DNA of 63,866 nt, filler included. It is 8 parts of 8 records of this genome, joined end to end, with 100 filler letters (N's around TTAATTAATTAA, not from the genome) between each part and the next. Parts side by side here need not be neighbours in the genome. Positions count along the whole stretch, not along the records: positions 38,488 to 44,319 come from SRR2962707_4836; 7 more parts are not named here. The stretch is one strand, 5' to 3'. Every line of letters starts with the position of its first letter. Within the stretch, counting starts at the first letter, position 1. Made by a program: the position numbers and the translations under genes. Positions 1 to 63,866 of this stretch are shown piece after piece. Below the pieces are notes generated by a model. That model saw nothing but the letters and a program-made list of their open reading frames with translations. It did no database searches and had not been told where the DNA came from.

Positions 1-507
1 GTTCAGGATCGTCTGGTGATGATGACCGCGACAACCAAGACATTTAACATCGCGGGCAGCCATTCCGGCAATGTGATTATCCCTGATCCCAAGCTTCGTG
101 CGCTCTTTGCTGCGCGGATGAATGCGATGGGCCTGTCGCCAAATTCGTTCGGTCTTGTCATGGCCACCGCTGCCTATTCGCCCGAAGGGGCCGCTTGGGT
201 GGATGAACTGGTCGCCTATCTGAACGATAACCGCAGGATTTTCGACGCCACGATCAATGCGATTCCGGGGCTAAAGTCGATGCCGCTGGAATCAACCTAT
301 CTGGCATGGGTCGATTTCGAAGGTACAGGCATGGACCGGTCGGAATTCACTAAACGGGTCGAAGAAACCGCAGCCATTGCCGCGAATCACGGCCCGACCT
401 TTGGCAAAGGCGGTGAGACGTTCATGCGCTTTAACATCGCGACGCCCCGCGCACGGGTCGAGGAAGCCTGCAACCGGTTACGCGACGCGTTCAGCGACCT
501 TCAATAA
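1..507 (+). CDS. PLP-dependent MalY/PatB-family C-S lyase, 3' part (truncated at window start)
   Basis: ORF with TKTFNIAG PLP-lysine motif, ESTYLAWVDF and FMRFNIATPR typical of MalY/PatB C-termini. Confidence 0.85.
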   Translation, partial: VQDRLVMMTATTKTFNIAGSHSGNVIIPDPKLRALFAARMNAMGLSPNSFGLVMATAAYSPEGAAWVDELVAYLNDNRRIFDATINAIPGLKSMPLESTYLAWVDFEGTGMDRSEFTKRVEETAAIAANHGPTFGKGGETFMRFNIATPRARVEEACNRLRDAFSDLQ

Positions 508-509
508 AG

Positions 510-869
510 CTAAGCTGGTGTGTCCATGGCGATCAACGCCACGGGCGCATCAGATGCCCGCACAAAATCAAGCGCGGGCTTTTTCGCTACTTTGGTCGCG
601 CGTTTGAATTCGAACTGCATCTCGCCGCCTTCTTCCTCGGCGGCGATGATAAGACACTGAAACAGATGGATTGACCCGTCATACAGGTCGACCAGCCCGC
701 GCAGCTTTGGCGCGATTTCGACATCCATCGCAAAACCGGTCTTCCAATGGCGCAGCACCTGATACTGCGTTCCATTCACATCAATCCGCAGCTTAGACGC
801 CTTGCGCAAACTTTCCATGCGCGCCGCAGCTAACCCGGCTTGGATATCCTTTGGCAGAGAAATTTCCAT
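510..869 (-). CDS. Hypothetical protein, 119 aa
   Basis: ORF MEISLPKDIQAGL..., ATG at 869, fills the space between convergent/divergent neighbours. Confidence 0.7.
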   Translation of the reverse strand: MEISLPKDIQAGLAAARMESLRKASKLRIDVNGTQYQVLRHWKTGFAMDVEIAPKLRGLVDLYDGSIHLFQCLIIAAEEEGGEMQFEFKRATKVAKKPALDFVRASDAPVALIAMDTPA

Positions 870-1032
870 GTTACACCCCCATGCAACCAAGATGACGTGA
901 AGCAGCGCGAAATCAACCGATGCTGAGAAAAAGATGACAGTGGTGCATCTTTGCAGAGCTGATGTGCGCGCATACCTGTGGCCATAATCCTAAGGAGAGC
1001 TAATCTAGCCCCATAAGGTAAAGGAGTGATCA

Positions 1033-2007
1033 ATGGGCCTTTTGGTGGATGGCGTCTGGAAAGACCAATGGTACGACACGAAATCCTCTGGTGGGAAATT
1101 CGAACGCTCGGCTGCGAAATTTCGCAATTGGGTGACGTCGGATGGCAGCGCCGGACCCAGCGGCGATGGCGGTTTCAAGGCCGAAAGCGGGCGTTATCAC
1201 CTGTATGTCAGCTATGCGTGCCCATGGGCGCACCGGGCGCTTATCTTTCGGGCGCTCAAAGGTCTTGAGGATCACATATCAATCTCGGCCGTTCACCCGG
1301 ATATGCTGGGCGAAGGTTGGGAGTTCGCAACGGATTTCCCCGGTGCCACGGGCGATACGCTGTTTGATTACCCCTATGCCCGCGACATCTATACCCGCGC
1401 AGATCCTGCATTCAGCGGCCGCGTGACCGTGCCGATCTTGTGGGACAAAACGAACGAAACGATCGTTTCAAACGAATCTTCTGAAATCATCCGGATGTTC
1501 AACAGCGCGTTTGACACGATTACCGGCAATACCATCGATTACTGGCCCGAACACCTGCGCGATGACATCGAAACGGTTAACAGCCGCGTCTATGATACCG
1601 TCAACAATGGCGTCTACAAATGCGGGTTCGCCACAACCCAATCCGCCTATGATGACGCGGTGCACCCCCTGTTCGAAAGCCTTGACTGGATCGAAGGGAT
1701 TTTGGCCGACACTAGATATCTGGTGGGCGACACCCTAACGGAGGCCGACTGGCGTCTGTTCACAACATTGGTGCGGTTCGACAACGTCTATCACCTGCAT
1801 TTCAAATGCAATCGCAAGCGTATCACCGATTACCCGAACCTATGGGCCTATACGCGCGAATTGTATCAAGTGCCGGGTGTGGCAGATACGGTCAGGATGG
1901 ATCACATCGTGCGCCATTATCACTACAGCCATGACACCATAAACCCGAGCCGGATCATACCGATCAATCCCGACATCGATTTCAACGCGCCACACGGGCG
2001 GGGCTAA
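1033..2007 (+). CDS. Glutathionyl-hydroquinone reductase (GST Xi/YqjG-like)
   Basis: YVSYACPWAHR catalytic motif, TVPILWD, SNESSEII, NNGVYKCGF, RHYHYSH; AAGGAG RBS upstream. Confidence 0.92.
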   Translation: MGLLVDGVWKDQWYDTKSSGGKFERSAAKFRNWVTSDGSAGPSGDGGFKAESGRYHLYVSYACPWAHRALIFRALKGLEDHISISAVHPDMLGEGWEFATDFPGATGDTLFDYPYARDIYTRADPAFSGRVTVPILWDKTNETIVSNESSEIIRMFNSAFDTITGNTIDYWPEHLRDDIETVNSRVYDTVNNGVYKCGFATTQSAYDDAVHPLFESLDWIEGILADTRYLVGDTLTEADWRLFTTLVRFDNVYHLHFKCNRKRITDYPNLWAYTRELYQVPGVADTVRMDHIVRHYHYSHDTINPSRIIPINPDIDFNAPHGRG

Positions 2008-2029
2008 CGGCACAGGCGCGTGTAATTCT

Positions 2030-5000
2030 TTAAGCGACGAGTGTTTCGGCTTTTTTCAGATCAACTGACACCAGTTGGCTGACGCCCTGTTCGGCCATGG
2101 TGACGCCAAACAGCCGGTCCATCCGCGCCATGGTGACGGCGTGGTGGGTGATGATCAAAAACCGCGTATTGGTCTGGCGGCACATTTCATCCAAAAGGTC
2201 GCAGAACCGCGTTACGTTGGCGTCATCCAGCGGCGCGTCGACCTCGTCCAGCACACAAATCGGTGCCGGGTTGGCCAGGAACACCGCAAAGATCAACGCC
2301 ATCGCGGTGAGCGTTTGCTCCCCCCCCGACAGCAGGCTCAGCGTGCTGAGTTTTTTGCCCGGCGGCTGGCACATAATCTCAAGCCCCGCCTCTAGCGGGT
2401 CGTCGGATTCAACCATAACCAAATTCGCTTCGCCACCGTTGAACAGGTGCCGGAACAGCATGGTAAAGTTGCTGTTCACCTGCTCAAACGCCGTCAAAAG
2501 CCGTTCGCGTCCCTCGCGGTTCAGACTTGATATGCCACTGCGCAGCGTCTTGATCGCCTCGGTCAGGTCTTCTTTCTCGGTGGCTAAATTGTCGTGTTCT
2601 TCCTGAACCTCCCGGGCGTCCTCTTCGGCGCGCAAGTTCACCGCGCCTAGCGCCTCGCGTTGACGTTTCAGGCGGTTCACATCGGCCTCTAGAACATCAG
2701 AGGCAGGCATTTTATCAGGATCAACATCCAGCGATACCAGCAATTGGATCGGCGTCATCTGTTGGTCTTCGGCAATACGTTCTGCGGCATAGGCAACAGT
2801 TTCTTTCGCCGCATCAGCGCGTGCTTCGGACCGGGCACGTGCTTCGCGCGCCTCTGATGCCAGCCGCTCTGCATCCCGCTCCGCGACAGTGGCCTCGCGC
2901 AAACCACCCTCTGCCACAGACAAACGATCCGCAGCCTCAGCCTTGCGGGCATCTGCTCGGGTAATCGCCTGCGTTAACTCATCCCGTTTGGCAGCAATTT
3001 CGGCGGGTGCGGCACTGGCGTCCTTCAACTCTGCCTCTGATGCGGTTTTACGTTCGACCAGCTCGGCACTGCGTTTTTCAGCCGTGTCCAGACGGTGACG
3101 CCAACCGCTTAATTCCTTGGTCACTTCTTGCGCGCGCTTTAGTCGCGCGTCACCCTCGCGGCGCAGTTCATCATGTGCGGACCGGCGCGACATCATCGCG
3201 ATACGCGCGCCCTCCACCGTCATGCGCAACGTCTCGACCCCTTCGCGAGCCTCTGCCACATCATCAAGCTCGGCCAAGGCACGCTCCGCCTCGATCACGG
3301 ATTGGTGGGCCGCCATGGCTTCTTCCTCGTGGCGCGAAACTGCCAGCCCAAGGCTTTCCAGTCGGCCCTCGGCAAGGTTGCGATCTGCCTCCGCCCGGCT
3401 CAGTGCACGGCCTGCATCAGCAACCGCGCGATCTGCGTCGCGGCGGGCATCGCGGGCCAACTTGTCCGCTTGGGTTTGTGCAACCAACGTTTGTTGCAGC
3501 GCTTCATGGGCATCCCGCGCGCCATCTGCCCGCTGGCTGGCTTGCTCAAGCGACTGCTTCAGCACTTCCAATCGGTTAATTTGCTGCAATCGAAGTGCCG
3601 CCGCCGATGGGGCATCCTCGGCCCAAGCCCGAAAACCATCCCACCGCCACAGGTCGCCCTCGGGTGACACCAGCCGCTGCCCCGGCCGCAAAGCCGCCTG
3701 AAGCCGCGGCCCCTCATCCGCTTCGACAAGCCCGATCTGGCTCATCCTGCGGGCCAGAACATCCGGCAAAGACACATGCGCCGTAAGGGCAGTTACACCA
3801 TCCGGCAAGGGCTGCACGACGTCATATGCCGGCAGTACGGCCCAGCCCGACGGGCCATCCTCGTCCACTTGAGGCGCGCGCAGATCGTCAGCCAATGCCG
3901 CTCCAAGCGCCTTTTCGAACCCGTGTTCGACTTGCAGGCGGTCCAGAATTTGGCCGCCTTCAGCAGTATCTCGCTCCACCAGCTTGGCCAGTGCGCCCGC
4001 TTCGGCGCGCAGGGCATTCATTTCGCCTTCGGCTTCGGACCGCTCGGCGCGGGCCTCGGCTTCGCGGCTTTGTGTCAGTGCGCGTACTTCTTCCGCTTCG
4101 TTCAGGGCGGTCTCCGCATCCGCAGCCTGTTGCGCGGCAGCGGCCTCGGCTTTTGTGGCGGCATCAAAATCAGCCGCAGCTTTCACCAAGGCAGCTTTGC
4201 TTTGTGCCACTGCGTCGCGGGCTTTTTCGGCCTCGCTCTCTGACTTGGTCAACGTTTTGCGGCTGTCGCCCAGCAGACGTTCAGCCGATCCGTGCCGCGC
4301 CGCAAGGCGGGCAACGTCCTCGGTCATTTGCGATAGCGACGCTTCGTGGGTTTGCAAAACCGATGCAGCCTCGCGGGCCAGCTCGGCGGCAGCTTCCAAG
4401 GCGGCACCATGGCCAGCCCCGGCTTTTTCAAGCTCTTTTGCTTCCCATTCAAGCCGCTCGATGGTTTCCCCGGCGTCGCGGTTCAACCCTGCTTCGCGTT
4501 CGATATCGCGGGTCAATTGCGCAATGCGTTTGGTCAAAGCGTCAATGGTTTCCTGCGCGCGGGCTTCTTGATCGGCAAGCGTGTCACGTTGAACCCCAAG
4601 CCGCTGAACGACGGCGGCGGCAATCGCATCCTCTTCACGCAGTGGTGGCAACGCGTCTTCGGCGATCTGGCGCGCTTTGGCGGCTTGACGCACCGCACCT
4701 TCTGCCTGCGCGGCCTCTGTCACGCGGGTGCGCAGCTCATCCGCAGCAGCAGCACGTGCGTCATCCGCTTCGCGCCAGCGACGATATAATAACATCCCCT
4801 CGGATTTCCGAAGATCATTGCCGATCTCACGGTAACGCGCCGCCTGCCGGGCTTGCCGTGCGAGTTGTGCCAATTGTGCCGCAAGCTGTTCAATAACATC
4901 ATCCACACGGGCAAGGTTTGCCTCGGCCGCGTTCAGTTTCAGCTCGGCCTCATGGCGCCGTGCGTATAGGCCGGATATCCCTGCCGCCTCTTCCAGAATG

Positions 5001-5485
5001 CGGCGTCGGTTCTTGGGCTTGGCGTTGATCAGTTCGGAAATCTGCCCTTGCCGGACCAACGCGGGGGAATGTGCGCCCGTCGATGCATCGGCAAACAACA
5101 TCTGCACGTCGCGGGCGCGCACATCTTTACCTGCCGCCTTATAGGCGCTGCCAACGTCCCGCGTTATGCGACGCACGATTTCAATCTGATCGGCGTCATT
5201 GAAACCAGCTGGGGCCAGCCGTTCAGTGTTGTCGATATGCAAAGCGACTTCGGCAAAATTACGCGCCGGACGGGTCGATGCCCCGGCGAAAATGACATCC
5301 TCCATACCCCCGCCGCGCATTGCGGTAGGGCGGTTTTCACCCATCACCCAACGCAGCGCCTCGAGCAGGTTCGATTTTCCACAGCCATTGGGGCCGACCA
5401 CACCTGTCAGACCATCCGCGATGATCAGGTCAGTTGGATCAACAAAGCTTTTGAACCCCGTCAGTCTGAGTTTGGAAAACCGCAA
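2030..5485 (-). CDS. smc: Chromosome segregation protein SMC
   Basis: GFKSF, Walker A GPNGCGKSN, long coiled coils with hinge, LSGGE signature, LDEVDAPLD Walker B/D-loop; TTG start. Confidence 0.97.
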   Translation of the reverse strand: MRFSKLRLTGFKSFVDPTDLIIADGLTGVVGPNGCGKSNLLEALRWVMGENRPTAMRGGGMEDVIFAGASTRPARNFAEVALHIDNTERLAPAGFNDADQIEIVRRITRDVGSAYKAAGKDVRARDVQMLFADASTGAHSPALVRQGQISELINAKPKNRRRILEEAAGISGLYARRHEAELKLNAAEANLARVDDVIEQLAAQLAQLARQARQAARYREIGNDLRKSEGMLLYRRWREADDARAAAADELRTRVTEAAQAEGAVRQAAKARQIAEDALPPLREEDAIAAAVVQRLGVQRDTLADQEARAQETIDALTKRIAQLTRDIEREAGLNRDAGETIERLEWEAKELEKAGAGHGAALEAAAELAREAASVLQTHEASLSQMTEDVARLAARHGSAERLLGDSRKTLTKSESEAEKARDAVAQSKAALVKAAADFDAATKAEAAAAQQAADAETALNEAEEVRALTQSREAEARAERSEAEGEMNALRAEAGALAKLVERDTAEGGQILDRLQVEHGFEKALGAALADDLRAPQVDEDGPSGWAVLPAYDVVQPLPDGVTALTAHVSLPDVLARRMSQIGLVEADEGPRLQAALRPGQRLVSPEGDLWRWDGFRAWAEDAPSAAALRLQQINRLEVLKQSLEQASQRADGARDAHEALQQTLVAQTQADKLARDARRDADRAVADAGRALSRAEADRNLAEGRLESLGLAVSRHEEEAMAAHQSVIEAERALAELDDVAEAREGVETLRMTVEGARIAMMSRRSAHDELRREGDARLKRAQEVTKELSGWRHRLDTAEKRSAELVERKTASEAELKDASAAPAEIAAKRDELTQAITRADARKAEAADRLSVAEGGLREATVAERDAERLASEAREARARSEARADAAKETVAYAAERIAEDQQMTPIQLLVSLDVDPDKMPASDVLEADVNRLKRQREALGAVNLRAEEDAREVQEEHDNLATEKEDLTEAIKTLRSGISSLNREGRERLLTAFEQVNSNFTMLFRHLFNGGEANLVMVESDDPLEAGLEIMCQPPGKKLSTLSLLSGGEQTLTAMALIFAVFLANPAPICVLDEVDAPLDDANVTRFCDLLDEMCRQTNTRFLIITHHAVTMARMDRLFGVTMAEQGVSQLVSVDLKKAETLVA

Positions 5486-5602
5486 TTGCCCTCACTGGTC
5501 TGATTCCCAAGATGCATGCAAGTAGGCGTGATGCATCGCGTCCTGTCAATCTAAAGACGCTAGGGAAAGAGGCGGGCCGCCGCTTATCCACAAGATATTG
5601 AG

Positions 5603-6010
5603 CTATGGCGCGGAATTGCACGAAAGACTGCGAAACGGCGGATCATTTATTCTTGCCGGTTGTTTCATCCTCAAACGGCACCCTATGGGCGTAACCATCG
5701 TATTGCCCGTCAATGGCGGCGGGCACGCCAGAACACCTGTGGCCAATGCCTGATCCCCTAAAACATCGGTCACGTCACACCCGCTGACAGCAGACATCGC
5801 AAAGGCAGCGCGATCCCTGATCGGGCCAAAACGCGGCGCGTATTCCGGATTGATCCGCATCGCTTCGGCCAGATTGCCCCGCGTCCGCACATCAAACACC
5901 GAACCGTCAACTTCGATCCGGGTCGCGGTCAGCCCCCTGAAATGCGGACCTGCTGTGTTGCAGGCGGATAGACTAAGGAGCATGAGAACGAGCAAATATA
6001 GGTTTTTCAT
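5603..6010 (-). CDS. Hypothetical lipoprotein
   Basis: Signal peptide MKNLYLLVLMLLSLSAC with lipobox LSAC. Confidence 0.7.
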   Translation of the reverse strand: MKNLYLLVLMLLSLSACNTAGPHFRGLTATRIEVDGSVFDVRTRGNLAEAMRINPEYAPRFGPIRDRAAFAMSAVSGCDVTDVLGDQALATGVLACPPPLTGNTMVTPIGCRLRMKQPARINDPPFRSLSCNSAP

Positions 6011-6081
6011 GCCCAATCGTTAGGGCACTGCGATTAACAGCCCATGAAACAGGGACAAAGATATTGTCGTCGCCCCCAGCC

Positions 6082-6098
6082 GGTCATATAATTTGACC
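6082..6098 (+). promoter_or_regulatory. Probable FadR/GntR operator GGTCA-N7-TGACC enclosing a TATAAT -10 element
   Basis: Perfect 5-bp dyad 18 nt upstream of the GntR start codon; TATAAT at 6087-6092. Confidence 0.65.
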
Positions 6099-6116
6099 AA
6101 TTCAAGGGGTCATTTC

Positions 6117-6887
6117 ATGCCATTTCAACCTGTATCGTCCGAAAAGCTATCGCAAGCAGTCGTTCGACAGGTCGAGCAGCTGATCTTGCGTGGCATCCTT
6201 CGCCCCGGCGAACGCTTGCCGGCGGAACGCGAACTGGCCAAGCGTCTTGATGTATCCCGCCCGTCATTGCGCGATGCGATTGCACGGCTGGAAAAGTCGG
6301 GCCTGCTGATCGCCAAGCCGGGTGCCGGTGTCTATGTGGCGGATGTGCTGGGGGGGGCTTTTTCCCCGCCGCTGATCGAACTTTTCGCCCGTCACGACGA
6401 GGCCGTGTTCGACTATCTTTCCTTCCGCCGAGATATGGAGGGACTTGCCGCAGAGCGCGCCGCGCGCTTGGCCTCGGACACGGACTTGAAGGTAGTCGAT
6501 ACCACCTTTCGCAAAATGGAAGCCGCCCAAGAGACGCGCACGACAGAGGACGAAGCGCAGCTGGATGCGCAGTTCCATATGGCCATCATCGAAGCGAGCC
6601 ATAACGTCGTGATGCTGCATATGATGCGGTCGATGTACGATCTGCTGCAAGGCGGCGTATTCTATAATCGCCAAGTGATGTTCAAACAACGCACCACCCG
6701 GTCAGCCCTGTTGGACCAGCACCGCGCCATCAACGACGCATTACAAGCCCGCGATCCGGCTGCCGCGCGTTCAGCAGTCGAAGCACATCTGAATTACGTC
6801 GAGAACGCTCTGCGTGACCAGCAACGGGCCGAACGCAACGAAGTTGTTGCGCATCAACGATTGCAGCACGAGACGCAACAAGACTGA
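6117..6887 (+). CDS. GntR/FadR-family transcriptional regulator (PdhR/GlcC-like)
   Basis: wHTH LPAERELAKRLDVSRPSLRDA plus FCD domain (DAQFHMAI, ASHN, QH..I, HL). Confidence 0.92.
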   Translation: MPFQPVSSEKLSQAVVRQVEQLILRGILRPGERLPAERELAKRLDVSRPSLRDAIARLEKSGLLIAKPGAGVYVADVLGGAFSPPLIELFARHDEAVFDYLSFRRDMEGLAAERAARLASDTDLKVVDTTFRKMEAAQETRTTEDEAQLDAQFHMAIIEASHNVVMLHMMRSMYDLLQGGVFYNRQVMFKQRTTRSALLDQHRAINDALQARDPAAARSAVEAHLNYVENALRDQQRAERNEVVAHQRLQHETQQD

Positions 6888-6911
6888 CGGATAAAAGGCC
6901 GCCGGAAACGC

Positions 6912-6941
6912 AAAAGGCCCCGGAGATGATCCGAGGCCTTT
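6912..6941. terminator. Probable bidirectional intrinsic terminator between GntR and atpF
   Basis: AAAAGGCCCCGGA-GATGA-TCCGAGGCCTTT hairpin between convergent stop codons. Confidence 0.7.
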
Positions 6942-6958
6942 CGTTAAGTTTGGTAAGC

Positions 6959-7519
6959 TTAGTGCAGCTTGGAATCTACATCGTCGATTGCACTTGCGAT
7001 CAATGCATTGCCTTCTGCGGCGGTCATCTTCTTGGCGATGACATCCTTTGCAGCGGCAACGGCAATCACGATTGCCTGGTCGCGTACTTCTTTAACAGCA
7101 GCAGCCTGAGCCGAACCGATTTGCTCTTCGGCAGCGGCCAACCGGCGTTCGATAGATTTCGCCAGATCGGCGCGGGCTTGATCCGCAGCCTCGGTTGCTT
7201 CGGCTTTTGCAGCTGTCACAATCCGGTCGGCTTGATCTTTAACTTCTTGCTGCTTGCGCTCGTAGCTGGCCAACAGTGTCTGCGCTTCTTCACGCAGGGC
7301 GCGGGCTTCGTCCAGCTCGGACTTGATCCCGTCTGCGCGCTTGTCGAGCATGCCCGACAACAGCGAAGGTACTTTGAAATAGAACAGAACACCGACGAAC
7401 AAGATGAACGCCAACAAGACGATGAAGTCTGTGTTTTTCAGCGAAAAGAAAACGTCGCCTGCTGCGAAAGCTGGTGATGCCACCATGCCTGCAATCAAGG
7501 CTGAGAAAGTCAAACGCAT
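6959..7519 (-). CDS. atpF: F0F1 ATP synthase subunit b
   Basis: N-terminal TM segment, LDKRADGIKSELDEA coiled coil, operon position. Confidence 0.92.
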   Translation of the reverse strand: MRLTFSALIAGMVASPAFAAGDVFFSLKNTDFIVLLAFILFVGVLFYFKVPSLLSGMLDKRADGIKSELDEARALREEAQTLLASYERKQQEVKDQADRIVTAAKAEATEAADQARADLAKSIERRLAAAEEQIGSAQAAAVKEVRDQAIVIAVAAAKDVIAKKMTAAEGNALIASAIDDVDSKLH

Positions 7520-7522
7520 GGC

Positions 7523-8074
7523 TTATCCTTTCATCCGGGCTTCGACGGCCGCGGAAACAGTTTTCGCATCAGCGGAACCACCCAAGGCTGCCACAATCGC
7601 CTGAGCGGTGTCTTTTGCCACCTCTTCGACGTTTTGCATGGCGCTTGCGCGAATTTCAGAGATGGCTTTTTCGGATTCAGCAGCTTTCTCGGCAATCTCG
7701 ACGTCTGCTTGCGCAATCGCCTTGTTCAGATCAGCTTGAATATCTGCTTTTGCGGCTGCAACGATGCGGTGCGCCTCGGCGCGGGCATCGATCAGCGCTT
7801 TGTCATATGCGGCTTCTGCCTCTGTTGCTTTGACCTTCAGGTCTTCGGCAGCAGCGATGTCATTGGTGATTGTGCCCTGGCGTTCAGCCAAAACCGATCC
7901 AATGCGTGGCAACGCAATACGGGACAGAATGAAGTAGATCGCAACAAGCGCTACGACCAGCCAGAAGATCTGGTTGCCGAACCATTCGCCGCAAAGTTGG
8001 GGCATGCCAATGGCACCGCCGAATTCGTTGACACACATGCCAGCGACTTCCATATCAATTGGTTCAGTTGCCAT
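7523..8074 (-). CDS. atpF2: F0F1 ATP synthase subunit b'
   Basis: GMPQL...NQIFWL...[12 protein letters not shown] motif of alphaproteobacterial b'. Confidence 0.92.
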
Positions 8075-8106
8075 TATGGCCTCCTGTCAAAACGTTCAAA
8101 TCCCTT

Positions 8107-8132
8107 GGGCAGCGCGCCGTAACGCGCTGCCC
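8107..8132 (-). other. Intercistronic GC-rich stem-loop downstream of atpE
   Basis: GGGCAGCGCG-N6-CGCGCTGCCC perfect 10-bp inverted repeat, no U tail. Confidence 0.7.
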
Positions 8133-8160
8133 GAAGCGTAAGGAAGTGTCAGTCTGACGC

Positions 8161-8397
8161 TTAAACGGCGAACATCAACAGCAGAGCAACGAGGAACGAG
8201 AAGATCCCCAGGGCTTCTGCAAACGCGATGCCGATGAACAGTGTTGCAGTCTGACCAGCAGCTGCCGAAGGGTTGCGCAGTGCGCCGGCAAGGTAGTTGC
8301 CTGCAACGTTGCCCACACCGACTGCCGCGCCGCCCATGCCCATGCATGCCAGACCCGCGCCAATGTATGCGCCCATTTGTACGATATCGCCTTCCAT
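8161..8397 (-). CDS. atpE: F0F1 ATP synthase subunit c (78 aa)
   Basis: Gly-rich helix, RNP loop, FAEAL ion-binding Glu; AGGAG RBS. Confidence 0.96.
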
Positions 8398-8465
8398 GAG
8401 AATTCTCCTTACGATGGAATTGAGGTGATGAAGTGGGGGCAGGTCAGAATGACCCACGCCCGTTG

Positions 8466-9224
8466 TTAGTGATGCGGATGAAGCGCGTCTTTCAGATAGA
8501 CACACGTCAGAATGGTGAACACGTAGGCCTGGATAAAGGACACCAGGATTTCGAGGCCATACATCGCGGTGATCGCGACGATGGACAAAGGTGCGATGGC
8601 AGCAATCGCGGCGAAGCCTGCGAAAACCTTGATCACGGCGTGACCGGCCATCATGTTACCCGCCAAACGAATGGAGTGGCTGACGGGGCGCACGAAATAC
8701 GAGATAACTTCGATCAGCGCCAGAATGGGGCGCAACGCAAGCGGTGCGCTGGAAACCCAGAACAAGCCCAAGAAAGACGCGCCGTTTTTGACGAAGCCCA
8801 GAATGGTGACCGCAAAGAATACCGCAAAAGCCATGATCGCAGTGACAGCGATGTGCGACGTTGGCGTGAACGCCATTGGCAGCAGGCCAAGGAAGTTCGA
8901 AAATACGATGAACATGAACAAAGTCATGATGTAGGGGAAATACTTGACCCCGTCTTTACCGCAGATGTCTTCGACCATCTTGTAGATAAAACCATAAGCA
9001 AGTTCGCCCACCGACTGCATCCGCGTTGGAATTACCGACCGCTTGGATGTGCCCAGAACCAGCAAGGCAAAAACAGCAAGAACGGCCAGCGCCATCCAGA
9101 CAGTTGCGTTGGTGATCGTGTACCAAGAAACAGCGCCATCGCCAAAGAACGGCTTAACGATGAACTGATCCATCGGGTGGAAAACCAAGCCGCCCGCTTC
9201 TTCGCCGTGTGCTTCTGCCGCCAT
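8466..9224 (-). CDS. atpB: F0F1 ATP synthase subunit a
   Basis: [30 protein letters not shown]. Confidence 0.97.
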
Positions 9225-9225
9225 G

Positions 9226-9555
9226 TCAGGGCCCTTTATCTTCTTCGACCGTTTCGGCCATCTTCTTTTCCTGGATTTCTTGCGCAGAGCGGAGCATCGT
9301 CTTTACCCCGGCCGCAAGGCCCAGCATTACAAACAGCACCATGAATACCGGGAGCGTTCCAAAGAACCAATCCAACGTGTATCCGATGCCAAAACCGATC
9401 CCAAGACCGGCGCAAAGTTCAATCACCATCCGCCAGGCAAGCGATGCCTGAGAATAATGCTCATCAACGCGGGGTTTCGGTGCTTGCGCTTGTTTCGCCG
9501 CTGCGATCTTGGCCTCAAGCTGCTTTAGTCGCTGCTGTTGGTCCGGATCGGTCAC
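9226..9555 (-). CDS. atpI: ATP synthase accessory protein AtpI/AtpZ
   Basis: [18 protein letters not shown] motif, first gene of the F0 operon, GTG start. Confidence 0.88.
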
Positions 9556-9727
9556 GCCAAAACTCCCCGTAGATGTGTTGATGTTTAGCTACTTTTACTG
9601 CCCACCCGAGTCAACAGGATAGAGTTTTTGTGTATGTCGTTGTTTTTATTGAGACTTACGAAGCTCAACCAGAGGAGATCCATAAATCAAGCGCCCCAAA
9701 CCGGTCCGAATTGGGCGCGATTGTTAT

Positions 9728-9743
9728 TCAACCTTTTGGTTGA
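9728..9743. promoter_or_regulatory. Probable ArsR-family operator TCAACC-TTTT-GGTTGA
   Basis: Perfect 6-4-6 palindrome 66 nt upstream of the ArsR gene. Confidence 0.6.
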
Positions 9744-9809
9744 GGGTCAGATCCGTTATGGGTATTTGACGCATGATCCACGTCCCTCGAACGATAACAA
9801 AGCAGTGCC

Positions 9810-10166
9810 ATGTCCGCCCAGCTAGACGCAATATTCGCAGCCCTTGCTGACCCGACCCGTCGGGCCATTTTGTCGATGCTGCTAGAGGATGACATGGCCG
9901 TCACAGACGTTGCCGAACCGTTCGATATGTCGCTTGCTGCGATTTCGAAACATCTAATCGTATTGGAACGGGCGGGCCTGATCGCGCAGGAAAAGCGCGG
10001 GCGGCTTAAGTGGTGCAAACTCGAACCCTCTGCACTGCAATCGCCATCGGTGTGGATGCAAGGGTTTGGTCAGTTTGACCCGGTAAATCTGGATGATTTT
10101 GAAAAGTTTCTGGCAGCGGAGATAAAATCGGTATCGTCGGACGCTGGATCAGTTGAGCAAGAGTAG
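9810..10166 (+). CDS. ArsR/SmtB-family transcriptional regulator
   Basis: FAALADPTRRAIL...AISKHL..LERAGLI...GR HTH. Confidence 0.92.
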   Translation: MSAQLDAIFAALADPTRRAILSMLLEDDMAVTDVAEPFDMSLAAISKHLIVLERAGLIAQEKRGRLKWCKLEPSALQSPSVWMQGFGQFDPVNLDDFEKFLAAEIKSVSSDAGSVEQE

Positions 10167-10372
10167 TTTTGCTGGCTCTTCCATGACGAGGTATTACACG
10201 AAAGAGCCATGCTTGATGTAGTTAGATAATGCCGAACGCAAAACGCAAGATGGCAAGAACAACTACGACCAGACCAATTAGATAAATAATGCTACGCATG
10301 TAACGATTCCTTTATGAACTTTCCGTGATCTAAACGCCGCCTAGACGCGGTTGGTTCCGAAATATTATTTTT

Positions 10373-11275
10373 TTATTTACCATGGTTACCGGCATCCTGA
10401 TCATTTCGCAGCAGCAGGTACAGCGCCAGAATGGTCAATGACACGCCGCCCAATACGATTGGCGATGGCGCGCCATTGCCCAACGCGATCTCCCACAGGA
10501 TCACCCAGCTTGGCGTCAAATACGTGTACGCCATAACCTTGGCCGAGGGCAGCCGCAGCGACGCGAACTGAAGCAGTACAAAAGTGGCCGAAGACGCCGC
10601 CACCGAGACGTAAAGGATCGTGATCCAAACGATAGGTGGCAGCGCCAACCAGTCCGTCCCCAACACATCCCGCCAACCGTAGATAAACAACAGCGTACCG
10701 CCCCCAATGAGCGTCCCCAGCGTGAACACCACGGCGGGCTCCCCCCTGTTCAACTTGCGCACCATCGGCGTGTAAAGGGCATGGCTGACACAGCCGATGA
10801 AATACACAGCCTCGCCGCGGCCTACCTCGAAACGTTGCAGGGCGGCCAGGTCTGCCCTGAAAATCACCCACAGCGCCCCGGCGGCCCCGATCGCAAGGGC
10901 AAATGCCATCCGCAGCGTGGTTCTTTGCCGTAGCAAAAGCCAGCCGAACCCCGCGGCAATGACAGGCGTCAGCGTGAAAACTGCCGCAGCGCTGACAGGT
11001 CGCGCGGTTTTCAACCCCTCGAACATCAGCACAAAATAGATCGCGAACAACCCGCCCAAAACCACATAGCGCCACGGCGCACGGGCAGCTTCACGCGTGA
11101 TCCCTGTTGTCGCGGCAACAGCGACTGCAATCACAACGCCAGCAATAACAAACCGCGCCGCATTCAAAGCCGCAGGCGAAATCATGTTCGCCGACATCGA
11201 CCCCAACGAAAACGACCCCGCAACGAGGGCCGAGAAGGTGAGCATTGCCAGATGCCCCTGAATATCGGGCCGCAT
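10373..11275 (-). CDS. DMT/EamA-family transporter
   Basis: About 10 hydrophobic segments in two EamA-like repeats; start overlaps the LysR stop. Confidence 0.88.
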   Translation of the reverse strand: MRPDIQGHLAMLTFSALVAGSFSLGSMSANMISPAALNAARFVIAGVVIAVAVAATTGITREAARAPWRYVVLGGLFAIYFVLMFEGLKTARPVSAAAVFTLTPVIAAGFGWLLLRQRTTLRMAFALAIGAAGALWVIFRADLAALQRFEVGRGEAVYFIGCVSHALYTPMVRKLNRGEPAVVFTLGTLIGGGTLLFIYGWRDVLGTDWLALPPIVWITILYVSVAASSATFVLLQFASLRLPSAKVMAYTYLTPSWVILWEIALGNGAPSPIVLGGVSLTILALYLLLRNDQDAGNHGK

Positions 11276-12150
11276 TAGGCGGCCGCCTTCGCGCTGTCTT
11301 TCAGAAACTTCAGCAACGCCTGCACCTTTGGCGTGCGGTGCAGATCAACATGAGTGACAAGCCAAAGCGCCGAATCCCATTCGGGCAATTGCGGATGAAC
11401 CTCGATCAGATCGGGATCATTCAGCCCATACTCATATCCGACAAACCCGATACCGGCACCGCTGAGAATGGCCGCCGTCAGTGCCTTCGTATCGAGCGCG
11501 CGAAACGCCATCGCGTCTTTCGGGACCACTGATTGCACCCATTTAAAGAAAGGTGCCCGCATTTCCATATCGTCGTGAACGACAAAACGGTGGTTGCCGT
11601 AATCCTCGACACCCGATGGCATTCCGAACCTCTCGATATAGGTGCGGTGCGCGAACAGCCCGACCCTAAGCGGCATAAAGGGCTGTACAACATTATCCGG
11701 CTGCTCGGGCACTTTGCCCGCCCGGATCGCGACATGCGCCTCGCCATACTCGAGTCGGAACAAACGTTCGCCGGTCAGGAAACGTATGGAAATATCCGGG
11801 TTCTGCTTCTGGAAATCGACAAGCACAGGTGTCACCCAGTCGACGATCTCCAACAAGGATGTCACGACCAGTTCGCCCGATACGTTCTCACCGCGGCCCT
11901 TGATGCGGTTGGCAAGCTGGCTGAACTGATCGTTCGTCGCCTGCGCCACCCGCAACAGATCCTCGCCCGCTTCGGTTGCCTTGTAGCCACGGGCGTGACG
12001 CTGGAACAACTTGACCGCAAGGCGGGCCTCTAATGCATCAATATGGCGGATTACTGTCGCGTGGTGCACGCCCAGAACCTCGGCGGCGCCGCTGACGGTC
12101 CCCATCCGCGCCACTTGATAGGCTGTCTTTATCTCGTCCCAATTGTCCAC
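11275..12150 (-). CDS. LysR-family transcriptional regulator
   Basis: N-terminal HTH GTVSGAAEVLGVHHATVIRHIDALE, substrate-binding domain; GTG start at 12150. Confidence 0.93.
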   Translation of the reverse strand: MDNWDEIKTAYQVARMGTVSGAAEVLGVHHATVIRHIDALEARLAVKLFQRHARGYKATEAGEDLLRVAQATNDQFSQLANRIKGRGENVSGELVVTSLLEIVDWVTPVLVDFQKQNPDISIRFLTGERLFRLEYGEAHVAIRAGKVPEQPDNVVQPFMPLRVGLFAHRTYIERFGMPSGVEDYGNHRFVVHDDMEMRAPFFKWVQSVVPKDAMAFRALDTKALTAAILSGAGIGFVGYEYGLNDPDLIEVHPQLPEWDSALWLVTHVDLHRTPKVQALLKFLKDSAKAAA

Positions 12151-12175
12151 TGCGGCACCCTTTTCAAACGGAGAT

Positions 12176-12195
12176 ATGTGCAAAATCGAACACAT
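12176..12195. promoter_or_regulatory. Probable LysR recognition site in the lysR/azoR divergent region
   Basis: ATGTG-N10-CACAT dyad containing a T-N11-A core. Confidence 0.5.
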
Positions 12196-12281
12196 CACCC
12201 GCATTTTTCGCAAGTTGTGTTCGCCCATGCAAGGCGCATCTATGGGACAGTATTGAAACCCCTACGAAAGGACATCCTCCC

Positions 12282-12875
12282 ATGTCAGTTCTACGCATCG
12301 ACTCTTCTGCAAACACGACAGATTCCGTAACCCGCGCGCTAACCGACCGCATCATTGCCAAACTGGGCGACACTGATGTGACAGTGCGCGACCTTGCACA
12401 TGAACCACTGCCTCAGATCACCCAAACTTGGGCCGTCGCCCGCGCCACGCCTGAGGCGGACCGTTCCCCCGAACAAGCCGCCGCACTGGTCGAATCTGAC
12501 AAACTGGTGGCCGAACTGCTGGCCGCTGATACCATCGTCATTGGTGCCCCGATCTATAACTTCAGCGTGCCTGCATCCCTGAAAGCATGGATCGATCTGA
12601 TTGCCCGTGTAGGCGTAACATTCCGCTACACCGAAACCGGCCCCGAGGGTCTGGTTAAAGGCAAGCGCGTGATCGTCGCCATGGCATCGGGCGGCGTTCC
12701 AGCTGGTTCCGAGGCGGATTTCAACACCGGCTACCTCAAGGCTGTCCTTGGCTTTATGGGTATGACCGATGTTACAGTCGTTTCGGCTGATGCGCTGGCC
12801 AAAGACCCCGAAGGCACCATTGCACGCGCCAATGAAGCCGTTGATGCGTTGGCTGCAACCTCCAAAGCGGCCTGA
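12282..12875 (+). CDS. azoR: FMN-dependent NADH-azoreductase
   Basis: LRIDSS, PIYNFSVPASLKAWID, TFRYTETGPEGL, ASGG. Confidence 0.92.
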   Translation: MSVLRIDSSANTTDSVTRALTDRIIAKLGDTDVTVRDLAHEPLPQITQTWAVARATPEADRSPEQAAALVESDKLVAELLAADTIVIGAPIYNFSVPASLKAWIDLIARVGVTFRYTETGPEGLVKGKRVIVAMASGGVPAGSEADFNTGYLKAVLGFMGMTDVTVVSADALAKDPEGTIARANEAVDALAATSKAA

Positions 12876-12886
12876 CCACCGGATAC

Positions 12887-12916
12887 GACGGGCGGGTTGA
12901 CTCAAACCTGCCCGTC
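12887..12916 (+). terminator. Hairpin after azoR, possible terminator
   Basis: GACGGGCGGGTT-N6-AACCTGCCCGTC, weak U tail. Confidence 0.55.
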
Positions 12917-13079
12917 ACTTAAACGACCCACAAATCCCGGAAGCATTATGCCTTCCGGTCTCTGGCGCGGCCAGAGATCGCCCCCCACCAGCGTGTTACG
13001 CCCGTGGGGGCATTTGTGTATTTAACGCGGGCTTCCTAAATTAGGATTCTCCGCAACCGACCGAAGGGGGCCATGGCCC

Positions 13080-13739
13080 ATGTTTGAGAACCTATCCGAA
13101 CGCCTTTCCGGCGTCTTCGACCGCCTCACCAAACAAGGTGCGCTGTCCGAAGAAGACGTCAAAACCGCCCTGCGCGAAGTCCGCGTTGCCTTGCTTGAGG
13201 CTGACGTATCCCTGCCCGTCGCCCGTGATTTCGTCAAAGCCGTCCAAGACAAAGCGACCGGCCAAGCGGTCACCAAATCGATCACCCCCGGCCAACAGGT
13301 CGTCAAGATTGTCCATGACACCCTGATTGACGTGCTGCGCGGCGAAGGCGAACCCGGCTCCCTCAAAATCGACAACGCCCCTGCCCCGATCCTGATGGTC
13401 GGTCTGCAAGGCTCCGGTAAAACCACTACGACCGCCAAGCTGGCAAAACGTCTGAAAGACCGCGACGGCAAACGCGTGCTGATGGCATCGCTTGACGTTA
13501 ACCGCCCCGCCGCGATGGAACAGCTTGCCATTCTCGGTGTGCAAATCGGCGTTGATACGCTGCCCATCGTCAAGGGCGAAAACCCCGTCCAGATCGCCAA
13601 GCGCGCCAAGACCCAGGCAGCCATGGGCGGCTATGACGTCTATATGCTCGACACTGCCGGCCGCCTGTCCATCGACGAAGAGCTGATGCAACAGGTCGAA
13701 GCCGTCCGTGACGTCGCCAACCCGCGCGAAACCCTGCTG
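13080..13739 (+). CDS. ffh: Signal recognition particle protein Ffh, 5' part (contig end)
   Basis: MFENLSERL, ALLEADV, GLQGSGKTTT, DTAGR. Confidence 0.97.
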
Positions 13740-13839
13740 NNNNNNNNNNNNNNNNNNNNNNNNNNNNNNNNNNNNNNNNNNNNTTAATTAATTAANNNNN
13801 NNNNNNNNNNNNNNNNNNNNNNNNNNNNNNNNNNNNNNN
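13740..13839. other. Artificial contig linker
   Basis: N-run + TTAATTAATTAA (stops in six frames) + N-run, 100 nt; identical linker recurs 7 times. Confidence 0.99.
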
Positions 13840-13866
13840 CACGCACGCACGCACGCACGCACGCAC
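13840..13866 (+). repeat. (CACG)n microsatellite at contig start, just 5' of the peptidase ATG
   Basis: cacgcacgcacg... directly visible. Confidence 0.95.
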
Positions 13867-13873
13867 AAACATC

Positions 13874-15630
13874 ATGCTCCAAAGCCTCCGATGTGCACTC
13901 CGCCGCAGCCTTTACAGATGCGGAGTCGCCAAACCACAGCGCAACTTCCTCGGCTCTCACAGCCTGTCCTCGTCGTCCTCAGACACTGGGCCATCCAGTG
14001 AAAGTGAACCCGCTGCTGCGGACGCGGCCCGTGCGTTCACAGACCGAGCCATGCCGGACGATCAGTTCACGTTCATGCGCGACGTGCTGGCAGCCCCGAG
14101 TCCGGTTGGCCTGGAAGCGAGCATGACCCGCGGAGTGCTTGAAGATAGGTTCAACGAGCTGAAATCCAAGCACCAGCTCGACACGTGGGGCTACCGCACG
14201 TTCAAGGGCAACGCAGGCGTTGTCTGGGAGAGCAACCCTCTGCCTCAACAGGCAAAGGACCCAAGTGATCAGCGGCTGAACGTGATGGTGATTGGGCACG
14301 CCGACAAAATCCGCATGCAAGTGCGAAGCATTGGCAAAGACGGCAAGATATGGATCAACACGGATGCTTTTTTGCCAATATCGCTTCTCGGCAACGAGGT
14401 GCGCATATTTTCCTCCGGGCGCACCGGGTCGAACGCAGAAGACATTGGAGACAGCGCCTCAAGCCCGCAGTTCCATACAATCGATGCGACCGCGGAGGCT
14501 GTAGGAGCTATTCACTTTGCTCCAGCAGCAGTTCGTAACGGGAAAGAGGGCCTAAAGGAGACGGATATTTACTTGGAACTTGGACTGCACGGCAAGGATC
14601 GGCAAAAGCAAGTTGAGGTTCGTTTCCCAAGTCAACGTGCTGGGCGTGACTTTACTTTGCCGCTGTTAGTGATTGAGAGAGGTCAATCGTTCATGTGCGT
14701 TTGCACGATGACTTTCTGGCTGTAGGATCTGGGGATCCGTGTGGGCGATCCTGTACTCCTGAACCGTCCAATTAAGCGATGCCACGCCGCCCAAAACACC
14801 TTCTCAGGAGCGTACTTGGACAACGGATTGGGCTGCTTCGTGGCAGCTGAAGTAGCTCGCCTCGTTGCTGAACGTGGGCTTGGCAAGAACACCACTGGAA
14901 CGCAATTGAACTGCCAATTTGCATTTTCTGCGCACGAAGAAATCGGCCGCTTTGGGTCGCGAATTTGTGTCGCTGAGTGCCGACCGGATGTGCTTATTGC
15001 AGGTGAGGTTCTTTCTGCTGAATTGTCGTCGTGCAAACTGCTTTTGATGCCGGTATTGCAACAAGCACACGCAAGCATTACGCAGTGTGCTCCTGCTTGT
15101 TGCAGTTGATGTCAACCACGACTACGAAGCTGCACCACGCGTTTCGGCTGAGCGGTCCGTTTTCTTGTAACATGACGCTTGCTTTTGAGCTGGACCGCGG
15201 CGCAGTTTTGCATGCATTTCTGACAAGCCAAGGGTCCAACCTGCAATGTAGGTACCAACCTCTGACCATGGGGTTAGGAATGACCCTCAGCGTTGGATCC
15301 ATTGTGTCTGAACAGTTAAATGCAACAATTGAGCGAGCGGCTGAGCGCCGTGGTATCCCTGTCCAGCGCGATGTTCGAGGGCGCGACACTGGAACTGATG
15401 GCATGGCTGGCGTACTCGGCAACGTTGACTGCGCTGCAACATCTGTCGGGTTCCCGATTCGTAACATGCACACAGTCAGTGAACTTGGTCACACAGGGGA
15501 CGTCCTAGCTTGTATTGAAGCACTTTACGGCACTCTGGAAGACCTTGCCAAAGAAGGTTTTCACGGCGACAGTCTGCGCGATGGACACCCGCGGCTTGAC
15601 CAGGCCTCCCCATTGACGAAACACTCTTAA
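13874..15630 (+). CDS. M42-family (TET-like) metallo-aminopeptidase, eukaryotic, 4 exons, N-terminal presequence
   Basis: GT-AG introns 14618-14725, 15003-15105, 15155-15251 give a continuous frame with metal ligands GHADKI, YLDNG, HEEIG, DVNHD, GTDG, RNMHT. Confidence 0.85.
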
Positions 15631-15800
15631 AAAGGATGGGAGGAGTCCATCAAACACGGTGGAAAAATACGGCCTTTGGTCTTCAGTCTCGACGATCATT
15701 GATGTCGCTACATTTTACTTTTAATTCCATGCACGTGTCACGACCTTTTTATCATTCCACGGACACTTTCGCGTTTGCGACCCAGGCGTTGCGACAAGTT

Positions 15801-18800
15801 TCACTGATCAGTACCATCCGCTTTCCCGAAAGCCCCACCTCCTGGGGTATCGATGACGAACGTGTCCCCTGGTCGCATGTGCACTGATCCACGATTTCCA
15901 AGGTCCTCAATGCCTTCCTCCTTTCCATCAGGACCACGACGAATTACGTAGTTTCGCCCAACTTCTCCTTCGCCTCCGCCTTCAAGGCCAAACGTTGGGA
16001 CCTTGCGGTGGTTGGACAAAATTTGAGCTTCCATGGGCTCGAGAAATCGAATTGCTCGATGAATGCCGTCCCCTCCTTTGAAGTGACCTTGGCCGCCAGT
16101 GCCACGTCGAATTGAAAACTCATCGAGCAGCACCGGGTATCGGAATTCAAGAATTTCAGGGTCTGTGAGTCGTGTGTTGGTCATGTGGGAGTGCACTGCA
16201 TCACATCCAGGACCTGCCATGACACCACACGACAAAACAAATCAGACTGACGGAGCAAATGCCAAGCGGGCGCTGGGCCTTTGGCGGCCATTGCCGTGAG
16301 CCTGTTGGACATCAATAACTGCACGAACCATTCGGGCTGGCGCCTGTGCCGCCGCAGATCGTTTCGTAGTATTGCTTGTCGCCCTCATTACCGAAAGTGA
16401 AGTTGTTCATGGTGCCCTGACTTCCAGCTAGAACACCCAGAGCACCATAGAGTGTTTCGGTAACCATTTGTGAAACCTCGGTGTTTCCTGCAACTACAGC
16501 AGCTGGGTAGCTAATATCCACACAACGATTTGACAATCAGAAGGAAAATCAACCACCGAAACCGGTGGAATGCACAAAGTCTGCTCACTGGGAAAGGGTT
16601 TGGAAAGCAGTGAATTCACACACCGTGGGTTGATCATGCTCCCTTCTGGGAGAATGATGTTGAGCGGCTTCAAGCAACCTTCGTTCAACGGAATGGAGTC
16701 TTGAACAAGCGTGCGGAATACATACAGAACCGCCGCCATACCAATTGCCTTGGGGGCGTTAAAATTGTTGTCTCGCTGCTCGGAAGTTCCAGTGAAGTCA
16801 ACCGTTGCGCTGCGGGACTCCTAGCGATCAAAAGGTGCAAGCGCAAAGAAATTTGGTTCCCTGACGACAACATCCAATCCCAGGACAAGCGCTTGCAACA
16901 GCTTCAAATGTCGTCCGGACCTGATCAATGGACACCTTGCAAGTGATGTGACCTCCATCGTCGTCAGCATAGGTAAATTCTCCGTCTTGAAGTACGTCAA
17001 TGACGCGGCGCACACATTCTTCTGCGTTGTCCATCACGTATTGCATGTAGGCTTGAACAACAGGAAGAGTGAACTGGTCGATCATTGCATGAAGCTCAGT
17101 GATTCCACGCTCATTTGCCTGACCGTATCACCAAAAGTGAAGGATGGATGAGCAAATACGCAGGATTAAGACTGAGTGAAAACATTTTCAACGTGCATGA
17201 TTTCATACCGCAATCTGGGCGCGCAGATCCGACAGGTTGGTATTGATGTTGCGACTTGGGTAAGGGCCTGCAAGCAAGCACCCGACAGAACAAGTGGGCC
17301 ACGCAAACTGCGTTGCCGTGCAAGTGGACACAATTCTCAAATTCCAAACGAAACAGAACAGGAATGTCCGAGCACCTGATTTCAGCAGATCAACTATGGC
17401 TTCTTCACGGAAGCTTCCGTGGGATCCGTCCACGAGCTGGAAGTTGTCAATAAGGATGCCCTCCTGCTCAATGTGAGTGCTAAACGGTGGGATAGAGCCT
17501 GGTGTGATGCCACCAATTTCCTGATGGTGACCGCGAGAGCCAACCCAGAACAGGGGCTCAGGGCGCGAACCGGAGTCGTTGGGGCCCCGCTCATGCTCGG
17601 ATTTGTGGAAAACTGGAGTGATGACAGTGACGTCTGGAATGTGAGTCCCTCCATTGTACCTGGAGGCAGGAGCAAGTCCAATGAGTTTTTGCAAGGGGCA
17701 ACTTCGCAAGCGTTCCTTCAATAAAAGCCACCACAACTCTGTGGCGTGACTTACGGAGCATTGGTGACGAACACATCCCCCGGAATACAAGTGTCACCCC
17801 GAAGCGAGATGATGTTGCGAATGGCATCCCCCATGCTGCCCAAGTGCACAGGGATATGTGGCGCATTGGCAATTAATTGACCCTTGTGGTCAAAAAGTGC
17901 GCAGGAAAAGTCGAGGCGCTCCTTGATATTCACTGAGTGAGATACGTTCTCCAACGTTGCCCCCATTTGTTCAGCAACCGACATGAACAGGTTATTGAAG
18001 ATTTCCAGTGTGATGGGATCTGCTTGATCAGTCCCTGTGGAAAACCATGCAGCGATGTACCCAATGGGCAAGTTATCAAGTTATTTGGCAGTGCAATAAT
18101 TCAAAGAATACGAATAATTTTCCACCTACCAATTGCAGTTTCTTTCTTCTGAGGAACCATGCGTCTCAGCACAAGTGCCCCCATCTCGGTGAGCGATGCC
18201 TCCCATTCCGGCTCCACTACAGTCGTGCTATTAAATTCGCGAATAATTGCCGGACCTTGAATCTGCCAAGGCCCAATCACAATTCCATAACATCATGCGA
18301 GTCTTCTCTTGAAATCGTCAAACGGAATAAAACGCTTGCGTCAAAAGCACTTACCCGACTGTCGACGGTCAGATATTGCCGATCAAAAACGCCGGTGCGA
18401 TGCCACTGATCGCCGGCAAACATGTCAATCACTTCCTCCGGAGTCGCTGGCTTTCCATTGGATGGCGACGGGGCAAACGACGCAATGGAACTAGGATTGG
18501 ACGCATCGTGGCCCGGACGACTGACTGCTTCGACACCAAGAGCTTCCAGGATCAATGCCTTGTGGTCCACAATGAACCCATATTGTTGTCGGTGAGCTGC
18601 CTCAAAGTTGCGCTGGGTCTGCTCGATGCTATCCGGCACTAAATCCACCACCTTCACGAAGAAACAACATCAAGGCACAACCCAAGTGAGTAATGGAGAG
18701 AGGGTCGGCAAGGTTCACACAACACGTTGCCACGGCAAGTGGAGGCGGTACCAAGGCGGTATCGGTCCCTTCGTATCGAATGTGGGCTTTGAGTACAACG

Positions 18801-21636
18801 TCGATTTCGTGATTTGGAACATCTTGCTCCAGAAGCTCGCGAACAGTCCCATCTTCGAGTCGAGACTGCACTTCTGGCACCACAGATCTAAGAGACTCTT
18901 CATTCAAAGGAACCTCAATAGTCTCTTCGAGCATCGAGCGCACGTTGGCCTTCAGCCGCAGAAGCACAACGCAAATTCATAAAGTTGCGACAGGAGAAGA
19001 CCACCACGGTGTGCACGAGCACGACCGACGAAAAGAACATTCAGCAACCAAACTGCAAGCTCGCACCAGCCCCATGCCGTATGCCGACAGAACTCCACTG
19101 AAAGGGTGCAGCATGATTGACTCCATGCCAAGAGCATCTGCGACTTGGCACGCGTGCTGGCCTCCAGCACCACCGAAGCAGCAAAGCGTGTAACTAGCAG
19201 TCACATTGACCCGCATTCCACAAATCAAATCAAACTGCACTTCGTGCCGAAAGTAAAAGCCAAACGCAAACAAACGCCGGAAGCACAAAAGCGATTCACT
19301 AACCCAGTGATGTCATGTCCGCGCTTGACGCTGATGTCCTTGATGGCTGTTGCCATGTTATCAACAGCGATGCGAAGATATCCAGCCTGCGTACACCCAA
19401 TTGCGTGTTCATACCGTGATGTATCTTGAAGCAGACACGGCACGATCAGAAAATCGTCAAGTACGCGAGACCACTTTTCGGCACTGCACCTACCGCAGTC
19501 TGCTCGGGGGTGAGAGGTTGCACCAATGGATTCGCAGCGTTGATTTCCTCCGTCAATGTTGCAAACTTGTCTTTCACGACGTCAACATCGAGCGTTTCGT
19601 CTGCCTTGTGGCCAAAGATGTTGCCGAAGAACTCTGGGCGGAGCCGGCCCAGGAGAACGTTGCAGTCAGTAACGGCCAAAGGGCCACCTCGTCGGTATGA
19701 GGCCTGACCCAGCAAACAGTGTTCACAATGCGATATCAGATCACGGCGAACCAGCAACATATCTATTGGAACTCGAAAGGAAGGGCAGCCCTTGTGCAAC
19801 CACCGCCACAAGAGCCAAGGTCACGACACCCAAATCGAACGAACCGGTCCGGGGCTGGCACCAGCAGATGCAGGACCAACTCGCATGCGGGCACCGTCGA
19901 AGGTGAGAATGGAGCCGCCACCAGCCTGAAAACAAGGAAATCACCGTTTGAATCATTGACAGCAATCTCGCCTTGCCGGTCGCCAGGTGAGTATTTCGCA
20001 AACCAACAACAGCGACACGAACCGCCACAGTGTGAATTCGCATCATTGGAGCGCGCATGCGCACTCCGGCAACCTCTGTGTTGAAGGTTCGTTCGAATTC
20101 ACCTGCAAGTAAAGGTTTCAAGAAGTACGTGAATAAAACTAGACCCGAAAGCAGTATTACCATGTGCAGATGCAGAACGAAAGCGGAGGCAACCACACCA
20201 TCGTAGTGAGCGACATCTGTCGACGTGCCACCCATATCAAAACCAATGATGCGGGAAAAGTTTTCGGCCTCGCAGGTGACAGCAGCACCTACAATGCCTC
20301 CTGCTGGACCACTGAGAATACTGTCCTTGCCCTGGAATAGATGCGCCGCCTGAAAAGCATGCCCCAATCGCCAGAACAATAAGCATCGGCACGACATTCG
20401 AGGGGCTAAACATCAACGGTCGGGTTGATTTCGAAAAGCAAGCCAACAACCATTGTACCTTCAATCCTCCATTTGATTGCATGAACATCAATTGGGTTCC
20501 GTCGAGCTCGGAAGCAACCTGTCGCAAGCCAAATTACGCTCAGTCAGAGTGCGTTCACAGTACAGAGTACCCCTGATTTTCCATCTGTGCATGTCATGCA
20601 GCGTGTCCGGATTACGCACCTGGTCGACATATCGGCGTAAAATCGGAGTCAGGTACGCGTCCACAGTGGTCGTGTCACCCCGGCTGACCAGCTTCATCAA
20701 AGGGCTAGTTTCATGTGACACGGAGATTTGCGTGAAACCGATTTCCCTTGCAATGTCAGCGATTGCCTTTTCGTGCTCGGTGTACCGATAGCTGCACCCG
20801 GGTATATATACATCCGGGTTTGGGCACGGACATACAAACACCACCGATCAAAACACGAAATCGATCCCAGCCATGCAAATCAAGCATTGGTGCGGGGAGT
20901 GAGCGAGATACCAATCGCCATTGCCAGCACGCACGGCTTACCCATGCATCATCACCACCGCCACGCCTCGAATGCCGGAATCGTAGACTTCTTGCAGACG
21001 CGCCCGCGTAACATTTGGGTCAATGGGAGCGAGTTCCTCTCCTGCTGCCGAGAATCGCCCGGGTACTTCCACGGCACTCTCATACAGGAGCTCGGGCAAC
21101 TTTATGTCGAGTGCGAAGATTTCCGGGCGGTTTTGATACCCGATCCGCAGCGCGTCGCGGAACCCCTCGTTGGTGACCAGCGCGACTCGGTCACCCTCGC
21201 GCTCGAGAAGCGCGTTCGTGGCCACAGTGGTGCCCATCTTCACCGTGCGGATCCGCTCAGCGGGGATCGGGTCCTGCGGGCGCAGTCCCAAGTGATGGCG
21301 AATGCCCTGCAGAGCCGAGTCTTTGTAGACACCCGGGTTCTCCGACAGAATCTTCGAAGCTTCGAGCGTACCGTCCGGCTTCTTCGCCACAATGTCAGTG
21401 AACGTCCCACCGCGGTCGATCCAGAACTCCCACAGGCTGCCCTCAGCAGCTTCACCGGTGGTGGTGGTGGTGGAGGAGGAGAAGGAGGAGGAGGACGACG
21501 ACGACGAGAGCACAGGAGCGATTGAACGAGGGCAGCGATTCAGAAACCCAGCGACGCCAGCTCGCTGACGCTGACGATGCAAGAAAGACGCATTCGAAGA
21601 CCGGCGCAAGGCTGCCCTCCACAGTTGCGCTGACAT
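15801..21636 (-). CDS. ATP-dependent 5-oxoprolinase (fused hydantoinase A/B type), about 19 exons
   Basis: [97 protein letters not shown], joined by 18 GT-AG introns. Confidence 0.92.
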
Positions 21637-21805
21637 CCTCCCCGACGCGACACGACACGACACGACAGGAACGAAAGAAAGGGGACACAACACACGACGA
21701 GACAAGAGCCCAGCTACTACTCACGGCACGACGACACGCAGCAGCGAGCGGAAGAAGCCCCCTCGGTCGACAGGAAAACAGTAAGGAGAAGGGGAGGAAG
21801 CGGGA

Positions 21806-21945
21806 CGAACAGGAGGTGTTCGAAAAAGTTGCAGTGTGTAAAGTTCGAAACTTGTCTCTCGATTGATCCGTGGTGAGGACAAGAGATGTTCGAAAAAGTT
21901 GCAGTGTGTAAAGTCCGAAACTTGACTCTCGATTGATCCGTGGTT
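21806..21945. repeat. Tandem direct repeat, 2 x 70 bp, upstream of the oxoprolinase gene
   Basis: TGTTCGAAAAAGTTGCAGTGTGTAAAGT(T/C)CGAAACTTG(T/A)CTCTCGATTGATCCGTGGT at 21817 and 21887. Confidence 0.92.
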
Positions 21946-22009
21946 GGGGGCGCAGTCCGCCTGCCTTAGAGCAACAGAGTGGCGCGCACCAATCTCAAGT
22001 CCGTGAGGC

Positions 22010-22040
22010 GACAGACAGACAGACAGACAGACGGACGGAC
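22010..22040. repeat. (GACA)n/(GGAC)n microsatellite at contig end
   Basis: Directly visible. Confidence 0.95.
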
Positions 22041-22140
22041 NNNNNNNNNNNNNNNNNNNNNNNNNNNNNNNNNNNNNNNNNNNNTTAATTAATTAANNNN
22101 NNNNNNNNNNNNNNNNNNNNNNNNNNNNNNNNNNNNNNNN
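22041..22140. other. Artificial contig linker
   Basis: N-run + TTAATTAATTAA + N-run. Confidence 0.99.
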
Positions 22141-22164
22141 GCGTGCGTGCGTGCGTGCGTGCGT
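22141..22164. repeat. (GCGT)n microsatellite just 5' of the next ATG
   Basis: Directly visible. Confidence 0.95.
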
Positions 22165-22188
22165 GTGCTTGTCTTCCTGGGCGTGGAG

Positions 22189-25100
22189 ATGTCGGGCTTC
22201 AAATCATTGCCGCAGCAAGAGGAAGGCGACGCAGGAGAGCCGGCTGCTGCCGCTGCTACTGCTGTTGTTGCTGGGGAGGCCCAGGCGTTGATATCGCCCA
22301 CGAATGGCCAATTTCCAGGCCAACATGGCGTGCTGCCTGCTCCTTACCTCGCAAACGCAGCCGTGCTGGCGGACGAGTCACCGTCATTGACCTCGTTCTC
22401 CGGGGCGCCACTGCTGCTGAACTTGGCAGTCACGGGGCTCTACTTCACAGCGGCGTTCTGCGCGTTTCAAGACGTGTACGACACGGTCACCAAGGTTGCC
22501 TCGGTGGTGCTGCTGCTCTGGATCCCCGTAGGGCGACTTCTCGGCGTGTACTTGTTCTCTGGTGGCGCGGGCGCCCAGAACCAGGGTCCTGCGTTCACGA
22601 GCATGATGCGGAATGTGCTGCTCAGGTGGCAGGCGGCGTTCGCGCTGCTCGCCTCCGCTTACGTCGTGCTCACCAGCACCCTTGCTGGCGTGTTTGCATC
22701 GTCAGAGTCAGGTAAGGCCATGCTCTGTGCCGCGTGGCTGCACTCTCATGGTCAGTTTGGTTGGGCCCCCACTTAATATGTGTCTGTGTGTGTGTGTGCG
22801 TATATTTGCGTGGCCCTTGCAGACACAGCTTTCTACATTTCCATGGCGTGGGGATCGCTTCGCATGCAGCTGTGCCTGGTGCTTGCCAGCGTGGCCGAGG
22901 TCATTTTGTATCGCCGACATTTGCGCGAGTCCCACCGCGGAATCCCGCACGGCTCACACTCGACACTTTACTGGGTCATTCCGACCACGCAAATCCTAGC
23001 TGCTGCAGCCTTGACATTCGCAGTGGTTTGTTTTGCTTGAATCAGCTTGTTTGATGTGACGTGCTTCGCGAAAGCTGTGCTCCCTTGTAACATCCTTCCT
23101 CCCTGTCGGCTTTGCAGGTTCGCAGCGCAAACTCACTCGTTGCTGCCCCATACACAGTCTCGAGCGGCTTGGTGAGTGTTTTGGACTGCACACGCTTTCG
23201 CTCTTCGAGTGGATATGGTTGCAGGTGATTGTAGTCACCTGCCTGAACCCTTCACTGCTCGTGTGGCAGGTCACCGATTTGCACGTCAATGTGTCGGCAT
23301 TTCTCCCCAACACGGGTCGGCAAGAATGGGTGTGTGAACAGCACAAAGCAGTCCTCAACTTCTCCACTCGGCAAAATCTTCCACGGTTCGTCTTCCCTTC
23401 AAGATGTTGCACGAACCTGGGCCGTGGGAGTGACGGCGGGATTGGGTGGTAGTCGCTGCGATTGTGGCCTGTTTTTTTCCGCGCTGCGTTGTGGTTGTGT
23501 CTGATGTCCTTGACATGTTGCTCAGATACACCGCCGAGCATCCAACCGTAGATTTTCATCTTCCAGTGTCCAGCGAAAATTCAATGTATTCGCCCAGCAA
23601 AGCGTGGAAGGGCTCGGATATCGAGTCGACATTCATTGACCAGTTCACTCAATGGACGAAGGATGTTCGTTTTGCGGCTAGTTTGAAGCTGTGTGTTTTG
23701 TTGATTGCACAGAGGTGGCCGTGGTTGACACCTGCTGTGATACTGTGGTACAGGAAGAGCTGCTGACCGCCCGAATCACGATGGACGAAATCGGAACGCG
23801 GGTGCGCCTCTTTGTTGTCTTTTGCAGTCGCATTGGGTCTTACACGCTTGCCTGCTTGAATTGTCATACCCTTTTTCATGCCATTCCACAGTTGTGTAAT
23901 TTCCTCGATCGGCCCGCCATCAGCCCGCTCGCCAAAAAGCTTGGCGCCAACGGTCTCATCGCGACGATCATGCCGCTTCAGAACCTCGCACAGGGGGCGA
24001 ACCTCCCGCATGCGCTTGGGTGCTGTCTTGTTAAGCGCGTGTGGAACGTGTACAAATTCGACCGACTTGATTTTGAGCATCATCAAGGTGAGCCGGCACC
24101 CATAGGAATAAAATTGACCGTGAATATGTAATCTTCGGGTTGTTTTGGCAAAACAGTCCTTGAAAACTGACACAGCACTGTTTTGCTCAGGAACGAGCTT
24201 TTTGTCTGAGATCATCTTCAACCAGACGGAGTTCACAGCCCCTTTGTTCGCCCCAATGCACGGTGCATTGTGGACGTACCTCGGTCTTGCTAAGATCGAT
24301 GATCCAGAGGAGGTTCGCCGCGTGCACGCGCCACCAAGACATTCAAAGCGTTGAGAATCAGAGCTATTCCACGACACTTTCTTGTTGCTTGTGCGGCTGT
24401 CCGTATGTCTTCGGTAGGCCTGGAACGTTGCGCACGAAGGTTTTTGCCAAACGCTAATTGATCAAGGAGTGCAGCAAACTGCCGCGTACTCTGGATGCAT
24501 CCACGGTCTAGGGCACGGGGCCTGGATGTCCTTTAAAGAATTGCGCAAGGCGTTGGCTGTCTGCACAGCTGCACCGTCTCGCGACCTGGGCTACAATTGC
24601 GCTACCGGTTCGACACATTTTCTCGTACGATTCACAGCAAAAGCACAAATTTTGCAGCAGTAGGCTCACATGCTTGTTGTGGCCGTGGTACTGTGCATGC
24701 CAGGCGTCTACCATTCATTGCAACAGTCTGGCACAGGCTCACCATACGTGAACTCGGAGATAGATGTCGTGGCAATGGCAAAGACGGGTAAGCAAATGCG
24801 CATTCAATCCGGCACTCGGTGCACGCTTTCTTACCTTGGTCTGACAACCGTCTGCCTTGCCTGTCCGTTGTTTGTAGGCGAAGTGTTTTTTCCTTGCTCC
24901 GCAACTCCAGATGTCAATGATTTTCTGGCTTCTTGCTTTTTCCGGTTTGTAAGCCTGCCGCGACACTGCTCCTTTGTTGCCCCGCAATCTGAGCGTGGGT
25001 TACTTTTTTCTTGAACAACGCCGCCCGGTTTCGATGCCAGGTATTCCAAGGGTTACTGGAAAACCATTGACATGCGGCAGACTGGTCTTGCGCAGCGGTT

Positions 25101-26672
25101 CCACGTCTGTGAGTTTTTTATTTGAGTTTGCATTGTCTGGAACGTTTCGCGTGTTGCCTTGAAGATATTACTTGTGTTTCGATGCTGCTCCGGAAACCAC
25201 TTGTTTATGTGTGACGTGTTCGGTTGTTGAAATGGTAGCCTCGAGCGGTGCGGACCGGTCTGGTGTGTGCGAGTCTGTGCAAGGGCCCTTTGACTCGATT
25301 CAGGTCAGCATCGCACGCTCGGACCTGGATTTTGGCGAGTTGTTTGTGCAAGCACGACTTGGGTTGTGTGCAACCTTGACGCGGTTGTTGTTTTTTCCTT
25401 TTCCAGGGTGCCATTTCTAGCCGTCGTGACCATCCAATCAAGGACGCTGAGCTGCTTCATCAGACTGAAGTCCGAAGGGCCCTTGAGCTGGAGCCATCAG
25501 CCGTGCTCCGAGCATGGCCAAGACGGAATATGGCCAATGCGGACGCGGGAGTGGAAGAACCTCAGGTGGCGAAGTCGCATACGAAAGTTGCGAAATCACA
25601 GTCGCATAAACAGCGGTCTGATGGCAGCAGAAACAGCACGGTTAGCGTCGGATTTGGCGAGGAGGGCAGTGTGGTCGCTAACTCAATTAGTCAAGCAGCC
25701 GATGTGCTGGATGCGTCGTCGTCAGAGGACGGAGAGCGAACACGCCGAGTAAGTTGTTGTCGGCGGCGAAGCTGCGCTTTTGAAAATTGCGTCCTGTGCC
25801 TGATGATATTTGTTCTGGAGAGCAGGGCGTAATGCCGAGCGCGTTTTTTTTTTCTGCACAGATGTCTCGAGCGCTTGCGCGAAGGGCGTGTGCCTGGAGC
25901 GACTCCACTCTCAGCTCGAAGAAGAAGCCGCCTCGACGGGGTGGGTTTGGTTCGGGTGGTTGTTTTGTCGGATTATTGCCCCCGTGTCTTCAGGCCGTTT
26001 CTTTAGGCTCGCTGCATGGTTGGTTTGGTTTTTTGTGACCAGGCCGTGGCCATGGAAAGAGCAAGGGGAGCACAGCTGACACTGGACAAGCGACAGAGAC
26101 CGAACTCATGGGGGCCGTTTGCAACGGGTACCGAACAAATGCGCTTCTGGATTTCAATCGATACTTTGATTGGCTCGCTTGCCTGGTCGGTCTGTTTCAG
26201 AACGGTGCCGTTCGGTGCGTTTGTAGAAACCTAGGCGTTAGTTTCCGGATGCAACAACCTTCTGCATGTTGTGTACCCACGGCCATATGTGCATAATGTG
26301 CTTCCCGACTGTGCACTGAATGAAACCACAGATATCATGAAGAAGTTCCGAGATGTTCTTACCTGGACCAGTACTCAAGTCTCTGCCAGGTGTGCATTTT
26401 TTCAGTTGACATAGTTGTTGCTGCAGTGAAAAGGGAGTTTGACAAAATCGCTTGGCGTTGGCACTCGGCTTTGACGGTTGCTGGTGAAATGTATGTACTC
26501 TGTGTAGGACATCACTGACTTGTCTGACATCATTGCCGGTGGAAACACTGCCGTGTCGGAAAAGTTTCAGTCAATGAGCGATCTCAGCCAGTATGCGTTT
26601 GATGTGTGCCTGCTCGCCGCCAAGGTTCAAGGAACGTTTATGCCTGAACTCCTTGACTTTTTCCAAGAGTAA
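22189..26672 (+). CDS. Uncharacterised protein: N-terminal multi-pass membrane region plus Cys/His-motif domain, about 18 exons
   Basis: Manual GT-AG splicing (first intron 22712-22822) gives a continuous frame with about 5 hydrophobic helices, then PHALGCC, PMHGALW, CIHGLGHG, ALAVC, YNCATGVYH, ending ...LLDFFQE*; 3' exons less certain. Confidence 0.65.
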
Positions 26673-26733
26673 CAAATGTTGACATTGAGGCTGTGGCATC
26701 GATAATGGATTAAATGAGCCTTCGAAGTGTGTC

Positions 26734-29700
26734 TCAACGCCTGCCAAAAGGCGAGCCCCCCATGCCACCACGGAAAAACATGTTGAACATATCTGCGTTC
26801 ATCCCGCCACCGCGAGAACCTTCACACACAAGGAAACGAAACTTCAGCAAAAACAGCTGCGGCGGGGCGCACGTTGTCTGCAACACCAACACAAAACAGC
26901 ACGCGCAGAAATGCTTATTGCCAGCGCACCGTAGTCTGGGCCATCCAAGTCGTCCTCGCCCGCATCGTATCGCCGCCGCTTCTTGGGGTCACTCAACACC
27001 GAGAAAGCCTCGTTGACATCCTTCATCATTGCAGTGGCCTGTCACCGAACAAAGCAATGATGAGAGTCACGTGCTGTGTGAATAACCACATGGGCGGTAA
27101 AAAATCCAATGACTACCCGAGCGCGGGGGAGCGGTAGGCAACGTATTTGTACCTTTGCCTGTTCTTCCGCTCCCTTGCTGGCCCATTTGTCGGGATGCCA
27201 TAGCAAGGCCTTTTTGCGTTTGGCCTGCAATCAAAAGAAAAAACAAAAAAAAACGAACGCGAGCCGGTCAAGGGGAGGCCAATGTGGCAACAATAGCCCT
27301 CCAACACAATTCAGAACGTTGCCACGCACCTTGCTGAGTTCTTGCTCCGTAAAATTGCTTGACACGCCAAGAATTTTGTAGTAGTCTTTGCCTTCACGCA
27401 AAGTTAGAAGAACGCAGCGTCCGCCACAAGAACTGATGAGTGAACAACAACATGAACACATCGGCCACACGGAGAAGTTGTGCAACACCACGTACGATTG
27501 GCACGCTTGATGCGAGTGTTCAATTGTTGGACTTTGCGATCCACTTCATCAGTGCTCTACAAGTACGTTGCAAACAAAAAAAAAAAATGCAGGGCTTTCA
27601 GCAGCTGGATCGCAAACTTGGCTGCAAAAAATCGGTTTCAGGTCAGCAATGCACCTTTTTGCCCTGGGTCAGGATAGTGCGCGTCGTGTGGAGGTCGCTG
27701 ACGGCTTTCTGCAGTTCCCCCATTTCCTCGTAGCAAATGGCCCGGCGCTGGTACGCCTGTAAGAACAATCAGGCACCTCCAGAAAGTAAGAGGCAGTGTA
27801 CAAAAAAAAAAACAACAATGCGAAACAACAAAAACCACTGGTACAAGCGAGGCTCGAATACGTGCCTTCAAGTATGTTGAGTCAAGGTGGATCGCATACG
27901 TGCAATCTTGGCAGGCCGCTTGGAATTTTCTCTTCTTCATCTGAGCAGCAGCTCGGTTGCAGTACCTGCAGGGGAGAACAACGTGTTGCTCGCGGTGAAA
28001 GCACTGCCCAGGAAAAATCAAGCCACCCAACTTTCCAACAAGTGGTGGTGTTGGCAGCGGGAAGAGCTCTTACAGTTGTGCATTGAAGGTTTTGAGCTCG
28101 GGATCAAACTGGAGGCACTCCGTGTACGCCTGGATGGCCGCGTCCCACTGGCCTGCTTTGAATGCCTGTACCACAGCAATATTCTCTGACTCATTAATCC
28201 GACAAACGATGTACAATGGACATACTACATCGTGCAGATCCGCGAAGCCGCGCTTGTATTGGTTCGCAGATAAAAACACGTGAGCATCGTGCATTTTACT
28301 CACATCGTTGCCTTTAGCTTTGGTTTTGGTGAGCTTGCGCAGGCGCTTCAGCAGTAACTGCGAGTCCTTGTGATCCGGATCTGCGCGAAGCACCTGCAGG
28401 GGGCGTCCAGAGTGAAGCAAACAGCGTTGTGTGAATATCGACCAAAAGTGCGTGCGTTGACGGGGCAAGCTGCATGCTTGGTCGCGAAGCAGGGCGATTC
28501 TTGCACTTACTTCCGCAAGGTGCTTCTTGGCTGACTCAAAGTTGTTTTGCAAGTAGAAGCAGTGCGCGCGCTCCGTCAGGACATCGTTGTTGCGGATACC
28601 GTTGCGCACCATCATGGAAGACACTTTGATTGCCTGTAACACCGACCAAGCCATTTGCCATTTTAACGTACAATGTAAAAGCACCACCGAACAGCAGGTT
28701 AGCCGTTGGTACGGATTGACGAGCCTGGTCCAGCAGGCCTCGGCCACGAAGCGCTTTCAGTTGGAGGGTTTGCAAAACCTCCGATTGCGGGGCTGCAGTC
28801 AGGGCGTGCTGAATAGTCTGATAAGCATCAGAATACCTGAAAACACGAGGACGAGCGCAGTAAAAACGGTCGCACGTCAATGACAAAACAGACGGCTCCA
28901 TGCCACGGGCGCAACGCACTTTTTCTGCTCGACCAGTCGTGCGCCAAGCGTGATGGCGTTTTCCACAGTTCGAATTTTCCGCAACAAGTCCAAAGCTTCA
29001 CGACTGCAGGTGTGCAAGAAAGCACGCAGCTGGCTCGTAAGGCATGGACATATCAACCAGACGAGCGAAACAACATGGCGTTCCATTTGCTTCGAGACCT
29101 CAACACAGCAGTTACAAGTACAAACTTACTGGCGAGGATCGCGCACGGTCAATTTGGAGCACACAGAGCGTGCGTCCTCTGTGCGGCCTTGGCGAAGCAA
29201 GAAAGTCGCCTTGCGAACCATCGCGCGCTGAAAGGTTGGGTCAATCTCCAACGCTTTGTCGCAATCAGCAATAGCCTGCGCACGGCACCACAACACCAAC
29301 CAAATCATCGGGCACCGAACACCAAGACAAGGGGACTGCAAGAACAACCAATGGCCCGGCGCTGGTACGCCAAGGAAAATGCACCAGGCGTGCTGCATAC
29401 AAAGTCCACTGGCACAATTCTCTCTTCGCCCAAGCGGAATGCCGCCAGCTACAACGAGTCAAGCGCCAAATGCGACGCACCAGCTTGAGCTGCTGCTGCA
29501 TTCCGTACGCAGCCGCACGGTTCGAGTAGAAGGCAGCGACATCGTCGCGCACAGCGATTGCCCGCGTGTAGGCGTCGATTGCCTGGCGGTATTTCTTCTC
29601 GCCGAAAAAAGTGTTGCCCTGCTGCTTCAGCGAGTCCGCCCATTCCTCGCGCGTCATCTTCCGCGACGACCCGTCTTCGCACTCGGAAGAAGTGGACTCT

Positions 29701-29777
29701 TCCTCCTCCTCTTCCTCCGAGTCAGAGTGCTCCGAGACATCGTCGCTGTCTCGATTGTTGTCTTCAGCAGCGCTCAT
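26734..29777 (-). CDS. DNAJC7/TPR2-like co-chaperone (TPR repeats + J domain), about 14 exons
   Basis: KQQGNTFF..YSNRAAAY TPR, KGNDAFKAG, YCNRAAA, KDYYKILGV, WHPDK, EAFSVLSDPKKRRRYD, G/F/M-rich tail; two GC-AG introns. Confidence 0.9.
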
Positions 29778-29824
29778 GATTGGACGTACGGTCTGGTGGC
29801 GGTCCAGATACGGGTGTGAACAAT

Positions 29825-29853
29825 GTCGTCGTCGTCGTCGTTGTTGTTGTTGT
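29825..29853. repeat. (GTC)n/(GTT)n microsatellite upstream of the DNAJC7-like gene at contig end
   Basis: Directly visible. Confidence 0.95.
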
Positions 29854-29953
29854 NNNNNNNNNNNNNNNNNNNNNNNNNNNNNNNNNNNNNNNNNNNNTTA
29901 ATTAATTAANNNNNNNNNNNNNNNNNNNNNNNNNNNNNNNNNNNNNNNNNNNN
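29854..29953. other. Artificial contig linker
   Basis: N-run + TTAATTAATTAA + N-run. Confidence 0.99.
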
Positions 29954-30326
29954 GCAGGTCTTCCTGCTCGGAAATCGACATGATGATGGATTTGAGCGCG
30001 ATGATTTCGGCGACGATATCGCGGATTTCTTCGCGCGCGGCGACCTGATCCATGGTCGCAAGCTGGCTGAGATCGATACTGTCGATCAGCGCATTGAAAA
30101 TCGCCGACTTGGTGTGGAAATACTCCTTGTCGCGCTGGGCCTCGGCAGGTGCGCGCACGTCAACGACTTCTTCCCCACGCAGGCGCGAGGCCATGGAGTC
30201 GCTATCAGCTGACCGGCGCGCCGGTGCCGCGGGAACTTCGGCCCGTGGCGGCGGGCTCTGCACCGGACGCGCGGCTTCGCCGACGCCGGGGGTGTTGCCG
30301 CCAAAACTGGTGCGCTTGCCAAACAT
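29954..30326 (-). CDS. cpaF: Tad pilus assembly ATPase CpaF/TadA, 5' part
   Basis: MFGKR start, KSAIFNALIDSIDLSQL...AREEIRDIV; follows cpaE. Confidence 0.88.
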
Positions 30327-30360
30327 AGTCATCCTACCGTTTCAGGCTGCCGATGGTCGG

Positions 30361-31632
30361 TCAGGCCCGCTTCTTGAGGAACGAAGGCAGCTTCATCAGG
30401 CTTCCTGACTTGCCTCCGACATGCGCCGCCTGCCGACCTGTTACCTGCATGCCGATGGCGCGATAAATCTCGTTGATCTTGTTGTTGGCAGCGACCTCGG
30501 CGATCATCTGACCATTATTAGCCGCCGTGCCGAACAGGGCCGCGTCAAACTGCAGCTGACCGATCAGTTCGCATTCGATCGAGCTGGCAAATTCGCCAGG
30601 GCTGATCTCGGGGCGACGTGGCAGACCGACCTTGTTGAGGACCAGCGAAGGCGGATTCTCGGTCGGCCGCAGCGCCTTGATTGTGTCTGCCAGATTCTTG
30701 GCATTGCGCAGATTGGCCAGGTCGGGCTCGGCCACGATGACAACTTCATCAATGGTCGCCAGCGTATGGCGTACCCAGGCGTTCCAGGCGTGCGGAATAT
30801 CGAGCACCACAACCGGCATGGTGTTCTGACACATTTCGATGATCTGCTCGAACTCGCGCTCTTCGAAATCGAAGGTGTGGTCGAGCGTGACGGGTGCGGT
30901 CAGCAGGTTGATATGGCTGGCGGCCTTGCTCATCAGGCGGTCCAGCATGGTCTGATCGACCTTCTGGTTGGCCGTTACGGCATCGGCCAGACCGTGTGGC
31001 GGGTCCTGATTGAAATTGAGCCCGGCAGTGCCAAACGCCAGATCCATATCGAGGATCAGGCTGTCCTGACGTAGCGCGGTTGCGATGGCCCAGGTCACAT
31101 TGTGCGCGACAGTTGAACCACCCGCGCCACCCTTGGCCGACACAAAGCCCACGGTGCGCCCGATAGGGGCAGCATTCTCGGAGGCAAACAGCTCGGTGAT
31201 GGCCGACACGATCTGGCTGGCCGTTGCAGGCAGCACAATATATTCGGAAATGCCCGACCGGACGAGATCGCGATAGAGCAGCACGTCATTGACGTGACCC
31301 AACACGACCACACGGGTGGAGGCATCGCAGACCTCAGCCAGCTTTTCGAGGGCGCCGAGCATCATGTCGGGCGCGAGCGTGCTCTCGACCACTATCAGAT
31401 TGGGCGTGGGGTTGGATTTGTAGGTTTCGACGGCCCCGTCAATGCCACCATTGTGTGTGGTCAGTGCGACCTTGGACATGCGGCGGTCATGAATGGCGCT
31501 TTCGACCAGCTGGGCAGTCTGGGAGTGTTCGCAGAATGCCTGGATGGTGATACGCGGAATGAGCCGAGCACCGGTCGCAATCTCTGCTGCCGGCTCATCT
31601 GCCTTCTTGGAATCTGGGGTCAGAAAACTCAT
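30361..31632 (-). CDS. cpaE: Pilus localisation protein CpaE/TadZ (pseudo-receiver + MinD-like ATPase)
   Basis: PRITIQAFCE, TPNLIVVE, GHVNDVLLYR, AKGGAGGST, DMDLAFGT. Confidence 0.93.
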   Translation of the reverse strand: MSFLTPDSKKADEPAAEIATGARLIPRITIQAFCEHSQTAQLVESAIHDRRMSKVALTTHNGGIDGAVETYKSNPTPNLIVVESTLAPDMMLGALEKLAEVCDASTRVVVLGHVNDVLLYRDLVRSGISEYIVLPATASQIVSAITELFASENAAPIGRTVGFVSAKGGAGGSTVAHNVTWAIATALRQDSLILDMDLAFGTAGLNFNQDPPHGLADAVTANQKVDQTMLDRLMSKAASHINLLTAPVTLDHTFDFEEREFEQIIEMCQNTMPVVVLDIPHAWNAWVRHTLATIDEVVIVAEPDLANLRNAKNLADTIKALRPTENPPSLVLNKVGLPRRPEISPGEFASSIECELIGQLQFDAALFGTAANNGQMIAEVAANNKINEIYRAIGMQVTGRQAAHVGGKSGSLMKLPSFLKKRA

Positions 31633-31770
31633 CGAATCTACTCTCCTTGACCGGGGCTGGTACGCTGTCCCCGTTGCCGCTGACCTGACTGTGTCGGATC
31701 AACGGCTCGTCTAAATTGTGTGCCGCAGGGCGTCGTGCTGAAATCGATACTCACTCTTCGCACCTCAGCT

Positions 31771-33189
31771 CTAATCGAGCACAAAGCCCACTGAACCCGA
31801 GAAGCTGCCGCGCATTTCACCGCTGCCGGCGACGCCATAAATGTTCTCAATGCGTCCCAGGAAAATGCCCTCGGCATCACTGGCCACAACCGAGTTGTCG
31901 GTCGGAACCGGGATGGAGTTGGCCGGGCTTGGATTGACCAGATAGGGCGTGACCAAAATGACCAGTTCAGTCTGTTCAGTCTGGAAATCGCGTGAGCGGA
32001 ACAGTGCACCCAGAATGGGAATATTGCCCAGTCCGGGTAGCTGATCGATCTGCTGACGGGAAGATTCCTGCAGCAGACCGCCAATGGCCAGCGTCGTGCC
32101 CGCAGGCAGCTCAACCGAAGTATTGGCCTGGCGCCGCGTCAGCGAACCATCGGTCTGAGGATCAGATACCGAGGTATCGATCTTGAGCGCGATGACATTG
32201 TTGGATTTCACGACTGGCGTAAATTTGAGCTCGACGCCATAGGGCTTGAACAGCACAGAGCGCGTATTGCTGGCGGGATCATAAGTATAATAGGGCAGCT
32301 CTCCACCGGCGAGGAACTCAGCTGGCTGGCCAGAAATCGCCGTGAGCGTGGGCTGTGCGAGAATGCGCAGACCGCCGCGCGACTCCAGCGCACGGATCGC
32401 AGCGTCGATCTGCAGATCACCGATACCGAAACTGCCCGAAGCGCCGTTGCCGGTGAAGGTGGATGGCGTGGAGGTGTTGTTGAAGCTGAGATTGGCGTTG
32501 CCCACACTCAGCGTGCCCGAGAGATTGATGCCGAACTGCTTGGCGACATCGCGCTTCACTTCGGACACTGTCACCTGCAGCATGACCTGCTGCGGGCCGA
32601 TGACATTGATCAGGCTGCCCGTGCCGCCATCTTTGTCGGACAGATCAGCGGCCAGCGATTCCGCCACGGCCTTGTCCTGCGCCGTCAACACCGTACCGGT
32701 GAGCACAAAGTGGGTGACGCCATTAATGGCGTTGTTGGAGAGCGTCTCGACCTTGATATTGGAACCAGGGATCACGCGGGCCAGCGTGGATTCCAACGCG
32801 CGCCCCACCTCGGAAGCAGGTTCGCGCACATCGAGATCGAGCACCGAGATGGTGCGGCCGGCATCATCGATAAAGAACACATTGGTGCTGCCGGCCTGTA
32901 CGCCCTGCAGAATGGCTCGGGTGCGGGTGCGCATGATCGCGGCCGCCACGTTGGGTTGGCTGACCACCACTTCGGCTACGCCGGCGGGCAGGTCCACCAG
33001 CATGGACTTGTTGACCTCAATTTCCACCGACCGGGTCGCGCCGTAGGCAGCAGATGAGATCGTCAATTGGGTCTCACCAGCCGTTACAGGTGCCGTCACA
33101 ATTGCAGCCCCTGCCAGCAGTGCTGCCAAGGCTGGTGCAATGAGCCGGCTGGTCGCGGAACGGGGGAGATGGTTCAAAAACGTCTTCAT
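31771..33189 (-). CDS. cpaC: Tad secretin CpaC/RcpA
   Basis: Signal peptide, QQVMLQVTVSEV, AEFLAGGE, LPGLGNIPILGALFRS, TELVILVTPY. Confidence 0.94.
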   Translation of the reverse strand: MKTFLNHLPRSATSRLIAPALAALLAGAAIVTAPVTAGETQLTISSAAYGATRSVEIEVNKSMLVDLPAGVAEVVVSQPNVAAAIMRTRTRAILQGVQAGSTNVFFIDDAGRTISVLDLDVREPASEVGRALESTLARVIPGSNIKVETLSNNAINGVTHFVLTGTVLTAQDKAVAESLAADLSDKDGGTGSLINVIGPQQVMLQVTVSEVKRDVAKQFGINLSGTLSVGNANLSFNNTSTPSTFTGNGASGSFGIGDLQIDAAIRALESRGGLRILAQPTLTAISGQPAEFLAGGELPYYTYDPASNTRSVLFKPYGVELKFTPVVKSNNVIALKIDTSVSDPQTDGSLTRRQANTSVELPAGTTLAIGGLLQESSRQQIDQLPGLGNIPILGALFRSRDFQTEQTELVILVTPYLVNPSPANSIPVPTDNSVVASDAEGIFLGRIENIYGVAGSGEMRGSFSGSVGFVLD

Positions 33190-33202
33190 ATTCTTCTCCA
33201 CC

Positions 33203-34078
33203 CTACTCGGACCCGTTCTCGGACTGATTGCCCGTCTCGGCGAGCTGCACCTGTCCGGCACTGCCGGCCATCACGCTCTGCTCTTTGCCAAAGCGGAAAA
33301 CGCGCACGGTCTGGTTATTGCTGGGGAGCTGCGCCATGGCATCTTCCCCAAAATCTGCGATTGAGCGCAGCGTGAGGGAGAGTTGGCCCCGGGTTGCTGC
33401 ATTGATCAGGGTTTCGGCCTGACTTGGATTGAGTTCGATTGTGGCGATTGCACCATCATCGAAAGTGATGGGTTGTGGCGTGCCGCCAGCCGCAACGTTT
33501 TCCTCAGACTGGCCGCCGCTGGCACCCACTTCGCCGAGGCGCTTGCCGATGGCAAGGATGCGCACATTGGCCAGGATCACCTCGGAGCGCTCGCCCACTT
33601 CGGTGGCTGTCGTGAGAACCACATCGACATGATCGTTTGGTACGATGAAGCCGCCAGCGCTCGATACGGCGCTGACGCCCACAGAGACACCGCGCATGCC
33701 TGGCGAGAGAACCGCCGACAGGTAACCCTGATCGGCGCTGACCAGCTTGGCCTCGCGGATGGGCTCGCCGGGGAAGAATTCGTAACGGGCCACGGCGCCG
33801 GTCAAGTCTGCCGGGGCATCGGGCATGGCAGAGATGGTCACATAGTCAGCGCGCAGGGCGCCTTCCGGCCAATCCTGCCATTCCACGGTTTCCTGATTGA
33901 GTCTTTCACCAACGCCGATCGGCAATTTGGCGACCAGAACCTGAGTCTTGGCCTCTTCGATAACCTGGGTGACCTGCTGCGGCTCGGGCGCCTGGCCACC
34001 GCCACGCGTGACCAAAAAGGCAGCGAGGCCGCCGGCCACAAGGGCTACTAGCAACAAGATGATACGCGCCGGCTTCAT
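33203..34078 (-). CDS. cpaB: Flp pilus assembly protein CpaB/RcpC
   Basis: TM anchor, SAF domain, PGMRGVSV, GGFIVPNDHVDV, LSLTLRS. Confidence 0.94.
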   Translation of the reverse strand: MKPARIILLLVALVAGGLAAFLVTRGGGQAPEPQQVTQVIEEAKTQVLVAKLPIGVGERLNQETVEWQDWPEGALRADYVTISAMPDAPADLTGAVARYEFFPGEPIREAKLVSADQGYLSAVLSPGMRGVSVGVSAVSSAGGFIVPNDHVDVVLTTATEVGERSEVILANVRILAIGKRLGEVGASGGQSEENVAAGGTPQPITFDDGAIATIELNPSQAETLINAATRGQLSLTLRSIADFGEDAMAQLPSNNQTVRVFRFGKEQSVMAGSAGQVQLAETGNQSENGSE

Positions 34079-34145
34079 GACTCACTCCGGTTGTACTCAG
34101 GGCAACAATGCCCAATTCGACCGAGTGAACCTTGCGCCCAAAGGG

Positions 34146-34195
34146 TCAAAGTTTGGTTAATCGGAGCTTTGCGAACTCAGTTAACAATAAGTAAA
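34146..34195. promoter_or_regulatory. Two CtrA-like boxes upstream of cpaB
   Basis: TCAA-N7-TTAA at 34146-34160 and TTAA-N7-TAAA at 34181-34195, each one mismatch from TTAA-N7-TTAA. Confidence 0.6.
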
Positions 34196-34276
34196 TTTTG
34201 TCGATTTGCGAAAAGCACGCAGCAAGACGCGACGGATACTTTATGTCCGCACGATCAAATTTGAAATATTAAGTAA

Positions 34277-34780
34277 TCAAGCAGCCAACAGTGCGAAAAT
34301 CGCGGAGTTCGCGTAAGTCATCAGCCCTGCAAGGGCCAGCGCGACACCATAAGGAACACCCGACTTGGGGTCACGAAGGCGTTCAAGCCAAGCATAGCGG
34401 GTGAAGATCGGCATGAGCGGCAAGCGACGCAGTCCTAGAATCATCAAGGTGAGCACCCCGCCAAACAGCGCCGAATAGACAAGATAGGGGACAATCAGCG
34501 CGAATCCGAGCCAAAGCGCCGTTGCTGCGGCCAGTTTGGCATCGCCGCCACCAATCCAGCCAAGGGCAAACAGGGCAAAGCCACCACACAGCACCGCCAG
34601 TGCACACAGGACATGCATCCCCAGCAGTTGCAGGGGAAGCTGCACAGCCAGAGCAATGATGAAGAACGCCGCGGTGATTGCCAGCACCAGCTTGTTGGAG
34701 ATCTTCATGGTGAGAACGTCTGACGACGCGGCCAGCGCCATACCGGCGGGAAACAGCAATAGGGCGATGGTGGACAACAT
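34277..34780 (-). CDS. cpaA: Prepilin peptidase CpaA/TadV (A24 family)
   Basis: SD..TMKISN, GGGDAKL, VPYGVALA. Confidence 0.94.
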   Translation of the reverse strand: MLSTIALLLFPAGMALAASSDVLTMKISNKLVLAITAAFFIIALAVQLPLQLLGMHVLCALAVLCGGFALFALGWIGGGDAKLAAATALWLGFALIVPYLVYSALFGGVLTLMILGLRRLPLMPIFTRYAWLERLRDPKSGVPYGVALALAGLMTYANSAIFALLAA

Positions 34781-34844
34781 GAAGCGCTCCTGGTGGGCGA
34801 TCGCCCTGCGCGCTCAACTTGTCGAATGGGCGTTAAGAAAGCTC

Positions 34845-34882
34845 AAAAAAGAAAACGGGGAGAGTGCAAGCACCCTCCCCGT
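34845..34882 (-). terminator. Intrinsic terminator after the pilin gene
   Basis: Minus strand ACGGGGAGGGTGC-TT-GCACTCTCCCCGT followed by TTTCTTTTTT. Confidence 0.85.
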
Positions 34883-34928
34883 CCGAATATTGGTAGCTGA
34901 CTTACCCGTCAGCGGTCATCGCGACCGC

Positions 34929-35102
34929 TTATGGCAGGTTGTTGCCGAGCTCGTTGGAGATACCGTTGAACAGGTTGCCAAGGCTGCCGCCGAGAGCGGT
35001 AGCGGCAACGATGATGCCAACAGAAATCAGAGCGGCGATAAGGCCGTATTCAATTGCGGTCGCGCCGGACTCGTCCTGCGCGAAACGTGCGAAGAGGTTC
35101 AT
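34929..35102 (-). CDS. pilA: Flp/PilA type IVc pilin, 57 aa (below ORF-track cutoff)
   Basis: MNLFARFAQDESG|ATAIEYGLIAALISVGII... Flp motif; GGAG RBS. Confidence 0.95.
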   Translation of the reverse strand: MNLFARFAQDESGATAIEYGLIAALISVGIIVAATALGGSLGNLFNGISNELGNNLP

Positions 35103-35189
35103 TCCCAGACTCCATTTATTACGTCATCAAGAGACGCCATCGTTCGACACGTCACACATCGAACATTGGGCGAAGCTAGGCCGCAGTCC

Positions 35190-35265
35190 TTGAAAATAGG
35201 TTAACCCGGGCCAGCAATCCCGACATATCGCCATGCAAACAGCTTATGGTTACCAGATATTTAAC
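35190..35265. promoter_or_regulatory. Two CtrA-like boxes in the pilin promoter
   Basis: TTGA-N7-TTAAC at 35190-35205 and TTAC-N7-TTAAC at 35250-35265. Confidence 0.68.
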
Positions 35266-35491
35266 GGTTTATATTGTATTGCAACAATACAATCACGCAT
35301 ATCTTCTGCTGTATATTTGAACACACCCTTCCTTTTCACAATTTGCTCCAAACGCTGCTTGATAAGATGATGTCAGCCTCTGTCGCGGCTGGAGTTTATG
35401 CTGGCGTATGACGCTCCAGCGTTGTTTGCCAATTATTCACCATTCGGGGGGAAAATGGCCCCATTGAGTATCAGTACTGCCGGAAGAAGCC

Positions 35492-35947
35492 ATGCGCCCC
35501 CATCTTGCTGCCGTCGTCGCCCTCTGCATGACATTGGGAACTGCTCTGAGCACGGCGCCTGCGCTGGCGGTAGATGGGGCAGCCATCAATGTAAACGTGA
35601 ACATGGCACGCATTCTGCGTATAAATGCTTCAGCAGCAACTGTGATCGTCGGCAATCCCGGCATTGCTGACGTCACGATCCAGGACCCCCAGACACTGAT
35701 CCTGACCGGCAAGAGCTATGGCCAGACCAATCTGATCGTGCTGGACAGCGTCGGTAACCCAATTGCCGACACTATGATCGAAGTGGTGCAGATGCAGGCG
35801 GGGGTGACCACGGTTTACCAGGGTCTGGCACGCACCAGCCTCGCATGTGCGCCGGTGTGTCAGAACATCATCATGATGGGCGACGACCCGGGGTTCTCAG
35901 GCCAGGCGGTAGCTTCGTCTAGCCTGGTTGAAGCCATGGGCAACTGA
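35492..35947 (+). CDS. Small secreted pilus assembly protein (secretin N-terminal-like domain)
   Basis: Signal peptide, VIVGNPGIADV, GKSYGQTNLIVLD, C-terminal CAPVC. Confidence 0.85.
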   Translation: MRPHLAAVVALCMTLGTALSTAPALAVDGAAINVNVNMARILRINASAATVIVGNPGIADVTIQDPQTLILTGKSYGQTNLIVLDSVGNPIADTMIEVVQMQAGVTTVYQGLARTSLACAPVCQNIIMMGDDPGFSGQAVASSSLVEAMGN

Positions 35948-35957
35948 TCTGGGCGCT

Positions 35958-35973
35958 TTAACCGGACATTAAC
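35958..35973 (+). promoter_or_regulatory. Perfect CtrA box upstream of the tadE-like genes
   Basis: TTAA-CCGGACA-TTAAC; degenerate copy CTAA-N7-TTAG at 36009-36023. Confidence 0.78.
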
Positions 35974-36066
35974 CGCATACGCAGTTGTCAGCCCTTTCCG
36001 CCCCACTCCTAACCTTCAGTTAGCCATGCACCGCTAGCGTTGCCCTCTAGCAAGAAGGCACGGCTA

Positions 36067-36636
36067 ATGGCCACTCTATTGGGAAGATTGATCAGACGGG
36101 TTTGCCGTCGCAAGGCAGGCGCTGCATTGCTGCGCAATGAGCGCGGCACCACCGCAGTGGAATTCGCGCTGCTCGGCCTGCCCTTCTTCATGATCATCGG
36201 TGCTATTCTGGAGACCTCGGTGGTGTTCCTGTCTGGCCAGGTGCTGGAAAGCGCCGTTCAGGACACCAGCCGGCTCATTCGCACGGGCCAGTCCCAAGGC
36301 ACCATCACCACAGCCGCTGAATTCAAGACCAAGGTCTGCGATCGCCTGTTTGGGCTATATGGCGATTGCAGTGGTCTCCATGTCGAAGTCTCGACCATCA
36401 ACGATTTTGCCTCGGCGGCAATTTCACCGCCCGTGGACTGGACCTGCGAAGTCGATTGCACCTGGAGCCGGCCCGAGACCTATGTGGCGGGCAAAGGATC
36501 GAGCATCGTTGTGGTGCAGGTTTATTACAAATGGCCCATCCTTTTGTCACTGGGCGAGATGAGCCTGGCCAATCTGCCCGGGCAGAAACGCCTGCTGGCG
36601 ACATCCACCGTGTTCCGCAGCGAGCCGTACAGCTAA
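36067..36636 (+). CDS. TadE-like minor pilin
   Basis: ERG|TTAVEFALLGLPF prepilin motif, SRLIRTGQ, FRSEPY. Confidence 0.9.
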   Translation: MATLLGRLIRRVCRRKAGAALLRNERGTTAVEFALLGLPFFMIIGAILETSVVFLSGQVLESAVQDTSRLIRTGQSQGTITTAAEFKTKVCDRLFGLYGDCSGLHVEVSTINDFASAAISPPVDWTCEVDCTWSRPETYVAGKGSSIVVVQVYYKWPILLSLGEMSLANLPGQKRLLATSTVFRSEPYS

Positions 36637-37208
36637 TGGGTGTTCGCTCAAAACTGCTGCAGCGCCTCCGCCGATTCAAGCACGCCGAAGCCGGTGTTGC
36701 TGCGGTTGAGTTCGCCATGATCCTGCCCATCATGCTGATGCTCTATATTGGCATGGTCGAGGGCAGCACCCTGATTTCTATGGACCGCAAGGTGCAGACT
36801 GTATCGGGCGCAGTGGGCGATCTGGTGGCCCGTATTGATGGCAATATCAGCGCGAGCATGCTCAACGACTACGTCAAGATCGCCAGCGGAATCATGACAC
36901 CCTACCCGGTCGACAATCTGGAGCAGATCGTCTCACAGGTATACGTCAACAATAGCGGCCAGGTCACCGTGGATTGGTCAAAGCGCTATCTCGGCCAGAC
37001 CCCCAAGGCGTCTGGTGCGCATGCATCTGGATCCAGCATTCCCTTGCCTCCCGAAATCCTCGCAATCGCCAAGGGGCAGTATGTGATCGTGACCGAGGCG
37101 GCATTGTCCTACTCGCCACTGTACGGCATCGTCTTTGACACAGCGGTCAATCTGTCACGAGAGAACTTCTTCATGCCGCGGTTTCGTGAACGGATCGTGC
37201 TGAACTAG
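36636..37208 (+). CDS. TadE/TadF-like minor pilin
   Basis: EAG|VAAVEFAMILP motif; ATG overlaps previous TAA. Confidence 0.9.
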   Translation: MGVRSKLLQRLRRFKHAEAGVAAVEFAMILPIMLMLYIGMVEGSTLISMDRKVQTVSGAVGDLVARIDGNISASMLNDYVKIASGIMTPYPVDNLEQIVSQVYVNNSGQVTVDWSKRYLGQTPKASGAHASGSSIPLPPEILAIAKGQYVIVTEAALSYSPLYGIVFDTAVNLSRENFFMPRFRERIVLN

Positions 37209-37275
37209 TGCACTTGCACCGTCCCTGAGTGCGTGTCACAAGCCGGGCAAGATCCCTCCCTCCGGCAGATTCAGC

Positions 37276-37896
37276 ATGACCGATACGCTCGTTCCCGTAT
37301 TTGACCTTGGCGGCGTTTTCGTCGACTGGAACCCGATGTACCTATTCCGCAAGCTCTTCGAGACTGAAGAGGATGCATTATGGTTCCAACAGAATGTCTG
37401 CACGCTGGACTGGAATCTGGAATTCGATGCCGGCGAGATCTACTCTGAAGGCGTGGCCAAACTGATCACGCGCTTTCCCAAATATTGGCGCGAAATCCAA
37501 GCCTATGACCTGCGCTGGAAAGAAACCCTGGGCGGCTTTATCCAGGGCACGATCGACATTCACGATGAACTGGTCGAGCAGGAAATCCCGACCTTTGCGA
37601 TTACAAATTTTTCGTGGGAGAAATGGGTGAGCTGCCTGCCTGATTGGCCGTTCCTCGAGAAATTCGATGGGGTGATCGTCTCGGGTCTGGAGGGCCTGGT
37701 CAAGCCGGACCCGCGGCTCTACCGCGTGTTCAGCGAGCGCTATGGCATTGCCGCAGAGAATTGCGTATTCATCGATGACAGCGAACCCAATATCATCTCG
37801 GCCCGCAAGTTCGGCATGCATGGTATCCACTTCAAGGACCCGATCATGCTGCGCAAGGAACTGATCGCTTTAGGCCTGCCGCTCAAGTCGAAATAG
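37276..37896 (+). CDS. HAD-superfamily phosphatase
   Basis: FDLGGV, TNF, KPDP, FIDDS. Confidence 0.92.
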   Translation: MTDTLVPVFDLGGVFVDWNPMYLFRKLFETEEDALWFQQNVCTLDWNLEFDAGEIYSEGVAKLITRFPKYWREIQAYDLRWKETLGGFIQGTIDIHDELVEQEIPTFAITNFSWEKWVSCLPDWPFLEKFDGVIVSGLEGLVKPDPRLYRVFSERYGIAAENCVFIDDSEPNIISARKFGMHGIHFKDPIMLRKELIALGLPLKSK

Positions 37897-37905
37897 CGAA
37901 AACGA

Positions 37906-37931
37906 AAAACCCCGGAGCGATCCGGGGTTTT
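37906..37931. terminator. Bidirectional intrinsic terminator
   Basis: AAAACCCCGGA-GCGA-TCCGGGGTTTT between convergent genes. Confidence 0.88.
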
Positions 37932-37943
37932 GTATTTATGGTT

Positions 37944-38342
37944 CTATCCGAAGCGGCCACCCTTCTGGATGACCTCGACCTGATAGCCATCGGGGTCGGC
38001 AATGAAGAAGAAACGCCCCACCAGTTCTTCGCCGTTCTTGAAATCGACCAGCTTGCGCGGGCTGAGACCCGCGGCGACCAGCCGCTCATGCTCGGCATCA
38101 AGGTCATCGACCACGACAGCGAGATGGCCATAGCCATCGCCCAGATCATAGGGCTCGGTGCGGCCGATATTGACCGTCAGCTCTAGCTCAAAACCGCCCG
38201 TTTCCGGGTCGTTGAGATAGATCAGGGTGAACTCGGGAAAAGCAACGCGATCCACGACCTGCAGGCCAAAGGCACGGTGATAAAACTCGACCGACCGCGC
38301 CTCGTCGAGGACGCGGATCATCGAATGGACAAGCTTGGCCAT
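37944..38342 (-). CDS. VOC-family protein (glyoxalase I-like)
   Basis: HSMIRV, ELELT, GYGHLAV, DPDGYQVEV. Confidence 0.9.
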   Translation of the reverse strand: MAKLVHSMIRVLDEARSVEFYHRAFGLQVVDRVAFPEFTLIYLNDPETGGFELELTVNIGRTEPYDLGDGYGHLAVVVDDLDAEHERLVAAGLSPRKLVDFKNGEELVGRFFFIADPDGYQVEVIQKGGRFG

Positions 38343-38387
38343 GGCGAGGGATCCTATTTGGTGCCGTACATGCGGTCGCCGGCATCG

Positions 38388-38487
38388 NNNNNNNNNNNNN
38401 NNNNNNNNNNNNNNNNNNNNNNNNNNNNNNNTTAATTAATTAANNNNNNNNNNNNNNNNNNNNNNNNNNNNNNNNNNNNNNNNNNNN
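38388..38487. other. Artificial contig linker
   Basis: N-run + TTAATTAATTAA + N-run. Confidence 0.99.
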
Positions 38488-38513
38488 TTCTTCTTCTTCT
38501 TCTTCTTCTTCTT
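38488..38513. repeat. (TTC)n microsatellite upstream of the nitrile hydratase gene
   Basis: Directly visible. Confidence 0.95.
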
Positions 38514-38643
38514 TGTGGCGTGAGCGTCCGTGAGTGCTGCAGAGTGCTTGCCTTTGTTTTTGCTTTCATTCCCCCCCCTGCTGTCGAAGGAACCCCGCAT
38601 CTATCATCGCTTTGGATAAAGCGTAAACGCCAGGTGTCTTCGG

Positions 38644-40571
38644 ATGTTGGGTCGCTTCGCTTCGAGACTTGTGGTCAGTGTTGCCAAGGCCAATCTCACT
38701 CAGCGGCGGGCTCTGCTCAATCCTCTGCAAAGCTTGACCGCGCGCTCCCTGTCTGCACTCGACACCTGTGCAGGCGACAGAGGAGGAGGAGGAGGAGGTC
38801 GGCAGACGGACAGCTCGGTGCAAGTTGCTTCCGTGTTGGCTCACGGTCTCGGAGGCGTCCATGACGTGGGTGGCGTGGAGGAATTGTTCCTGCCTCTCGA
38901 CCTGACAGAACGCGAGTATGCGCTGTGGGAGCGAAAGTCGCACGCCTTGCTGGTGCTCCTCGTCTCGCGAAAGCTCATGACAACGGATGAGTTGCGTCGC
39001 GGCGTGGAAGCTCTCCCTGCAGCGACGTACGCGAGCTGGTCGTACTACGCGAAATGGGGCGCCTCCATGGCTTCGATATTGTTAGAACGTGGTCTCATCT
39101 CGCCCGAGGCTCTTGATGCAAATCTAGGTGAAAGGTCTGGCCCCGTTGCGTCCGCGGACGCCTCGAAGCTTCGAGGTGGAGGAGCAGAGGGTGGCCCGTG
39201 TTTCCGCAGGGGCGATGTGGTTCGAGTGAGGTGCGAAGACAACGCGTCTCGGTGGCGCAAGCCACACTTGCGGACGCCAGGGTACATCTTTGACCGCGTA
39301 GGGGTTGTTGAACGTTTTTGTGGCGAATTCGGCGACCCACAGTTTCTCGCGTTTCGTGGTGATGGGGGGAAGATGCCTTTGTATCGAGTTCGATTCCTTC
39401 AAGATGAAGTTTGGAGAGGGACTGGGCTAGACGATACGGATGGTGGTGTTGACGATGGAAGCCTGCGTGATACTGTTGACGTGGAAGTGTACGAAAGCTG
39501 GCTCAACGGACCACTGCCGGCAAGTGAGCTAGGGCAAGGCAATGCCTTAGATATTCAGCGCTTGCTGGGAATATCTCCAATTGAACCACCCTCCGAAATT
39601 CAACATGATGATCATCATGAGCATGAACACAGCCATGATCACAGTGACAGAGCGGATCATGGTCACAGTCATGGACATGGTCACAGCCACGGGCATGGAG
39701 ACCACGATCATTCGCACTTGCCACGTCCGATTGTGGAGCAAAATGCAGTGGTGAAGGAAGGTCCTGAAGACCCTGGGCAGCGAGTCGTCGAGGCGCTTGC
39801 AAAAACATTGCTGGAAGCGGGGACTTTCTCTGCAGCAGATCTCCACGAGGTCATCAACAGTGTTGACGAGCTTGGAAGTACCGCTGCAGGTCCACGTATC
39901 GTTGCAAAGGCCTGGGTTGATCCAGATTTTCGTGAATTGCTGCTCTCGGATGCACCGGTACGATTTGGAGTTCACAAACAAGCCTCTGGACCAAAGTCCC
40001 ACCTGCCTCCCCATTGTCCAGCAGCCAATGTGTCAACGATGTTGTTGTGACGAATGCGCTGAAACAGTCGGTCTCTGTGTCTGTGATGCTTAGGCTGCCT
40101 GTGCTCAATTGGGGGTTTCCTCGTCCAACACAACCACATCAACCAAGCTGACAGTCGTCGAAAACACGTCGTCCGTCCATAACGTGGTGGTTTGCACACT
40201 GTGCTCGTGCTACCCGCTCAGCATTCTTGGATTATCACCACCTTGGCAAGTGCATTGGCAGCACCTGTGAAAAGCGCAGCTTAAAGCCACGCAATATTGG
40301 TGCTGAGCCCGAATTGCCATTGTTGTCTAGGTACAAAGACCGCCGATACCGAGCACGCATTGTGCGCGAGCCGCGGCGTGTGCTCGAGGAGGAATTTGGC
40401 ACACGCATTGGACCAAGCGTTGCTGTTCGTGTGCACGACTCGACCGCGGACCTGCGGTACTTTGTGCTTCCTGCGCGGCCGAAGAACACCGATGGATGGA
40501 CGGAAGAACAGCTTCAGGCACTTGTCACCCGCGATTCGTTGATCGGTGTGTCACTTGCAAAAGAACCTTGA
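38644..40571 (+). CDS. Fused beta-alpha cobalt-type nitrile hydratase with His-rich linker, 3 exons
   Basis: Beta: [37 protein letters not shown]. Linker with 17 His. Alpha: [28 protein letters not shown] (40193-40213), [36 protein letters not shown]. Introns 39958-40093 (GT-AG) and 40246-40330 (GC-AG). Confidence 0.95.
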
Positions 40572-40723
40572 CACCAATGAACAGACGGTGAAGATAGCCA
40601 TCGAATGTAATCGTACGTGGTTCGGACGGACATTTTATAATTCTTACAGGGGCAGTTCGACCTGACAAAATGGTTGAAAAGAAAATTGAACGAGGCCATG
40701 CCGTAAGGATCGTTTTGCACAGT

Positions 40724-43700
40724 TCAAAGTTTTGGGAGGCTGCTCTTCCCTGGTGGCGGTGGTGGCGGCTTTTTCCTTCGCCCACGACGCTTTGCCGAAG
40801 GGGAGCCTGGGGAACCAGCGATAGGCTGGAGCGAGCCATCCCCGACCGAACCATTCTTGCGATGGCCAGGTTTCGTGCCTCCGATGGCACTTGCGGAACT
40901 TCGTTCTAATTCTAAGCTCTTGCTGTGCCGCACCGTTGGAGGCGAGGCGTCATTGTCTTCTGCCACGATGCGGGGTTTCGCTCGAGCGCCACCGCCAGGA
41001 TGCGGAGGCGGCCCCGGTGGCGGTTTAAAGCCGGGTGGTGGCGCTTTCGGACGCAGTGCTTTCAGGTTGCCAGGCAGAGAGCCGCCTGCAGCAGTACCAA
41101 CGGCGCTTCCGGTGGCACCGGCAGTTGCAGTGACATCGTCTGACCGTGGGCTCGTCGTTCCTGTCTTTCGACGGGCATTCTTTTGGCGACGCAGTTGCAA
41201 CTTTTTCAACAAGTTGAGCCGATGTCGGCTGCGCTCCTTGGCAAGGCCCTCGTCAAGTGCCTTCAGGTTGTCCTTGAAATTGGAGATGATCTTCTCTTTT
41301 TCCTTCATCGCTACATGCTGTTTCATCTCCAATTTGAGTCCTTCCTTTGCCGCAGCCTCTTTGGCCGCCTCTTTTTGCCGCTGTGCCGTCTGAAACTTCT
41401 CTTCGAGCTGCTGGAGGCGCTTTTTCATCTCCTCTTCCGTAGCTTTCATGGCTTGGATCTGCTCCTCTTTCTCTTTCACAGCTGCGGCTTCACGTGCTTG
41501 CATATCAAGCTCTTGTTGAGATTTTTGCTGCTCGAGCATGGACGCCTGCAGCGCGCGCTGCTGCTCGAGCATGGACGCTTGCTGTGCCGCCATTTGGGCC
41601 TTGACTTCGTCCATTGCAGACTTCGTGCCCTCCAATACTTCGTCGTACTTGGCTTCCATGTCCACGGCAGATGCACGGTGCTGCAGCTCTTTGGTGTGCA
41701 AATCTGAGGTCACATTGTTGAGGTTGTTGAGGTTGTTCCGCACCTGCGATACTTCGTTCCATGCTTGGCGGTCGCCCTCGTCGAGCTCAGTCCCACCTTC
41801 GCTATCAGCCCAATCACCGTGATTCGTGGAATTTCCGCCTCCGTTCGCAGCGAGCTTTTCTTGAATCTCGCGCTCGTGTTCCTCCCAAACGTCCTTGCTG
41901 GCCCATTCTGATTCCCCGGTGACAGTGTTGACGAAGAAGGGGTAGCCTGTTTCCTCGTCGATGCACTCCACCCACTCCGAACCGTGATGCCCGTGGCTGG
42001 CGGAGGACTTCGCTTCCTCGCTCCCGTCTCCTATTTGATCCGAAGATGCTGCTGAGTTCAACCGTCCCCTTGCGTTTTCAACATTGAGCAGCAGCAACTG
42101 AGACTCCGTATCCCGCACTTGTGCGGCGTAGTCTGCCGGTAGTGAACCGTAGTTGTCAGTCACGTTCGTGTCCGCTCCATACCCCATCAGCATGGCCACA
42201 AGTGCTGAGTTGCCGGTGGATGCAGCGTAGTGAAGCGAAGTACAGCCATCGTTGTCCACAGAGTCTGGATTGGCGTGGGCATCGAGCAGCATTTTCGTCA
42301 ACTGCTCAGCGTAACTCTTAGAGCGAACTGCGCAGAACAGCGCCGTACATCCATTGGTGCCGACAGCCTGCACATCAGCTCCCTGCGCAAGCAGGACCTC
42401 AACGACTGACTTGGCGCACTGGATGCACGCACTCATCAGGAGCGGCTCCGTTAGCAGGGGTGACGACATCACAGCGCTTGAAAGCTGCTGGGATAGTGGA
42501 GCAGCTTGGTTATGCTGTTTCCGCGACAAATAGACCTCGATCAGGACGGTGAGCCGGCGGCGAAGGAAGGAGATGAGTCTTGGCTCATTCAGATGCTCCG
42601 CGTAACGTGCACAGTAATCGTCGGCCAATGCACCCCCTTTTGTGTGATTGTACAGGGTGTAGAGTGTGCAGATGTTCATCAGCAGCACCAAGAATTGCAG
42701 ATTCATTTCCAATAGCTCAGAGGCAGTGAACGGCTCGGGTGTCTCCACGAAGAGTACATGACTGTCCTCTGATTTGAAGCCTGAAGCTGGGGAGGACGAA
42801 TCTGTGAGCTCGCCAAAATCAGGGGTCCATGGGTTTTCGATCGCCGCTATGAAACTCTGATCCATGCAGAACTGAAAGGCCTTCTGTGCAGTGTTCTGCG
42901 CTTTTTCCCACTCGCACATCGCCATGTACAGGGTGAGGCTGCTATTGAGAGCGGTCAAGTACGCGGAACGAAGATTGCTATAGGACTTGCAGATAGTGGT
43001 GTGCCCTTCCACGAGCTTGACTGCTTCCTTCCCACGGTTGTCCGCATACAGCATGTGTGCCACTACTTCGACGTGGGCAGCGCGTGCCACCCAGCGCTTG
43101 GCCACAGTCTTGACGTTGTCGAACTTCTGCTTCGACACGAAGTCGTGGACCACTTTGCGGGCTTTCTTGCATCGCTTCAACAAGGACTCGGAGGACTCTG
43201 ACGCTGGGGCCAGTCCGCAGAGAATGCAGCTGCGGGCGTCGTGGGCGTTGACTGAGTTGCAATACAAGCATTTCCATTTTTCTGCGTGCTGGTTACTGCC
43301 CTGTGCATTGGCAGCATTGGGTGGCTGAGCCATGATCGCGTCTAAAAAGCGCTCGCTGGGACGTCTCAACAGCTTGGTTGTTTTGAGCTTTCGCAGCTTG
43401 CGGCTTTTGTGCTTCTTTTTGTCGCTGCGATGTTTTCCGTGCTTCCGGCTCCGGGCGCCTCGTCCATCACCATCATCGCCTCCAGCGCCTGCTTGCTCCT
43501 GTTCTTCACCGAGCGCTTCTTCCTCCATCTCCTGGTTTCGCTCGGCCATGTACTTGCCAAACTCCTCCACGTACGCAACCAGCAGCATCAAGTTCTTTGT
43601 TTGCGCGGTGATGTACAGTTGCCTCTCCAAGTCCTCATCCGCGAGCACCTCGTTGGACAACGCCAGAAACTCGGTAAACACTGCCGCGCCCTGAGGGCTG

Positions 43701-44005
43701 TAGTGCTCCACAGTCCCGTTGATCTGGTCACGGCAGAAGTCCTTGAACTTGTTCCAGATCTCTGTTTGTCCTTCAGAGAAAGTCTGCTGCTCCGGGTCGT
43801 CAAACACCGCGCAGTTGGAGTTCACGAACATGGCGAACACGGTCTTCCACTCATCCCCCTGCATGTACGCGTTGAGGTCCTTGAGCAGAATTTCTTTTTG
43901 CTGGATCGTCCAGGTGGAGGTGTCGAAATCGTCCTCGTGGCCTTCCTCCACCCAGTCCTCGGCATTCCATGGGTCGTCCTCGTGCGAGCCCCAGTCCACC
44001 GACAT
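40724..44005 (-). CDS. Intronless multidomain protein: BART-like, RanBP2-type Zn finger, helical region, ankyrin repeats, WW, coiled coil, Pro-rich tail
   Basis: 3.28-kb open frame from ATG 44005; W..FVNSNCAVFD..IWNKF, WKCLYCNSVN..SCILCG, GCTALFCA/GCTSLHYAA, EWVECIDEETGYPFFVNTVTGESEW. Confidence 0.8.
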   Translation of the reverse strand: MSVDWGSHEDDPWNAEDWVEEGHEDDFDTSTWTIQQKEILLKDLNAYMQGDEWKTVFAMFVNSNCAVFDDPEQQTFSEGQTEIWNKFKDFCRDQINGTVEHYSPQGAAVFTEFLALSNEVLADEDLERQLYITAQTKNLMLLVAYVEEFGKYMAERNQEMEEEALGEEQEQAGAGGDDGDGRGARSRKHGKHRSDKKKHKSRKLRKLKTTKLLRRPSERFLDAIMAQPPNAANAQGSNQHAEKWKCLYCNSVNAHDARSCILCGLAPASESSESLLKRCKKARKVVHDFVSKQKFDNVKTVAKRWVARAAHVEVVAHMLYADNRGKEAVKLVEGHTTICKSYSNLRSAYLTALNSSLTLYMAMCEWEKAQNTAQKAFQFCMDQSFIAAIENPWTPDFGELTDSSSPASGFKSEDSHVLFVETPEPFTASELLEMNLQFLVLLMNICTLYTLYNHTKGGALADDYCARYAEHLNEPRLISFLRRRLTVLIEVYLSRKQHNQAAPLSQQLSSAVMSSPLLTEPLLMSACIQCAKSVVEVLLAQGADVQAVGTNGCTALFCAVRSKSYAEQLTKMLLDAHANPDSVDNDGCTSLHYAASTGNSALVAMLMGYGADTNVTDNYGSLPADYAAQVRDTESQLLLLNVENARGRLNSAASSDQIGDGSEEAKSSASHGHHGSEWVECIDEETGYPFFVNTVTGESEWASKDVWEEHEREIQEKLAANGGGNSTNHGDWADSEGGTELDEGDRQAWNEVSQVRNNLNNLNNVTSDLHTKELQHRASAVDMEAKYDEVLEGTKSAMDEVKAQMAAQQASMLEQQRALQASMLEQQKSQQELDMQAREAAAVKEKEEQIQAMKATEEEMKKRLQQLEEKFQTAQRQKEAAKEAAAKEGLKLEMKQHVAMKEKEKIISNFKDNLKALDEGLAKERSRHRLNLLKKLQLRRQKNARRKTGTTSPRSDDVTATAGATGSAVGTAAGGSLPGNLKALRPKAPPPGFKPPPGPPPHPGGGARAKPRIVAEDNDASPPTVRHSKSLELERSSASAIGGTKPGHRKNGSVGDGSLQPIAGSPGSPSAKRRGRRKKPPPPPPGKSSLPKL

Positions 44006-44274
44006 GCTTGCGGCGGCTGCTGCTGCTGTGGCTGTGGCTGCAGCTGCAGCTACACGTGCAGCAGGCAGCGCCAATGAAGGCAACAGAAGCTTTCAGCAGC
44101 CTATGTCACCATCCCCATCACAACGGAGCGTCGTCGCCGAAAGAACGCCTCTTCCCTCGGTGACACGCACTACGCAAGCAGCACAAAAAAACGGAAAGAA
44201 AGACCGAAAGAAAGTGGAGAAACAACGGACACCTTGAGCAAGGGTTTCCCAAGTTTTTTCCCCTTCGTTTTTTT

Positions 44275-44319
44275 TCCCTCCCCTTCCCTCCCCTTCCCCC
44301 TTCCCCCTTCCCCCTTCCC
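44275..44319. repeat. (CCCCTT)n-like polypyrimidine repeat at contig end
   Basis: Directly visible; G-runs on the minus strand. Confidence 0.9.
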
Positions 44320-44419
44320 NNNNNNNNNNNNNNNNNNNNNNNNNNNNNNNNNNNNNNNNNNNNTTAATTAATTAANNNNNNNNNNNNNNNNNNNNNNNNN
44401 NNNNNNNNNNNNNNNNNNN
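44320..44419. other. Artificial contig linker
   Basis: N-run + TTAATTAATTAA + N-run. Confidence 0.99.
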
Positions 44420-44613
44420 GGGGGGAGAGGTTAGGTAGTGATCTGGTAGATCGTGTTCGTTTGTTTGGTTTCGGTGTTTTTTTGGGTTCTGTTTGCGATT
44501 GAAGTTGGATGGAGTGGGCAGGGGACAGGGACGTTGGCTCGCTGGGTATTTATTTTTGTCGCAGGTCCGTCGGAGTGAAGTAAGTCAAGTATCAACTCGT
44601 CGCCGTGCACATA

Positions 44614-46468
44614 ATGGCTGGTACCCAGTGGCGCACTGTTGCCAAGCTTTCCGCGGCTACAGCCGCAGCTTCTGCGACCATCGCAACAACTTGGTGGCAG
44701 ACCCGCACTTGCTGCGAGGCTGACAAAGCTACGGGCACAGACCCAGTTGCAACACTGACGTCATCAACTGCGAAACCCTCAGTGAAAAGGGTTGCTGCCA
44801 GCAGTCAAATACCTACACAGTCAATGACTGGAAATCGTGTTGTGGTGGTTGGAGGTGGAATCATTGGCGCGGCCATCGCTGCAGAAATTGCGGGGCGAAA
44901 GTGCTCCTCCGTTGTTCAAATCGATGCCACGCACCCGGTGCGATCGTCCTGGGGCGATACCCGCGGCTTGCAGTACGGCTATGAAGGGGTCTACGCACAG
45001 ATGGTCTCACGTGCTCACCACTTATGGCTTCGAATGAACCCAGAAAAAACCACCGCAGACAGCGGAGGGCCCGGCAGCAGCAGGTTGGATGAACTGGCTG
45101 CAACCTGTCCCGTTTCGTGCTGCAGTCTAGTAAGCGTGATTGCCATGTTCTTCCATCTCCTTTTTTCTCACTGCGTTGCTCGTTTGCATTTTCAATGATG
45201 ACGTCTCTCGTTCGGGCCGTGTAGCATTTTTACAAGCGCGCAGCATCTTGCAATAGGCCGCACAGCGGACGTTGAGCGCCAAATTGAGCTTTACCATGCG
45301 GCGGGACGCAAAGCCCGCACAGAGGTCCTGTCGCGAGAAGATGTGCTATCGAAATTTCCAATGGTACATGTTCCCACCGGACAAATGGCAGTGCTGGATA
45401 CAGATTGTTTGGTATTCGATGTGCCTGCCTGCTTGGCGCATTTGCACGATGTGGCTGAAGCACATGGCGCAGTCCTTCGGCATGGCGAGACTGTTGTCAG
45501 CATTGATCGAGAGCGTCGCGAGGTACACACCGATGAAGGCAATACCTTTGCATATGACGAATTAGTGCTCGCGACTGGGCCGTGGACCAACCAATGCCTT
45601 TCTATGGCTGGCATACCCCCCCTCCCACTATTCGTATCCATGGAGCAGCTTATTTATTTTGGACTCGACGACTCAGTCAGTGTTGCACGGCATTCCAACG
45701 GCTCAATGCCAATTGTTAGCGGGTTGTGGCGAGGAAAAGATTCTGACTGTCCGTCGTTTTGCTACGTCTTTCCTGCTTTTCACGGTGGGGCTGGCGAGGC
45801 TGTAGTGAAAGTTGCCACTCACATGCAAGGCGAGTTTATGCATACTCATGACTTTCAAATTGCAGCCAACTTTTGTTCGTTGGCTGCATCATTTCCGAGT
45901 GGGGTATTTCACCGCCGAAATTCAGCCCTGTTCATGCAGCCAAAAGACGACGAGCTCGATGTGTACCAAGTACGCCGTGTGTATTGGCGAGTTGCGTGAT
46001 TGTGTGAATATGTCGTGCTTGAGAGCAACCGTGAGCAGCGTTGGCGCTTACAGACGACGACCGCCAATGTTTGTCTTTTTACGTCTGTGCTTCAATTATG
46101 CGCAGGCCCAAATTGTGGACGGCTTCGTCGCCGCGGTCCTTCCTGAGCTACGAGAACAACAACGTGCTGGGTCCACAAAGTCCCCGACAGCGAACAACGC
46201 GAAATTTGTGTGCCGGTGTTTGTACACATCAACTCCAGACCTTCACTTTATTGTGGGGCCGCACCCAGAAGATCCAGACGTGTTTGTAGCGACTGGGTTC
46301 CACGGCGAGGGTTTTAAATTCGCCCCGGTCATTGCTGAATGTATTGCCGATGCAGTGGCGGCGCGAGTCCAACGGGTTTTTTCTTCGGAAGACACTCGAA
46401 CTCAACTTTTGTCGGACCTCATGCTCCAAGTTTTTGATCCCGGCCGTTTTTCAGAATCCCAGCCCTAG
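44614..46468 (+). CDS. Monomeric sarcosine oxidase/PIPOX-like FAD oxidoreductase, 3 exons
   Basis: VVVGGGIIG, SSWGDTR, LATGPW, CLYTSTPD (flavinylation Cys motif), GFHGEGFKFAP; introns about 45084-45224 and 45970-46106. Confidence 0.85.
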
Positions 46469-46888
46469 TTGAGGCTCGCTTTTTTACTATGTAATGTGCT
46501 AATCTTAATTCACAACAAATACACGAAGAGCGAACTTTATTTGTGAGATCGAACTTATGCGCACTGGGGCTGTTCGTTGCGGCACACCACGTCTCTCAGA
46601 ATACCACGTCGCGGAGCTTCGCATGCACTGTGCACTGCACTCACCACTCATTTAACATGTAAACCCTCTTGCTTCCGCGGACACGAGTGGGCCGTGCAAA
46701 TTCAGCACCCAACAACGAAACATGATATTGCCTTTTGTGGTGGCTGATAATAATGTTAGGCCTTGTCGTTTCTAGTAAATCATTAAATTCGATTTTCCAA
46801 GTCATTGCGCACCCGCTGTTGTCACACAGTGCATTGCATTGTCGTTCAGGGCTCCCTTGTCAATCCGAACTTCCGTCGCGTACAACAC

Positions 46889-49800
46889 TTACTTGCAAGC
46901 TGCATAGTACGGAGCATACTTTTGCAGCATCTGCTTTGAAACCTCAACAGCATCCCCGGCAACTGTGGAGGGGTACCTGGACGCAAAAACAACCAAATAC
47001 GCATCCGCTGCCTAAAGCCCACCACCCCAAATGCTCACGGACACTGCAGCAATACCCATCAGCACGCAATTGCAAGCGGACTTGTTTTCCGAGTTGGTCC
47101 AGTTGTATGCGTGCTGCGCAAAAGCAAGATCCACCGCCGCTTGGTCCAGTTTCTGGCCCTTAGATGCATCCAGAGTCGCTTGCTGGAGCAGCAATTGAGC
47201 TCGAACAGCATAGTAATCGCGAATTAGTCCGCTCCAGTGTTTTCCAGCGTAGTCGATTGGCCCACCCGGAATTTTGATGTCATCTTTGGTGGTGGGATTC
47301 CAAGTTGTTAGCTGAACGCGTGCGTTCCACTCGTAAAATGCCGGGCAGTCTTTATCGCCGCAGTCGTCATCCCCTGGCGCAGCAAGGCTTCGCGCCATGG
47401 CAATCCACGGCCCCAGCATGAACGCTGTGTCAGTAGCAACCAACTCATCGATATCGCGCAACAGCTCAATGTAAAGCGTTCCCGTGGCATTGACGGTGGA
47501 TGCATCAATGGTTCCTAGATCACATTTCGTGGATTCAACGTTGTTGGTTTCGAGAAGAACAAAACGAAGAGGCGGTTGGCAATAATATACCCGCACAACT
47601 CAAGACGCCCTATGAACATTCAAAAATGTCCACATGTCTCCACGTCGATCATCGTTGCACCCCACGCACCAGCACCTGTCGCATCGGTGAAGTTCAAAAC
47701 CATGGGAACGGTGAGCTGTGCCAGCAGTTCGCGTCCAAGATTCACCAAGTCGTAGCGAAAGGGTTCGTGGAGCGCTGAGCTTTCGAGGCCATTCGCGCGA
47801 GCGACAGTCGGCGCTGCGCTCACAAGCAGTTCCCACGCGTCGAAAATTTGACACAAAGTGGGCGTTGGAGTGATGCGATCCGCCTCGAACTGCGTCGTTC
47901 CTCGCAGGTGGGGAACAGCTGTGTTGTCCTGAACACTCAAATCTTGGTTGTACCCACTTTCGACAAGCAGAGCCCACGATTGAGCAACAGCATCGTCGTA
48001 CCTGCGCGCATGGGTACCACGGCGTCACGAAGGGGTGACACAAAACAAAACCCGCGGCACTATCGACAAAGCAAACCGAGCTGTTGGGCTTACTCCACAA
48101 GTCCATATCGACGAAACGACCGACCAATGACATGCGCTGTGATATTGGGCTCCGGGGCCGTTCGCCAGTTCATTCCGAGCATAAACTCGTAGTACACGGG
48201 ATTTTGATCGATCCCTTCCGGTGTGAAGCCAGTACCCCAAACATTTGTATCCACGCCTCCGGCGGATTTCTGGAGCAAGTGAAGGCACAGTGTGGGCCAC
48301 AACGTTGCTCAGCAAGACCCCTTCCAGGCGCGGCGAGGACATGACGCACGCCGAACCAGCAAAAAGCACATTCAGACAAACCTGGGCAGCAAACGGAATG
48401 TCATTAATGTGCGTCAAACGGCCTTTGATTGCATCTGTTCCTCCAAAGTCGTGCAACGTTGTCCAGATGAAATGGGCATCAAAAAAGGCGGCGTTGTCCC
48501 ACTTTTTCCACTCGCCATCTCCATCCGTCGACATGTCGATGACCACAAACTTTCCAGGCGGGGCAGCATCCACAAAACCCTTGATAAAACTGCCTTGCTG
48601 TCGGGAAGTCCATCCAATGAAAGCCCATCCCTACAATCAACAAAGGGCATGCAAGAACGCACAATATTTACCACATTTATTGAAAAGCCAATGTCAACTC
48701 GCAACGTCGCGTTCACTGCAAGCTCGCGTGCCTGGAACGACCAAATGGCATCCGGGTCCGTTCTGTTCAGGCCAGTGTATGCCGCCACGCCCCGGCGGTG
48801 CGACATGAAGTCCGGCTCGATTGGCACTGGTGGATGGCATTCTACGACGTTCACAATGAGCCAGGATGCCTCGCCAATCGGTGACGGAGCAACCGAGTTC
48901 CCTGCTCGTGTTTCGTAGCCCTCCGAAGGCCCTCCCTACGCAATCAAGCATACCCAGCGCCATGATGAGTGGGTGATGCGCGTTCCCGTCGAAAAAGCCT
49001 TCTTCAGAAGAAGCATGCAAACTTTCCCGATCGAATAAAGATGGCACACGAAACATCGACCGTGCTACGACAGTTGCGACCGGAAGGCGCAGACACGTAC
49101 CTGTGAAGTCAGTGTAATGCCCCCACACGACATATCGGCGCTGCACGCTGTTTGCGCTTCTAAGAGGCTGGTGTAATGCTTGCAATGATCGGCCGCACAA
49201 CCCGCAATGTAGCCGTCGGTCTTTGCCCCGTATTCGCACGCAGGAGCTGTTGCGGAAATTTCGTCTTTCCACGACACGCCTGGGTCCGTTGCATCCCATG
49301 GTGCTGTACCGCCGTTGAAGTAGCCATCGAGCTGGTACCTGGAGTTCATAACCGCGAGCAGGACTGTCAAGCAAAGACCTTGCCAACCGAAACACGAACT
49401 TGCCAGCACCAGACGACGGAAAGTGGCCAATCGCTTTGCACTCTCGGGCAAACAAGTCGCGCAACGCACCAGTGATCGGTGCCAAAGTCAGCGATGAGCG
49501 TCTGCATCCACAAATCTGCGATTTTTCCGTAAAGGGGATCCAACGAGTCCATCCAACCGGTGTCGCCTTGTTGGGTGATGTTGGCATCGGAATAAACTTC
49601 TTTGAGTGCGATTGGCACATTCCCCTGGAAGGCAGGAAGCTGCCCAATAATGCCAAGCTCCCGGTACCGGGATAGAATTTGTCGCTGGAGATTCCATTGA
49701 GCTTGCATGAAAGAGCGTGGCAATGGGCCGGCAATATTGTTTCCGTACTCGTTCTGGCCGCGGCTCCACGTCAAGAACGCCGGGCCATTGAACCAAGTCC

Positions 49801-50560
49801 GAATCGTGGTGTCATTGAGCCCGAGCTTTTGGAACACCTTGTATTGCACCTCTTCCTGGCCCGTCATGGCAAGCACCAAGTTGAGCCCAGAGAGGGCCAT
49901 CCAGTCAATGAAGGTCTCCCAGTGGGCCCAGTCGTACCACACCAACGAGTAGCTGTGCGTGCAGACGTTCATCATGTAACTGAACGGGGTGTTTCGCGAG
50001 CGGGTAATTGGCGTGGGGCCGACAGCTGGCCAAGTTTCGGGCACGGCCACGTTCGACCCGCCGCCGCGCTCCCAGCCGATGGTCATGTTGCACACCTCGC
50101 GAAGGTACACTCCGAGCCCGGCAGAAAGCTCGTTCACTCCCGACGCAGTCACCGCGATGGACGCTCCCGCTTTCCCTGAGCTTCGCGAGCGCGTGGAAAG
50201 CGAGCCGCTGGCGTCGCGCACCGAAAAACACTTCACCTCGTCGCTGTTGCTGTTGCCGCCTTCGTCCTTTGCTTGCTTTTTCGCAGCGCTGCCTACGCTG
50301 CTGCCTACATTGCTGCTGCCTCTGCTGCTGCTGCTGCAAGGGCCGATTTTCAGATCAAACGCGGGAGAGCTACCTGGGAGCAAACGCTCGAGAAGTTCGT
50401 ACACGGGAGCTTCAGGAGCATCTCTGCTGCTGCTCCTGTGGCGAGCTGCGGCAGCAGTGGGGCTGACAGCGCTCACGGCTGAAGTGAAACGACACAACAA
50501 CGCCAAGGCGGACAGCAGCTGCAGCAGCAGAAGGCAGCACGCCGCACGCGAGGCCACCAT
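46889..50560 (-). CDS. GH89 alpha-N-acetylglucosaminidase (NAGLU-like), secreted, 8 exons
   Basis: Signal peptide; NVCTHSYS, IDWMALSGLN, GPAFLTWSR, LPAFQG, W.FQGW, LHDFGG, TPEGIDQNPVYYE, YEWNARVQLTTW, DYAGKHWSGLIRDYY; one GC-AG intron. Confidence 0.92.
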
Positions 50561-51016
50561 AATAGTTGAGCGAGAAAAGCAAACGCCACCAGAAAGAACC
50601 AAACGGCAATCAAACAAAGCAACCCTCACGAACTCACGGCAACCCACACGCCACTCACTCTGAAAGCACAACCGCTTCAAACAACAGCTTTTCTTTTCTT
50701 TTCTTTATTTTTTTTTGCGCGTTTCTGTTGCCTATACATTCGTTTCTGCTTCGCTCTCTCTCACGCGCTCACGACGACTCACACTCACATGCACACATGC
50801 CCTCACCAACTCACCAACTCACGAAATCACTCACGTGAACTTTCAGAAAGTCCATTTTAGAAAACCGGTGAAAAACAGTGAGAAATGTTGCTAACATACA
50901 CACACACACACAGTCAAATAAAAAGCCAAAAAGCCAAAACCTGCACGCCACAGCGAAGAGGAATGGCGCCAATTCCTGCCCTGGAATGGAAAGGGTCACC
51001 CCGACCTCCACTCGCG

Positions 51017-51116
51017 NNNNNNNNNNNNNNNNNNNNNNNNNNNNNNNNNNNNNNNNNNNNTTAATTAATTAANNNNNNNNNNNNNNNNNNNNNNNNNNNN
51101 NNNNNNNNNNNNNNNN
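51017..51116. other. Artificial contig linker
   Basis: N-run + TTAATTAATTAA + N-run. Confidence 0.99.
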
Positions 51117-51145
51117 AAGTGTGAGTGTGAATTGTGTGAGTGAGT

Positions 51146-52016
51146 ATGCCCGCTGCCCCTCCGCAAACGCGATCGAGAAGCTGAGCGTGATTCTGTGTTT
51201 GCAAGTTCAAGTGTTTCACGAATCGCATTGTGTGCTGCGTAACCTCCAAAGGCTACACTTAAACCTTCGATCCAGCTTGTTCTGGATAAAAGCCTCGTCC
51301 GCGTGGCTAGTACTTCTTTCTTACACCGCATTTATGGTCCTACTCGCGTACAACTGGACTGTGTACCTATCCGCATACTTGCAGGGAGTGTAAGTTCTGA
51401 ACTGTTCATTGGGGTTCTTGCCAAGACGTGATGTCGGCGCTCACCCTCTAGAAATCGGTGGCCACAGCGCAGCCCTGTTTTTGAACCTACAAATTCTGAC
51501 GTAGCTGTGTTGCGCTGCAGGTGGTTGCAGGGCGTCTTGCTTTGCTGGGTCGCGCAGATCATATTGCTCCCGATCCTGCGCACTGCAAGTCTCTTTCTTT
51601 GTTCAGGCTTCGTCCCAGCTTTCCTGTGCACTGTGGCTTGCTGTGCCGCCAGTGTGGCGTTTGTGGCGTGCCCACCTTCTTTAGCCTTGATTTTGCCGTA
51701 TTTTGGCCTGGTACGTGTGGGAACTTTCAAATGCGTGAATGACAGCGTACGTCTCGGCACTTCAGCACACGTCTCGACCATTTGCTTACTTGCATGTTAC
51801 ATTGGTTCGTGCGTTTATGGATGGCAGGGTATGATGGATTGGGAGCCGATATGTACAGATTTGCCTTTGCAATTGTGGGACTTCCAAACATACCCAGCCA
51901 TGGAAGTCCATGGCATTCACAGCAACGCCACAGACAAGGCTGCCCCTTTGCTGTTGGATGAAATTTTCGGGTGGCATCTCTCGTCGTGGCCCGTGCTGGG
52001 TACCGACGCGCCTTGA
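51146..52016 (+). CDS. Hypothetical multi-pass membrane protein, probably one intron near 51388-51520; start uncertain
   Basis: Two open hydrophobic frames (51121-51393, 51507-52016) followed by an AT-rich 3' region. Confidence 0.45.
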
Positions 52017-52272
52017 TGCGTTTAACTCAACAATCGTGATGGTCGTCACTTTTTAAAACAGCACATTATTTATTCTATAGTTGCAAGGTTCAAGTTGTTA
52101 TTAAAAATGTAAAGATAGAGCCTGGTCCGCAGAATCATGAAAGCACCCACAGTTCAACCACACACAGCGTGTGCTTCCATCAACCAAGACGCATGACATG
52201 AAGCTTTGAAAAAGCGCTCATGAAACACCTCTGCCCAGAGGAAAACCAGGCTTCGCGTCGTGAAACGTCATG

Positions 52273-55200
52273 TCACTTTTTCTTGCCAGAACCCCAACTA
52301 AACGGATTGAAAAGCGAGAACTTCTTTTTCTTTTTCTCACCTGGCGCAACAGAACAACAAAAAATACGGATCAAACTCTCAGAAACACGAGAATGTCGTT
52401 TGCCCAGATCTCCGACCGCAACCACGCCACTGAGCCATGGACAAATAATTTGACACACAAACCTTCAACTCCAATTGCAGCATCGCTGTCGCCTTGCCGA
52501 CGCCCGGGGGCTGCCTCGGCACTTGCCGAGACCGCGTTCCCACCGCCACCAATAATTGTCCTACCTTTTCCGATAGCTTGTCCACCCCGAGACCTAGGAG
52601 GCGACGCCGTTTTCGGCCGCCCAATGACAGTTGTTTTTTTCTTTATCGGTGTGGCTGTCCTTGGCCGGCCGATCACCTTGGAGCGACTCCCACCGCCACC
52701 AGCCGTTGGTGTCGTTGGAGCCGAAGTTTGAACATCATCGTCGTCTTCCTCCTTTCGGTCCCCTGCGTCAGACCCGACTCCCAAACGTCCGGTTTTGCGA
52801 AGCTTGTTGCCCCTTAAAGTCGGTCCGACAGGCAGCCAGCAAAAATAAAACGGTGGGAACCAACCAATGCAGCGAAAAGTCTTTCATGAGGCACAGGCAC
52901 ATACAACAGCATCTGTCGTACCAGGTTGGAGGAGCAGCTTGGTCATTATTTGGAGAAAAATGATTCTTCTCGAGGTCCCCAATGCCGCCGCTGCCAACAA
53001 GAGGTCGTCAAATCAGCAAGTCACTAACAATCTGCACAGCATTGGCACGGAAACGACCTTGTGGCTGCAAGAAACGCTGATTCGCTAAAAAAACATGAAT
53101 GCTTATACAGACCCGCGTGTTTTCTTCAATTGAAATTTAATGGTGCCACCTTGCTCTGCCCCGTCAGATCCTCTGGGGCCTGGCTGTGTGCCCGTGCGAC
53201 GTAGCATACTACGACCAAACGCTGGGGCATCAACACTGCTTGAATCCGGGCCTGGTCGTTTCTTTGACTTTCGCAGCATGTCGCGTCCAAACGGTACGCT
53301 TGCACTCTCACCGTCTTCTTCCACGCTACCATCCCGACGGCCAGTCTTCCGCAGCATGCCGGGACCAAAAGCTGGCTCGCTGAAGATAGTGAAATTTGTA
53401 CGGTGCAACACGCCAGTGAAGAACCGATTGACCCAATAAGTGCAGACGAACAGCAGCACTTTCTACGGCCAAACGTGGCTCATTTCACACACTGCAGGCA
53501 TTACAAGTACGAACCCAGCGTTCTTTGCGCCACCGGCTCCATTCGCGCCAGACTTTCGCAAGACTACTTGTCCAAACGCAGGTTTGCTACCAGTACTTCC
53601 AACCTACAATTAAAAAGTATTCAGACACCTGAATGCGCGTCCACAGAAACTTTCCCAAGGTACTGCACCCAGGCACAGCACGAGTCCACGCGTGCACGCA
53701 TACGCGCACCTTATCGCTGGGTCTGCGACGAACACCCTTACGTAGAACGCCAGGGCCGATTGGTCCATCGCCACCGCCAGCCTTCAACTTCGCCTGAAGA
53801 GAAAAGTGACCAGACATGTAAAGACCCCGTCATCTTGTTTTGGCAGCTCAACATCAAAAGCACACACCTTCATTGCCTCAAGATGCTTCGGGTCGATTTT
53901 GCGCGAGGCCCGGGCAGCCTATGCAAAGCCGAAACGATGCAAAGCAAGCAGATTAATAACACTAGAACTGCTAACACCATTTGGAGCGCAGATAGAGGGC
54001 CTTAAGACAAACCGCTGCCGCCGCCTTTTTTTTCTCAGCTTCTGCTTTCTGCCGTTCCATCTCCATTTCAGTTCGAACCACGCTCACATCGGTGCAAAAG
54101 TCATTAACAAATCCGAATAGCTGCAAGGGACCCCAGGCACAAATAGTTCATTGAATCAAAACAACATGCTTTGCACCAGGCACTGAACACACAGTGGAAC
54201 ACAGTGGAACACGAAGTGTGGTGCTTACCTGCATGTTGTCAGGCGGAGTCTTTTTGTGTTCACCGAACATTTGCAATAGACTTTTGAAGTCGTTGTCGAC
54301 GGTCTCAATTAACTTGCTGACACGGGCAATGGCCTGAACGCACCAACAACGCTCAAACGCTCAAAATAGCGCCAGTGTACGCCCAAGGCAGCCATCAAAC
54401 GAACAAGAACAGTCCACGAACCCCACTCTGCTGTTTCAGAAAAGGCTGCATCACAGCTTTAAACCGGTCTCCAGGAATTCGTTGTTCCTCCGCGCATTCC
54501 TGCAACGCATTTCACAACGGACAGCCGAACGATTTGTGAAATTGTGCAGCATGCGCAAAATATGCTATCGAAAGGAAACGCGCAGCAATGTACCGTCTCC
54601 AGCAGCTTCAAACCTTTCCGCATAGTCTTGCAGTCCATGAAGCACTGATCAAGACTGATCGTGCGTGCCTGCATGAATACGAACAAAACAACCATAAGCA
54701 GCGATGCTACATAGATTGGTGTTGACGAAATGCCTTTTAGGCGAAGATGCGACACGACGCGGCCAGGTGTTATTGAACCTACCTCGGCGAGTGAGGGAAC
54801 CTCTTTCGCAAAATCATCCGGAAACGACCCCCCATGCTTGCGCATGAGTTCTTCCACAATGTACCTGCACCGAGAGCACAGCGCCGTTATCAGGTTTAAC
54901 GATGTTCGCAGCCCCGGAAGCAGAGAAAGCGGACAATGGGCAGGAGTGTGGTTCGAAAACTTGACAAGGCGGACCTAAGAAGGTTTGTGGAGCGATCGGT
55001 GGACCGATGGCCATGAATAGTAGGTAGAGCTTTCAACTTGAAGCCAGCAGCATTGGCCTGAAGGTCAGCAAGAAAGTGTGGCAAAAAAAGCAGTGACGAA
55101 CGCGGTGACAGCGACAAGTCGTAGTCAATTATCAACGATAGTGTCAATAACAGGATTGCTTAGCAGTCTGAACGACAGCGCGAGACCCAAAAAACATACC

Positions 55201-58200
55201 CTCGATTCCGTCTCATGGTTCAAAAAATTGCCGCACGCCAACACCATTTCCAGCAACGCCTTTAGCTTCTTTGAACTCCGGATCTGCACCATGCAACAAA
55301 ATGCAAAGCTCCTTGAACAAAACCAGTTCCTCGGCTATCAACAAGCATGGATGGTTGCATGATTCTCATAATACCTCACGAATCGCATTGGCGATAAGTT
55401 TTGCCGAGTTAGCCACAACTTCGAGAGAGGTCTGCCACAACAACAAGCGTAATCATGTGTCTTTTTGATGGCAAAGCAGAATAATTCATTGCAGGTCAAG
55501 GCCAGTCGTGTCAATGCTTCCCAAAAACGAGCAAAACGCACCGGAAGATTGCTTTTAAAAAGCATGCAATCAAGTCGTGTGCGCAAGCGCGGAATCTTCA
55601 GCATTTCGAGCATAAATTGCTCAACCTTTCATGCAATTAGAGACAAAGGCAGAGTCAACACTCTGTGCGCACCGCGCAACCACACACACACACACATGCT
55701 GAAGACCAGCTTTTACGACGAACATGATTCAACCGATTCTTCTGGCTCGGTGGGATCTCAGCGAGCGCCTGTTGGCAGGGGAGAGAGCCAAGACATTCGA
55801 ACAGAGCGTATGAAGTTGCATGTAATGTAGGAACACGGCGTCACGACACTGGTTGACAAGATGTTGTTCGCACCTTAGCCTCCTCAAAATCGGCCAAGCA
55901 ATTTCCATAAACGATGTTGCTAACAAGCTGCGGCGTCACAATGTTTTCGTCCATGCTCACCATGGCCGCGCGAAGCGTCGAAAAATTATGCTGCACATGC
56001 ACAATACCACAAACATCAAGTAAGCTGCGCCGTTCCTGCATGCCAGGTTCCACTAATAAAGAGAAATAACACAGTTTCAGAAAATAAAGAAGCAAACGAA
56101 GAGCTCACCTTGAGCTTTGATAACGCAATGCCAATCTTGTGAACGCGCCCAGAGTCGACGATGTTAGCTTTCTCCACTTTGTCGCTCTTCCCGCCTGCTT
56201 TTCCGCCCTTTCCGCCCTTTCCTGGCCCATGCATTCCCATGCCAGGTCTTCCTCTTAAAATTGCGAAAGTGCCTCACTGTCCTTCTTTTTTCGAAATTGA
56301 CAAACATCAGAAACAACAGGTGCAAGTCCGACTGCGCACCTTTGTCGTCTTTTTTCGCTTGTGTTTTCGCAAACAAACTGGCGAGCTCTTTCGTCTGGGC
56401 GCAACCCATTACAACGACACGCCAAGAGCACATGCACATACTTAGGCGTCATTGTGCCATGCAAACACCGCAATCATCGCAATCAAACAAGGCGTTCGAT
56501 CTGATGGTAATTGTTGGTCTCTAAAGCGCCAATGAGCAACCAACGTGCTTACCTTAACCGCCGGTTTGTGTAGCTTGACCCACACTGTGCCTTCGACGTC
56601 ATCTTTTTTCAGTTTTTCCCAGAAAATCTAGTTTCAGGAGCGGCCAACAGCAGCAAGCAGTATGGGCTACCTGTGCATTCTGTCCGCAAAACAACGTGCA
56701 ATCCATCCACCTGAACAAATCGTGCTGACAGTGTACAACATCCAGCTTTACCTGCCGCAGCGTGTTCGGCTTTGCTTTCTTCTTTTTTTTGGCAAGCTTT
56801 TTAATGTTGTTGGCAGTCTGCGACAAGTAAAAAGTGCACCTCAAGGAGTCAAAGACAGTGGCAAGCTCGTGCGCAAATTCAAAGCAACAGCAACCAACGC
56901 AAGAACTCGATAGCACTGCACGCACCTTGACTGTCAAGGCCATTGGCGGGGGTGGAGGACCAGGCGGACCTCCCATTCTGAAACACGTGTATAAATTCAC
57001 AAACGAAGATTAGCTGCGCATATCCCGACAAGTCACACATCGTCTAATGCTACCCCGCAGCTCGAAGAGCCAGGCATGCACCAATTTGTCAACCGACGTA
57101 CCCGCCCATGGGTGGCGGAGGTGGAACCGATCCTCCTGGTGCCATGCCTACAAGCCGAGAGATATTGACGTCACATCGGTGCATGTAAAGACTCAGTGGT
57201 GCGCGTGATACACTGTCAGACCGGTGAGAATGATTTCGAGTGAAAAACGTTTCTGTGCAGAGGAACGTACCTGGCGGAGGGGGAATACCAGCACCCATGC
57301 CTGGTGGCGGTGGAATTCCCGCGCCCATTCCAGGTGGAGGGGGAATACCCCCGCCCATTCCAGGTGGAGGGGGAATGCCCCCGCCCATTCCAGGCGGTGG
57401 AGGGATTCCTGGGCCTCCCATGCCTGGTGGCGGCGGGATCCCCTGGCCCCCCATTCCTGGTGGCGGCGGGATGCCGGCACCACCAACGCCAGGCGGGGGT
57501 GGAGTACCCTGGCCTCCACCAGTTCCTGGAGGAGATGGGACGGCACCCGAAGCGCCAGGATGCACCGCAGCAACCATGCCCCCAGCGGAGGGAGCTGAGC
57601 CAGGCACCTGCGGTGCACCTCCGGCAACCATTGAAGCACTCGGTCCATCATGCTCAAGATCCTTCAGCACCTGTTGAACTCGTTCTTTCTCAAGCTCGAA
57701 TGCCTCGGGACCAAACTCTGTCAAAAGCCTTGACCGGAGGGGTACGTACGTCATTTTGCTTCCACTCAACATGCTGGCCTCGGCGATGTCGTATGCCCGC
57801 CGTGCAACCCGTCCGCCACAATTGGCAGGCCCGATGAGGAACTAAACACGAAGTATCGCATTCAAAACCCAGATGAACATCACGTCGCTTCATGACTTGC
57901 CATGAAAATCGAAAAAAAAATAGTAAACAGCGCCACACAGCAGACGACCTCGACAAATTCGTCTGAGCGTCGTGATGGAGCATAGGCCAGAAGCTTCTTG
58001 AGATATTTTTCTGCAAGGATCGGAGTCCGTCCATGCGGCAACAACACAACCAAGTGAGGTGAGTGTTGTGATTTTAAACCACGCGCGGGGCATGCACTTT
58101 GCGCAGTAGCGTGAGTGCATACGCTACACCGCGATGACCGGTCGCAGCTACTCACCAAGTTTTCTCTGGCGCTTCCTGAGAAAAGGCATTTCCAGCGATC

Positions 58201-58390
58201 TCCTGAAAATGACACCAGCATTCGATGAATCGACAAGGTGCAATTATGCACACCAGCACAGAAGCACTCGTCCAGGCGAAACTGTTACCACGACGCACCC
58301 GAATGTCTTCTTGGGCAGGTTGGGCAGGTTTTTGTAGTTCTTTGCCAGGCGGTTCGACAGCAAACGGAAGTCGTTGAATCGATGCTTGAC
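52273..58390 (-). CDS. Formin with PX domain, FH1, FH2 and LRKT-repeat tail; 5' end missing; about 28 exons
   Basis: [40 protein letters not shown]1: (GIPPPPGMG)n. FH2: [52 protein letters not shown]; stop at 52273. Confidence 0.9.
57270..57530 (-). repeat. FH1 coding tandem repeat, about 30-33 bp period (GIPPPPGMG[GA])
   Basis: cccattccaggtggagggggaat units. Confidence 0.9.
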
Positions 58391-58422
58391 CTAACAGCAA
58401 AAGCCAAAAAAAAAAAAAAAAA

Positions 58423-58522
58423 NNNNNNNNNNNNNNNNNNNNNNNNNNNNNNNNNNNNNNNNNNNNTTAATTAATTAANNNNNNNNNNNNNNNNNNNNNN
58501 NNNNNNNNNNNNNNNNNNNNNN
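58423..58522. other. Artificial contig linker
   Basis: N-run + TTAATTAATTAA + N-run. Confidence 0.99.
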
Positions 58523-58954
58523 CGCAAGATCATCGTCGACACCTATGGCGGCTGGGCGCCTCACGGCGGTGGCGCCTTCTCCGGCAAGGACCCGACGAAG
58601 GTTGACCGTTCGGCGGCTTATGCGTCGCGCTACCTCGCGAAAAACGTTGTCGCAGCAGGCCTTTCCGAGCGTTGCACCATCCAGCTCGCCTATGCGATCG
58701 GCGTCTCGAAGCCGCTGTCGATCTATTGCGATCTGCACGGCACCGGCAAGGTCGAGGAAGAAGCGATCGAGAAGGCCGTTGCGAAGTGCATGGACCTTTC
58801 CCCGCGTGGCATCCGCGAGCATCTCGGCCTCAACAAGCCGATTTATGAGCGCACCGCCGCCTATGGCCACTTCGGACGCCAGCCGGATTCCGATGGCGGT
58901 TTCTCCTGGGAGAAGACCGACATCGCCGACAAGATCGCGGCTGAAATTCGCTAA
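58523..58954 (+). CDS. metK: S-adenosylmethionine synthetase, 3' part
   Basis: [46 protein letters not shown]; frame absent from the ORF track. Confidence 0.97.
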
Positions 58955-58970
58955 AGATCACGGTGCCCGT

Positions 58971-59717
58971 GTGAGCGGCGAACGCGACAATTCTCGCCGT
59001 CACGTCTACGGCCGCATCAAGGGCAAGGCCTTGCGGTCGCGCCAGGCGAATTTGATGGAGACCCTCTTCCCGAGGGTCTCCATTTCTCTTGGAACCGGCT
59101 CCACGAGCGAAGGTCCTCTCGATCCGCACACACTTTTCGGCGATGCCGATGATATCTGGCTCGAGATCGGTTTCGGCGGCGGTGAACATCTCGTCCATCA
59201 GGCGGAAACTCATCCGCGTGTGGGTATTATGGGCTGTGAGCCCTTCGTGAACGGCGTTGCGAAGCTCGTCGCCGAGATCGATGCGCGCGCCCTCTCCAAT
59301 GTGCGCATCCTGAACGACGATGCGCGCTTCCTGCTGGAGCGCCTCGCGCCTGCCTCGCTCGCGCGCGTCTTCATTCTCTATCCCGATCCCTGGCCGAAAA
59401 AGCGCCACAACAAGCGCCGCTTCGTCAATCAGGAGACACTCGGCTTTCTGGCGTCCGCGCTGAAGCCCGGCGGCGAACTCCGCTTCGCCAGCGACATTCC
59501 CGACTATGTTGCCTGGACGCTCGCTCATATCACCCGCTTCAACCGTGAGCAGGGCGAGACATTCATTTGGGGCGCTGAAGGCGCGTCTGGCTGGCGCACA
59601 CCCTATGAGGACTGGCCGGGCACGCGCTATGAGGCAAAGGCGATCCGCGAAGGCCGCACACCTGCCTATCTCAGCTTTCGCAGGGCTTGCCCTGAGCCCC
59701 AAAAAAGCGCTATATAA
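58971..59717 (+). CDS. trmB: tRNA (guanine-N7)-methyltransferase
   Basis: LEIGFGGGEH, GCEPF, YPDPWPKKRHNKRR, TRYEAKA; GTG start. Confidence 0.95.
   Translation: MSGERDNSRRHVYGRIKGKALRSRQANLMETLFPRVSISLGTGSTSEGPLDPHTLFGDADDIWLEIGFGGGEHLVHQAETHPRVGIMGCEPFVNGVAKLVAEIDARALSNVRILNDDARFLLERLAPASLARVFILYPDPWPKKRHNKRRFVNQETLGFLASALKPGGELRFASDIPDYVAWTLAHITRFNREQGETFIWGAEGASGWRTPYEDWPGTRYEAKAIREGRTPAYLSFRRACPEPQKSAI
59687..59716 (+). promoter_or_regulatory. Probable sigma70 promoter of the rimP operon inside the trmB 3' end
   Basis: TTGCCC-N18-TATATA. Confidence 0.5.
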
Positions 59718-59743
59718 GCGCCAACAAGTCAGCGACGCTCTAG

Positions 59744-59782
59744 AGAGTGGGCTGTCTCCGGAAACGGGGGCCCGCTTTTTTT
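59744..59782 (+). terminator. rimP leader hairpin/attenuator
   Basis: AGAGTGGGC...CTCCG-GAAA-CGGGG-GCCCGC followed by T7, directly upstream of rimP. Confidence 0.75.
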
Positions 59783-59824
59783 GTTATCTGGGGCCCGGGC
59801 TGACGACAATTTGGAGAGTGGCCA

Positions 59825-60448
59825 TTGGCCTCCACGGGTCTCGACAGGAAGACGGACGGCGAAGCAGCGGATCTCGCGCTGCTGGATACGCATCTGGTCG
59901 CGCCTGCCGGTGTCGCGCGCAAGGTGTTCGAGCTGCTGCGCGGTCCCGCCGAAGGCATCGGCTTCGAGATCGTGCGCATTCGGTTTGGCCTTCAGGACGG
60001 TCAGACATTGCAGATCATGGCCGAGCGCGCCGATGGCACCATGTCGGTCGAGAATTGCGAAGAGCTCTCGCGCACCCTCTCTGCGGTGCTCGATGTCGAG
60101 GACCCGATCCCCGGCGAATACAATCTCGAAGTCTCCTCGGCGGGCATCGACCGTCCGCTGACGCGTCCGAAGGATTTCGAACGCTGGCAGGGTTTCGAGG
60201 CAAAGATCGAACTCACCGAAGCGGTCGGCGGACGCAAGCGGTTCCGCGGCCTGCTTCAGGGCGTTGAGGACGGCGAGATCCTCGTCGAAAGCGACGTTGA
60301 AGGTTTTTCGGAGCCGCAGGTTCTCGGCCTGCCGTTCCAGAAGTTGAGCGAGGCGAAGCTCATGATGAGCGACGACCTCATTAGGGAAAGTCTCAAAAGA
60401 CAGGGCCGGGCGGCGAACGATCCCGACGCCCCCGCCGACGGAGAATAA
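59825..60448 (+). CDS. rimP: Ribosome maturation factor RimP (start uncertain)
   Basis: TLQIMAER, LDVEDPI..YNLEVSSAGIDRPL, GRKRFRG. Confidence 0.95.
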   Translation: MASTGLDRKTDGEAADLALLDTHLVAPAGVARKVFELLRGPAEGIGFEIVRIRFGLQDGQTLQIMAERADGTMSVENCEELSRTLSAVLDVEDPIPGEYNLEVSSAGIDRPLTRPKDFERWQGFEAKIELTEAVGGRKRFRGLLQGVEDGEILVESDVEGFSEPQVLGLPFQKLSEAKLMMSDDLIRESLKRQGRAANDPDAPADGE

Positions 60449-60451
60449 AGA

Positions 60452-62074
60452 ATGGCACCGGCAGTAAGCGCGAACCGGCTTGAACTGTTGCAGATCGCAG
60501 ACGCAGTCGCGCGCGAGAAGTCGATCGACCGCGAGGTCGTGATCGAGGCGATGGCCGAGGCGATCCAGAAGGCCGCGCGGTCCCGCTACGGCGCGGAAAA
60601 CGAAATTCGCGCGCGCATCAATGCGACCACCGGCGAAATTCGTCTCGTGCGCCTTCTCGAGGTTGTGGACGCGGTCGACAACGACGCCGTGCAGATTGAC
60701 GTGAAGTCGGCGCAGCGCCGCAACCCCGCCGCTCAGCTCGGCGACCTCATCGAGGACGAACTGCCGCCGGTCGATTTCGGCCGCATCGCCGCACAGACCG
60801 CGAAGCAGGTCATCGTGCAGAAGGTGCGCGATGCCGAGCGCGAGCGTCAGTACGACGAATACAAGGACCGCATCGGCGAAATCGTCAACGGCATCGTCAA
60901 GCGCGTTGAATACGGCAACGTCATCGTCGATCTCGGCCGCGGCGAAGCCATCGTGCGCCGCGACGAGCTTCTCCCGCGCGAAACCTTTCGCAACGGCGAT
61001 CGCATTCGCGCCTATATTTACGACGTCCGCCGCGAGCAGCGCGGCCCGCAGATTTTTCTCTCGCGCTCGCATCCCCAGTTCATGGCGAAGCTCTTCGCGC
61101 AGGAAGTACCGGAAATCTACGACGGCATCATCGAGATCAAGGCCGTCGCCCGTGATCCCGGCAGCCGCGCCAAGATTGCCGTGCTCTCCAACGACAGCTC
61201 CATTGATCCCGTCGGCGCCTGCGTCGGCATGAGGGGGTCGCGCGTGCAGGCCGTCGTCAACGAACTGCAGGGCGAGAAGATCGACATCATCCAGTGGTCG
61301 CCCGACGCCGCCACCTTCATCGTGAACGGGCTCGCGCCGGCGGAAGTCGTCAAGGTGGTGCTCGACGAAGATACGCAGCGTATTGAAGTCGTGGTTCCCG
61401 ATGACCAGCTGTCTCTTGCGATCGGCCGCCGCGGACAGAACGTGCGCCTCGCCTCGCAGCTGACCGGCTGGGACATCGACATCCTGACCGAAGCCGAAGA
61501 GAGCGAGCGCCGCCAGGCCGAGTTCCTGAGCCGCACCGCCACCTTCGCCGAGGCGCTCGATGTCGACGAGATGATCGCCCAGCTCCTCGCCTCCGAAGGC
61601 TTCTCCTCGATCGAGGAAGTGGCTTATGTCGATCTCGACGAAATCGCCGACATCGAAGGCTTCGACGAGGACACGGCACAGGAAATCCAGAGCCGCGCCC
61701 TCGAATATATCGAGCGCCAGAATGCCGAATTCGATGCGAAACGCCGTGAGCTTGGCGTCGCCGACGAAGTGGGCGACGTCGAAGGCGTCACGCCGAAAAT
61801 GCTGGTTGCCTTTGGCGAGAACGACGTCAAGAGCGTCGAGGACCTCGCGGGCTGCGCCACCGACGATCTCGTCGGCTGGAACGAGACTGTGAACGGTGAG
61901 CGCAAGCATCAGCAGGGCATCCTCGAAAGCTTCGATATCTCGGCCGATGAGGCGAACGACCTGATCATGAAGGCGCGCCTCAAGGCCGGCTGGATCACCG
62001 AGGCCGATCTCGCGCCTGCGGAAGAAGAAGGCGAAGAAGCAGAAGGCGCGGACGAGGTTGGCGAAGAAGCCTGA
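60452..62074 (+). CDS. nusA: Transcription termination/antitermination factor NusA
   Basis: [47 protein letters not shown], acidic C-terminal repeats. Confidence 0.98.
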
Positions 62075-62702
62075 CGCAGAGCGGGACGGGCCGGAACGCC
62101 GCTGCATCGTTTCCGGTGAAAGCGGCGGCAAGGACGGGCTGATCCGCTTCGTGCTGGATCCCGAGGACCGCGTTGTGCCGGACCTCGCCGAAAAGCTGCC
62201 CGGTCGTGGCCTTTGGGTCACGGCGGTCCGCGAAACGGTTGAAAAGGCGGCCCTGAAGGGTCATTTCGCAAAGGCTGCCAAGGCCCCAGCGAAAGCCGAC
62301 CCGGAGCTTGCGGACCTCGTCGAGCGTCTGCTCGCCCGCCGTGCCGCCGATGCGCTTGGCCTTGCCCGCAAGGCCGGAGCCCTTGAAACGGGCTTCGAAA
62401 AGGTCCTGACGGCCATCGGAAGAGGGCGGATCGCCGCTCTCATCGAGGCGCGTGACGGCGCCGAGGATGGCCGCCGCAAGCTCGAACAGCGCCTCAGGGT
62501 GATGAAAGAGCAAGGAATTCTGGGCGATGTGCCCGTTCTCGACCCCCTTTGGGCGGACGAAATGGGTTTGGCATTGGGCCGCGGAAATGTGATACATGCA
62601 GCCCTGATCCCGGGGCGCATGCAGGCGAAAGTCGTGGCGGAGCTGGCCAGGCTCGCGCGTTATGGGCGGAAACCCCGCCCGGAAGATGCCGCTGCCGTGT
62701 GA
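62058..62702 (+). CDS. YlxR/DUF448 RNA-binding protein fused to an L7Ae-like domain
   Basis: PERRCIV, LIRFV, LPGRGLW, LGLARKAG, ALGRGNVIHAAL; TTG start. Confidence 0.9.
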   Translation: MAKKPDAERDGPERRCIVSGESGGKDGLIRFVLDPEDRVVPDLAEKLPGRGLWVTAVRETVEKAALKGHFAKAAKAPAKADPELADLVERLLARRAADALGLARKAGALETGFEKVLTAIGRGRIAALIEARDGAEDGRRKLEQRLRVMKEQGILGDVPVLDPLWADEMGLALGRGNVIHAALIPGRMQAKVVAELARLARYGRKPRPEDAAAV

Positions 62703-62731
62703 GTGCGCGGGAAAGTTGACGAAGGATACGA

Positions 62732-63866
62732 ATGACCGATCAGGCCGATACGAGCGAACGCAAACCGAAAGCCGCGGGCGGGAAAACCCTCAGCCTCAAG
62801 CGGACGGTGGAATCTGGCCATGTGCGCCAGAACTTTTCGCATGGGCGCTCGAAATCGGTCGTGGTCGAAAAGAAGAAGAAGCGGACGCTGAAGACCGGTG
62901 GTGAGGCAGCCCCTGCCGCGCCCGCCGAGGAAAAGCCGAAACCGGCCGCCAAGGCAGCGCCTGCCCCCGCGCCCGAGCCGAAGGCCGAGGCGGCGCCTGC
63001 CCCCGCGCCTGCCCCCGAGAAAAAATCACAGAGCCGCTCCCGCTCCGGCGTCGTGCTGCGCACGCTGACCGAAGAGGAAAAGAATGCCCGCGCCCAGGCG
63101 CTCGACAGCGCGCGCGAGCGCGAAGGCGAGGACCGGCGCAAGGCCGAGGAAGAAGCAAAGCGCTTTGCCGAGGAAGACGAGCGCCGCGAGCAGGAGCGCG
63201 CCGCCGCCGCCGCGCGCGCGGCGGAGGAAGCAGCGCGTCTTGCCGCCGAGCAGGAAGCACGCAATCGCTCTGCTGACGATTCACGGCATCGCGAAGACGA
63301 CCGCCCGCCCGCGCCTGCCCGTCCCAGCGGCAAGGAGCTGACCGCCGAGGAGGTCGAAGACGACGAAAAGCCGAAGCGCAGTGCCGGTCATGCTGCGCCG
63401 AAGCAGCCGCCCGCCCGCCGCGTTGAAGAACGCCGCCGCGGCAAGCTCACCATTACCAAGGCCTTCGACGACGATAGCGGCCGCCAGCGTTCGCTCGCTT
63501 CCATGCGCCGCCGCGTCGAGCGCGAGCGCAAGAAGCACATGGGTGTGCAGGATGCGCCGCAAAAGGTTATCCGCGACGTCGTCATTCCTGAAGTCATCAC
63601 CATCCAGGAACTCGCGAACCGCATGGCGGAGCGCGCGGTGGATGTCATGAAGATCCTGATGAAGCAGGGCATCATGCTGCAGATCAACGATGTGATCGAC
63701 AGCGACACCGCCCAGCTCGTCGCCGAGGAACTCGGCCACACCGTGAAGCGCGTAGCGGAATCGGACGTGGAAGAAGGTCTTGTCGGCGAAGACGATGCCG
63801 CCGAGCAGAAAAAGCCGCGCGCACCCGTCGTTACCGTCATGGGCCATGTCGACCACGGCAAGACCT
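62732..63866 (+). CDS. infB: Translation initiation factor IF-2, 5' part
   Basis: [46 protein letters not shown] at window end. Confidence 0.97.

Follow-up and report, generated by a model that had tools for sequence, protein, structure and literature searches.

A spliced nuclear gene for a long-form M42 aminopeptidase with a putative mitochondrial presequence in a marine stramenopile

INTRODUCTION

The TET-peptidase literature, as represented by PMC12516491, treats M42 as a prokaryote-only family with M18 as its eukaryotic counterpart, and the initial annotation of the DNA studied here was right that the field regards M42 in this way. The archaeal and bacterial M42 enzymes are cytosolic, both by that source and by general knowledge of the family. 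Several TET enzymes have been solved, including Pyrococcus TET3 (2wzn, 4x8i), TET2 (1y0r), a thaumarchaeal TET (5ds0) and Bacillus subtilis YsdC (1vhe). The enzyme reported here shares 17–25% identity with them, and its mature part is longer by about 60–70 residues. In this comparison, it alone has the N-terminal region and the HPRLD tail of its subfamily, and only its gene is a spliced eukaryotic one that adds an N-terminal extension.

Closer homologues exist in databases. The bacterial long-form proteins of Halomonas sp. LS-001 (P0025) and H. dongshanensis (P0027) share 57–58% identity with residues 60–482 over their full length, and have the same N-terminal region, HPRLD tail and Pfam pattern. 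However, they carry only 8–15 residues, including acidic ones, before the conserved core, and their genes lack introns and stand alone with no conserved neighbourhood. Database names of the bacterial long-form proteins vary among 'M20/M25/M40 family metallo-hydrolase', 'endoglucanase' and 'M42 family metallopeptidase'. On the eukaryotic side, Hondaea fermentalgiana GBG30860.1 and EukProt entries from Diaphanoeca grandis, Savillea parva, Acanthoeca spectabilis and Rhodelphis marinus belong to the same subfamily (51–58% identity to P0294, the EukProt counterpart of our protein), all with a basic, acid-free N-terminal extension. To these entries the present gene adds intron-bearing genomic DNA, evidence of splicing from a public run and a gene order conserved in a relative. 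M18, represented by human DNPEP and yeast Ape1, is the TET-like family known from eukaryotes; our protein has no match to its profile (PF02127), and M18 structural scores are lower.

Our literature search yielded no publication describing an M42 enzyme in eukaryotes or in mitochondria. A match in the Leishmania literature proved to be an M20 protein with clan overlap and was discarded. In the main text of PMC12614181, on the organism named by EukProt, the terms 'M42', 'aminopeptidase', 'peptidase' and 'oxoprolin' are all absent; its supplements could list the gene. The enzyme had been called unrecognised, which holds for the papers that we searched but not for the databases, since EukProt contains homologues and the Hondaea one is annotated as M42 in NCBI.

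RESULTS

Gene structure and splicing

The gene was found in a 63,866-nucleotide stretch of DNA consisting of 8 joined contigs (hereafter the window). It has four exons, which when joined give a coding sequence of 1449 nt that has no internal stop and encodes 482 amino acids (Table 1); the unspliced reading frame is broken three times. All three introns were seen to be removed in a single 2069-nt contig of public run X2, which skips 108, 103 and 97 nt at exactly the three intron places, each gap being GT..AG after the cut shifts stated by the aligner; run X2 is taken as RNA by guess only, as no run is listed as RNA. A contig of run X1, which is probably the source DNA, retains all three introns, and runs X3 and X4 yielded matching pieces of 151–181 nt only, too short to suggest a habitat or strain. 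Consistent with the X2 contig, the EukProt protein labelled Incisomonas marina (P0294) is identical to residues 60–482 across all three junctions, and in an alignment of the spliced product with seven homologues no junction carries a gap. The exon pieces also match the Pfam M42 profile collinearly, with a weak match for exon 1 (profile positions 10–59), 42.7 bits for exon 2 (P0002; positions 106–187) and 42.3 bits for exon 4 (P0003; positions 206–291). The gene is a genuine spliced, expressed, eukaryotic nuclear gene and no contaminant. The three GT-AG introns of the initial annotation, and its argument that introns speak against contamination, are thereby borne out by the X2 contig and P0294, and the latter argument also by a neighbouring gene that is itself intron-split.

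At the 5' end, the X2 contig covers exon 1 from 13876, with codons 2–59 contiguous with the remaining gene. The stretch 13840–13875, which includes the ATG, was masked as a repeat in the X2 mapping, and coverage of the start codon is only implied, by 38 further contig letters. The frame is open upstream of the ATG to the contig edge at 13840, so that, judged from this contig by itself, translation may start earlier. In the closest relative (locus L081, protein P0004), the start ATG aligns with that at 13874, and an in-frame TGA 7 codons upstream bounds the open reading frame.

Based on the identical EukProt protein and its label, the host is a heterotrophic marine stramenopile of the order Nanomonadea, an order that we take to be heterotrophic and without a plastid.

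Table 1. Coordinates of the M42 gene, its parts and its neighbour in the window
Feature	Coordinates	Strand	Description
Whole gene	13874..15630	+	4 exons, 3 GT..AG introns, 482-aa product; start ATG 13874-13876, stop TAA 15628-15630
Exon 1	13874..14617	+	Codons 1-248; presequence-like extension, conserved N-terminal helix region, H142 with D144, most of the PDZ-like dimerisation domain
Putative mitochondrial presequence	13874..13981	+	Residues 1-36; basic, acid-free, Ser-rich
Linker	13982..14050	+	Residues 37-59; acidic, Ser/Ala-rich; ends in conserved ADAAR-x-[FY]-T right before Met60
HxD metal-site motif	14297..14305	+	H142-A143-D144, from alignments
Intron 1	14618..14725	+	108 nt, GT..AG, phase 0; skipped in X2 contig; junction crossed by P0294
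Exon 2	14726..15002	+	Bridging ligand D280, E319-E320 pair; P0002
D280 codon	14819-14821	+	Exon 2
E319-E320 codons	14936-14941	+	Exon 2
Intron 2	15003..15105	+	103 nt, GT..AG; skipped in X2 contig
Exon 3	15106..15154	+	49 nt; ligand D342; X2 contig piece spans 15100-15153
D342 codon	15108-15110	+	
Intron 3	15155..15251	+	97 nt, GT..AG; skipped in X2 contig
Exon 4	15252..15630	+	Ligand H430, C-terminal HPRLD motif (long-form subfamily), stop codon; P0003
H430 codon	15469-15471	+	
5-oxoprolinase gene	15801..21636	-	Convergent neighbour; Hydantoinase A and B domains; many introns; not part of the enzyme

The convergent neighbour encodes a 5-oxoprolinase with Pfam matches to Hydant_A_N, Hydantoinase_A and Hydantoinase_B, and the same tail-to-tail M42/5-oxoprolinase pair occurs in the relative L081. 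The N-terminus of this neighbour is also presequence-like and much like the M42 extension. 5-Oxoprolinase is cytosolic in yeast and plants. Elsewhere in the window, three contigs look bacterial by their ORF lengths (1–13739, 29954–38387 and 58523–63866), the first of them carrying an SRP54-type GTPase motif. A prokaryote-style gene call at the M42 locus comprises only a 224-aa fragment (P0061).

Family assignment, metal site and fold

P0294 matched the Pfam Peptidase_M42 profile (PF05343) with 127.6 bits (E 6.7e-37; cut-off 23.2). Its score against the Pfam M28 profile, 19.8 bits, fell under the 21.3 cut-off, and Pfam returned no M18 (PF02127) or M20 match at E <= 0.01. Consistently, the NCBIfam M18 model PRK02813 reached 19.2 bits where its cut-off requires 356. 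No NCBIfam equivalog reached its cut-off, the best scoring 80.1 bits against 412, so that specificity cannot be transferred from these models. A PDB sequence search with the close relative P0004 returned M42-type chains only (11 of 11; best 4x8i, 3.2e-18), and the motifs of P0004, the same as those of the window protein, align with their counterparts in two solved M42 enzymes, 4x8i and 2wzn.

Every one of the four exons contributes metal-site residues, namely H142 and D144 on exon 1, D280, E319 and E320 on exon 2, D342 on exon 3 and H430 on exon 4, which confirms the complete M42 ligand set noticed in the initial annotation. From the solved M42 enzymes we take H142, D280 (bridging), E320, D342 and H430 to be the metal ligands, E319 to be the general base and D144 to be the aspartate of HxD. 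The ligand columns were invariant or nearly so in a 50-sequence alignment.

The AlphaFold2 model (pLDDT 91.1, pTM 0.92) has the two-domain M42 fold, in which a PDZ-like dimerisation domain is inserted into a catalytic alpha/beta domain. In a Foldseek search with this model, every row above rank 41 was M42-type, with 5ds0 as the best match (E 1.4e-27; TM-score 0.88, normalised by target length), and M18 structural scores lay below those of every M42 chain in ranks 1–27. Profile and structure searches therefore both favour M42 over M18, M20 and M28, as had been proposed. On these comparisons, the protein is a long-form M42 metallo-aminopeptidase with a full two-metal site and a predicted activity.

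Predicted dimerisation

Prediction of a two-copy complex gave a score of 0.54 (0.00, 0.54 and 0.54 in three runs), and the best of 3 controls scored 0.00. Of 30 proteins solved as same-chain pairs, 21 reached the score mark, whereas none of 23 solved as single chains did so; among eukaryotic proteins 17 of 29 reached it, but of the 7 without an older solved relative only 1 did. Because M42 dimers have already been solved, the score may reflect model memory. Contact agreement between the runs was at least 0%, and the partner pLDDT was at least 76. The predicted interface comprises residues 97–216 of P0294, in the dimerisation domain, and residues 368–378, adjoining H371 (H430 in the full-length protein). 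The model supports M42-type dimerisation as a prediction of binding rather than a demonstration of it. A dodecamer, and the substrate class, we infer purely by analogy with the solved M42 enzymes at 17–25% identity.

The N-terminal extension

Acidic residues are absent before D37, and the first 25 residues contain 6 R/K, in agreement with the acid-free extension that had been noticed earlier. When the protein sequence was shuffled 20000 times, only 45 of the shuffles were equally extreme. The maximal 10-residue Kyte-Doolittle mean of the extension is 0.43, which implies that it has no hydrophobic signal-peptide core; signal peptides require far higher hydrophobicity. By eye, we found no PTS1, PTS2 or signal peptide, the C-terminus (...TKHS) not being of the SKL type. 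GC content by codon position across the extension was uninformative.

The layout of a basic stretch, a serine run, an acidic stretch and a conserved motif is common to the window protein and its relatives P0004/L081 and L118. More broadly, all seven labelled eukaryotic members have an extension of 29–69 aa whose first 25 residues contain 3–6 R/K and no D/E, and for each of these proteins 45–474 of 20000 shuffles were equally extreme. In contrast, one or more acidic residues occur there in 33 of the 34 named bacterial rows, and in 26 of the 34 the core is preceded by only 8–15 residues. The presequence-type composition of the initial annotation is thus shared by the labelled eukaryotes and is missing from bacterial members. 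A further 24 unlabelled rows, presumed eukaryotic, were chosen by their N-termini and place in the tree, and for this reason their features are not independent evidence. A cluster look-up of 10 eukaryote-like proteins without labels added no taxon names. Judging from these sequence features, mitochondrial import of the enzyme is likely; the localisation is read entirely from N-terminal composition.

Relatives and evolution of the subfamily

The long-form subfamily has many representatives in Halomonadaceae and in further bacteria, its bacterial members being mostly Gammaproteobacteria, Myxococcota and Planctomycetota. Besides the entry labelled Incisomonas marina, its labelled eukaryotic members come from choanoflagellates, Rhodelphis and a thraustochytrid. 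The ESM Atlas returned large bacterial clusters only and is silent on eukaryotes. The window protein has the marks of the subfamily, namely a mature length of about 415–450 aa, the N-terminal PW..PMP..QF..MR.IL.APSP.G.E region (with AF in place of PW) and the C-terminal HPRLD. The exon-1 part matched only 117 representative clusters at E <= 0.001, indicating that the N-terminal half is subfamily-specific.

P0056, P0058 and P0060, being truncated or odd, were removed from 57 matches before a tree of 98 rows was built, and 64 of the 98 rows entered a careful tree and an AU test. The window protein paired with P0004 at 100/100, within a 12-row clade (98/96) that holds five of the seven labelled eukaryotes. 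The three choanoflagellate rows lie inside this clade, and Hondaea and Rhodelphis lie outside it. The AU test did not reject a single split between 25 named bacteria and the seven labelled eukaryotes (p 0.563). Rooting with distant outgroups (P0084, from a Magasanikbacteria MAG, and P0091, P0104 and P0110) placed the eukaryotes as a basal grade and the bacteria as a shallow crown; however, the outgroup branches are 1.6–3.1 substitutions per site long, and because of the risk of a long-branch artefact we draw no direction of transfer from this rooting. The eukaryotic and bacterial long-form members are, on their sequences, compatible with one inter-domain transfer in either direction. A phylogeny with EukProt and bacterial homologues had been suggested at the outset; it allows the single split without giving a direction.

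Other features bear on the origin of the gene. L081 lacks the three introns of the window gene and has a 75-nt GT..AG intron of its own elsewhere. Among 30 flanking ORFs at 11 loci of bacterial long-form genes, no family was common across lineages and no hydantoinase was found. None of the best 80 bacterial loci was titled as an alphaproteobacterium, which, with the mostly gammaproteobacterial, myxococcotal and planctomycetotal membership, gives no support to the endosymbiont relic that the initial annotation had entertained. The bacterial acquisition proposed alongside it stays plausible, although the transfer may have run in either direction; the distant outgroups give a basal eukaryotic grade, in a rooting that is prone to artefact.

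DISCUSSION

We favour a reading in which the window encodes an Incisomonas-type nuclear M42 aminopeptidase that is imported into mitochondria and acts as a dimer or a TET-like assembly; the full account, transfer included, we consider moderately probable. Translation from the ATG at 13874 would produce a basic, acid-free presequence of about 25–36 residues, which would direct the precursor to the mitochondrial matrix and then be cleaved, with QRNF/LGS as a candidate R-3 type site. The mature enzyme would dimerise in the M42 manner, would probably assemble further into a TET-like dodecamer, and would trim oligopeptides residue by residue from the N-terminus so that amino acids are recycled. Its substrates may be the peptides that matrix proteases and the removal of presequences leave behind. 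One inter-domain transfer would have been followed by long residence in eukaryotes, as suggested by the different intron positions of close relatives.

The most serious competitor, though still rather unlikely, places the same aminopeptidase in the cytosol, either because translation starts at Met60 (14051) or because the extension does not function in import. The stored EukProt ORF, which has 4 accession numbers, begins at Met60 without the extension, and such a form would be cytosolic; the Hondaea homologue is named 'Cytoplasmic M42 family peptidase' in NCBI, and a cytosolic enzyme would match the archaeal and bacterial ones (PMC12516491 and general knowledge of the family). However, codons 2–59 are joined to the rest of the gene in the spliced X2 contig, conservation continues upstream of Met60 with the ADAAR-x-[FY]-T motif common to P0004 and L118, and the bacterial homologues begin about 10 residues before the equivalent Met. 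The relative's ORF, moreover, begins at the aligned ATG directly after an in-frame stop, and all seven labelled eukaryotes have kept a basic, acid-free extension despite sequence divergence. It is far less probable that the extension leads elsewhere, for instance to the secretory path or the peroxisome, or serves two compartments. Composition alone does not separate mitochondrial from some other N-terminal signals, and the very similar N-terminus of the neighbouring 5-oxoprolinase suggests that targeting signals in this lineage may be unusual; yet the extension has no hydrophobic core, neither an SKL-type PTS1 nor a PTS2-like nonapeptide was apparent by eye, and the host's order presumably lacks a plastid.

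The remaining alternatives concern what the protein is rather than where it resides. An M42 fold with a different activity, that of a deacylase, an 'endoglucanase' or an 'M20/M25/M40 hydrolase', would suit the names given to some bacterial members, the lack of an NCBIfam equivalog at cut-off and the subfamily-specific N-terminal half (117 clusters at E <= 0.001). We give it little weight, as all the metal-site and catalytic residues of an aminopeptidase are conserved and, according to PMC3511314, 'endoglucanase' labels on M42 proteins are erroneous for tested members. Least credible by a wide measure is a bacterial gene on a contaminant contig with illusory introns, a notion prompted by the three bacterial-looking contigs among the window's 8 and by the prokaryote-style call P0061 on the same DNA. 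Without splicing the frame breaks three times, the neighbour on the same contig is also intron-split, and the identity of the eukaryote-labelled P0294 across all junctions, together with the exactly spliced X2 contig, refutes it.

A broader version of the mitochondrial reading would make the eukaryotic members an old clade of self-compartmentalising M42 enzymes, established early in eukaryotes, patchily kept in at least three distant lineages (Bigyra stramenopiles, acanthoecid choanoflagellates and Rhodelphis) and mitochondrial throughout, with the shallow long-form radiation in halophilic and marine bacteria as its sister or derived from it. We regard this version as doubtful.

Mechanistically the finding is modest: the enzyme does not stand out within its bacterial subfamily, and homologues have already been deposited, one of them under an M42 name. 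The locus also illustrates how eukaryotic members of 'prokaryotic' families can hide, the prokaryotic gene caller having cut this gene to P0061 on a mixed assembly. For the family, the gene is a clean counter-example to a prokaryote-only M42, being intron-bearing, expressed and nuclear, with labelled M42 relatives in three distant eukaryotic lineages. To our knowledge, other eukaryotes clear mitochondrial peptides with unrelated enzymes. If the presequence works, these protists would have a TET-type aminopeptidase inside their mitochondria, and if the ancient mitochondrial M42 clade proved true, the restriction of M42 to prokaryotes would be overturned and a new tier of mitochondrial peptide turnover would be added.

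Splicing and expression of the M42 gene

The exons listed in the table below joined into an open 1449-nt frame of 482 codons plus stop, and the spliced product aligned with seven homologues without a gap at any exon junction. P0294, a 423-aa protein labelled Incisomonas marina that has four EukProt accession numbers, matches part of this product exactly, covering residues 60–482 and crossing all three junctions. Furthermore, a 2069-nt contig from public sequencing run X2 matched the gene as four segments and left out 108, 103 and 97 nt; after the stated cut shifts, all three omitted stretches were GT..AG. An 8200-nt contig from run X1, a possible source of the DNA itself, retained the introns. 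X2 is RNA by guess only, an exactly intron-less copy being what transcript assembly gives. Because these three independent lines (homologue alignment, P0294 identity and the X2 spliced contig) agree, we take the four-exon product as the true mature form. The three GT-AG introns of the initial annotation are thereby borne out, and the locus is almost certainly a real, spliced and expressed eukaryotic M42 gene.

Coordinates of the M42 gene, of other features of the window and of the filler
Feature	Position	Strand	Remarks
Start codon	13874	+	ATG
Exon 1	13874-14617	+	744 nt
Insertion in PDZ-like domain	14414-14467	+	residues ~181-198
Intron 1	14618-14725	+	108 nt, GT..AG
Exon 2	14726-15002	+	277 nt
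Intron 2	15003-15105	+	103 nt, GT..AG
Exon 3	15106-15154	+	49 nt
Intron 3	15155-15251	+	97 nt, GT..AG
Exon 4	15252-15630	+	379 nt
Stop codon	15628-15630	+	TAA
5-oxoprolinase	15801-21636	-	many introns
Putative fused nitrile hydratase	38620-40047	+	476-aa ORF
Ank/WW/BART protein	40727-44092	-	1122 aa
FAD-dependent oxidoreductase (DAO family)	44584-46465	+	domains over several ORFs
Alpha-N-acetylglucosaminidase (NAGLU)	47015-50704	-	domains over several ORFs
Spacers	13740-13839, 22041-22140, 29854-29953, 38388-38487, 44320-44419, 51017-51116, 58423-58522		

A (CACG)n-type repeat (13840-13873) begins the contig directly upstream of the ATG, with the frame open through it. Genomic and spliced public contigs both end at about these positions, so these sequences do not show where the gene really begins. 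A public prokaryote-style call, P0061 (224 aa; 14051-14725, +), begins with Met60 and continues into intron 1, exemplifying how eukaryotic genes in mixed assemblies become shortened 'bacterial' proteins in large collections. At the other end (15631-16214), the X2 contig continues for 454 nt beyond 15760 and so enters the final exon of the convergent gene for oxoprolinase; coding in that exon reaches up to 16241 with the stop at 15801, leaving the two stops 170 nt apart. The overrun reflects either overlapping 3' transcript ends or an assembler merge.

Family, active site and predicted structure

The exon translations matched Pfam Peptidase_M42 collinearly (profile 10-59, 106-187 and 206-291 of 292). 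The choice between M42 and M18/M20, which the initial annotation had left to be checked, fell to M42: P0294 scored 127.6 bits against the M42 profile (E 6.7e-37; cut-off 23.2), was below the cut-off for M28, and had no M18 or M20 match reported in the Pfam search. The NCBIfam M18 model gave 19.2 bits (cut-off 356), and no M42-type NCBIfam equivalog reached its cut-off, the best giving 80.1 bits against 412. The Pfam score together with these sub-threshold equivalogs marks the protein, at the sequence level, as a clear M42 member of a subfamily without a specific model.

The full ligand set claimed across the three introns was located over all four exons: H142 and D144 in exon 1, D280, E319 and E320 in exon 2, D342 in exon 3 and H430 in exon 4. 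All seven metal or catalytic residues were invariant or nearly so in a 50-sequence alignment, and the same motifs in P0004, a close relative, align with the solved TET3-type enzymes 4x8i and 2wzn. The AlphaFold2 model of residues 60-482 had a pLDDT of 91.1 and a pTM of 0.92, and Foldseek returned M42-type chains in all rows above rank 41, where the first M18 chain stood. The protein is very probably a working aminopeptidase. An insertion of ~18 residues (GRTGSNAEDIGDSASSPQ) in the PDZ-like domain, relative to all aligned homologues, is also present in the EukProt protein, and is modelled with low confidence (block pLDDT 62-63).

The two-copy complex prediction scored 0.54 (best of 3 controls 0.00; one of three runs 0.00), with the runs agreeing in at least 0% of contacts and a partner pLDDT of at least 76. 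Of 30 proteins whose structures were solved as same-chain pairs, 21 attained the complex-score mark; of 23 solved single chains, 0 did. The prediction thus supports, and does not show, that two copies bind each other, and since M42 dimers have already been solved, the passing score may stem from structures that the predictor had memorised. The predicted interface is formed by the PDZ-like domain together with the loop adjoining H430, as expected of an M42 dimer. We give a TET-like oligomer an even chance.

Distribution and phylogeny

Among 1.84 billion representatives, the exon-1 part alone found 117 representative clusters at E <= 0.001, indicating that the N-terminal half is subfamily-specific. 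When 8000 candidates were scored with a profile built from 16 full-length members, 1483 reached E <= 1e-20; of the 120 listed, almost all those with a name belong to Halomonadaceae and other halophilic Gammaproteobacteria, with one Persicimonas, under names that include 'M20/M25/M40 family metallo-hydrolase' and 'endoglucanase'. In a collection holding a single genome for each prokaryotic species, a relative was encoded at 595 of the 600 pattern matches. Titles of the best 80 loci named Halomonadaceae, Granulosicoccaceae, Ectothiorhodospiraceae, Thiotrichales and Chromatiales, besides Bradymonadales and other Myxococcota, Planctomycetota, Verrucomicrobiales and Anaerolineales. EukProt was the source of six of the 57 matches of at least 435 aa: the acanthoecid choanoflagellate Diaphanoeca grandis, Savillea parva and Acanthoeca spectabilis (which we take to be acanthoecids as well), Rhodelphis marinus (Rhodelphea), the thraustochytrid Hondaea fermentalgiana, and P0012, an entry without species label.

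In a tree of 64 rows and 419 columns (LG+C20+F+G4 by PMSF), the window protein paired with P0004 at 100/100 inside a 12-row clade (98/96) holding five of the seven labelled eukaryotes, including three choanoflagellates, while 24 of the 25 named bacteria fell in a short-branched group of 28 rows (89/77). Separating labelled bacteria from labelled eukaryotes took 2 changes on the best tree, and 1 change sufficed in 44% of the 200 bootstrap trees; a single split was not rejected by the AU test (p 0.563), and the tree constrained to it was 2.3 log-likelihood units better than the free tree. With distant outgroups added, the eukaryote-like rows formed a basal grade, under a long-branch-join warning. 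Because the outgroup branches are very long, we infer neither a bacteria-to-eukaryote transfer nor the reverse. The proposal of an endosymbiont relic proved unsupported: nothing points to the ancestor of mitochondria, and no alphaproteobacterial title occurred among the best 80 prokaryotic loci.

The N-terminal extension and the site of action

The acid-free N-terminal extension described initially was confirmed, the first acidic residue of the product being at position 37. Six R/K occur among the first 25 positions, no hydrophobic core was found in residues 1-36, and the basic stretch is followed by a Ser run and then an acidic linker. Only 45 of 20000 shuffles of the protein were equally basic and acid-free over the first 25 residues. 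All seven labelled eukaryotic members carry an extension of 29-69 aa with 3-6 R/K and 0 D/E in the first 25 (88-474 of 20000 shuffles), and both P0004 and another relative, L118, repeat the layout of basic stretch, Ser run and acidic linker before the conserved ADAAR-x-[FY]-T. Of the 34 named bacterial rows, 33 contain D/E within their first 25 positions, and in 26 the core is preceded by only 8-15 residues; five longer bacterial N-termini are probably over-extended ORF calls.

A basic, acid-free composition is expected of a matrix-targeting presequence, which makes mitochondrial import the most likely reading, and judged by this composition the enzyme would be mitochondrial with fair probability. 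A cytosolic enzyme, which we consider rather unlikely, would agree with the stored EukProt ORF, which starts at Met60, and with the Hondaea homologue, named 'Cytoplasmic M42 family peptidase' in NCBI; a further point against import is that cover of the window ATG by the X2 contig is implied rather than shown, 13840-13875 having been skipped as repeat in contig placement. The start ATG of P0004 aligns with the window ATG and has an in-frame TGA 7 codons upstream.

The closest relative and the 5-oxoprolinase neighbour

P0004, the closest relative (63% identity over exon 1, 76% over residues 60-482), comes from two metagenome contigs, L081 and L082. Unlike the window gene, its gene lacks the three introns; it has instead an in-frame 75-nt stretch (L081 ~7281-7355) that starts with GT and ends with AG, and by our own reading of L081 its removal restores the conserved IEA-x-YGT-x-EDLA. 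Intron positions therefore differ between these close relatives, which looks like intron turnover. A prokaryotic gene caller read through the stretch, giving P0004 25 extra residues.

The convergent neighbour is a 5-oxoprolinase gene (Hydant_A_N, Hydantoinase_A and Hydantoinase_B), and on L081 (6001-13450) and L082 an M42 gene likewise lies tail-to-tail with a 5-oxoprolinase gene that is split by introns. The window 5-oxoprolinase has a ~60-aa N-terminal extension before the conserved WEFWIDRGG, basic and acid-free and then with a Ser/Thr run, resembling the M42 presequence MLQSLRCALRRS; the L081/L082 oxoprolinase likewise begins with a basic, acid-free stretch, MSAQLLRSFARSTHLRVAK. In yeast and plants 5-oxoprolinase is cytosolic. 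The pairing may reflect functional linkage or simply shared ancestry.

Make-up of the window

The window consists of eight separate contigs, with 100-nt N spacers around 'ttaattaattaa' between them; it is not one molecule, and as bacterial-looking and eukaryotic-looking contigs are mixed, features should not be read across the gaps. The M42 gene starts the second contig (13840-22040; 8201 nt, GC 0.535). Contigs 1-13739, 29954-38387 and 58523-63866 look bacterial by ORF lengths, the first having a final ORF with an SRP54-type GTPase motif by reading of the sequence. ORFs in the remaining five are short and broken; four of these, the M42 contig included, have Pfam domains split over several ORFs or eukaryote-typical, and the Pfam search of contig 51117-58422 gave no match. 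A single ORF holding nitrile hydratase beta (N- and C-terminal parts) and then the start of the alpha chain encodes, by its domain order, a beta-alpha fusion of this enzyme; the contig is eukaryote-like, and an Ank/WW/BART protein is encoded alongside. Fused eukaryotic nitrile hydratases are described in choanoflagellates and other protists. The split domains of the DAO-family and NAGLU genes suggest further intron-split eukaryotic genes.

Meaning for the M42 family

Considered by itself, the enzyme is unremarkable within the bacterial long-form M42 subfamily, and the gene is not a new kind of system. That it had gone unrecognised holds in part: our full-text literature search turned up no publication about an M42 enzyme of eukaryotes or of mitochondria, and the main text, supplements aside, of the paper on the EukProt-named organism (PMC12614181) does not mention the enzyme, but the Hondaea homologue already bore the M42 name. 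The new element is the documentation of M42 in the nuclear genomes of eukaryotes, together with introns, expression, microsynteny and a conserved extension of the targeting type. The window gene is thus a clean exception to the prokaryote-only rule stated for M42 (PMC12516491), and it poses a question on peptide turnover in protist mitochondria that can be tested.

What the first reader, a model, noticed from the sequence alone, without database searches (positions are those of the whole stretch)
38644..40571. Intron-containing, single-chain beta-alpha cobalt nitrile hydratase with an apparent mitochondrial presequence
Seen: after removing two introns one polypeptide holds an NHase beta subunit, a linker and an alpha subunit with CTLCSCY. 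It starts with about 55 extra residues ([37 protein letters not shown]), rich in R/S/L/A and free of acidic residues for the first 39 aa. No activator or amidase gene is on the contig. Known: Thr/Tyr in this motif marks Co-type NHases, and fused beta-alpha NHases occur in Monosiga and other protists. Inference: this copy is imported into mitochondria, implying organellar cobalt loading, Cys oxidation and nitrile hydration, a location I do not know to be described.
Basis: partly seen in the sequence, partly recalled or inferred. Interest (0 to 1): 0.82.

Follow-up and report, generated by a model that had tools for sequence, protein, structure and literature searches.

The report
Fused nitrile hydratase with mitochondrial-type leader
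A real, spliced gene of an unidentified protist encodes a single-chain cobalt-type nitrile hydratase with an N-terminal leader that resembles a mitochondrial import signal, and many related enzymes in other protists carry similar leaders.

Summary
Window 38644-40571 (+) is a three-exon gene whose 568-aa product runs N-terminal extension, NHase beta, His-rich linker, NHase alpha with VCTLCSCY. One contig of a second public run of the same organism joins across both introns and stays colinear at least 121 nt upstream of the ATG. There is no upstream ATG, and two in-frame stops precede it.

Corrections:
- The window is 8 contigs joined by N-linkers, and the gene's contig is only 5.8 kb. The missing activator or amidase gene is therefore uninformative.
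- Intron 2 has a GC donor.
- The extension is about 70 aa, of which about 36-39 look like a presequence.

Fused eukaryotic NHases are already known. Mitochondrial targeting is plausible but not shown. Residues 1-39 have 0 acidic and 6 basic residues, which is true of 1 of 530 windows, and no signal-peptide core. However, helix amphipathicity does not exceed shuffles, and no trained predictor was available.

The strongest support is comparative. 33 of 120 homologues, and 17 of 67 further representatives, carry non-conserved basic leaders. In 21 cases the leader precedes a conserved DDGAGQW-type motif. I found no paper on NHase location.

Verdict: new variant of a known kind, moderate interest.

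The parts
38488..38643 (+). Upstream region and 5' UTR. It begins with (TTC)n at the contig start, holds no ATG, and has in-frame stops TGA (38515) and TAA (38617).
   Evidence: The spliced X2 contig is colinear with the genome from 38523 and has 36 more letters beyond that point.
38644..38751 (+). Residues 1-36, the presequence-like leader. Residues 1-39 have 6 R/K and 0 D/E. An R-3-type motif RSL|S would place cleavage after residue 36.
   Evidence: The amphipathicity control was not significant.
38752..38850 (+). Residues 37-69, the N-terminal tail of the presumed mature protein. It holds a degenerate copy (ALDTCAGD) of the homologues' DDGAGQW-type motif and a Gly run encoded by a GGA repeat.
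   Evidence: Alignment. The repeat stretch 38772-38808 was skipped by the read tool, and a relative's contig shows 9 gaps over 38747-38906.
38851..39507 (+). NHase beta-subunit domain (about residues 70-288), with invariant R118 and R210.
   Evidence: Pfam. PDB beta chains match at E 1e-13. Invariant columns are listed.
39508..39759 (+). Inter-domain linker (residues 289-372). The His-rich stretch is residues 321-358 (39604-39717). The linker has 17 His in 83 aa.
   Evidence: An 18-nt tandem unit lies at 39653-39698.
39760..39957 (+). Start of the NHase alpha domain, at the end of exon 1. The Pfam match is residues 380-437.
   Evidence: alpha profile positions 5-62.
39958..40093 (+). Intron 1, 136 nt, GT..AG.
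   Evidence: Skipped in the X2 contig and kept in the X1 DNA contig.
40094..40245 (+). Exon 2, the middle of the alpha domain, with the metal-binding VCTLCSCY (Cys472-Tyr478 = 40193-40213).
   Evidence: alpha profile positions 64-109.
40246..40330 (+). Intron 2, 85 nt, GC..AG (non-canonical donor).
   Evidence: The X2 joint is at 40244/40330 with 2 ambiguous letters, which allows the GC..AG reading. It is the only reading that keeps the alpha profile in frame.
40331..40571 (+). Exon 3, the C-terminal part of the alpha domain, with stop TGA at 40569-40571.
   Evidence: alpha profile positions 112-183, E 3.2e-31. PDB Co-type alpha chains match at E 2e-25.

Best explanation
This is an expressed nuclear gene of an unidentified intron-rich eukaryote. 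The assembly also contains contigs from bacteria. The gene encodes a single-chain beta-linker-alpha nitrile hydratase of the cobalt type, belonging to the known eukaryotic fused class.

Shown: the three-exon structure, the spliced form, the domain order, the intact metal-binding motif, and the invariant beta arginines.

Inferred:
- Translation starts at the first AUG (38644).
- The first 36-39 or so residues are a cleavable mitochondrial presequence that takes the unfolded precursor through TOM/TIM23.
- MPP cuts near RSL|S.
- The single chain folds in the matrix, binds cobalt and oxidises two Cys ligands without a separate activator, then hydrates a nitrile to its amide.

The same arrangement appears to hold for a sizeable subset of eukaryotic NHases. 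Other members have no leader and are presumably cytosolic.
For: - Gene model and domains.
- Splicing: one contig of run X2 (same organism label, different study) joins across both introns. The DNA run keeps them.
- Start codon: there is no ATG in the 156 nt upstream, and in-frame TGA and TAA lie inside the stretch colinear with the spliced contig. The next in-frame Met is residue 110, inside the beta domain.
- Leader composition: residues 1-39 have 0 D/E and 6 R/K. This is the only one of 530 39-aa windows of the protein without an acidic residue. With 15.1% D+E in the mature part, P is about 0.0017. In the mature parts of the homologues, 314 of 47,659 windows reach the same criterion.
- No signal-peptide-like core: the best 12-aa Kyte-Doolittle mean in residues 1-35 is 1.22.
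- An R-3-type motif lies at residues 34-37.
- Comparative, first set: of 120 homologues, 33 start with a leader of at least 15 aa whose first 20 residues have net charge of +2 or more and at most 1 acidic residue. 63 have fewer than 15 residues before the beta start; this group includes 14 rows flagged as N-terminally truncated. 24 have other extensions.
- Comparative, full-length rows: among 75 full-length rows the counts are 27, 31 and 17.
- Comparative, independent set: among 50%-identity representatives, 67 of 127 new proteins have a recognisable beta start. Of these, 17 are leader-bearing, 37 have none and 13 are other.
- HMMER matches to the query almost all begin at query residues 60-73, so the leaders are not conserved in sequence.
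- 25 of 120 homologues have a [DE]DG[ACS]GQ motif just before the beta domain. In 21 of these 25 it is preceded by 22-88 residues with 4-14 basic and 0-2 acidic residues. The query's ALDTCAGD aligns to this motif.
- The leader label is clustered on a tree built without the leader columns (0 of 500 shuffles as low).
- Leader-bearing homologues include a haptophyte (Prymnesium parvum, P0035) and a dinoflagellate (Polykrikos kofoidii, P0002). From recall, plastid import in these lineages needs a signal peptide, which these leaders lack.
- A 2020 review states that activators of eukaryotic NHases are undiscovered and that the His-rich linker is not needed for metal insertion (PMC7193024, passages).
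Against: - Helix amphipathicity of residues 2-25 is not above shuffles of the same residues: max muH over 11 aa p = 0.34, over 18 aa p = 0.24. Clustering of basic residues on one face is marginal, p = 0.046. 12.7% of mature 40-aa windows have an equal or higher moment.
- No trained predictor and no import data are available.
- The host lineage could not be determined, so a primary-plastid transit peptide is not excluded.
- X2 is only guessed to be RNA, and contigs cannot show where a transcript starts.
- The query's tree position is unresolved. Its loosely grouped neighbours include rows without a leader, P0009 and P0012.
- Many family members clearly work without any leader.
- A route for non-corrin cobalt into the matrix is not known to me. 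Yeast Mrs2p, the matrix Mg2+ channel, did not conduct Co2+ (PMC2099211, abstract and passages).
Confidence: 0.55

Rival explanations
1. The enzyme is cytosolic. The N-terminal 70 residues are a disordered, fast-evolving tail, perhaps regulatory or an assembly arm extension, whose composition only mimics a presequence.
For: - Amphipathicity is no better than shuffles.
- The tail holds low-complexity sequence: a Gly run from a GGA repeat that varies in length in a relative.
- 31 of 75 full-length homologues have no extension, so the fold needs none.
- 24 of 120 homologues have extensions that are not presequence-like.
Against: - The acid-free, basic stretch sits exactly at the N-terminus and is unique within the protein (1 of 530 windows).
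- The same compositional type recurs in many divergent homologues with no sequence conservation, and it ends at a conserved motif. That pattern is expected of cleaved targeting peptides rather than functional tails.
Confidence: 0.25
2. The leader is a plastid transit peptide or a dual-targeting peptide, in a host that has a primary plastid or an unusual import route.
For: - Ser/Thr make up 7 of the first 37 residues, and the composition overlaps that of algal transit peptides.
- The host lineage is unknown.
- The Polarella homologue P0001 starts with a hydrophobic run that resembles a signal peptide (12-aa KD mean 2.17). Non-mitochondrial routing may therefore exist in the family.
Against: - The query has no signal-peptide core, so it does not fit complex-plastid import.
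- Arg at positions 4 and 8 and a net charge of +6 fit mitochondrial leaders better (recalled rule).
- All named green-algal homologues lack an extension and lie in a different part of the tree.
Confidence: 0.12
3. The 5' end is misread. Either translation starts elsewhere (a non-AUG codon or a missing upstream exon), or the leader is untranslated.
For: - The gene lies only 156 nt from the contig start.
- The context of the ATG is not a strong Kozak match.
- Contigs cannot show transcript starts.
Against: - The spliced contig is colinear for at least 121 nt upstream with no joint there.
- Two in-frame stops and no ATG lie upstream.
- The next in-frame Met (residue 110) would delete the conserved HDVGG start of the beta domain.
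Confidence: 0.04

Closest known systems
Eukaryotic beta-alpha fused nitrile hydratase (Monosiga brevicollis type; Foerstner 2008 PMC2603476, Marron 2012 PMC3323583; passages read)
   Same: One ORF with beta before alpha, a CTLCSC site, spliceosomal introns, a His-rich inter-domain stretch, and no linked activator gene.
   Different: - It carries an N-terminal extension of about 70 aa with a presequence-like first half. Neither paper contains the words targeting, signal peptide or localis/localiz.
- The intron positions differ. In Monosiga the intron lies in the active-site coding sequence. Here the introns lie 34 codons before and 8 codons after the Cys472-Tyr478 motif.
- The best identity to any database protein is only 46-47%.
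Bacterial Co-type nitrile hydratase, e.g. PDB 1IRE/4OB1 family alpha chains and 3QXE/1V29 beta chains
   Same: The alpha C-terminal exon matches Co-type alpha chains at E 2e-25. The beta part matches NHase beta chains at E 1e-13 to 1e-6. The VCTLCSCY motif and both conserved beta arginines are present.
   Different: - The bacterial enzymes have two separate subunits encoded in an operon with an activator gene.
- They have no leader, no linker and no introns.
- The scores here fall below NCBIfam's bacterial equivalog cut-offs.
Thiocyanate hydrolase (gamma subunit, PDB 2DD4)
   Same: A homologous Co-type metal-binding subunit. It appears as a weaker hit for each exon.
   Different: The NHase alpha model scores higher than the thiocyanate hydrolase model for every exon: 38.2 vs 29.5, 54 vs 43.5 and 107.4 vs 86.4 bits. 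The beta part is one continuous domain, not split in two.
Plant mitochondrial cyanide detoxification (beta-cyanoalanine synthase). Only the title of Hatzfeld 2000 was seen, in a reference list. NIT4 chemistry is recalled.
   Same: It would place nitrile chemistry in mitochondria. A matrix NHase could hydrate beta-cyanoalanine to asparagine.
   Different: The enzyme family is different: NIT4 is a nitrilase-superfamily protein. No link to NHase has been shown, and the substrate of the present enzyme is unknown.

Membership tests
Nitrile hydratase (alpha + beta) | An alpha-subunit domain covering the whole profile | tested here: met
   Pfam NHase_alpha positions 5-62, 64-109 and 112-183 of 184 across the three exons. 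Each match is above the 27.2-bit gathering score.
Nitrile hydratase (alpha + beta) | The N- and C-terminal domains of the beta subunit | tested here: met
   NHase_beta_N scores 64.6 bits (cut-off 21.5) and NHase_beta_C 43.4 bits (cut-off 27.7). PDB beta chains match at E 1.1e-13.
Nitrile hydratase (alpha + beta) | The metal-binding claw C-(S/T)-L-C-S-C | tested here: met
   CTLCSC is at residues 472-477. 90 of 120 homologues have CTLCSCY at the aligned site. The other 30 are fragments or misaligned rows.
Nitrile hydratase (alpha + beta) | Two conserved beta arginines that contact the oxidised cysteines (their role is recalled) | tested here: met
   R118 and R210 are invariant in the 58-row alignment. 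They align to the DE(Y/L)R and H(T/L)R(F/T)P positions of PDB 4FM4 chain B.
Nitrile hydratase (alpha + beta) | Score above NCBIfam equivalog cut-offs (TIGR01323, TIGR03888) | tested here: inconclusive
   - Beta scores 87.9 bits against a cut-off of 152.2.
- Alpha scores 38.2 + 54 + 107.4 bits over the three separately scanned exons, against a cut-off of 249.85.
- A full-length dinoflagellate homologue scores 237.8, also below the cut-off.
- The models are built for bacterial separate subunits.
Co-type NHase | Thr and Tyr in V-C-T-L-C-S-C-Y, where Fe-type enzymes have Ser and Thr (recalled rule) | tested here: met
   VCTLCSCY is present. The best PDB alpha hits are labelled cobalt-containing.
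Co-type NHase | Bound low-spin Co(III) and nitrile-hydrating activity | not testable with these tools
   This needs expression, metal analysis and an activity assay.
Eukaryotic fused NHase | Beta and alpha in one reading frame, beta first, in an intron-bearing nuclear gene that is expressed in spliced form | tested here: met
   One X2 contig joins across both introns while the DNA run keeps them. All named close homologues are eukaryotic.
Mitochondrial matrix presequence | N-terminal, rich in Arg/Ser/Ala/Leu, lacking acidic residues | tested here: met
   Residues 1-39 have 0 D/E, 6 R/K, 7 S/T, 6 A and 9 L. This holds for 1 of 530 windows.
Mitochondrial matrix presequence | A positively charged amphipathic helix | tested here: inconclusive
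   R4, R8, K15 and R22 lie at 300-340 degrees on a helical wheel. However, the hydrophobic moment is not above shuffles (p 0.34 and 0.24), and basic-face clustering gives p 0.046.
Mitochondrial matrix presequence | An MPP cleavage motif (R-2 or R-3) | tested here: met
   RSL|S lies at residues 34-37. The motif is short and of low specificity.
Mitochondrial matrix presequence | A positive call by a trained predictor, or demonstrated import and cleavage | not testable with these tools
No proteomic data were found (0 papers).
Signal peptide / bipartite complex-plastid leader | A hydrophobic core of about 8 or more residues near the N-terminus | tested here: not met
   The longest hydrophobic run is LVVSVA, flanked by R8 and K15. 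The best 12-aa KD mean is 1.22, against 2.17 for the Polarella homologue.

The most novel reading that the evidence does not exclude
A large, phylogenetically scattered subset of eukaryotic nitrile hydratases, including this one, works in the mitochondrial matrix. Candidates are those with basic leaders, often followed by a conserved DDGAGQW-type N-terminal motif. The enzyme would be a self-maturing, single-chain, non-corrin cobalt enzyme. That implies an unknown pathway supplying cobalt to the matrix and a mitochondrial nitrile metabolism in protists, for example hydration of cyanide-derived beta-cyanoalanine to asparagine.
Probability: 0.4. Interest if true: 0.7.

Novelty: new variant of a known kind. 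Interest (0 to 1): 0.5.

Why it matters
The physiological role of eukaryotic nitrile hydratases is unknown, and knowing the compartment would narrow the possible substrates. A matrix location would require cobalt delivery and cysteine oxidation inside mitochondria. It would give a testable reason for the beta-alpha fusion: one precursor, imported unfolded, that matures without the bacterial subunit-swapping activator. It would also point to a mitochondrial fate for nitriles or cyanide-derived compounds in marine protists, which bears on their cobalt demand. On the practical side, the leader and the conserved motif behind it split the family into leader-bearing and leaderless classes that current annotation ignores.

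Tried and rejected
- Whole-genome search for an activator, an amidase or beta-cyanoalanine synthase was not possible, because no genome is held for this window.
- Structure prediction of the exon-1 product with alignment A1 was not accepted twice. No fold or secondary-structure evidence was obtained.
- Host lineage was not resolved. The neighbour gene's only close relatives (67-69% identity) are unnamed. An oxoprolinase exon gave equally good bacterial and eukaryotic hits. Rfam found nothing eukaryotic.
- RNA evidence: no RNA holder is listed. X2 is only guessed to be RNA. Depth and uncovered parts of the contig runs were not used. The small-share runs X3 and X4 only show that relatives exist.
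- Yang et al. 2018 (PMC6201762) is not held. The Monosiga enzymology (Co-type, active without an activator) is therefore recalled, or taken from the review PMC7193024.
- One search was a badly framed literature search (any 2 of 6 terms) and gave nothing on NHase.
- I first assumed that Mrs2 could carry Co2+ into mitochondria. PMC2099211 reports no Co2+ permeation, so I dropped this idea.
- I rejected a thiocyanate hydrolase identity, because its model scores lower for every exon.
- I rejected bacterial contamination as the origin of this gene, because of the introns, the spliced contig and the eukaryotic neighbour gene. Contigs 1, 4 and 8 of the window are bacterial.
- Supplementary tables of Marron 2012 (domain coordinates, table S2) could not be seen. 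They may already show N-terminal extensions.
Full report
WHAT THE WINDOW IS. The 63,866-base window is not one molecule. Seven N44-TTAATTAATTAA-N44 linkers divide it into 8 contigs. Contigs 1, 4 and 8 carry uninterrupted bacterial genes: GntR and LysR regulators, SMC, Tad/Flp pilus genes and IF-2. An ffh sRNA lies at 12967-13018. Contigs 2, 3, 5, 6 and 7 carry genes split by introns, including oxoprolinase-like, NAGLU and DAO-type oxidoreductase genes. The finding lies on contig 5, 38488-44319. This contig is only 5832 bp and ends in simple repeats on both sides.

THE GENE. The model is exon 1 38644-39957, intron 1 39958-40093 (136 nt, GT..AG), exon 2 40094-40245, intron 2 40246-40330 (85 nt, GC..AG) and exon 3 40331-40571. 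It gives a 1707-nt CDS and a 568-aa product. Pfam places NHase_beta_N at residues 71-162 and NHase_beta_C at 184-287. The three exons match consecutive parts of NHase_alpha, profile positions 5-62, 64-109 and 112-183, so the junctions rebuild an unbroken alpha domain. The GC donor is the only reading that keeps the frame. The oxoprolinase-like gene on another contig has at least 12 introns of about 80-120 nt (one gap between matched blocks is 257 nt) and mostly GT donors, so the GC donor is an exception in this organism. PDB searches hit only bacterial NHase and thiocyanate hydrolase chains: beta at E 1e-13 and Co-type alpha at E 2e-25. VCTLCSCY is present, and R118 and R210 are invariant in a 58-row alignment. 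NCBIfam's NHase models are the best hits but fall below the bacterial equivalog cut-offs, as does a full-length dinoflagellate homologue. The NHase alpha model outscores thiocyanate hydrolase for each exon.

EXPRESSION AND THE 5' END. A search of public runs found two strong holders labelled with the same organism. X1 is DNA and possibly the source of this assembly; it keeps both introns. X2 comes from another study, and its kind is only guessed to be RNA. X2 has one 5508-nt contig that matches 38523-39956, 40093-40244 and 40330-40800 without any other difference. It therefore skips exactly 136 and 85 nt. The contig has 36 more letters beyond 38523, where the tool skipped the TTC repeat, and it runs on across the convergent neighbour gene. 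There is no ATG in 38488-43, and in-frame TGA (38515) and TAA (38617) precede the ATG at 38644. The next in-frame Met is residue 110, inside the beta domain. The leader is therefore part of the only plausible ORF. Contigs cannot show where transcripts begin, so that point stays open.

THE LEADER. The beta domain starts at about residue 70. Residues 1-39 contain no Asp or Glu and 6 Arg/Lys. Of 530 39-aa windows in the protein, only the first lacks an acidic residue. With 15.1% D+E in the mature part, the chance is about 0.0017. In the mature parts of the homologues, 314 of 47,659 windows reach the same criterion. There is no signal-peptide-like hydrophobic core, and an R-3-type motif (RSL|S) lies at residues 34-37. 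Against this, the hydrophobic moment of residues 2-25 is not higher than in shuffles (p 0.34 and 0.24). Clustering of the basic residues on one helical face is only marginal (p 0.046). In addition, 12.7% of mature windows have an equal or higher moment. The case for a presequence in this single protein rests on position and composition, not on demonstrated amphipathicity.

COMPARATIVE EVIDENCE. A word-indexed search with the exon-1 product found 123 proteins, of which 120 were listed. All carry NHase domains, and the best are 46-47% identical. The named hits are eukaryotes: dinoflagellates, haptophytes, green algae, labyrinthulids, Physarum and Hyaloraphidium. I aligned them and applied one fixed rule: at least 15 residues before the beta start, Met first, and a first-20-residue net charge of +2 or more with at most 1 acidic residue. 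By this rule 33 of 120 are leader-bearing, 63 have fewer than 15 residues, and 24 have other extensions. The group of 63 includes 14 rows flagged as N-terminally truncated. Among 75 full-length rows the counts are 27, 31 and 17. A HMMER scan of 1.84 billion cluster representatives gave 370 hits at E 1e-10 or better. Almost all matches begin at query residues 60-73, so the leader is not conserved in sequence. Of 127 new representatives, 67 had a recognisable beta start: 17 leader-bearing, 37 without and 13 other. On a tree of 76 rows built without the leader columns, the leader label is clustered (13 changes against a shuffled mean of 22.9; 0 of 500 shuffles as low) but not monophyletic, since starred branches force at least 7 changes. 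The query's own position is unresolved. Twenty-five of 120 homologues have a [DE]DG[ACS]GQ motif shortly before the beta domain. In 21 of these it follows a stretch of 22-88 residues that is basic and nearly acid-free. The 4 exceptions have 0-26 residues there, one of them acidic. The query's ALDTCAGD aligns to the motif. Pfam does not cover this segment. A variable basic leader that ends at a conserved N-terminal motif is the pattern expected of a cleaved targeting peptide. Leader-bearing members include a haptophyte and a dinoflagellate, whose plastid import (from recall) needs a signal peptide that these leaders lack. For them the mitochondrion is the obvious destination.

MECHANISM. Shown: an intact, spliced Co-type NHase gene. 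Inferred: import through the presequence pathway, cleavage near residue 36, folding of the single chain in the matrix, cobalt insertion, and self-oxidation of two Cys ligands without a separate activator. The review PMC7193024 states that no activator is known for eukaryotic NHases and that the His stretch is dispensable for metal insertion. The cobalt route is a gap: yeast Mrs2p does not conduct Co2+ (PMC2099211). The substrate is unknown. Beta-cyanoalanine from mitochondrial cyanide detoxification is a speculation. I saw only the title of Hatzfeld 2000 in a reference list.

WHAT IS KNOWN. Fused beta-alpha NHases with introns, CTLCSC and His-rich linkers are described in Foerstner 2008 and Marron 2012 (passages). 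Neither text contains 'targeting', 'signal peptide' or 'localis/localiz'. Marron mentions mitochondria once, as a possible evolutionary source of the gene. The literature searches gave the following:
- 'nitrile hydratase' + eukaryot + mitochondri: 74 papers, 25 listed, none about location by title or abstract.
- + 'mitochondrial proteome': 0 papers.
- + 'mitochondrial targeting': 2 papers, unrelated.
- + TargetP: 1 paper, unrelated.
- + phytoplankton + cobalt: 12 papers, none on location.
Subscription papers and supplements were not visible, so this is absence from the held library only.

VERDICT. The gene is a new member of the known eukaryotic fused Co-type NHases. The mitochondrial reading is reasonable (about 0.55) and is better supported by the family-wide pattern than by this sequence alone. 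I rate it a new variant of a known kind, with interest 0.5.

Noticed in passing
window 1-63866 (linkers at 13740-13839, 22041-22140, 29854-29953, 38388-38487, 44320-44419, 51017-51116, 58423-58522): The window is 8 contigs joined by N44-TTAATTAATTAA-N44 spacers. Contigs 1, 4 and 8 are bacterial (regulators, SMC, Tad pilus genes, IF-2, and an ffh sRNA at 12967-13018). The other contigs are eukaryotic with introns. The assembly therefore mixes a protist with associated bacteria.
   Followed up: partly
window 40724-44083 (-): A convergent, intron-free neighbour gene encodes a protein of about 1100 aa with BART, ankyrin and WW domains. Its stop lies 152 nt from the NHase stop, and one contig of run X2 runs across both genes. 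An identical protein is on record on a 1.35-Mb contig. The only close relatives (67-69% identity) are unnamed.
   Followed up: partly
homologues P0003-P0111; window 38752-38790 for the query's copy: A conserved L-P-[VI]-D-D-G-[AC]-G-Q-W type motif sits between the leader and the beta domain in 25 of 120 homologues. It is not covered by any Pfam family. A second group has a different conserved segment (EDPTQRVPG...VHPGG) in the same place.
   Followed up: partly
linker, window 39604-39717, and homologues: His-rich linkers with at least 8 His occur in 76 of 121 sequences. These include green algae, Physarum, Hyaloraphidium and labyrinthulids. They are therefore not the opisthokont character proposed in Marron 2012.
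   Followed up: partly
window 20941-21720 (-) and 44584-45195 (+): The first exons of an oxoprolinase-like gene and of a DAO-type FAD oxidoreductase on other eukaryotic contigs also begin with long extensions rich in Arg, Ser, Ala and Thr and nearly free of acidic residues. One of them includes a poly-Ser/Thr run. These may be further organelle-targeted proteins of the same organism.
   Followed up: no
homologue P0001 (Polarella glacialis), N-terminus: Its extension starts with a hydrophobic run that resembles a signal peptide (12-aa KD mean 2.17), followed by a basic stretch. Either the start is miscalled or the protein takes a different route, such as plastid or ER, in that dinoflagellate.
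   Followed up: no
window 38772-38808: A GGA repeat encodes the Gly run of the N-terminal tail. A contig of a related organism (run X3) shows 9 gaps over 38747-38906, so the length of the tract appears to vary.
   Followed up: no
window 40246-40247: Intron 2 has a GC donor, and both acceptors are followed by G. Most of the introns inspected in the oxoprolinase-like gene use GT.
   Followed up: partly

What the first reader, a model, noticed from the sequence alone, without database searches (positions are those of the whole stretch)
57830..58390. PX domain fused N-terminal to a formin FH1-FH2 core
Seen: four small exons invisible in the ORF track splice in frame to [69 protein letters not shown], which runs into the FH1 exon. 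Known: this matches the PX pattern (R[FY].DF..L, P.LP.K, R...LE.YL, FL); well-described formin targeting domains are GBD/FH3, PTEN, C2, PH, PDZ and RhoGAP. Inference: a phosphoinositide-targeted formin acting on endosomes or phagosomes; I do not know of a characterised PX-formin.
Basis: partly seen in the sequence, partly recalled or inferred. Interest (0 to 1): 0.72.

Follow-up and report, generated by a model that had tools for sequence, protein, structure and literature searches.

The report
Formin with a PX lipid-binding head
An unidentified intron-rich eukaryote has a real, transcribed gene that joins a membrane-lipid-binding PX domain to an actin-filament-building formin, a pairing I could not find described in print.

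Summary
On the minus strand of contig 51117-58422, three small exons plus the start of the 571-nt FH1 exon splice in frame through GT..AG introns.

- **PX:** Exon 1 alone (31 aa) reaches the Pfam PX cut-off (21.7 vs 21.6 bits, E 3.1e-4).
- **FH2:** Four later exons hit Pfam FH2 in profile order.
- **Transcript:** An independent run of the same organism holds one 8060-nt intron-less contig. Its coordinates and cover fit my 28-exon model in 27 of 27 bins. PX, FH1 and FH2 are therefore on one transcript, open for 1024 codons.
- **Missing start:** The contig end cuts the gene's 5' end, so the first part of the PX domain (about 613 nt of transcript) is unseen.
- **Other domains:** There is no room for a GBD/FH3 region.
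- **Prior description:** Eight literature searches and two formin surveys gave no PX-formin.
- **Not done:** I could not query InterPro or submit the spliced protein. Exon-level searches found no relatives.

Verdict: a real PX-FH1-FH2 formin and a new variant of lipid-targeted formins. Targeting to PI3P membranes is inferred, not shown.

The parts
58299..58390 (-). PX exon 1 (30 codons + 2 nt). It carries the R-F-x-x-F and P-x-x-P-x-K motifs. An AG acceptor sits at 58392-58391.
   Evidence: Pfam PX E 3.1e-4, 21.7 bits, profile 11-41/84. X2 cover of bin 58193-58422 is 103.0 nt against 102 in the model.
58391..58422 (-). 3' end of the upstream intron (T-rich tract, AG), cut by the contig end. 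The upstream PX exon(s) are missing from the window.
   Evidence: Sequence. Exon 1 begins at position 614 of the X2 contig by arithmetic, so about 613 nt of transcript lie beyond the contig end.
58156..58202 (-). PX exon 2 (47 nt). It carries the start of the R-x-x-x-L-x-x-Y-L helix.
   Evidence: GT..AG borders and frame. X2 cover fits. No Pfam hit alone, too short.
57949..58010 (-). PX exon 3 (62 nt). It carries the rest of the last PX helix region.
   Evidence: GT..AG borders and frame. X2 cover of bin 57949-58192 is 99.1 nt against 99 in the model.
57271..57841 (-). Exon 4. It holds the last two PX residues, a linker of about 110 aa, and 8 of the 10 FH1 polyproline tracts.
   Evidence: X2 contig piece 57270-57841 equals its positions 815-1386. 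Polyproline tracts listed. No GBD/FH3 or other Pfam hit.
56926..57147 (-). Exons 5 and 6 (57147-57102 and 56977-56926), holding the last two FH1 polyproline tracts.
54013..56817 (-). FH2 domain, exons 7-21.
   Evidence: Pfam FH2 hits in profile order: exon 8 at 15-35 (E 0.16); exon 13 at 147-172 (8e-6, 25.7 bits); exon 15 at 193-218 (6.9e-6, 25.9 bits); exon 16 at 221-246 (0.0078, 15.8 bits). X2 joints and contig numbering.
52273..53918 (-). C-terminal tail, exons 22-28, Gly/Lys/Arg-rich. It has six copies of a short F-G-x-x-[ML]-L-R-K-like motif. The TGA stop is at 52275-52273.
   Evidence: No Pfam family in the two large tail exons searched, of seven.
51827..52272 (-). 3' UTR. It overlaps the 3' end of a convergent plus-strand transcript.
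   Evidence: The X2 contig runs on, and the joint at 51709-51827 has GT..AG on the plus strand.

Best explanation
This is a genuine, expressed gene of an unidentified intron-rich eukaryote. It encodes a formin whose head is a PX domain instead of the usual Rho-GTPase-binding GBD/FH3 region. The order is PX, a linker of about 110 aa, FH1 with 10 polyproline tracts, FH2, and a basic repeat-bearing tail of about 330 aa.

Shown: the exon structure, the single spliced transcript, the PX and FH2 HMM matches, and the lack of room for GBD/FH3.

Inferred: the PX domain binds a 3-phosphoinositide, most likely PtdIns3P, because the residues that contact it in solved PX domains are in place. That would dock the FH2 dimer on endosomal, phagosomal or macropinosomal membranes. 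There FH1 would recruit profilin-actin and FH2 would nucleate and elongate filaments directly on the organelle. Recruitment would then depend on lipid, not on a Rho GTPase.
For: - **Exon structure.** Exons 1-3 and exon 4 join in frame through GT..AG introns. The ORF stays open for 1024 codons over 28 exons.
- **Independent transcript evidence.** Run X2 comes from the same coded organism but a different sample and study, and its RNA label is the tool's guess. It holds an 8060-nt contig laid on the minus strand, with the 13 displayed joints in the formin gene all CT..AC on the plus strand.
- **Fit of the model to that contig.** My model reproduces the contig's own numbering at 55990=1793, 53379=2935 and 52340=3621. 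It reproduces the cover in 27 of 27 bins, including the two bins that hold the PX exons. Only two X2 records were laid, and the other covers only 51117-51256. The PX-exon cover therefore comes from the same contig as FH1-FH2.
- **Sequence identity.** X2 shows no differing letters from the window.
- **PX.** Pfam PF00787 on exon 1 alone gives 21.7 bits against a cut-off of 21.6, E 3.1e-4.
- **FH2.** Four exons hit PF02181 in profile order at 11.5, 25.7, 25.9 and 15.8 bits.
- **No GBD/FH3.** No Pfam hit on the 190-aa exon 4. At most about 204 codons lie upstream, and part of those must complete PX.
- **Lipid-contact residues, read from the sequence.** The Arg and aromatic of R-F-x-x-F, the Lys of P-x-x-P-x-K and the first Arg of R-x-x-x-L-x-x-Y-L are all present. 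Their roles are recalled from the p40phox and SNX3 structures, not taken from a call.
Against: - The PX HMM evidence rests on one 31-aa exon that only just meets the cut-off. It drops to 20.6 bits when intron residues are appended.
- Exons 2 and 3 give no hit alone.
- The spliced protein could not be scored.
- The N-terminal beta-sheet part of PX is off the contig, so completeness of the domain is unproven.
- The 14 joints between 55199 and 58390 were not displayed. For them I rely on arithmetic and cover, not on listed joints.
- X2 is labelled RNA only as a guess.
- No relatives were found by any search, so conservation of the architecture is untested.
- Lipid binding, localisation and actin assembly are all untested.
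- The conserved FH2 Lys that I recall as actin-contacting appears as Arg.
Confidence: 0.8

Rival explanations
1. The gene is real, but the PX module is degenerate or repurposed. It would bind another lipid or a protein partner, or act as an autoinhibitory or dimerisation element, so the formin is not PtdIns3P- or endosome-targeted.
For: The HMM score is borderline. The N-terminal part of the domain is unseen. PX domains with other lipid preferences or protein partners exist (recalled). The tail has six basic repeats that could themselves bind acidic membranes or actin.
Against: The residues recalled as PtdIns3P contacts are all present in the sequence.
Confidence: 0.14
2. PX and formin are two neighbouring same-strand genes. 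They would be joined only by read-through transcription or by a chimeric k-mer assembly of run X2.
For: Logan contigs can merge transcripts. The same 8060-nt contig does merge the formin 3' UTR with a convergent plus-strand gene. The exon 3-exon 4 joint itself was among the 14 rows not displayed.
Against: The junctions fall exactly on GT..AG sites and keep one frame with no stop. Cover of the PX exons is at the same depth, with the introns uncovered. Exon 3 ends only 107 nt upstream of exon 4. Exon 4 begins with the last PX residues and has no separate start context.
Confidence: 0.03
3. The PX resemblance is chance similarity in a short basic helical segment of an otherwise ordinary formin N-terminus.
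For: E 3.1e-4 on one 31-aa piece is not overwhelming once the roughly thousands of ORF pieces in a 64-kb window are considered. phmmer of exon 1 against PDB sequences found no PX chain.
Against: The hit meets Pfam's curated cut-off. The following two exons carry on the PX consensus in the right order and spacing, by direct reading against a recalled consensus.
Confidence: 0.03

Closest known systems
Plant class II / PTEN-formins (for example Physcomitrella For2A)
   Same: A lipid-recognising domain sits directly N-terminal of FH1-FH2 and replaces GBD/FH3. For2A's PTEN domain binds PtdIns(3,5)P2 (Cvrckova 2013, PMC3817587, passage seen).
   Different: The head here is a PX fold, not PTEN-C2. 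The predicted ligand is PtdIns3P. No PTEN hit was found.
PH-domain formins (holozoan PHCF: PH-PH-FH1-FH2-PH; single PH-formins of stramenopiles and apusozoans)
   Same: A phosphoinositide-type module is fused to FH1-FH2 without G/DID/DD (Pruyne 2017, PMC5628938, passages; Grunt 2008, PMC2386819).
   Different: The module here is PX rather than PH. There is no C-terminal PH. The tail instead carries six short basic repeats.
Diaphanous-related formins acting on endosomes (RhoD/RhoB-bound Dia formins)
   Same: A formin working on endosomal membranes, which is the proposed role.
   Different: Those are recruited through GBD/FH3 and a Rho GTPase. The 2013 review states that all endosome-associated formins described until then carry GBD/FH3 (PMC3817587). 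This protein has no room for GBD/FH3.
PX-bearing cytoskeletal motors (kinesin KIF16B, recalled; Leishmania myosin LdMyo13 with a PX region, PMC12472444, passage)
   Same: A PX domain is used to aim a cytoskeletal machine at a lipid-defined membrane.
   Different: Those are motors that move on existing filaments or microtubules. This is a filament nucleator and elongator.

Membership tests
PX domain (Pfam PF00787) | Profile-HMM match at or above the curated cut-off | tested here: met
   Exon 1 alone scores 21.7 bits against 21.6, E 3.1e-4, profile 11-41/84. This is borderline: 20.6 bits with 17 intron residues appended. The spliced domain could not be scored.
PX domain (Pfam PF00787) | Complete fold: N-terminal three-stranded sheet plus helical subdomain | not testable with these tools
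   Profile positions 1-10 and the preceding strands lie beyond the contig end at 58422. About 613 nt of transcript are unseen.
PX domain (Pfam PF00787) | Conserved 3-phosphoinositide contact residues (Arg-aromatic, Lys after the Pro-rich loop, Arg of the last helix) | tested here: met
   All are present in the translated exons 1-3. Their assignment as contacts is recalled from solved PX structures, not from a call.
PX domain (Pfam PF00787) | Phosphoinositide binding | not testable with these tools
   Needs a lipid-binding assay.
Formin (FH2, Pfam PF02181) | FH2 profile match | tested here: met
   4 of 11 FH2-region exons searched hit PF02181, in collinear profile order (15-35, 147-172, 193-218, 221-246), at 11.5, 25.7, 25.9 and 15.8 bits. 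Each is below the 34.8-bit cut-off alone, and a simple sum is 78.9. The read-through ORF of exon 13 scores 29.8 bits.
Formin (FH2, Pfam PF02181) | FH1 polyproline tracts immediately N-terminal of FH2 | tested here: met
   10 tracts of 4-5 prolines at model residues 181-286. FH2 starts near residue 313.
Formin (FH2, Pfam PF02181) | Conserved actin-contacting Ile (knob) and Lys (post) | tested here: inconclusive
   By eye, the Ile is present in exon 10 and the Lys position reads Arg in exon 16. The alignment and residue roles are recalled and were not computed.
Diaphanous-related formins | N-terminal GBD/FH3 (G-DID-DD) | tested here: not met
   No Pfam hit in exon 4. At most about 204 codons lie upstream, and part of them is needed for PX.
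Diaphanous-related formins | C-terminal DAD | tested here: inconclusive
   No Pfam family in the 2 of 7 tail exons searched. DAD is a short motif.
PTEN-formins (plant class II type) | PTEN-like phosphatase + C2 domain before FH1 | tested here: not met
   No such hit on exons 1, 3 or 4. The region before FH1 is PX plus a linker of about 110 aa.

The most novel reading that the evidence does not exclude
This is the first transcript-backed member of an undescribed class of formins, PX-formins. They would be recruited straight to PtdIns3P membranes without a Rho GTPase. That would give some protists a formin-based route to endosomal or phagosomal actin, alongside or instead of the Arp2/3-WASH route. 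The class may be confined to a poorly sampled lineage, since no exon-level search found a relative.
Probability: 0.3. Interest if true: 0.6.

Novelty: new variant of a known kind. Interest (0 to 1): 0.42.

Why it matters
Formins are aimed at their sites of action by their N-terminal regions. The described aiming devices are Rho-binding GBD/FH3, PTEN, PH, C2, PDZ, RhoGAP-like domains and transmembrane segments (Grunt 2008).

A PX head would add the classic endosome and phagosome lipid reader to that list. It would also give a simple system, regulated by one lipid, for studying actin assembly on organelles. It extends the pattern in which PX domains are attached to cytoskeletal machines.

The gain is moderate. 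Domain shuffling in protist formins is already known to be extensive, and the function here is only inferred.

Tried and rejected
- **Whole-genome search.** No genome is held for this window.
- **Relatives by protein search.** The linker, the PX exon-1 ORF and the FH2 exon-15 ORF found none among longer proteins. Exhaustive phmmer with the 96-aa ORF holding FH2 exon 13 gave 0 hits at E<=0.001. The queries were short single exons, so this is weak evidence of anything.
- **Metagenome scans for the missing 5' exons.** tblastn-confirmed patterns from the linker gave none. A degenerate pattern for exon 1 gave none.
- **ESM Atlas.** No usable hit with exon 4.
- **PDB sequence search.** phmmer with exon 1 found no PX chain.
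- **Source of PX sequences for my own profile.** The control genomes of the genome search are prokaryotic and nothing rang.
- **Automatic exon-chain searches.** The exons were then curated by hand against the X2 numbering and cover.
- **RNA runs.** No RNA holder is listed as such. X2's RNA label is a guess.
- **Earlier scan notes.** None bear on this.
- **Papers.** Chalkia 2008 is not held. Grunt 2008's Additional file 4, the detailed domain table, is a PDF and could not be read. It may list single-instance domains.
- **Upstream exons in the window.** No other contig end carries the matching poly(A/T) run.

Full report
**What the window is.** The 63,866-base window is not one molecule. It is eight contigs joined by N44-TTAATTAATTAA-N44 linkers. 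The finding lies on the seventh contig, 51117-58422 (7,306 bases, GC 0.51). No whole genome is held for the window. The last contig (58523-63866) is bacterial: its NusA is 90-95% identical to Parvibaculum genomes. The source is therefore a eukaryote assembly or mixed culture that includes bacterial contigs.

**Checking the observation.**
- 58390-58299
- 58202-58156
- 58010-57949
- the first codons of 57841-57271

The introns are 96, 145 and 107 nt, all GT..AG, and the phases join in frame. So there are three small exons and the start of the large FH1 exon, not four small exons.

Exon 1 is preceded by a T-rich tract and an AG. The contig stops 32 bases further on, in a homopolymer run, so the gene's 5' end is cut off by the assembly.

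**Is it PX?**
- Exon 1 alone (31 aa) hits Pfam PX (PF00787) at E 3.1e-4 and 21.7 bits. The curated cut-off is 21.6 bits, and the match covers profile positions 11-41 of 84.
- With 17 intron-encoded residues appended the score is 20.6 bits.
- Exons 2 and 3 (15 and 20 aa) give no hit on their own, as expected at that length.
- phmmer of exon 1 against PDB sequences finds no PX chain.
- By direct reading, the next exons carry the Arg-x3-Leu-x2-Tyr-Leu helix and the closing Phe-Leu in the expected order and spacing. The three positions I recall as PtdIns3P contacts in p40phox and SNX3 are occupied: the Arg-aromatic pair, the Lys after the Pro-rich loop, and the Arg of the last helix.
- The N-terminal strands of the domain are not in the window.

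**The rest of the gene.** I first tried automatic exon chaining, which failed on time or memory. I then curated the exons by hand and with the joints reported by read laying.

The model has 28 exons and 27 introns. All introns are GT..AG, 74-158 nt long, with a mean of 113 nt. The frame is open for 1024 codons up to a TGA at 52275-52273. The layout is:
- residues 1-69: the visible part of PX
- a linker of about 110 aa
- residues 181-286: ten polyproline tracts (FH1)
- from about residue 313: FH2
- a Gly/Lys/Arg-rich tail of about 330 aa with six copies of a short F-G-x-x-[ML]-L-R-K-like motif

Four FH2 exons hit Pfam FH2 in profile order:

| Exon | Profile positions | E-value | Bits |
|---|---|---|---|
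| 8 | 15-35 | 0.16 | 11.5 |
| 13 | 147-172 | 8e-6 | 25.7 |
| 15 | 193-218 | 6.9e-6 | 25.9 |
| 16 | 221-246 | 0.0078 | 15.8 |

The other seven FH2-region exons searched gave no FH2 hit. Exon 4 (190 aa) has no Pfam family.

**One transcript?** The look-up of sequencing runs listed these holders:
- X1: probably the source DNA
- X2: same coded organism, another sample and study, labelled 'RNA?' as a guess, holding 0.33 of the words
- X3 and X4: small-share holders

Laid on the contig, X2 gives only two records. One is a 289-nt piece at 51117-51256. The other is an 8060-nt contig on the minus strand that skips the introns. Fifteen joints were displayed. Thirteen of them lie in the formin gene and all are CT..AC on the plus strand, which is GT..AG for this gene. 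Fourteen more joints were not shown.

The displayed pieces give three anchors in the contig's own numbering: 57841=815, 55990=1793 and 53379=2935. My exon lengths reproduce all three exactly.

The per-bin X2 depth, divided by the contig's depth of 109.6, gives the number of covered bases per bin. The model matches within about 1 nt in 27 of 27 bins. That includes the two bins that hold the PX exons: 99.1 against 99, and 103.0 against 102.

Since no other X2 record lies there, the PX exons, FH1 and FH2 are on the same intron-less contig. An intron-less copy at 100% identity is best explained as spliced RNA. By the same arithmetic exon 1 starts at contig position 614, so about 613 nt of transcript lie upstream. 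That is enough to complete PX, but far too little for a GBD/FH3 region as well.

X1's own contigs differ from the window by four single-base deletions, at 54026, 54828, 56783 and 57447. X2 agrees with the window at all four, which supports the open frame.

Caveat: the same X2 contig runs past the formin's 3' UTR into a convergent plus-strand gene (joint 51709-51827 has GT..AG on the plus strand). Such contigs can therefore merge overlapping transcripts. At the PX end, however, the joins are exact splice junctions in one frame.

**Search for relatives and for the missing 5' end.** All of the following were null:
- The word-indexed protein search with the linker, the exon-1 ORF and an FH2 exon ORF, looking at longer proteins.
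- The exhaustive phmmer search with the ORF holding FH2 exon 13, which gave 0 hits at E<=0.001.
- Two metagenome scans.
- The protein atlas.
- The scan's own notes.

These queries were single short exons, so the blanks say little. I cannot tell whether the architecture is conserved.

X4, a marine metagenome, holds three pieces of 233-244 nt that are 95-99% alike at depth 2-2.7. A close relative therefore occurs in a marine sample.

**Literature.**
- Eight full-text searches found no PX-formin.
- Grunt 2008 (PMC2386819; passages and Table 1 seen) lists GBD/FH3, DAD, PH, C2, PDZ, PTEN, transmembrane, ARM, ANK, WW and RhoGAP, but not PX. Its detailed supplementary table is a PDF that I could not read.
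- Pruyne 2017 (PMC5628938; passages seen) has no occurrence of 'Phox', 'PX domain' or 'sorting nexin'.
- Cvrckova 2013 (PMC3817587; passages seen) states that all endosome-associated formins described until then carry GBD/FH3, and that the PTEN domain of moss For2A binds PtdIns(3,5)P2.
- Chalkia 2008 is not held.
- I could not query InterPro. Automated annotation of protist genomes may well already list PX+FH2 proteins.

**How it most likely works.**
- Shown: gene structure, transcript, domain order, and absence of GBD/FH3.
- Inferred: PX docks the protein on PtdIns3P-rich membranes (endosomes, phagosomes, macropinosomes). The FH2 dimer nucleates and caps growing barbed ends there while FH1 feeds in profilin-actin. 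Regulation is by lipid availability rather than by Rho-driven release of autoinhibition.
- Open: the basic tail repeats may bind actin monomers or acidic lipids.
- Rivals: a repurposed or degenerate PX (0.14), two genes merged by read-through or assembly (0.03), and chance PX similarity (0.03).

**Verdict.** This is a new variant of a known kind (lipid-targeted, non-Drf formins), of moderate interest.

Noticed in passing
window 1-63866 (linkers at 13740-13839, 22041-22140, 29854-29953, 38388-38487, 44320-44419, 51017-51116, 58423-58522): The window is eight separate contigs joined by N44-TTAATTAATTAA-N44 linkers. Most contigs end in simple repeats. Features must not be read across these joins.
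   Followed up: yes
window 58523-63866: A bacterial contig at GC 0.64. By my reading of the sequence it carries the end of metK, then trmB, rimP, nusA, a small ORF and infB; only nusA was searched. Its NusA is 90-95% identical to Parvibaculum genomes. Contigs 1-13739 (SMC-type ORF) and 29954-38387 (secretin ORF) also look bacterial. The assembly is therefore mixed.
   Followed up: partly
window 38620-40050 (+): One 476-aa ORF carries nitrile hydratase beta (N and C parts) followed by the alpha chain. The nearest Atlas cluster has the same fusion and is 92% eukaryotic. This is the fused eukaryote-type nitrile hydratase.
   Followed up: partly
window 55482-55541 (-), intron after FH2 exon 13: Read through in frame, the first 20 codons of this intron extend the Pfam FH2 match from profile 172 to 193 (29.8 bits against 25.7 for the exon alone). 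That profile stretch is the one I assign, by eye and not from a Pfam hit, to the true next exon (55431-55375). The transcript skips these codons. They may be a relic of an exon duplication, or chance.
   Followed up: no
window 52463-53793 (-), tail exons: The formin tail has six copies of a short F-G-x-x-[ML]-L-R-K-[ST/G]-like motif and two V-I-G-R-P-x-T-A repeats. No Pfam family, including WH2, hits the two large tail exons. They could be actin-monomer or lipid-binding motifs, or kinase sites.
   Followed up: partly
window 51117-51827 (+): A convergent plus-strand gene sits here. The X2 contig continues from the formin 3' UTR into exons joined by a plus-strand GT..AG intron (51709-51827). It has a loose end at 51252 that leads off the contig. 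The two genes' 3' ends overlap.
   Followed up: no
window 54026, 54828, 56783, 57447: X1 (the probable source DNA run, Logan contigs) lacks one base at each of these four exon positions. The window and the X2 transcript contig agree with each other there. These are probably errors in X1's contigs, not in the window.
   Followed up: partly
window 40724-44092 (-): A 1122-aa uninterrupted ORF with an ARL2-binding BART domain, ankyrin repeats and a WW domain.
   Followed up: no
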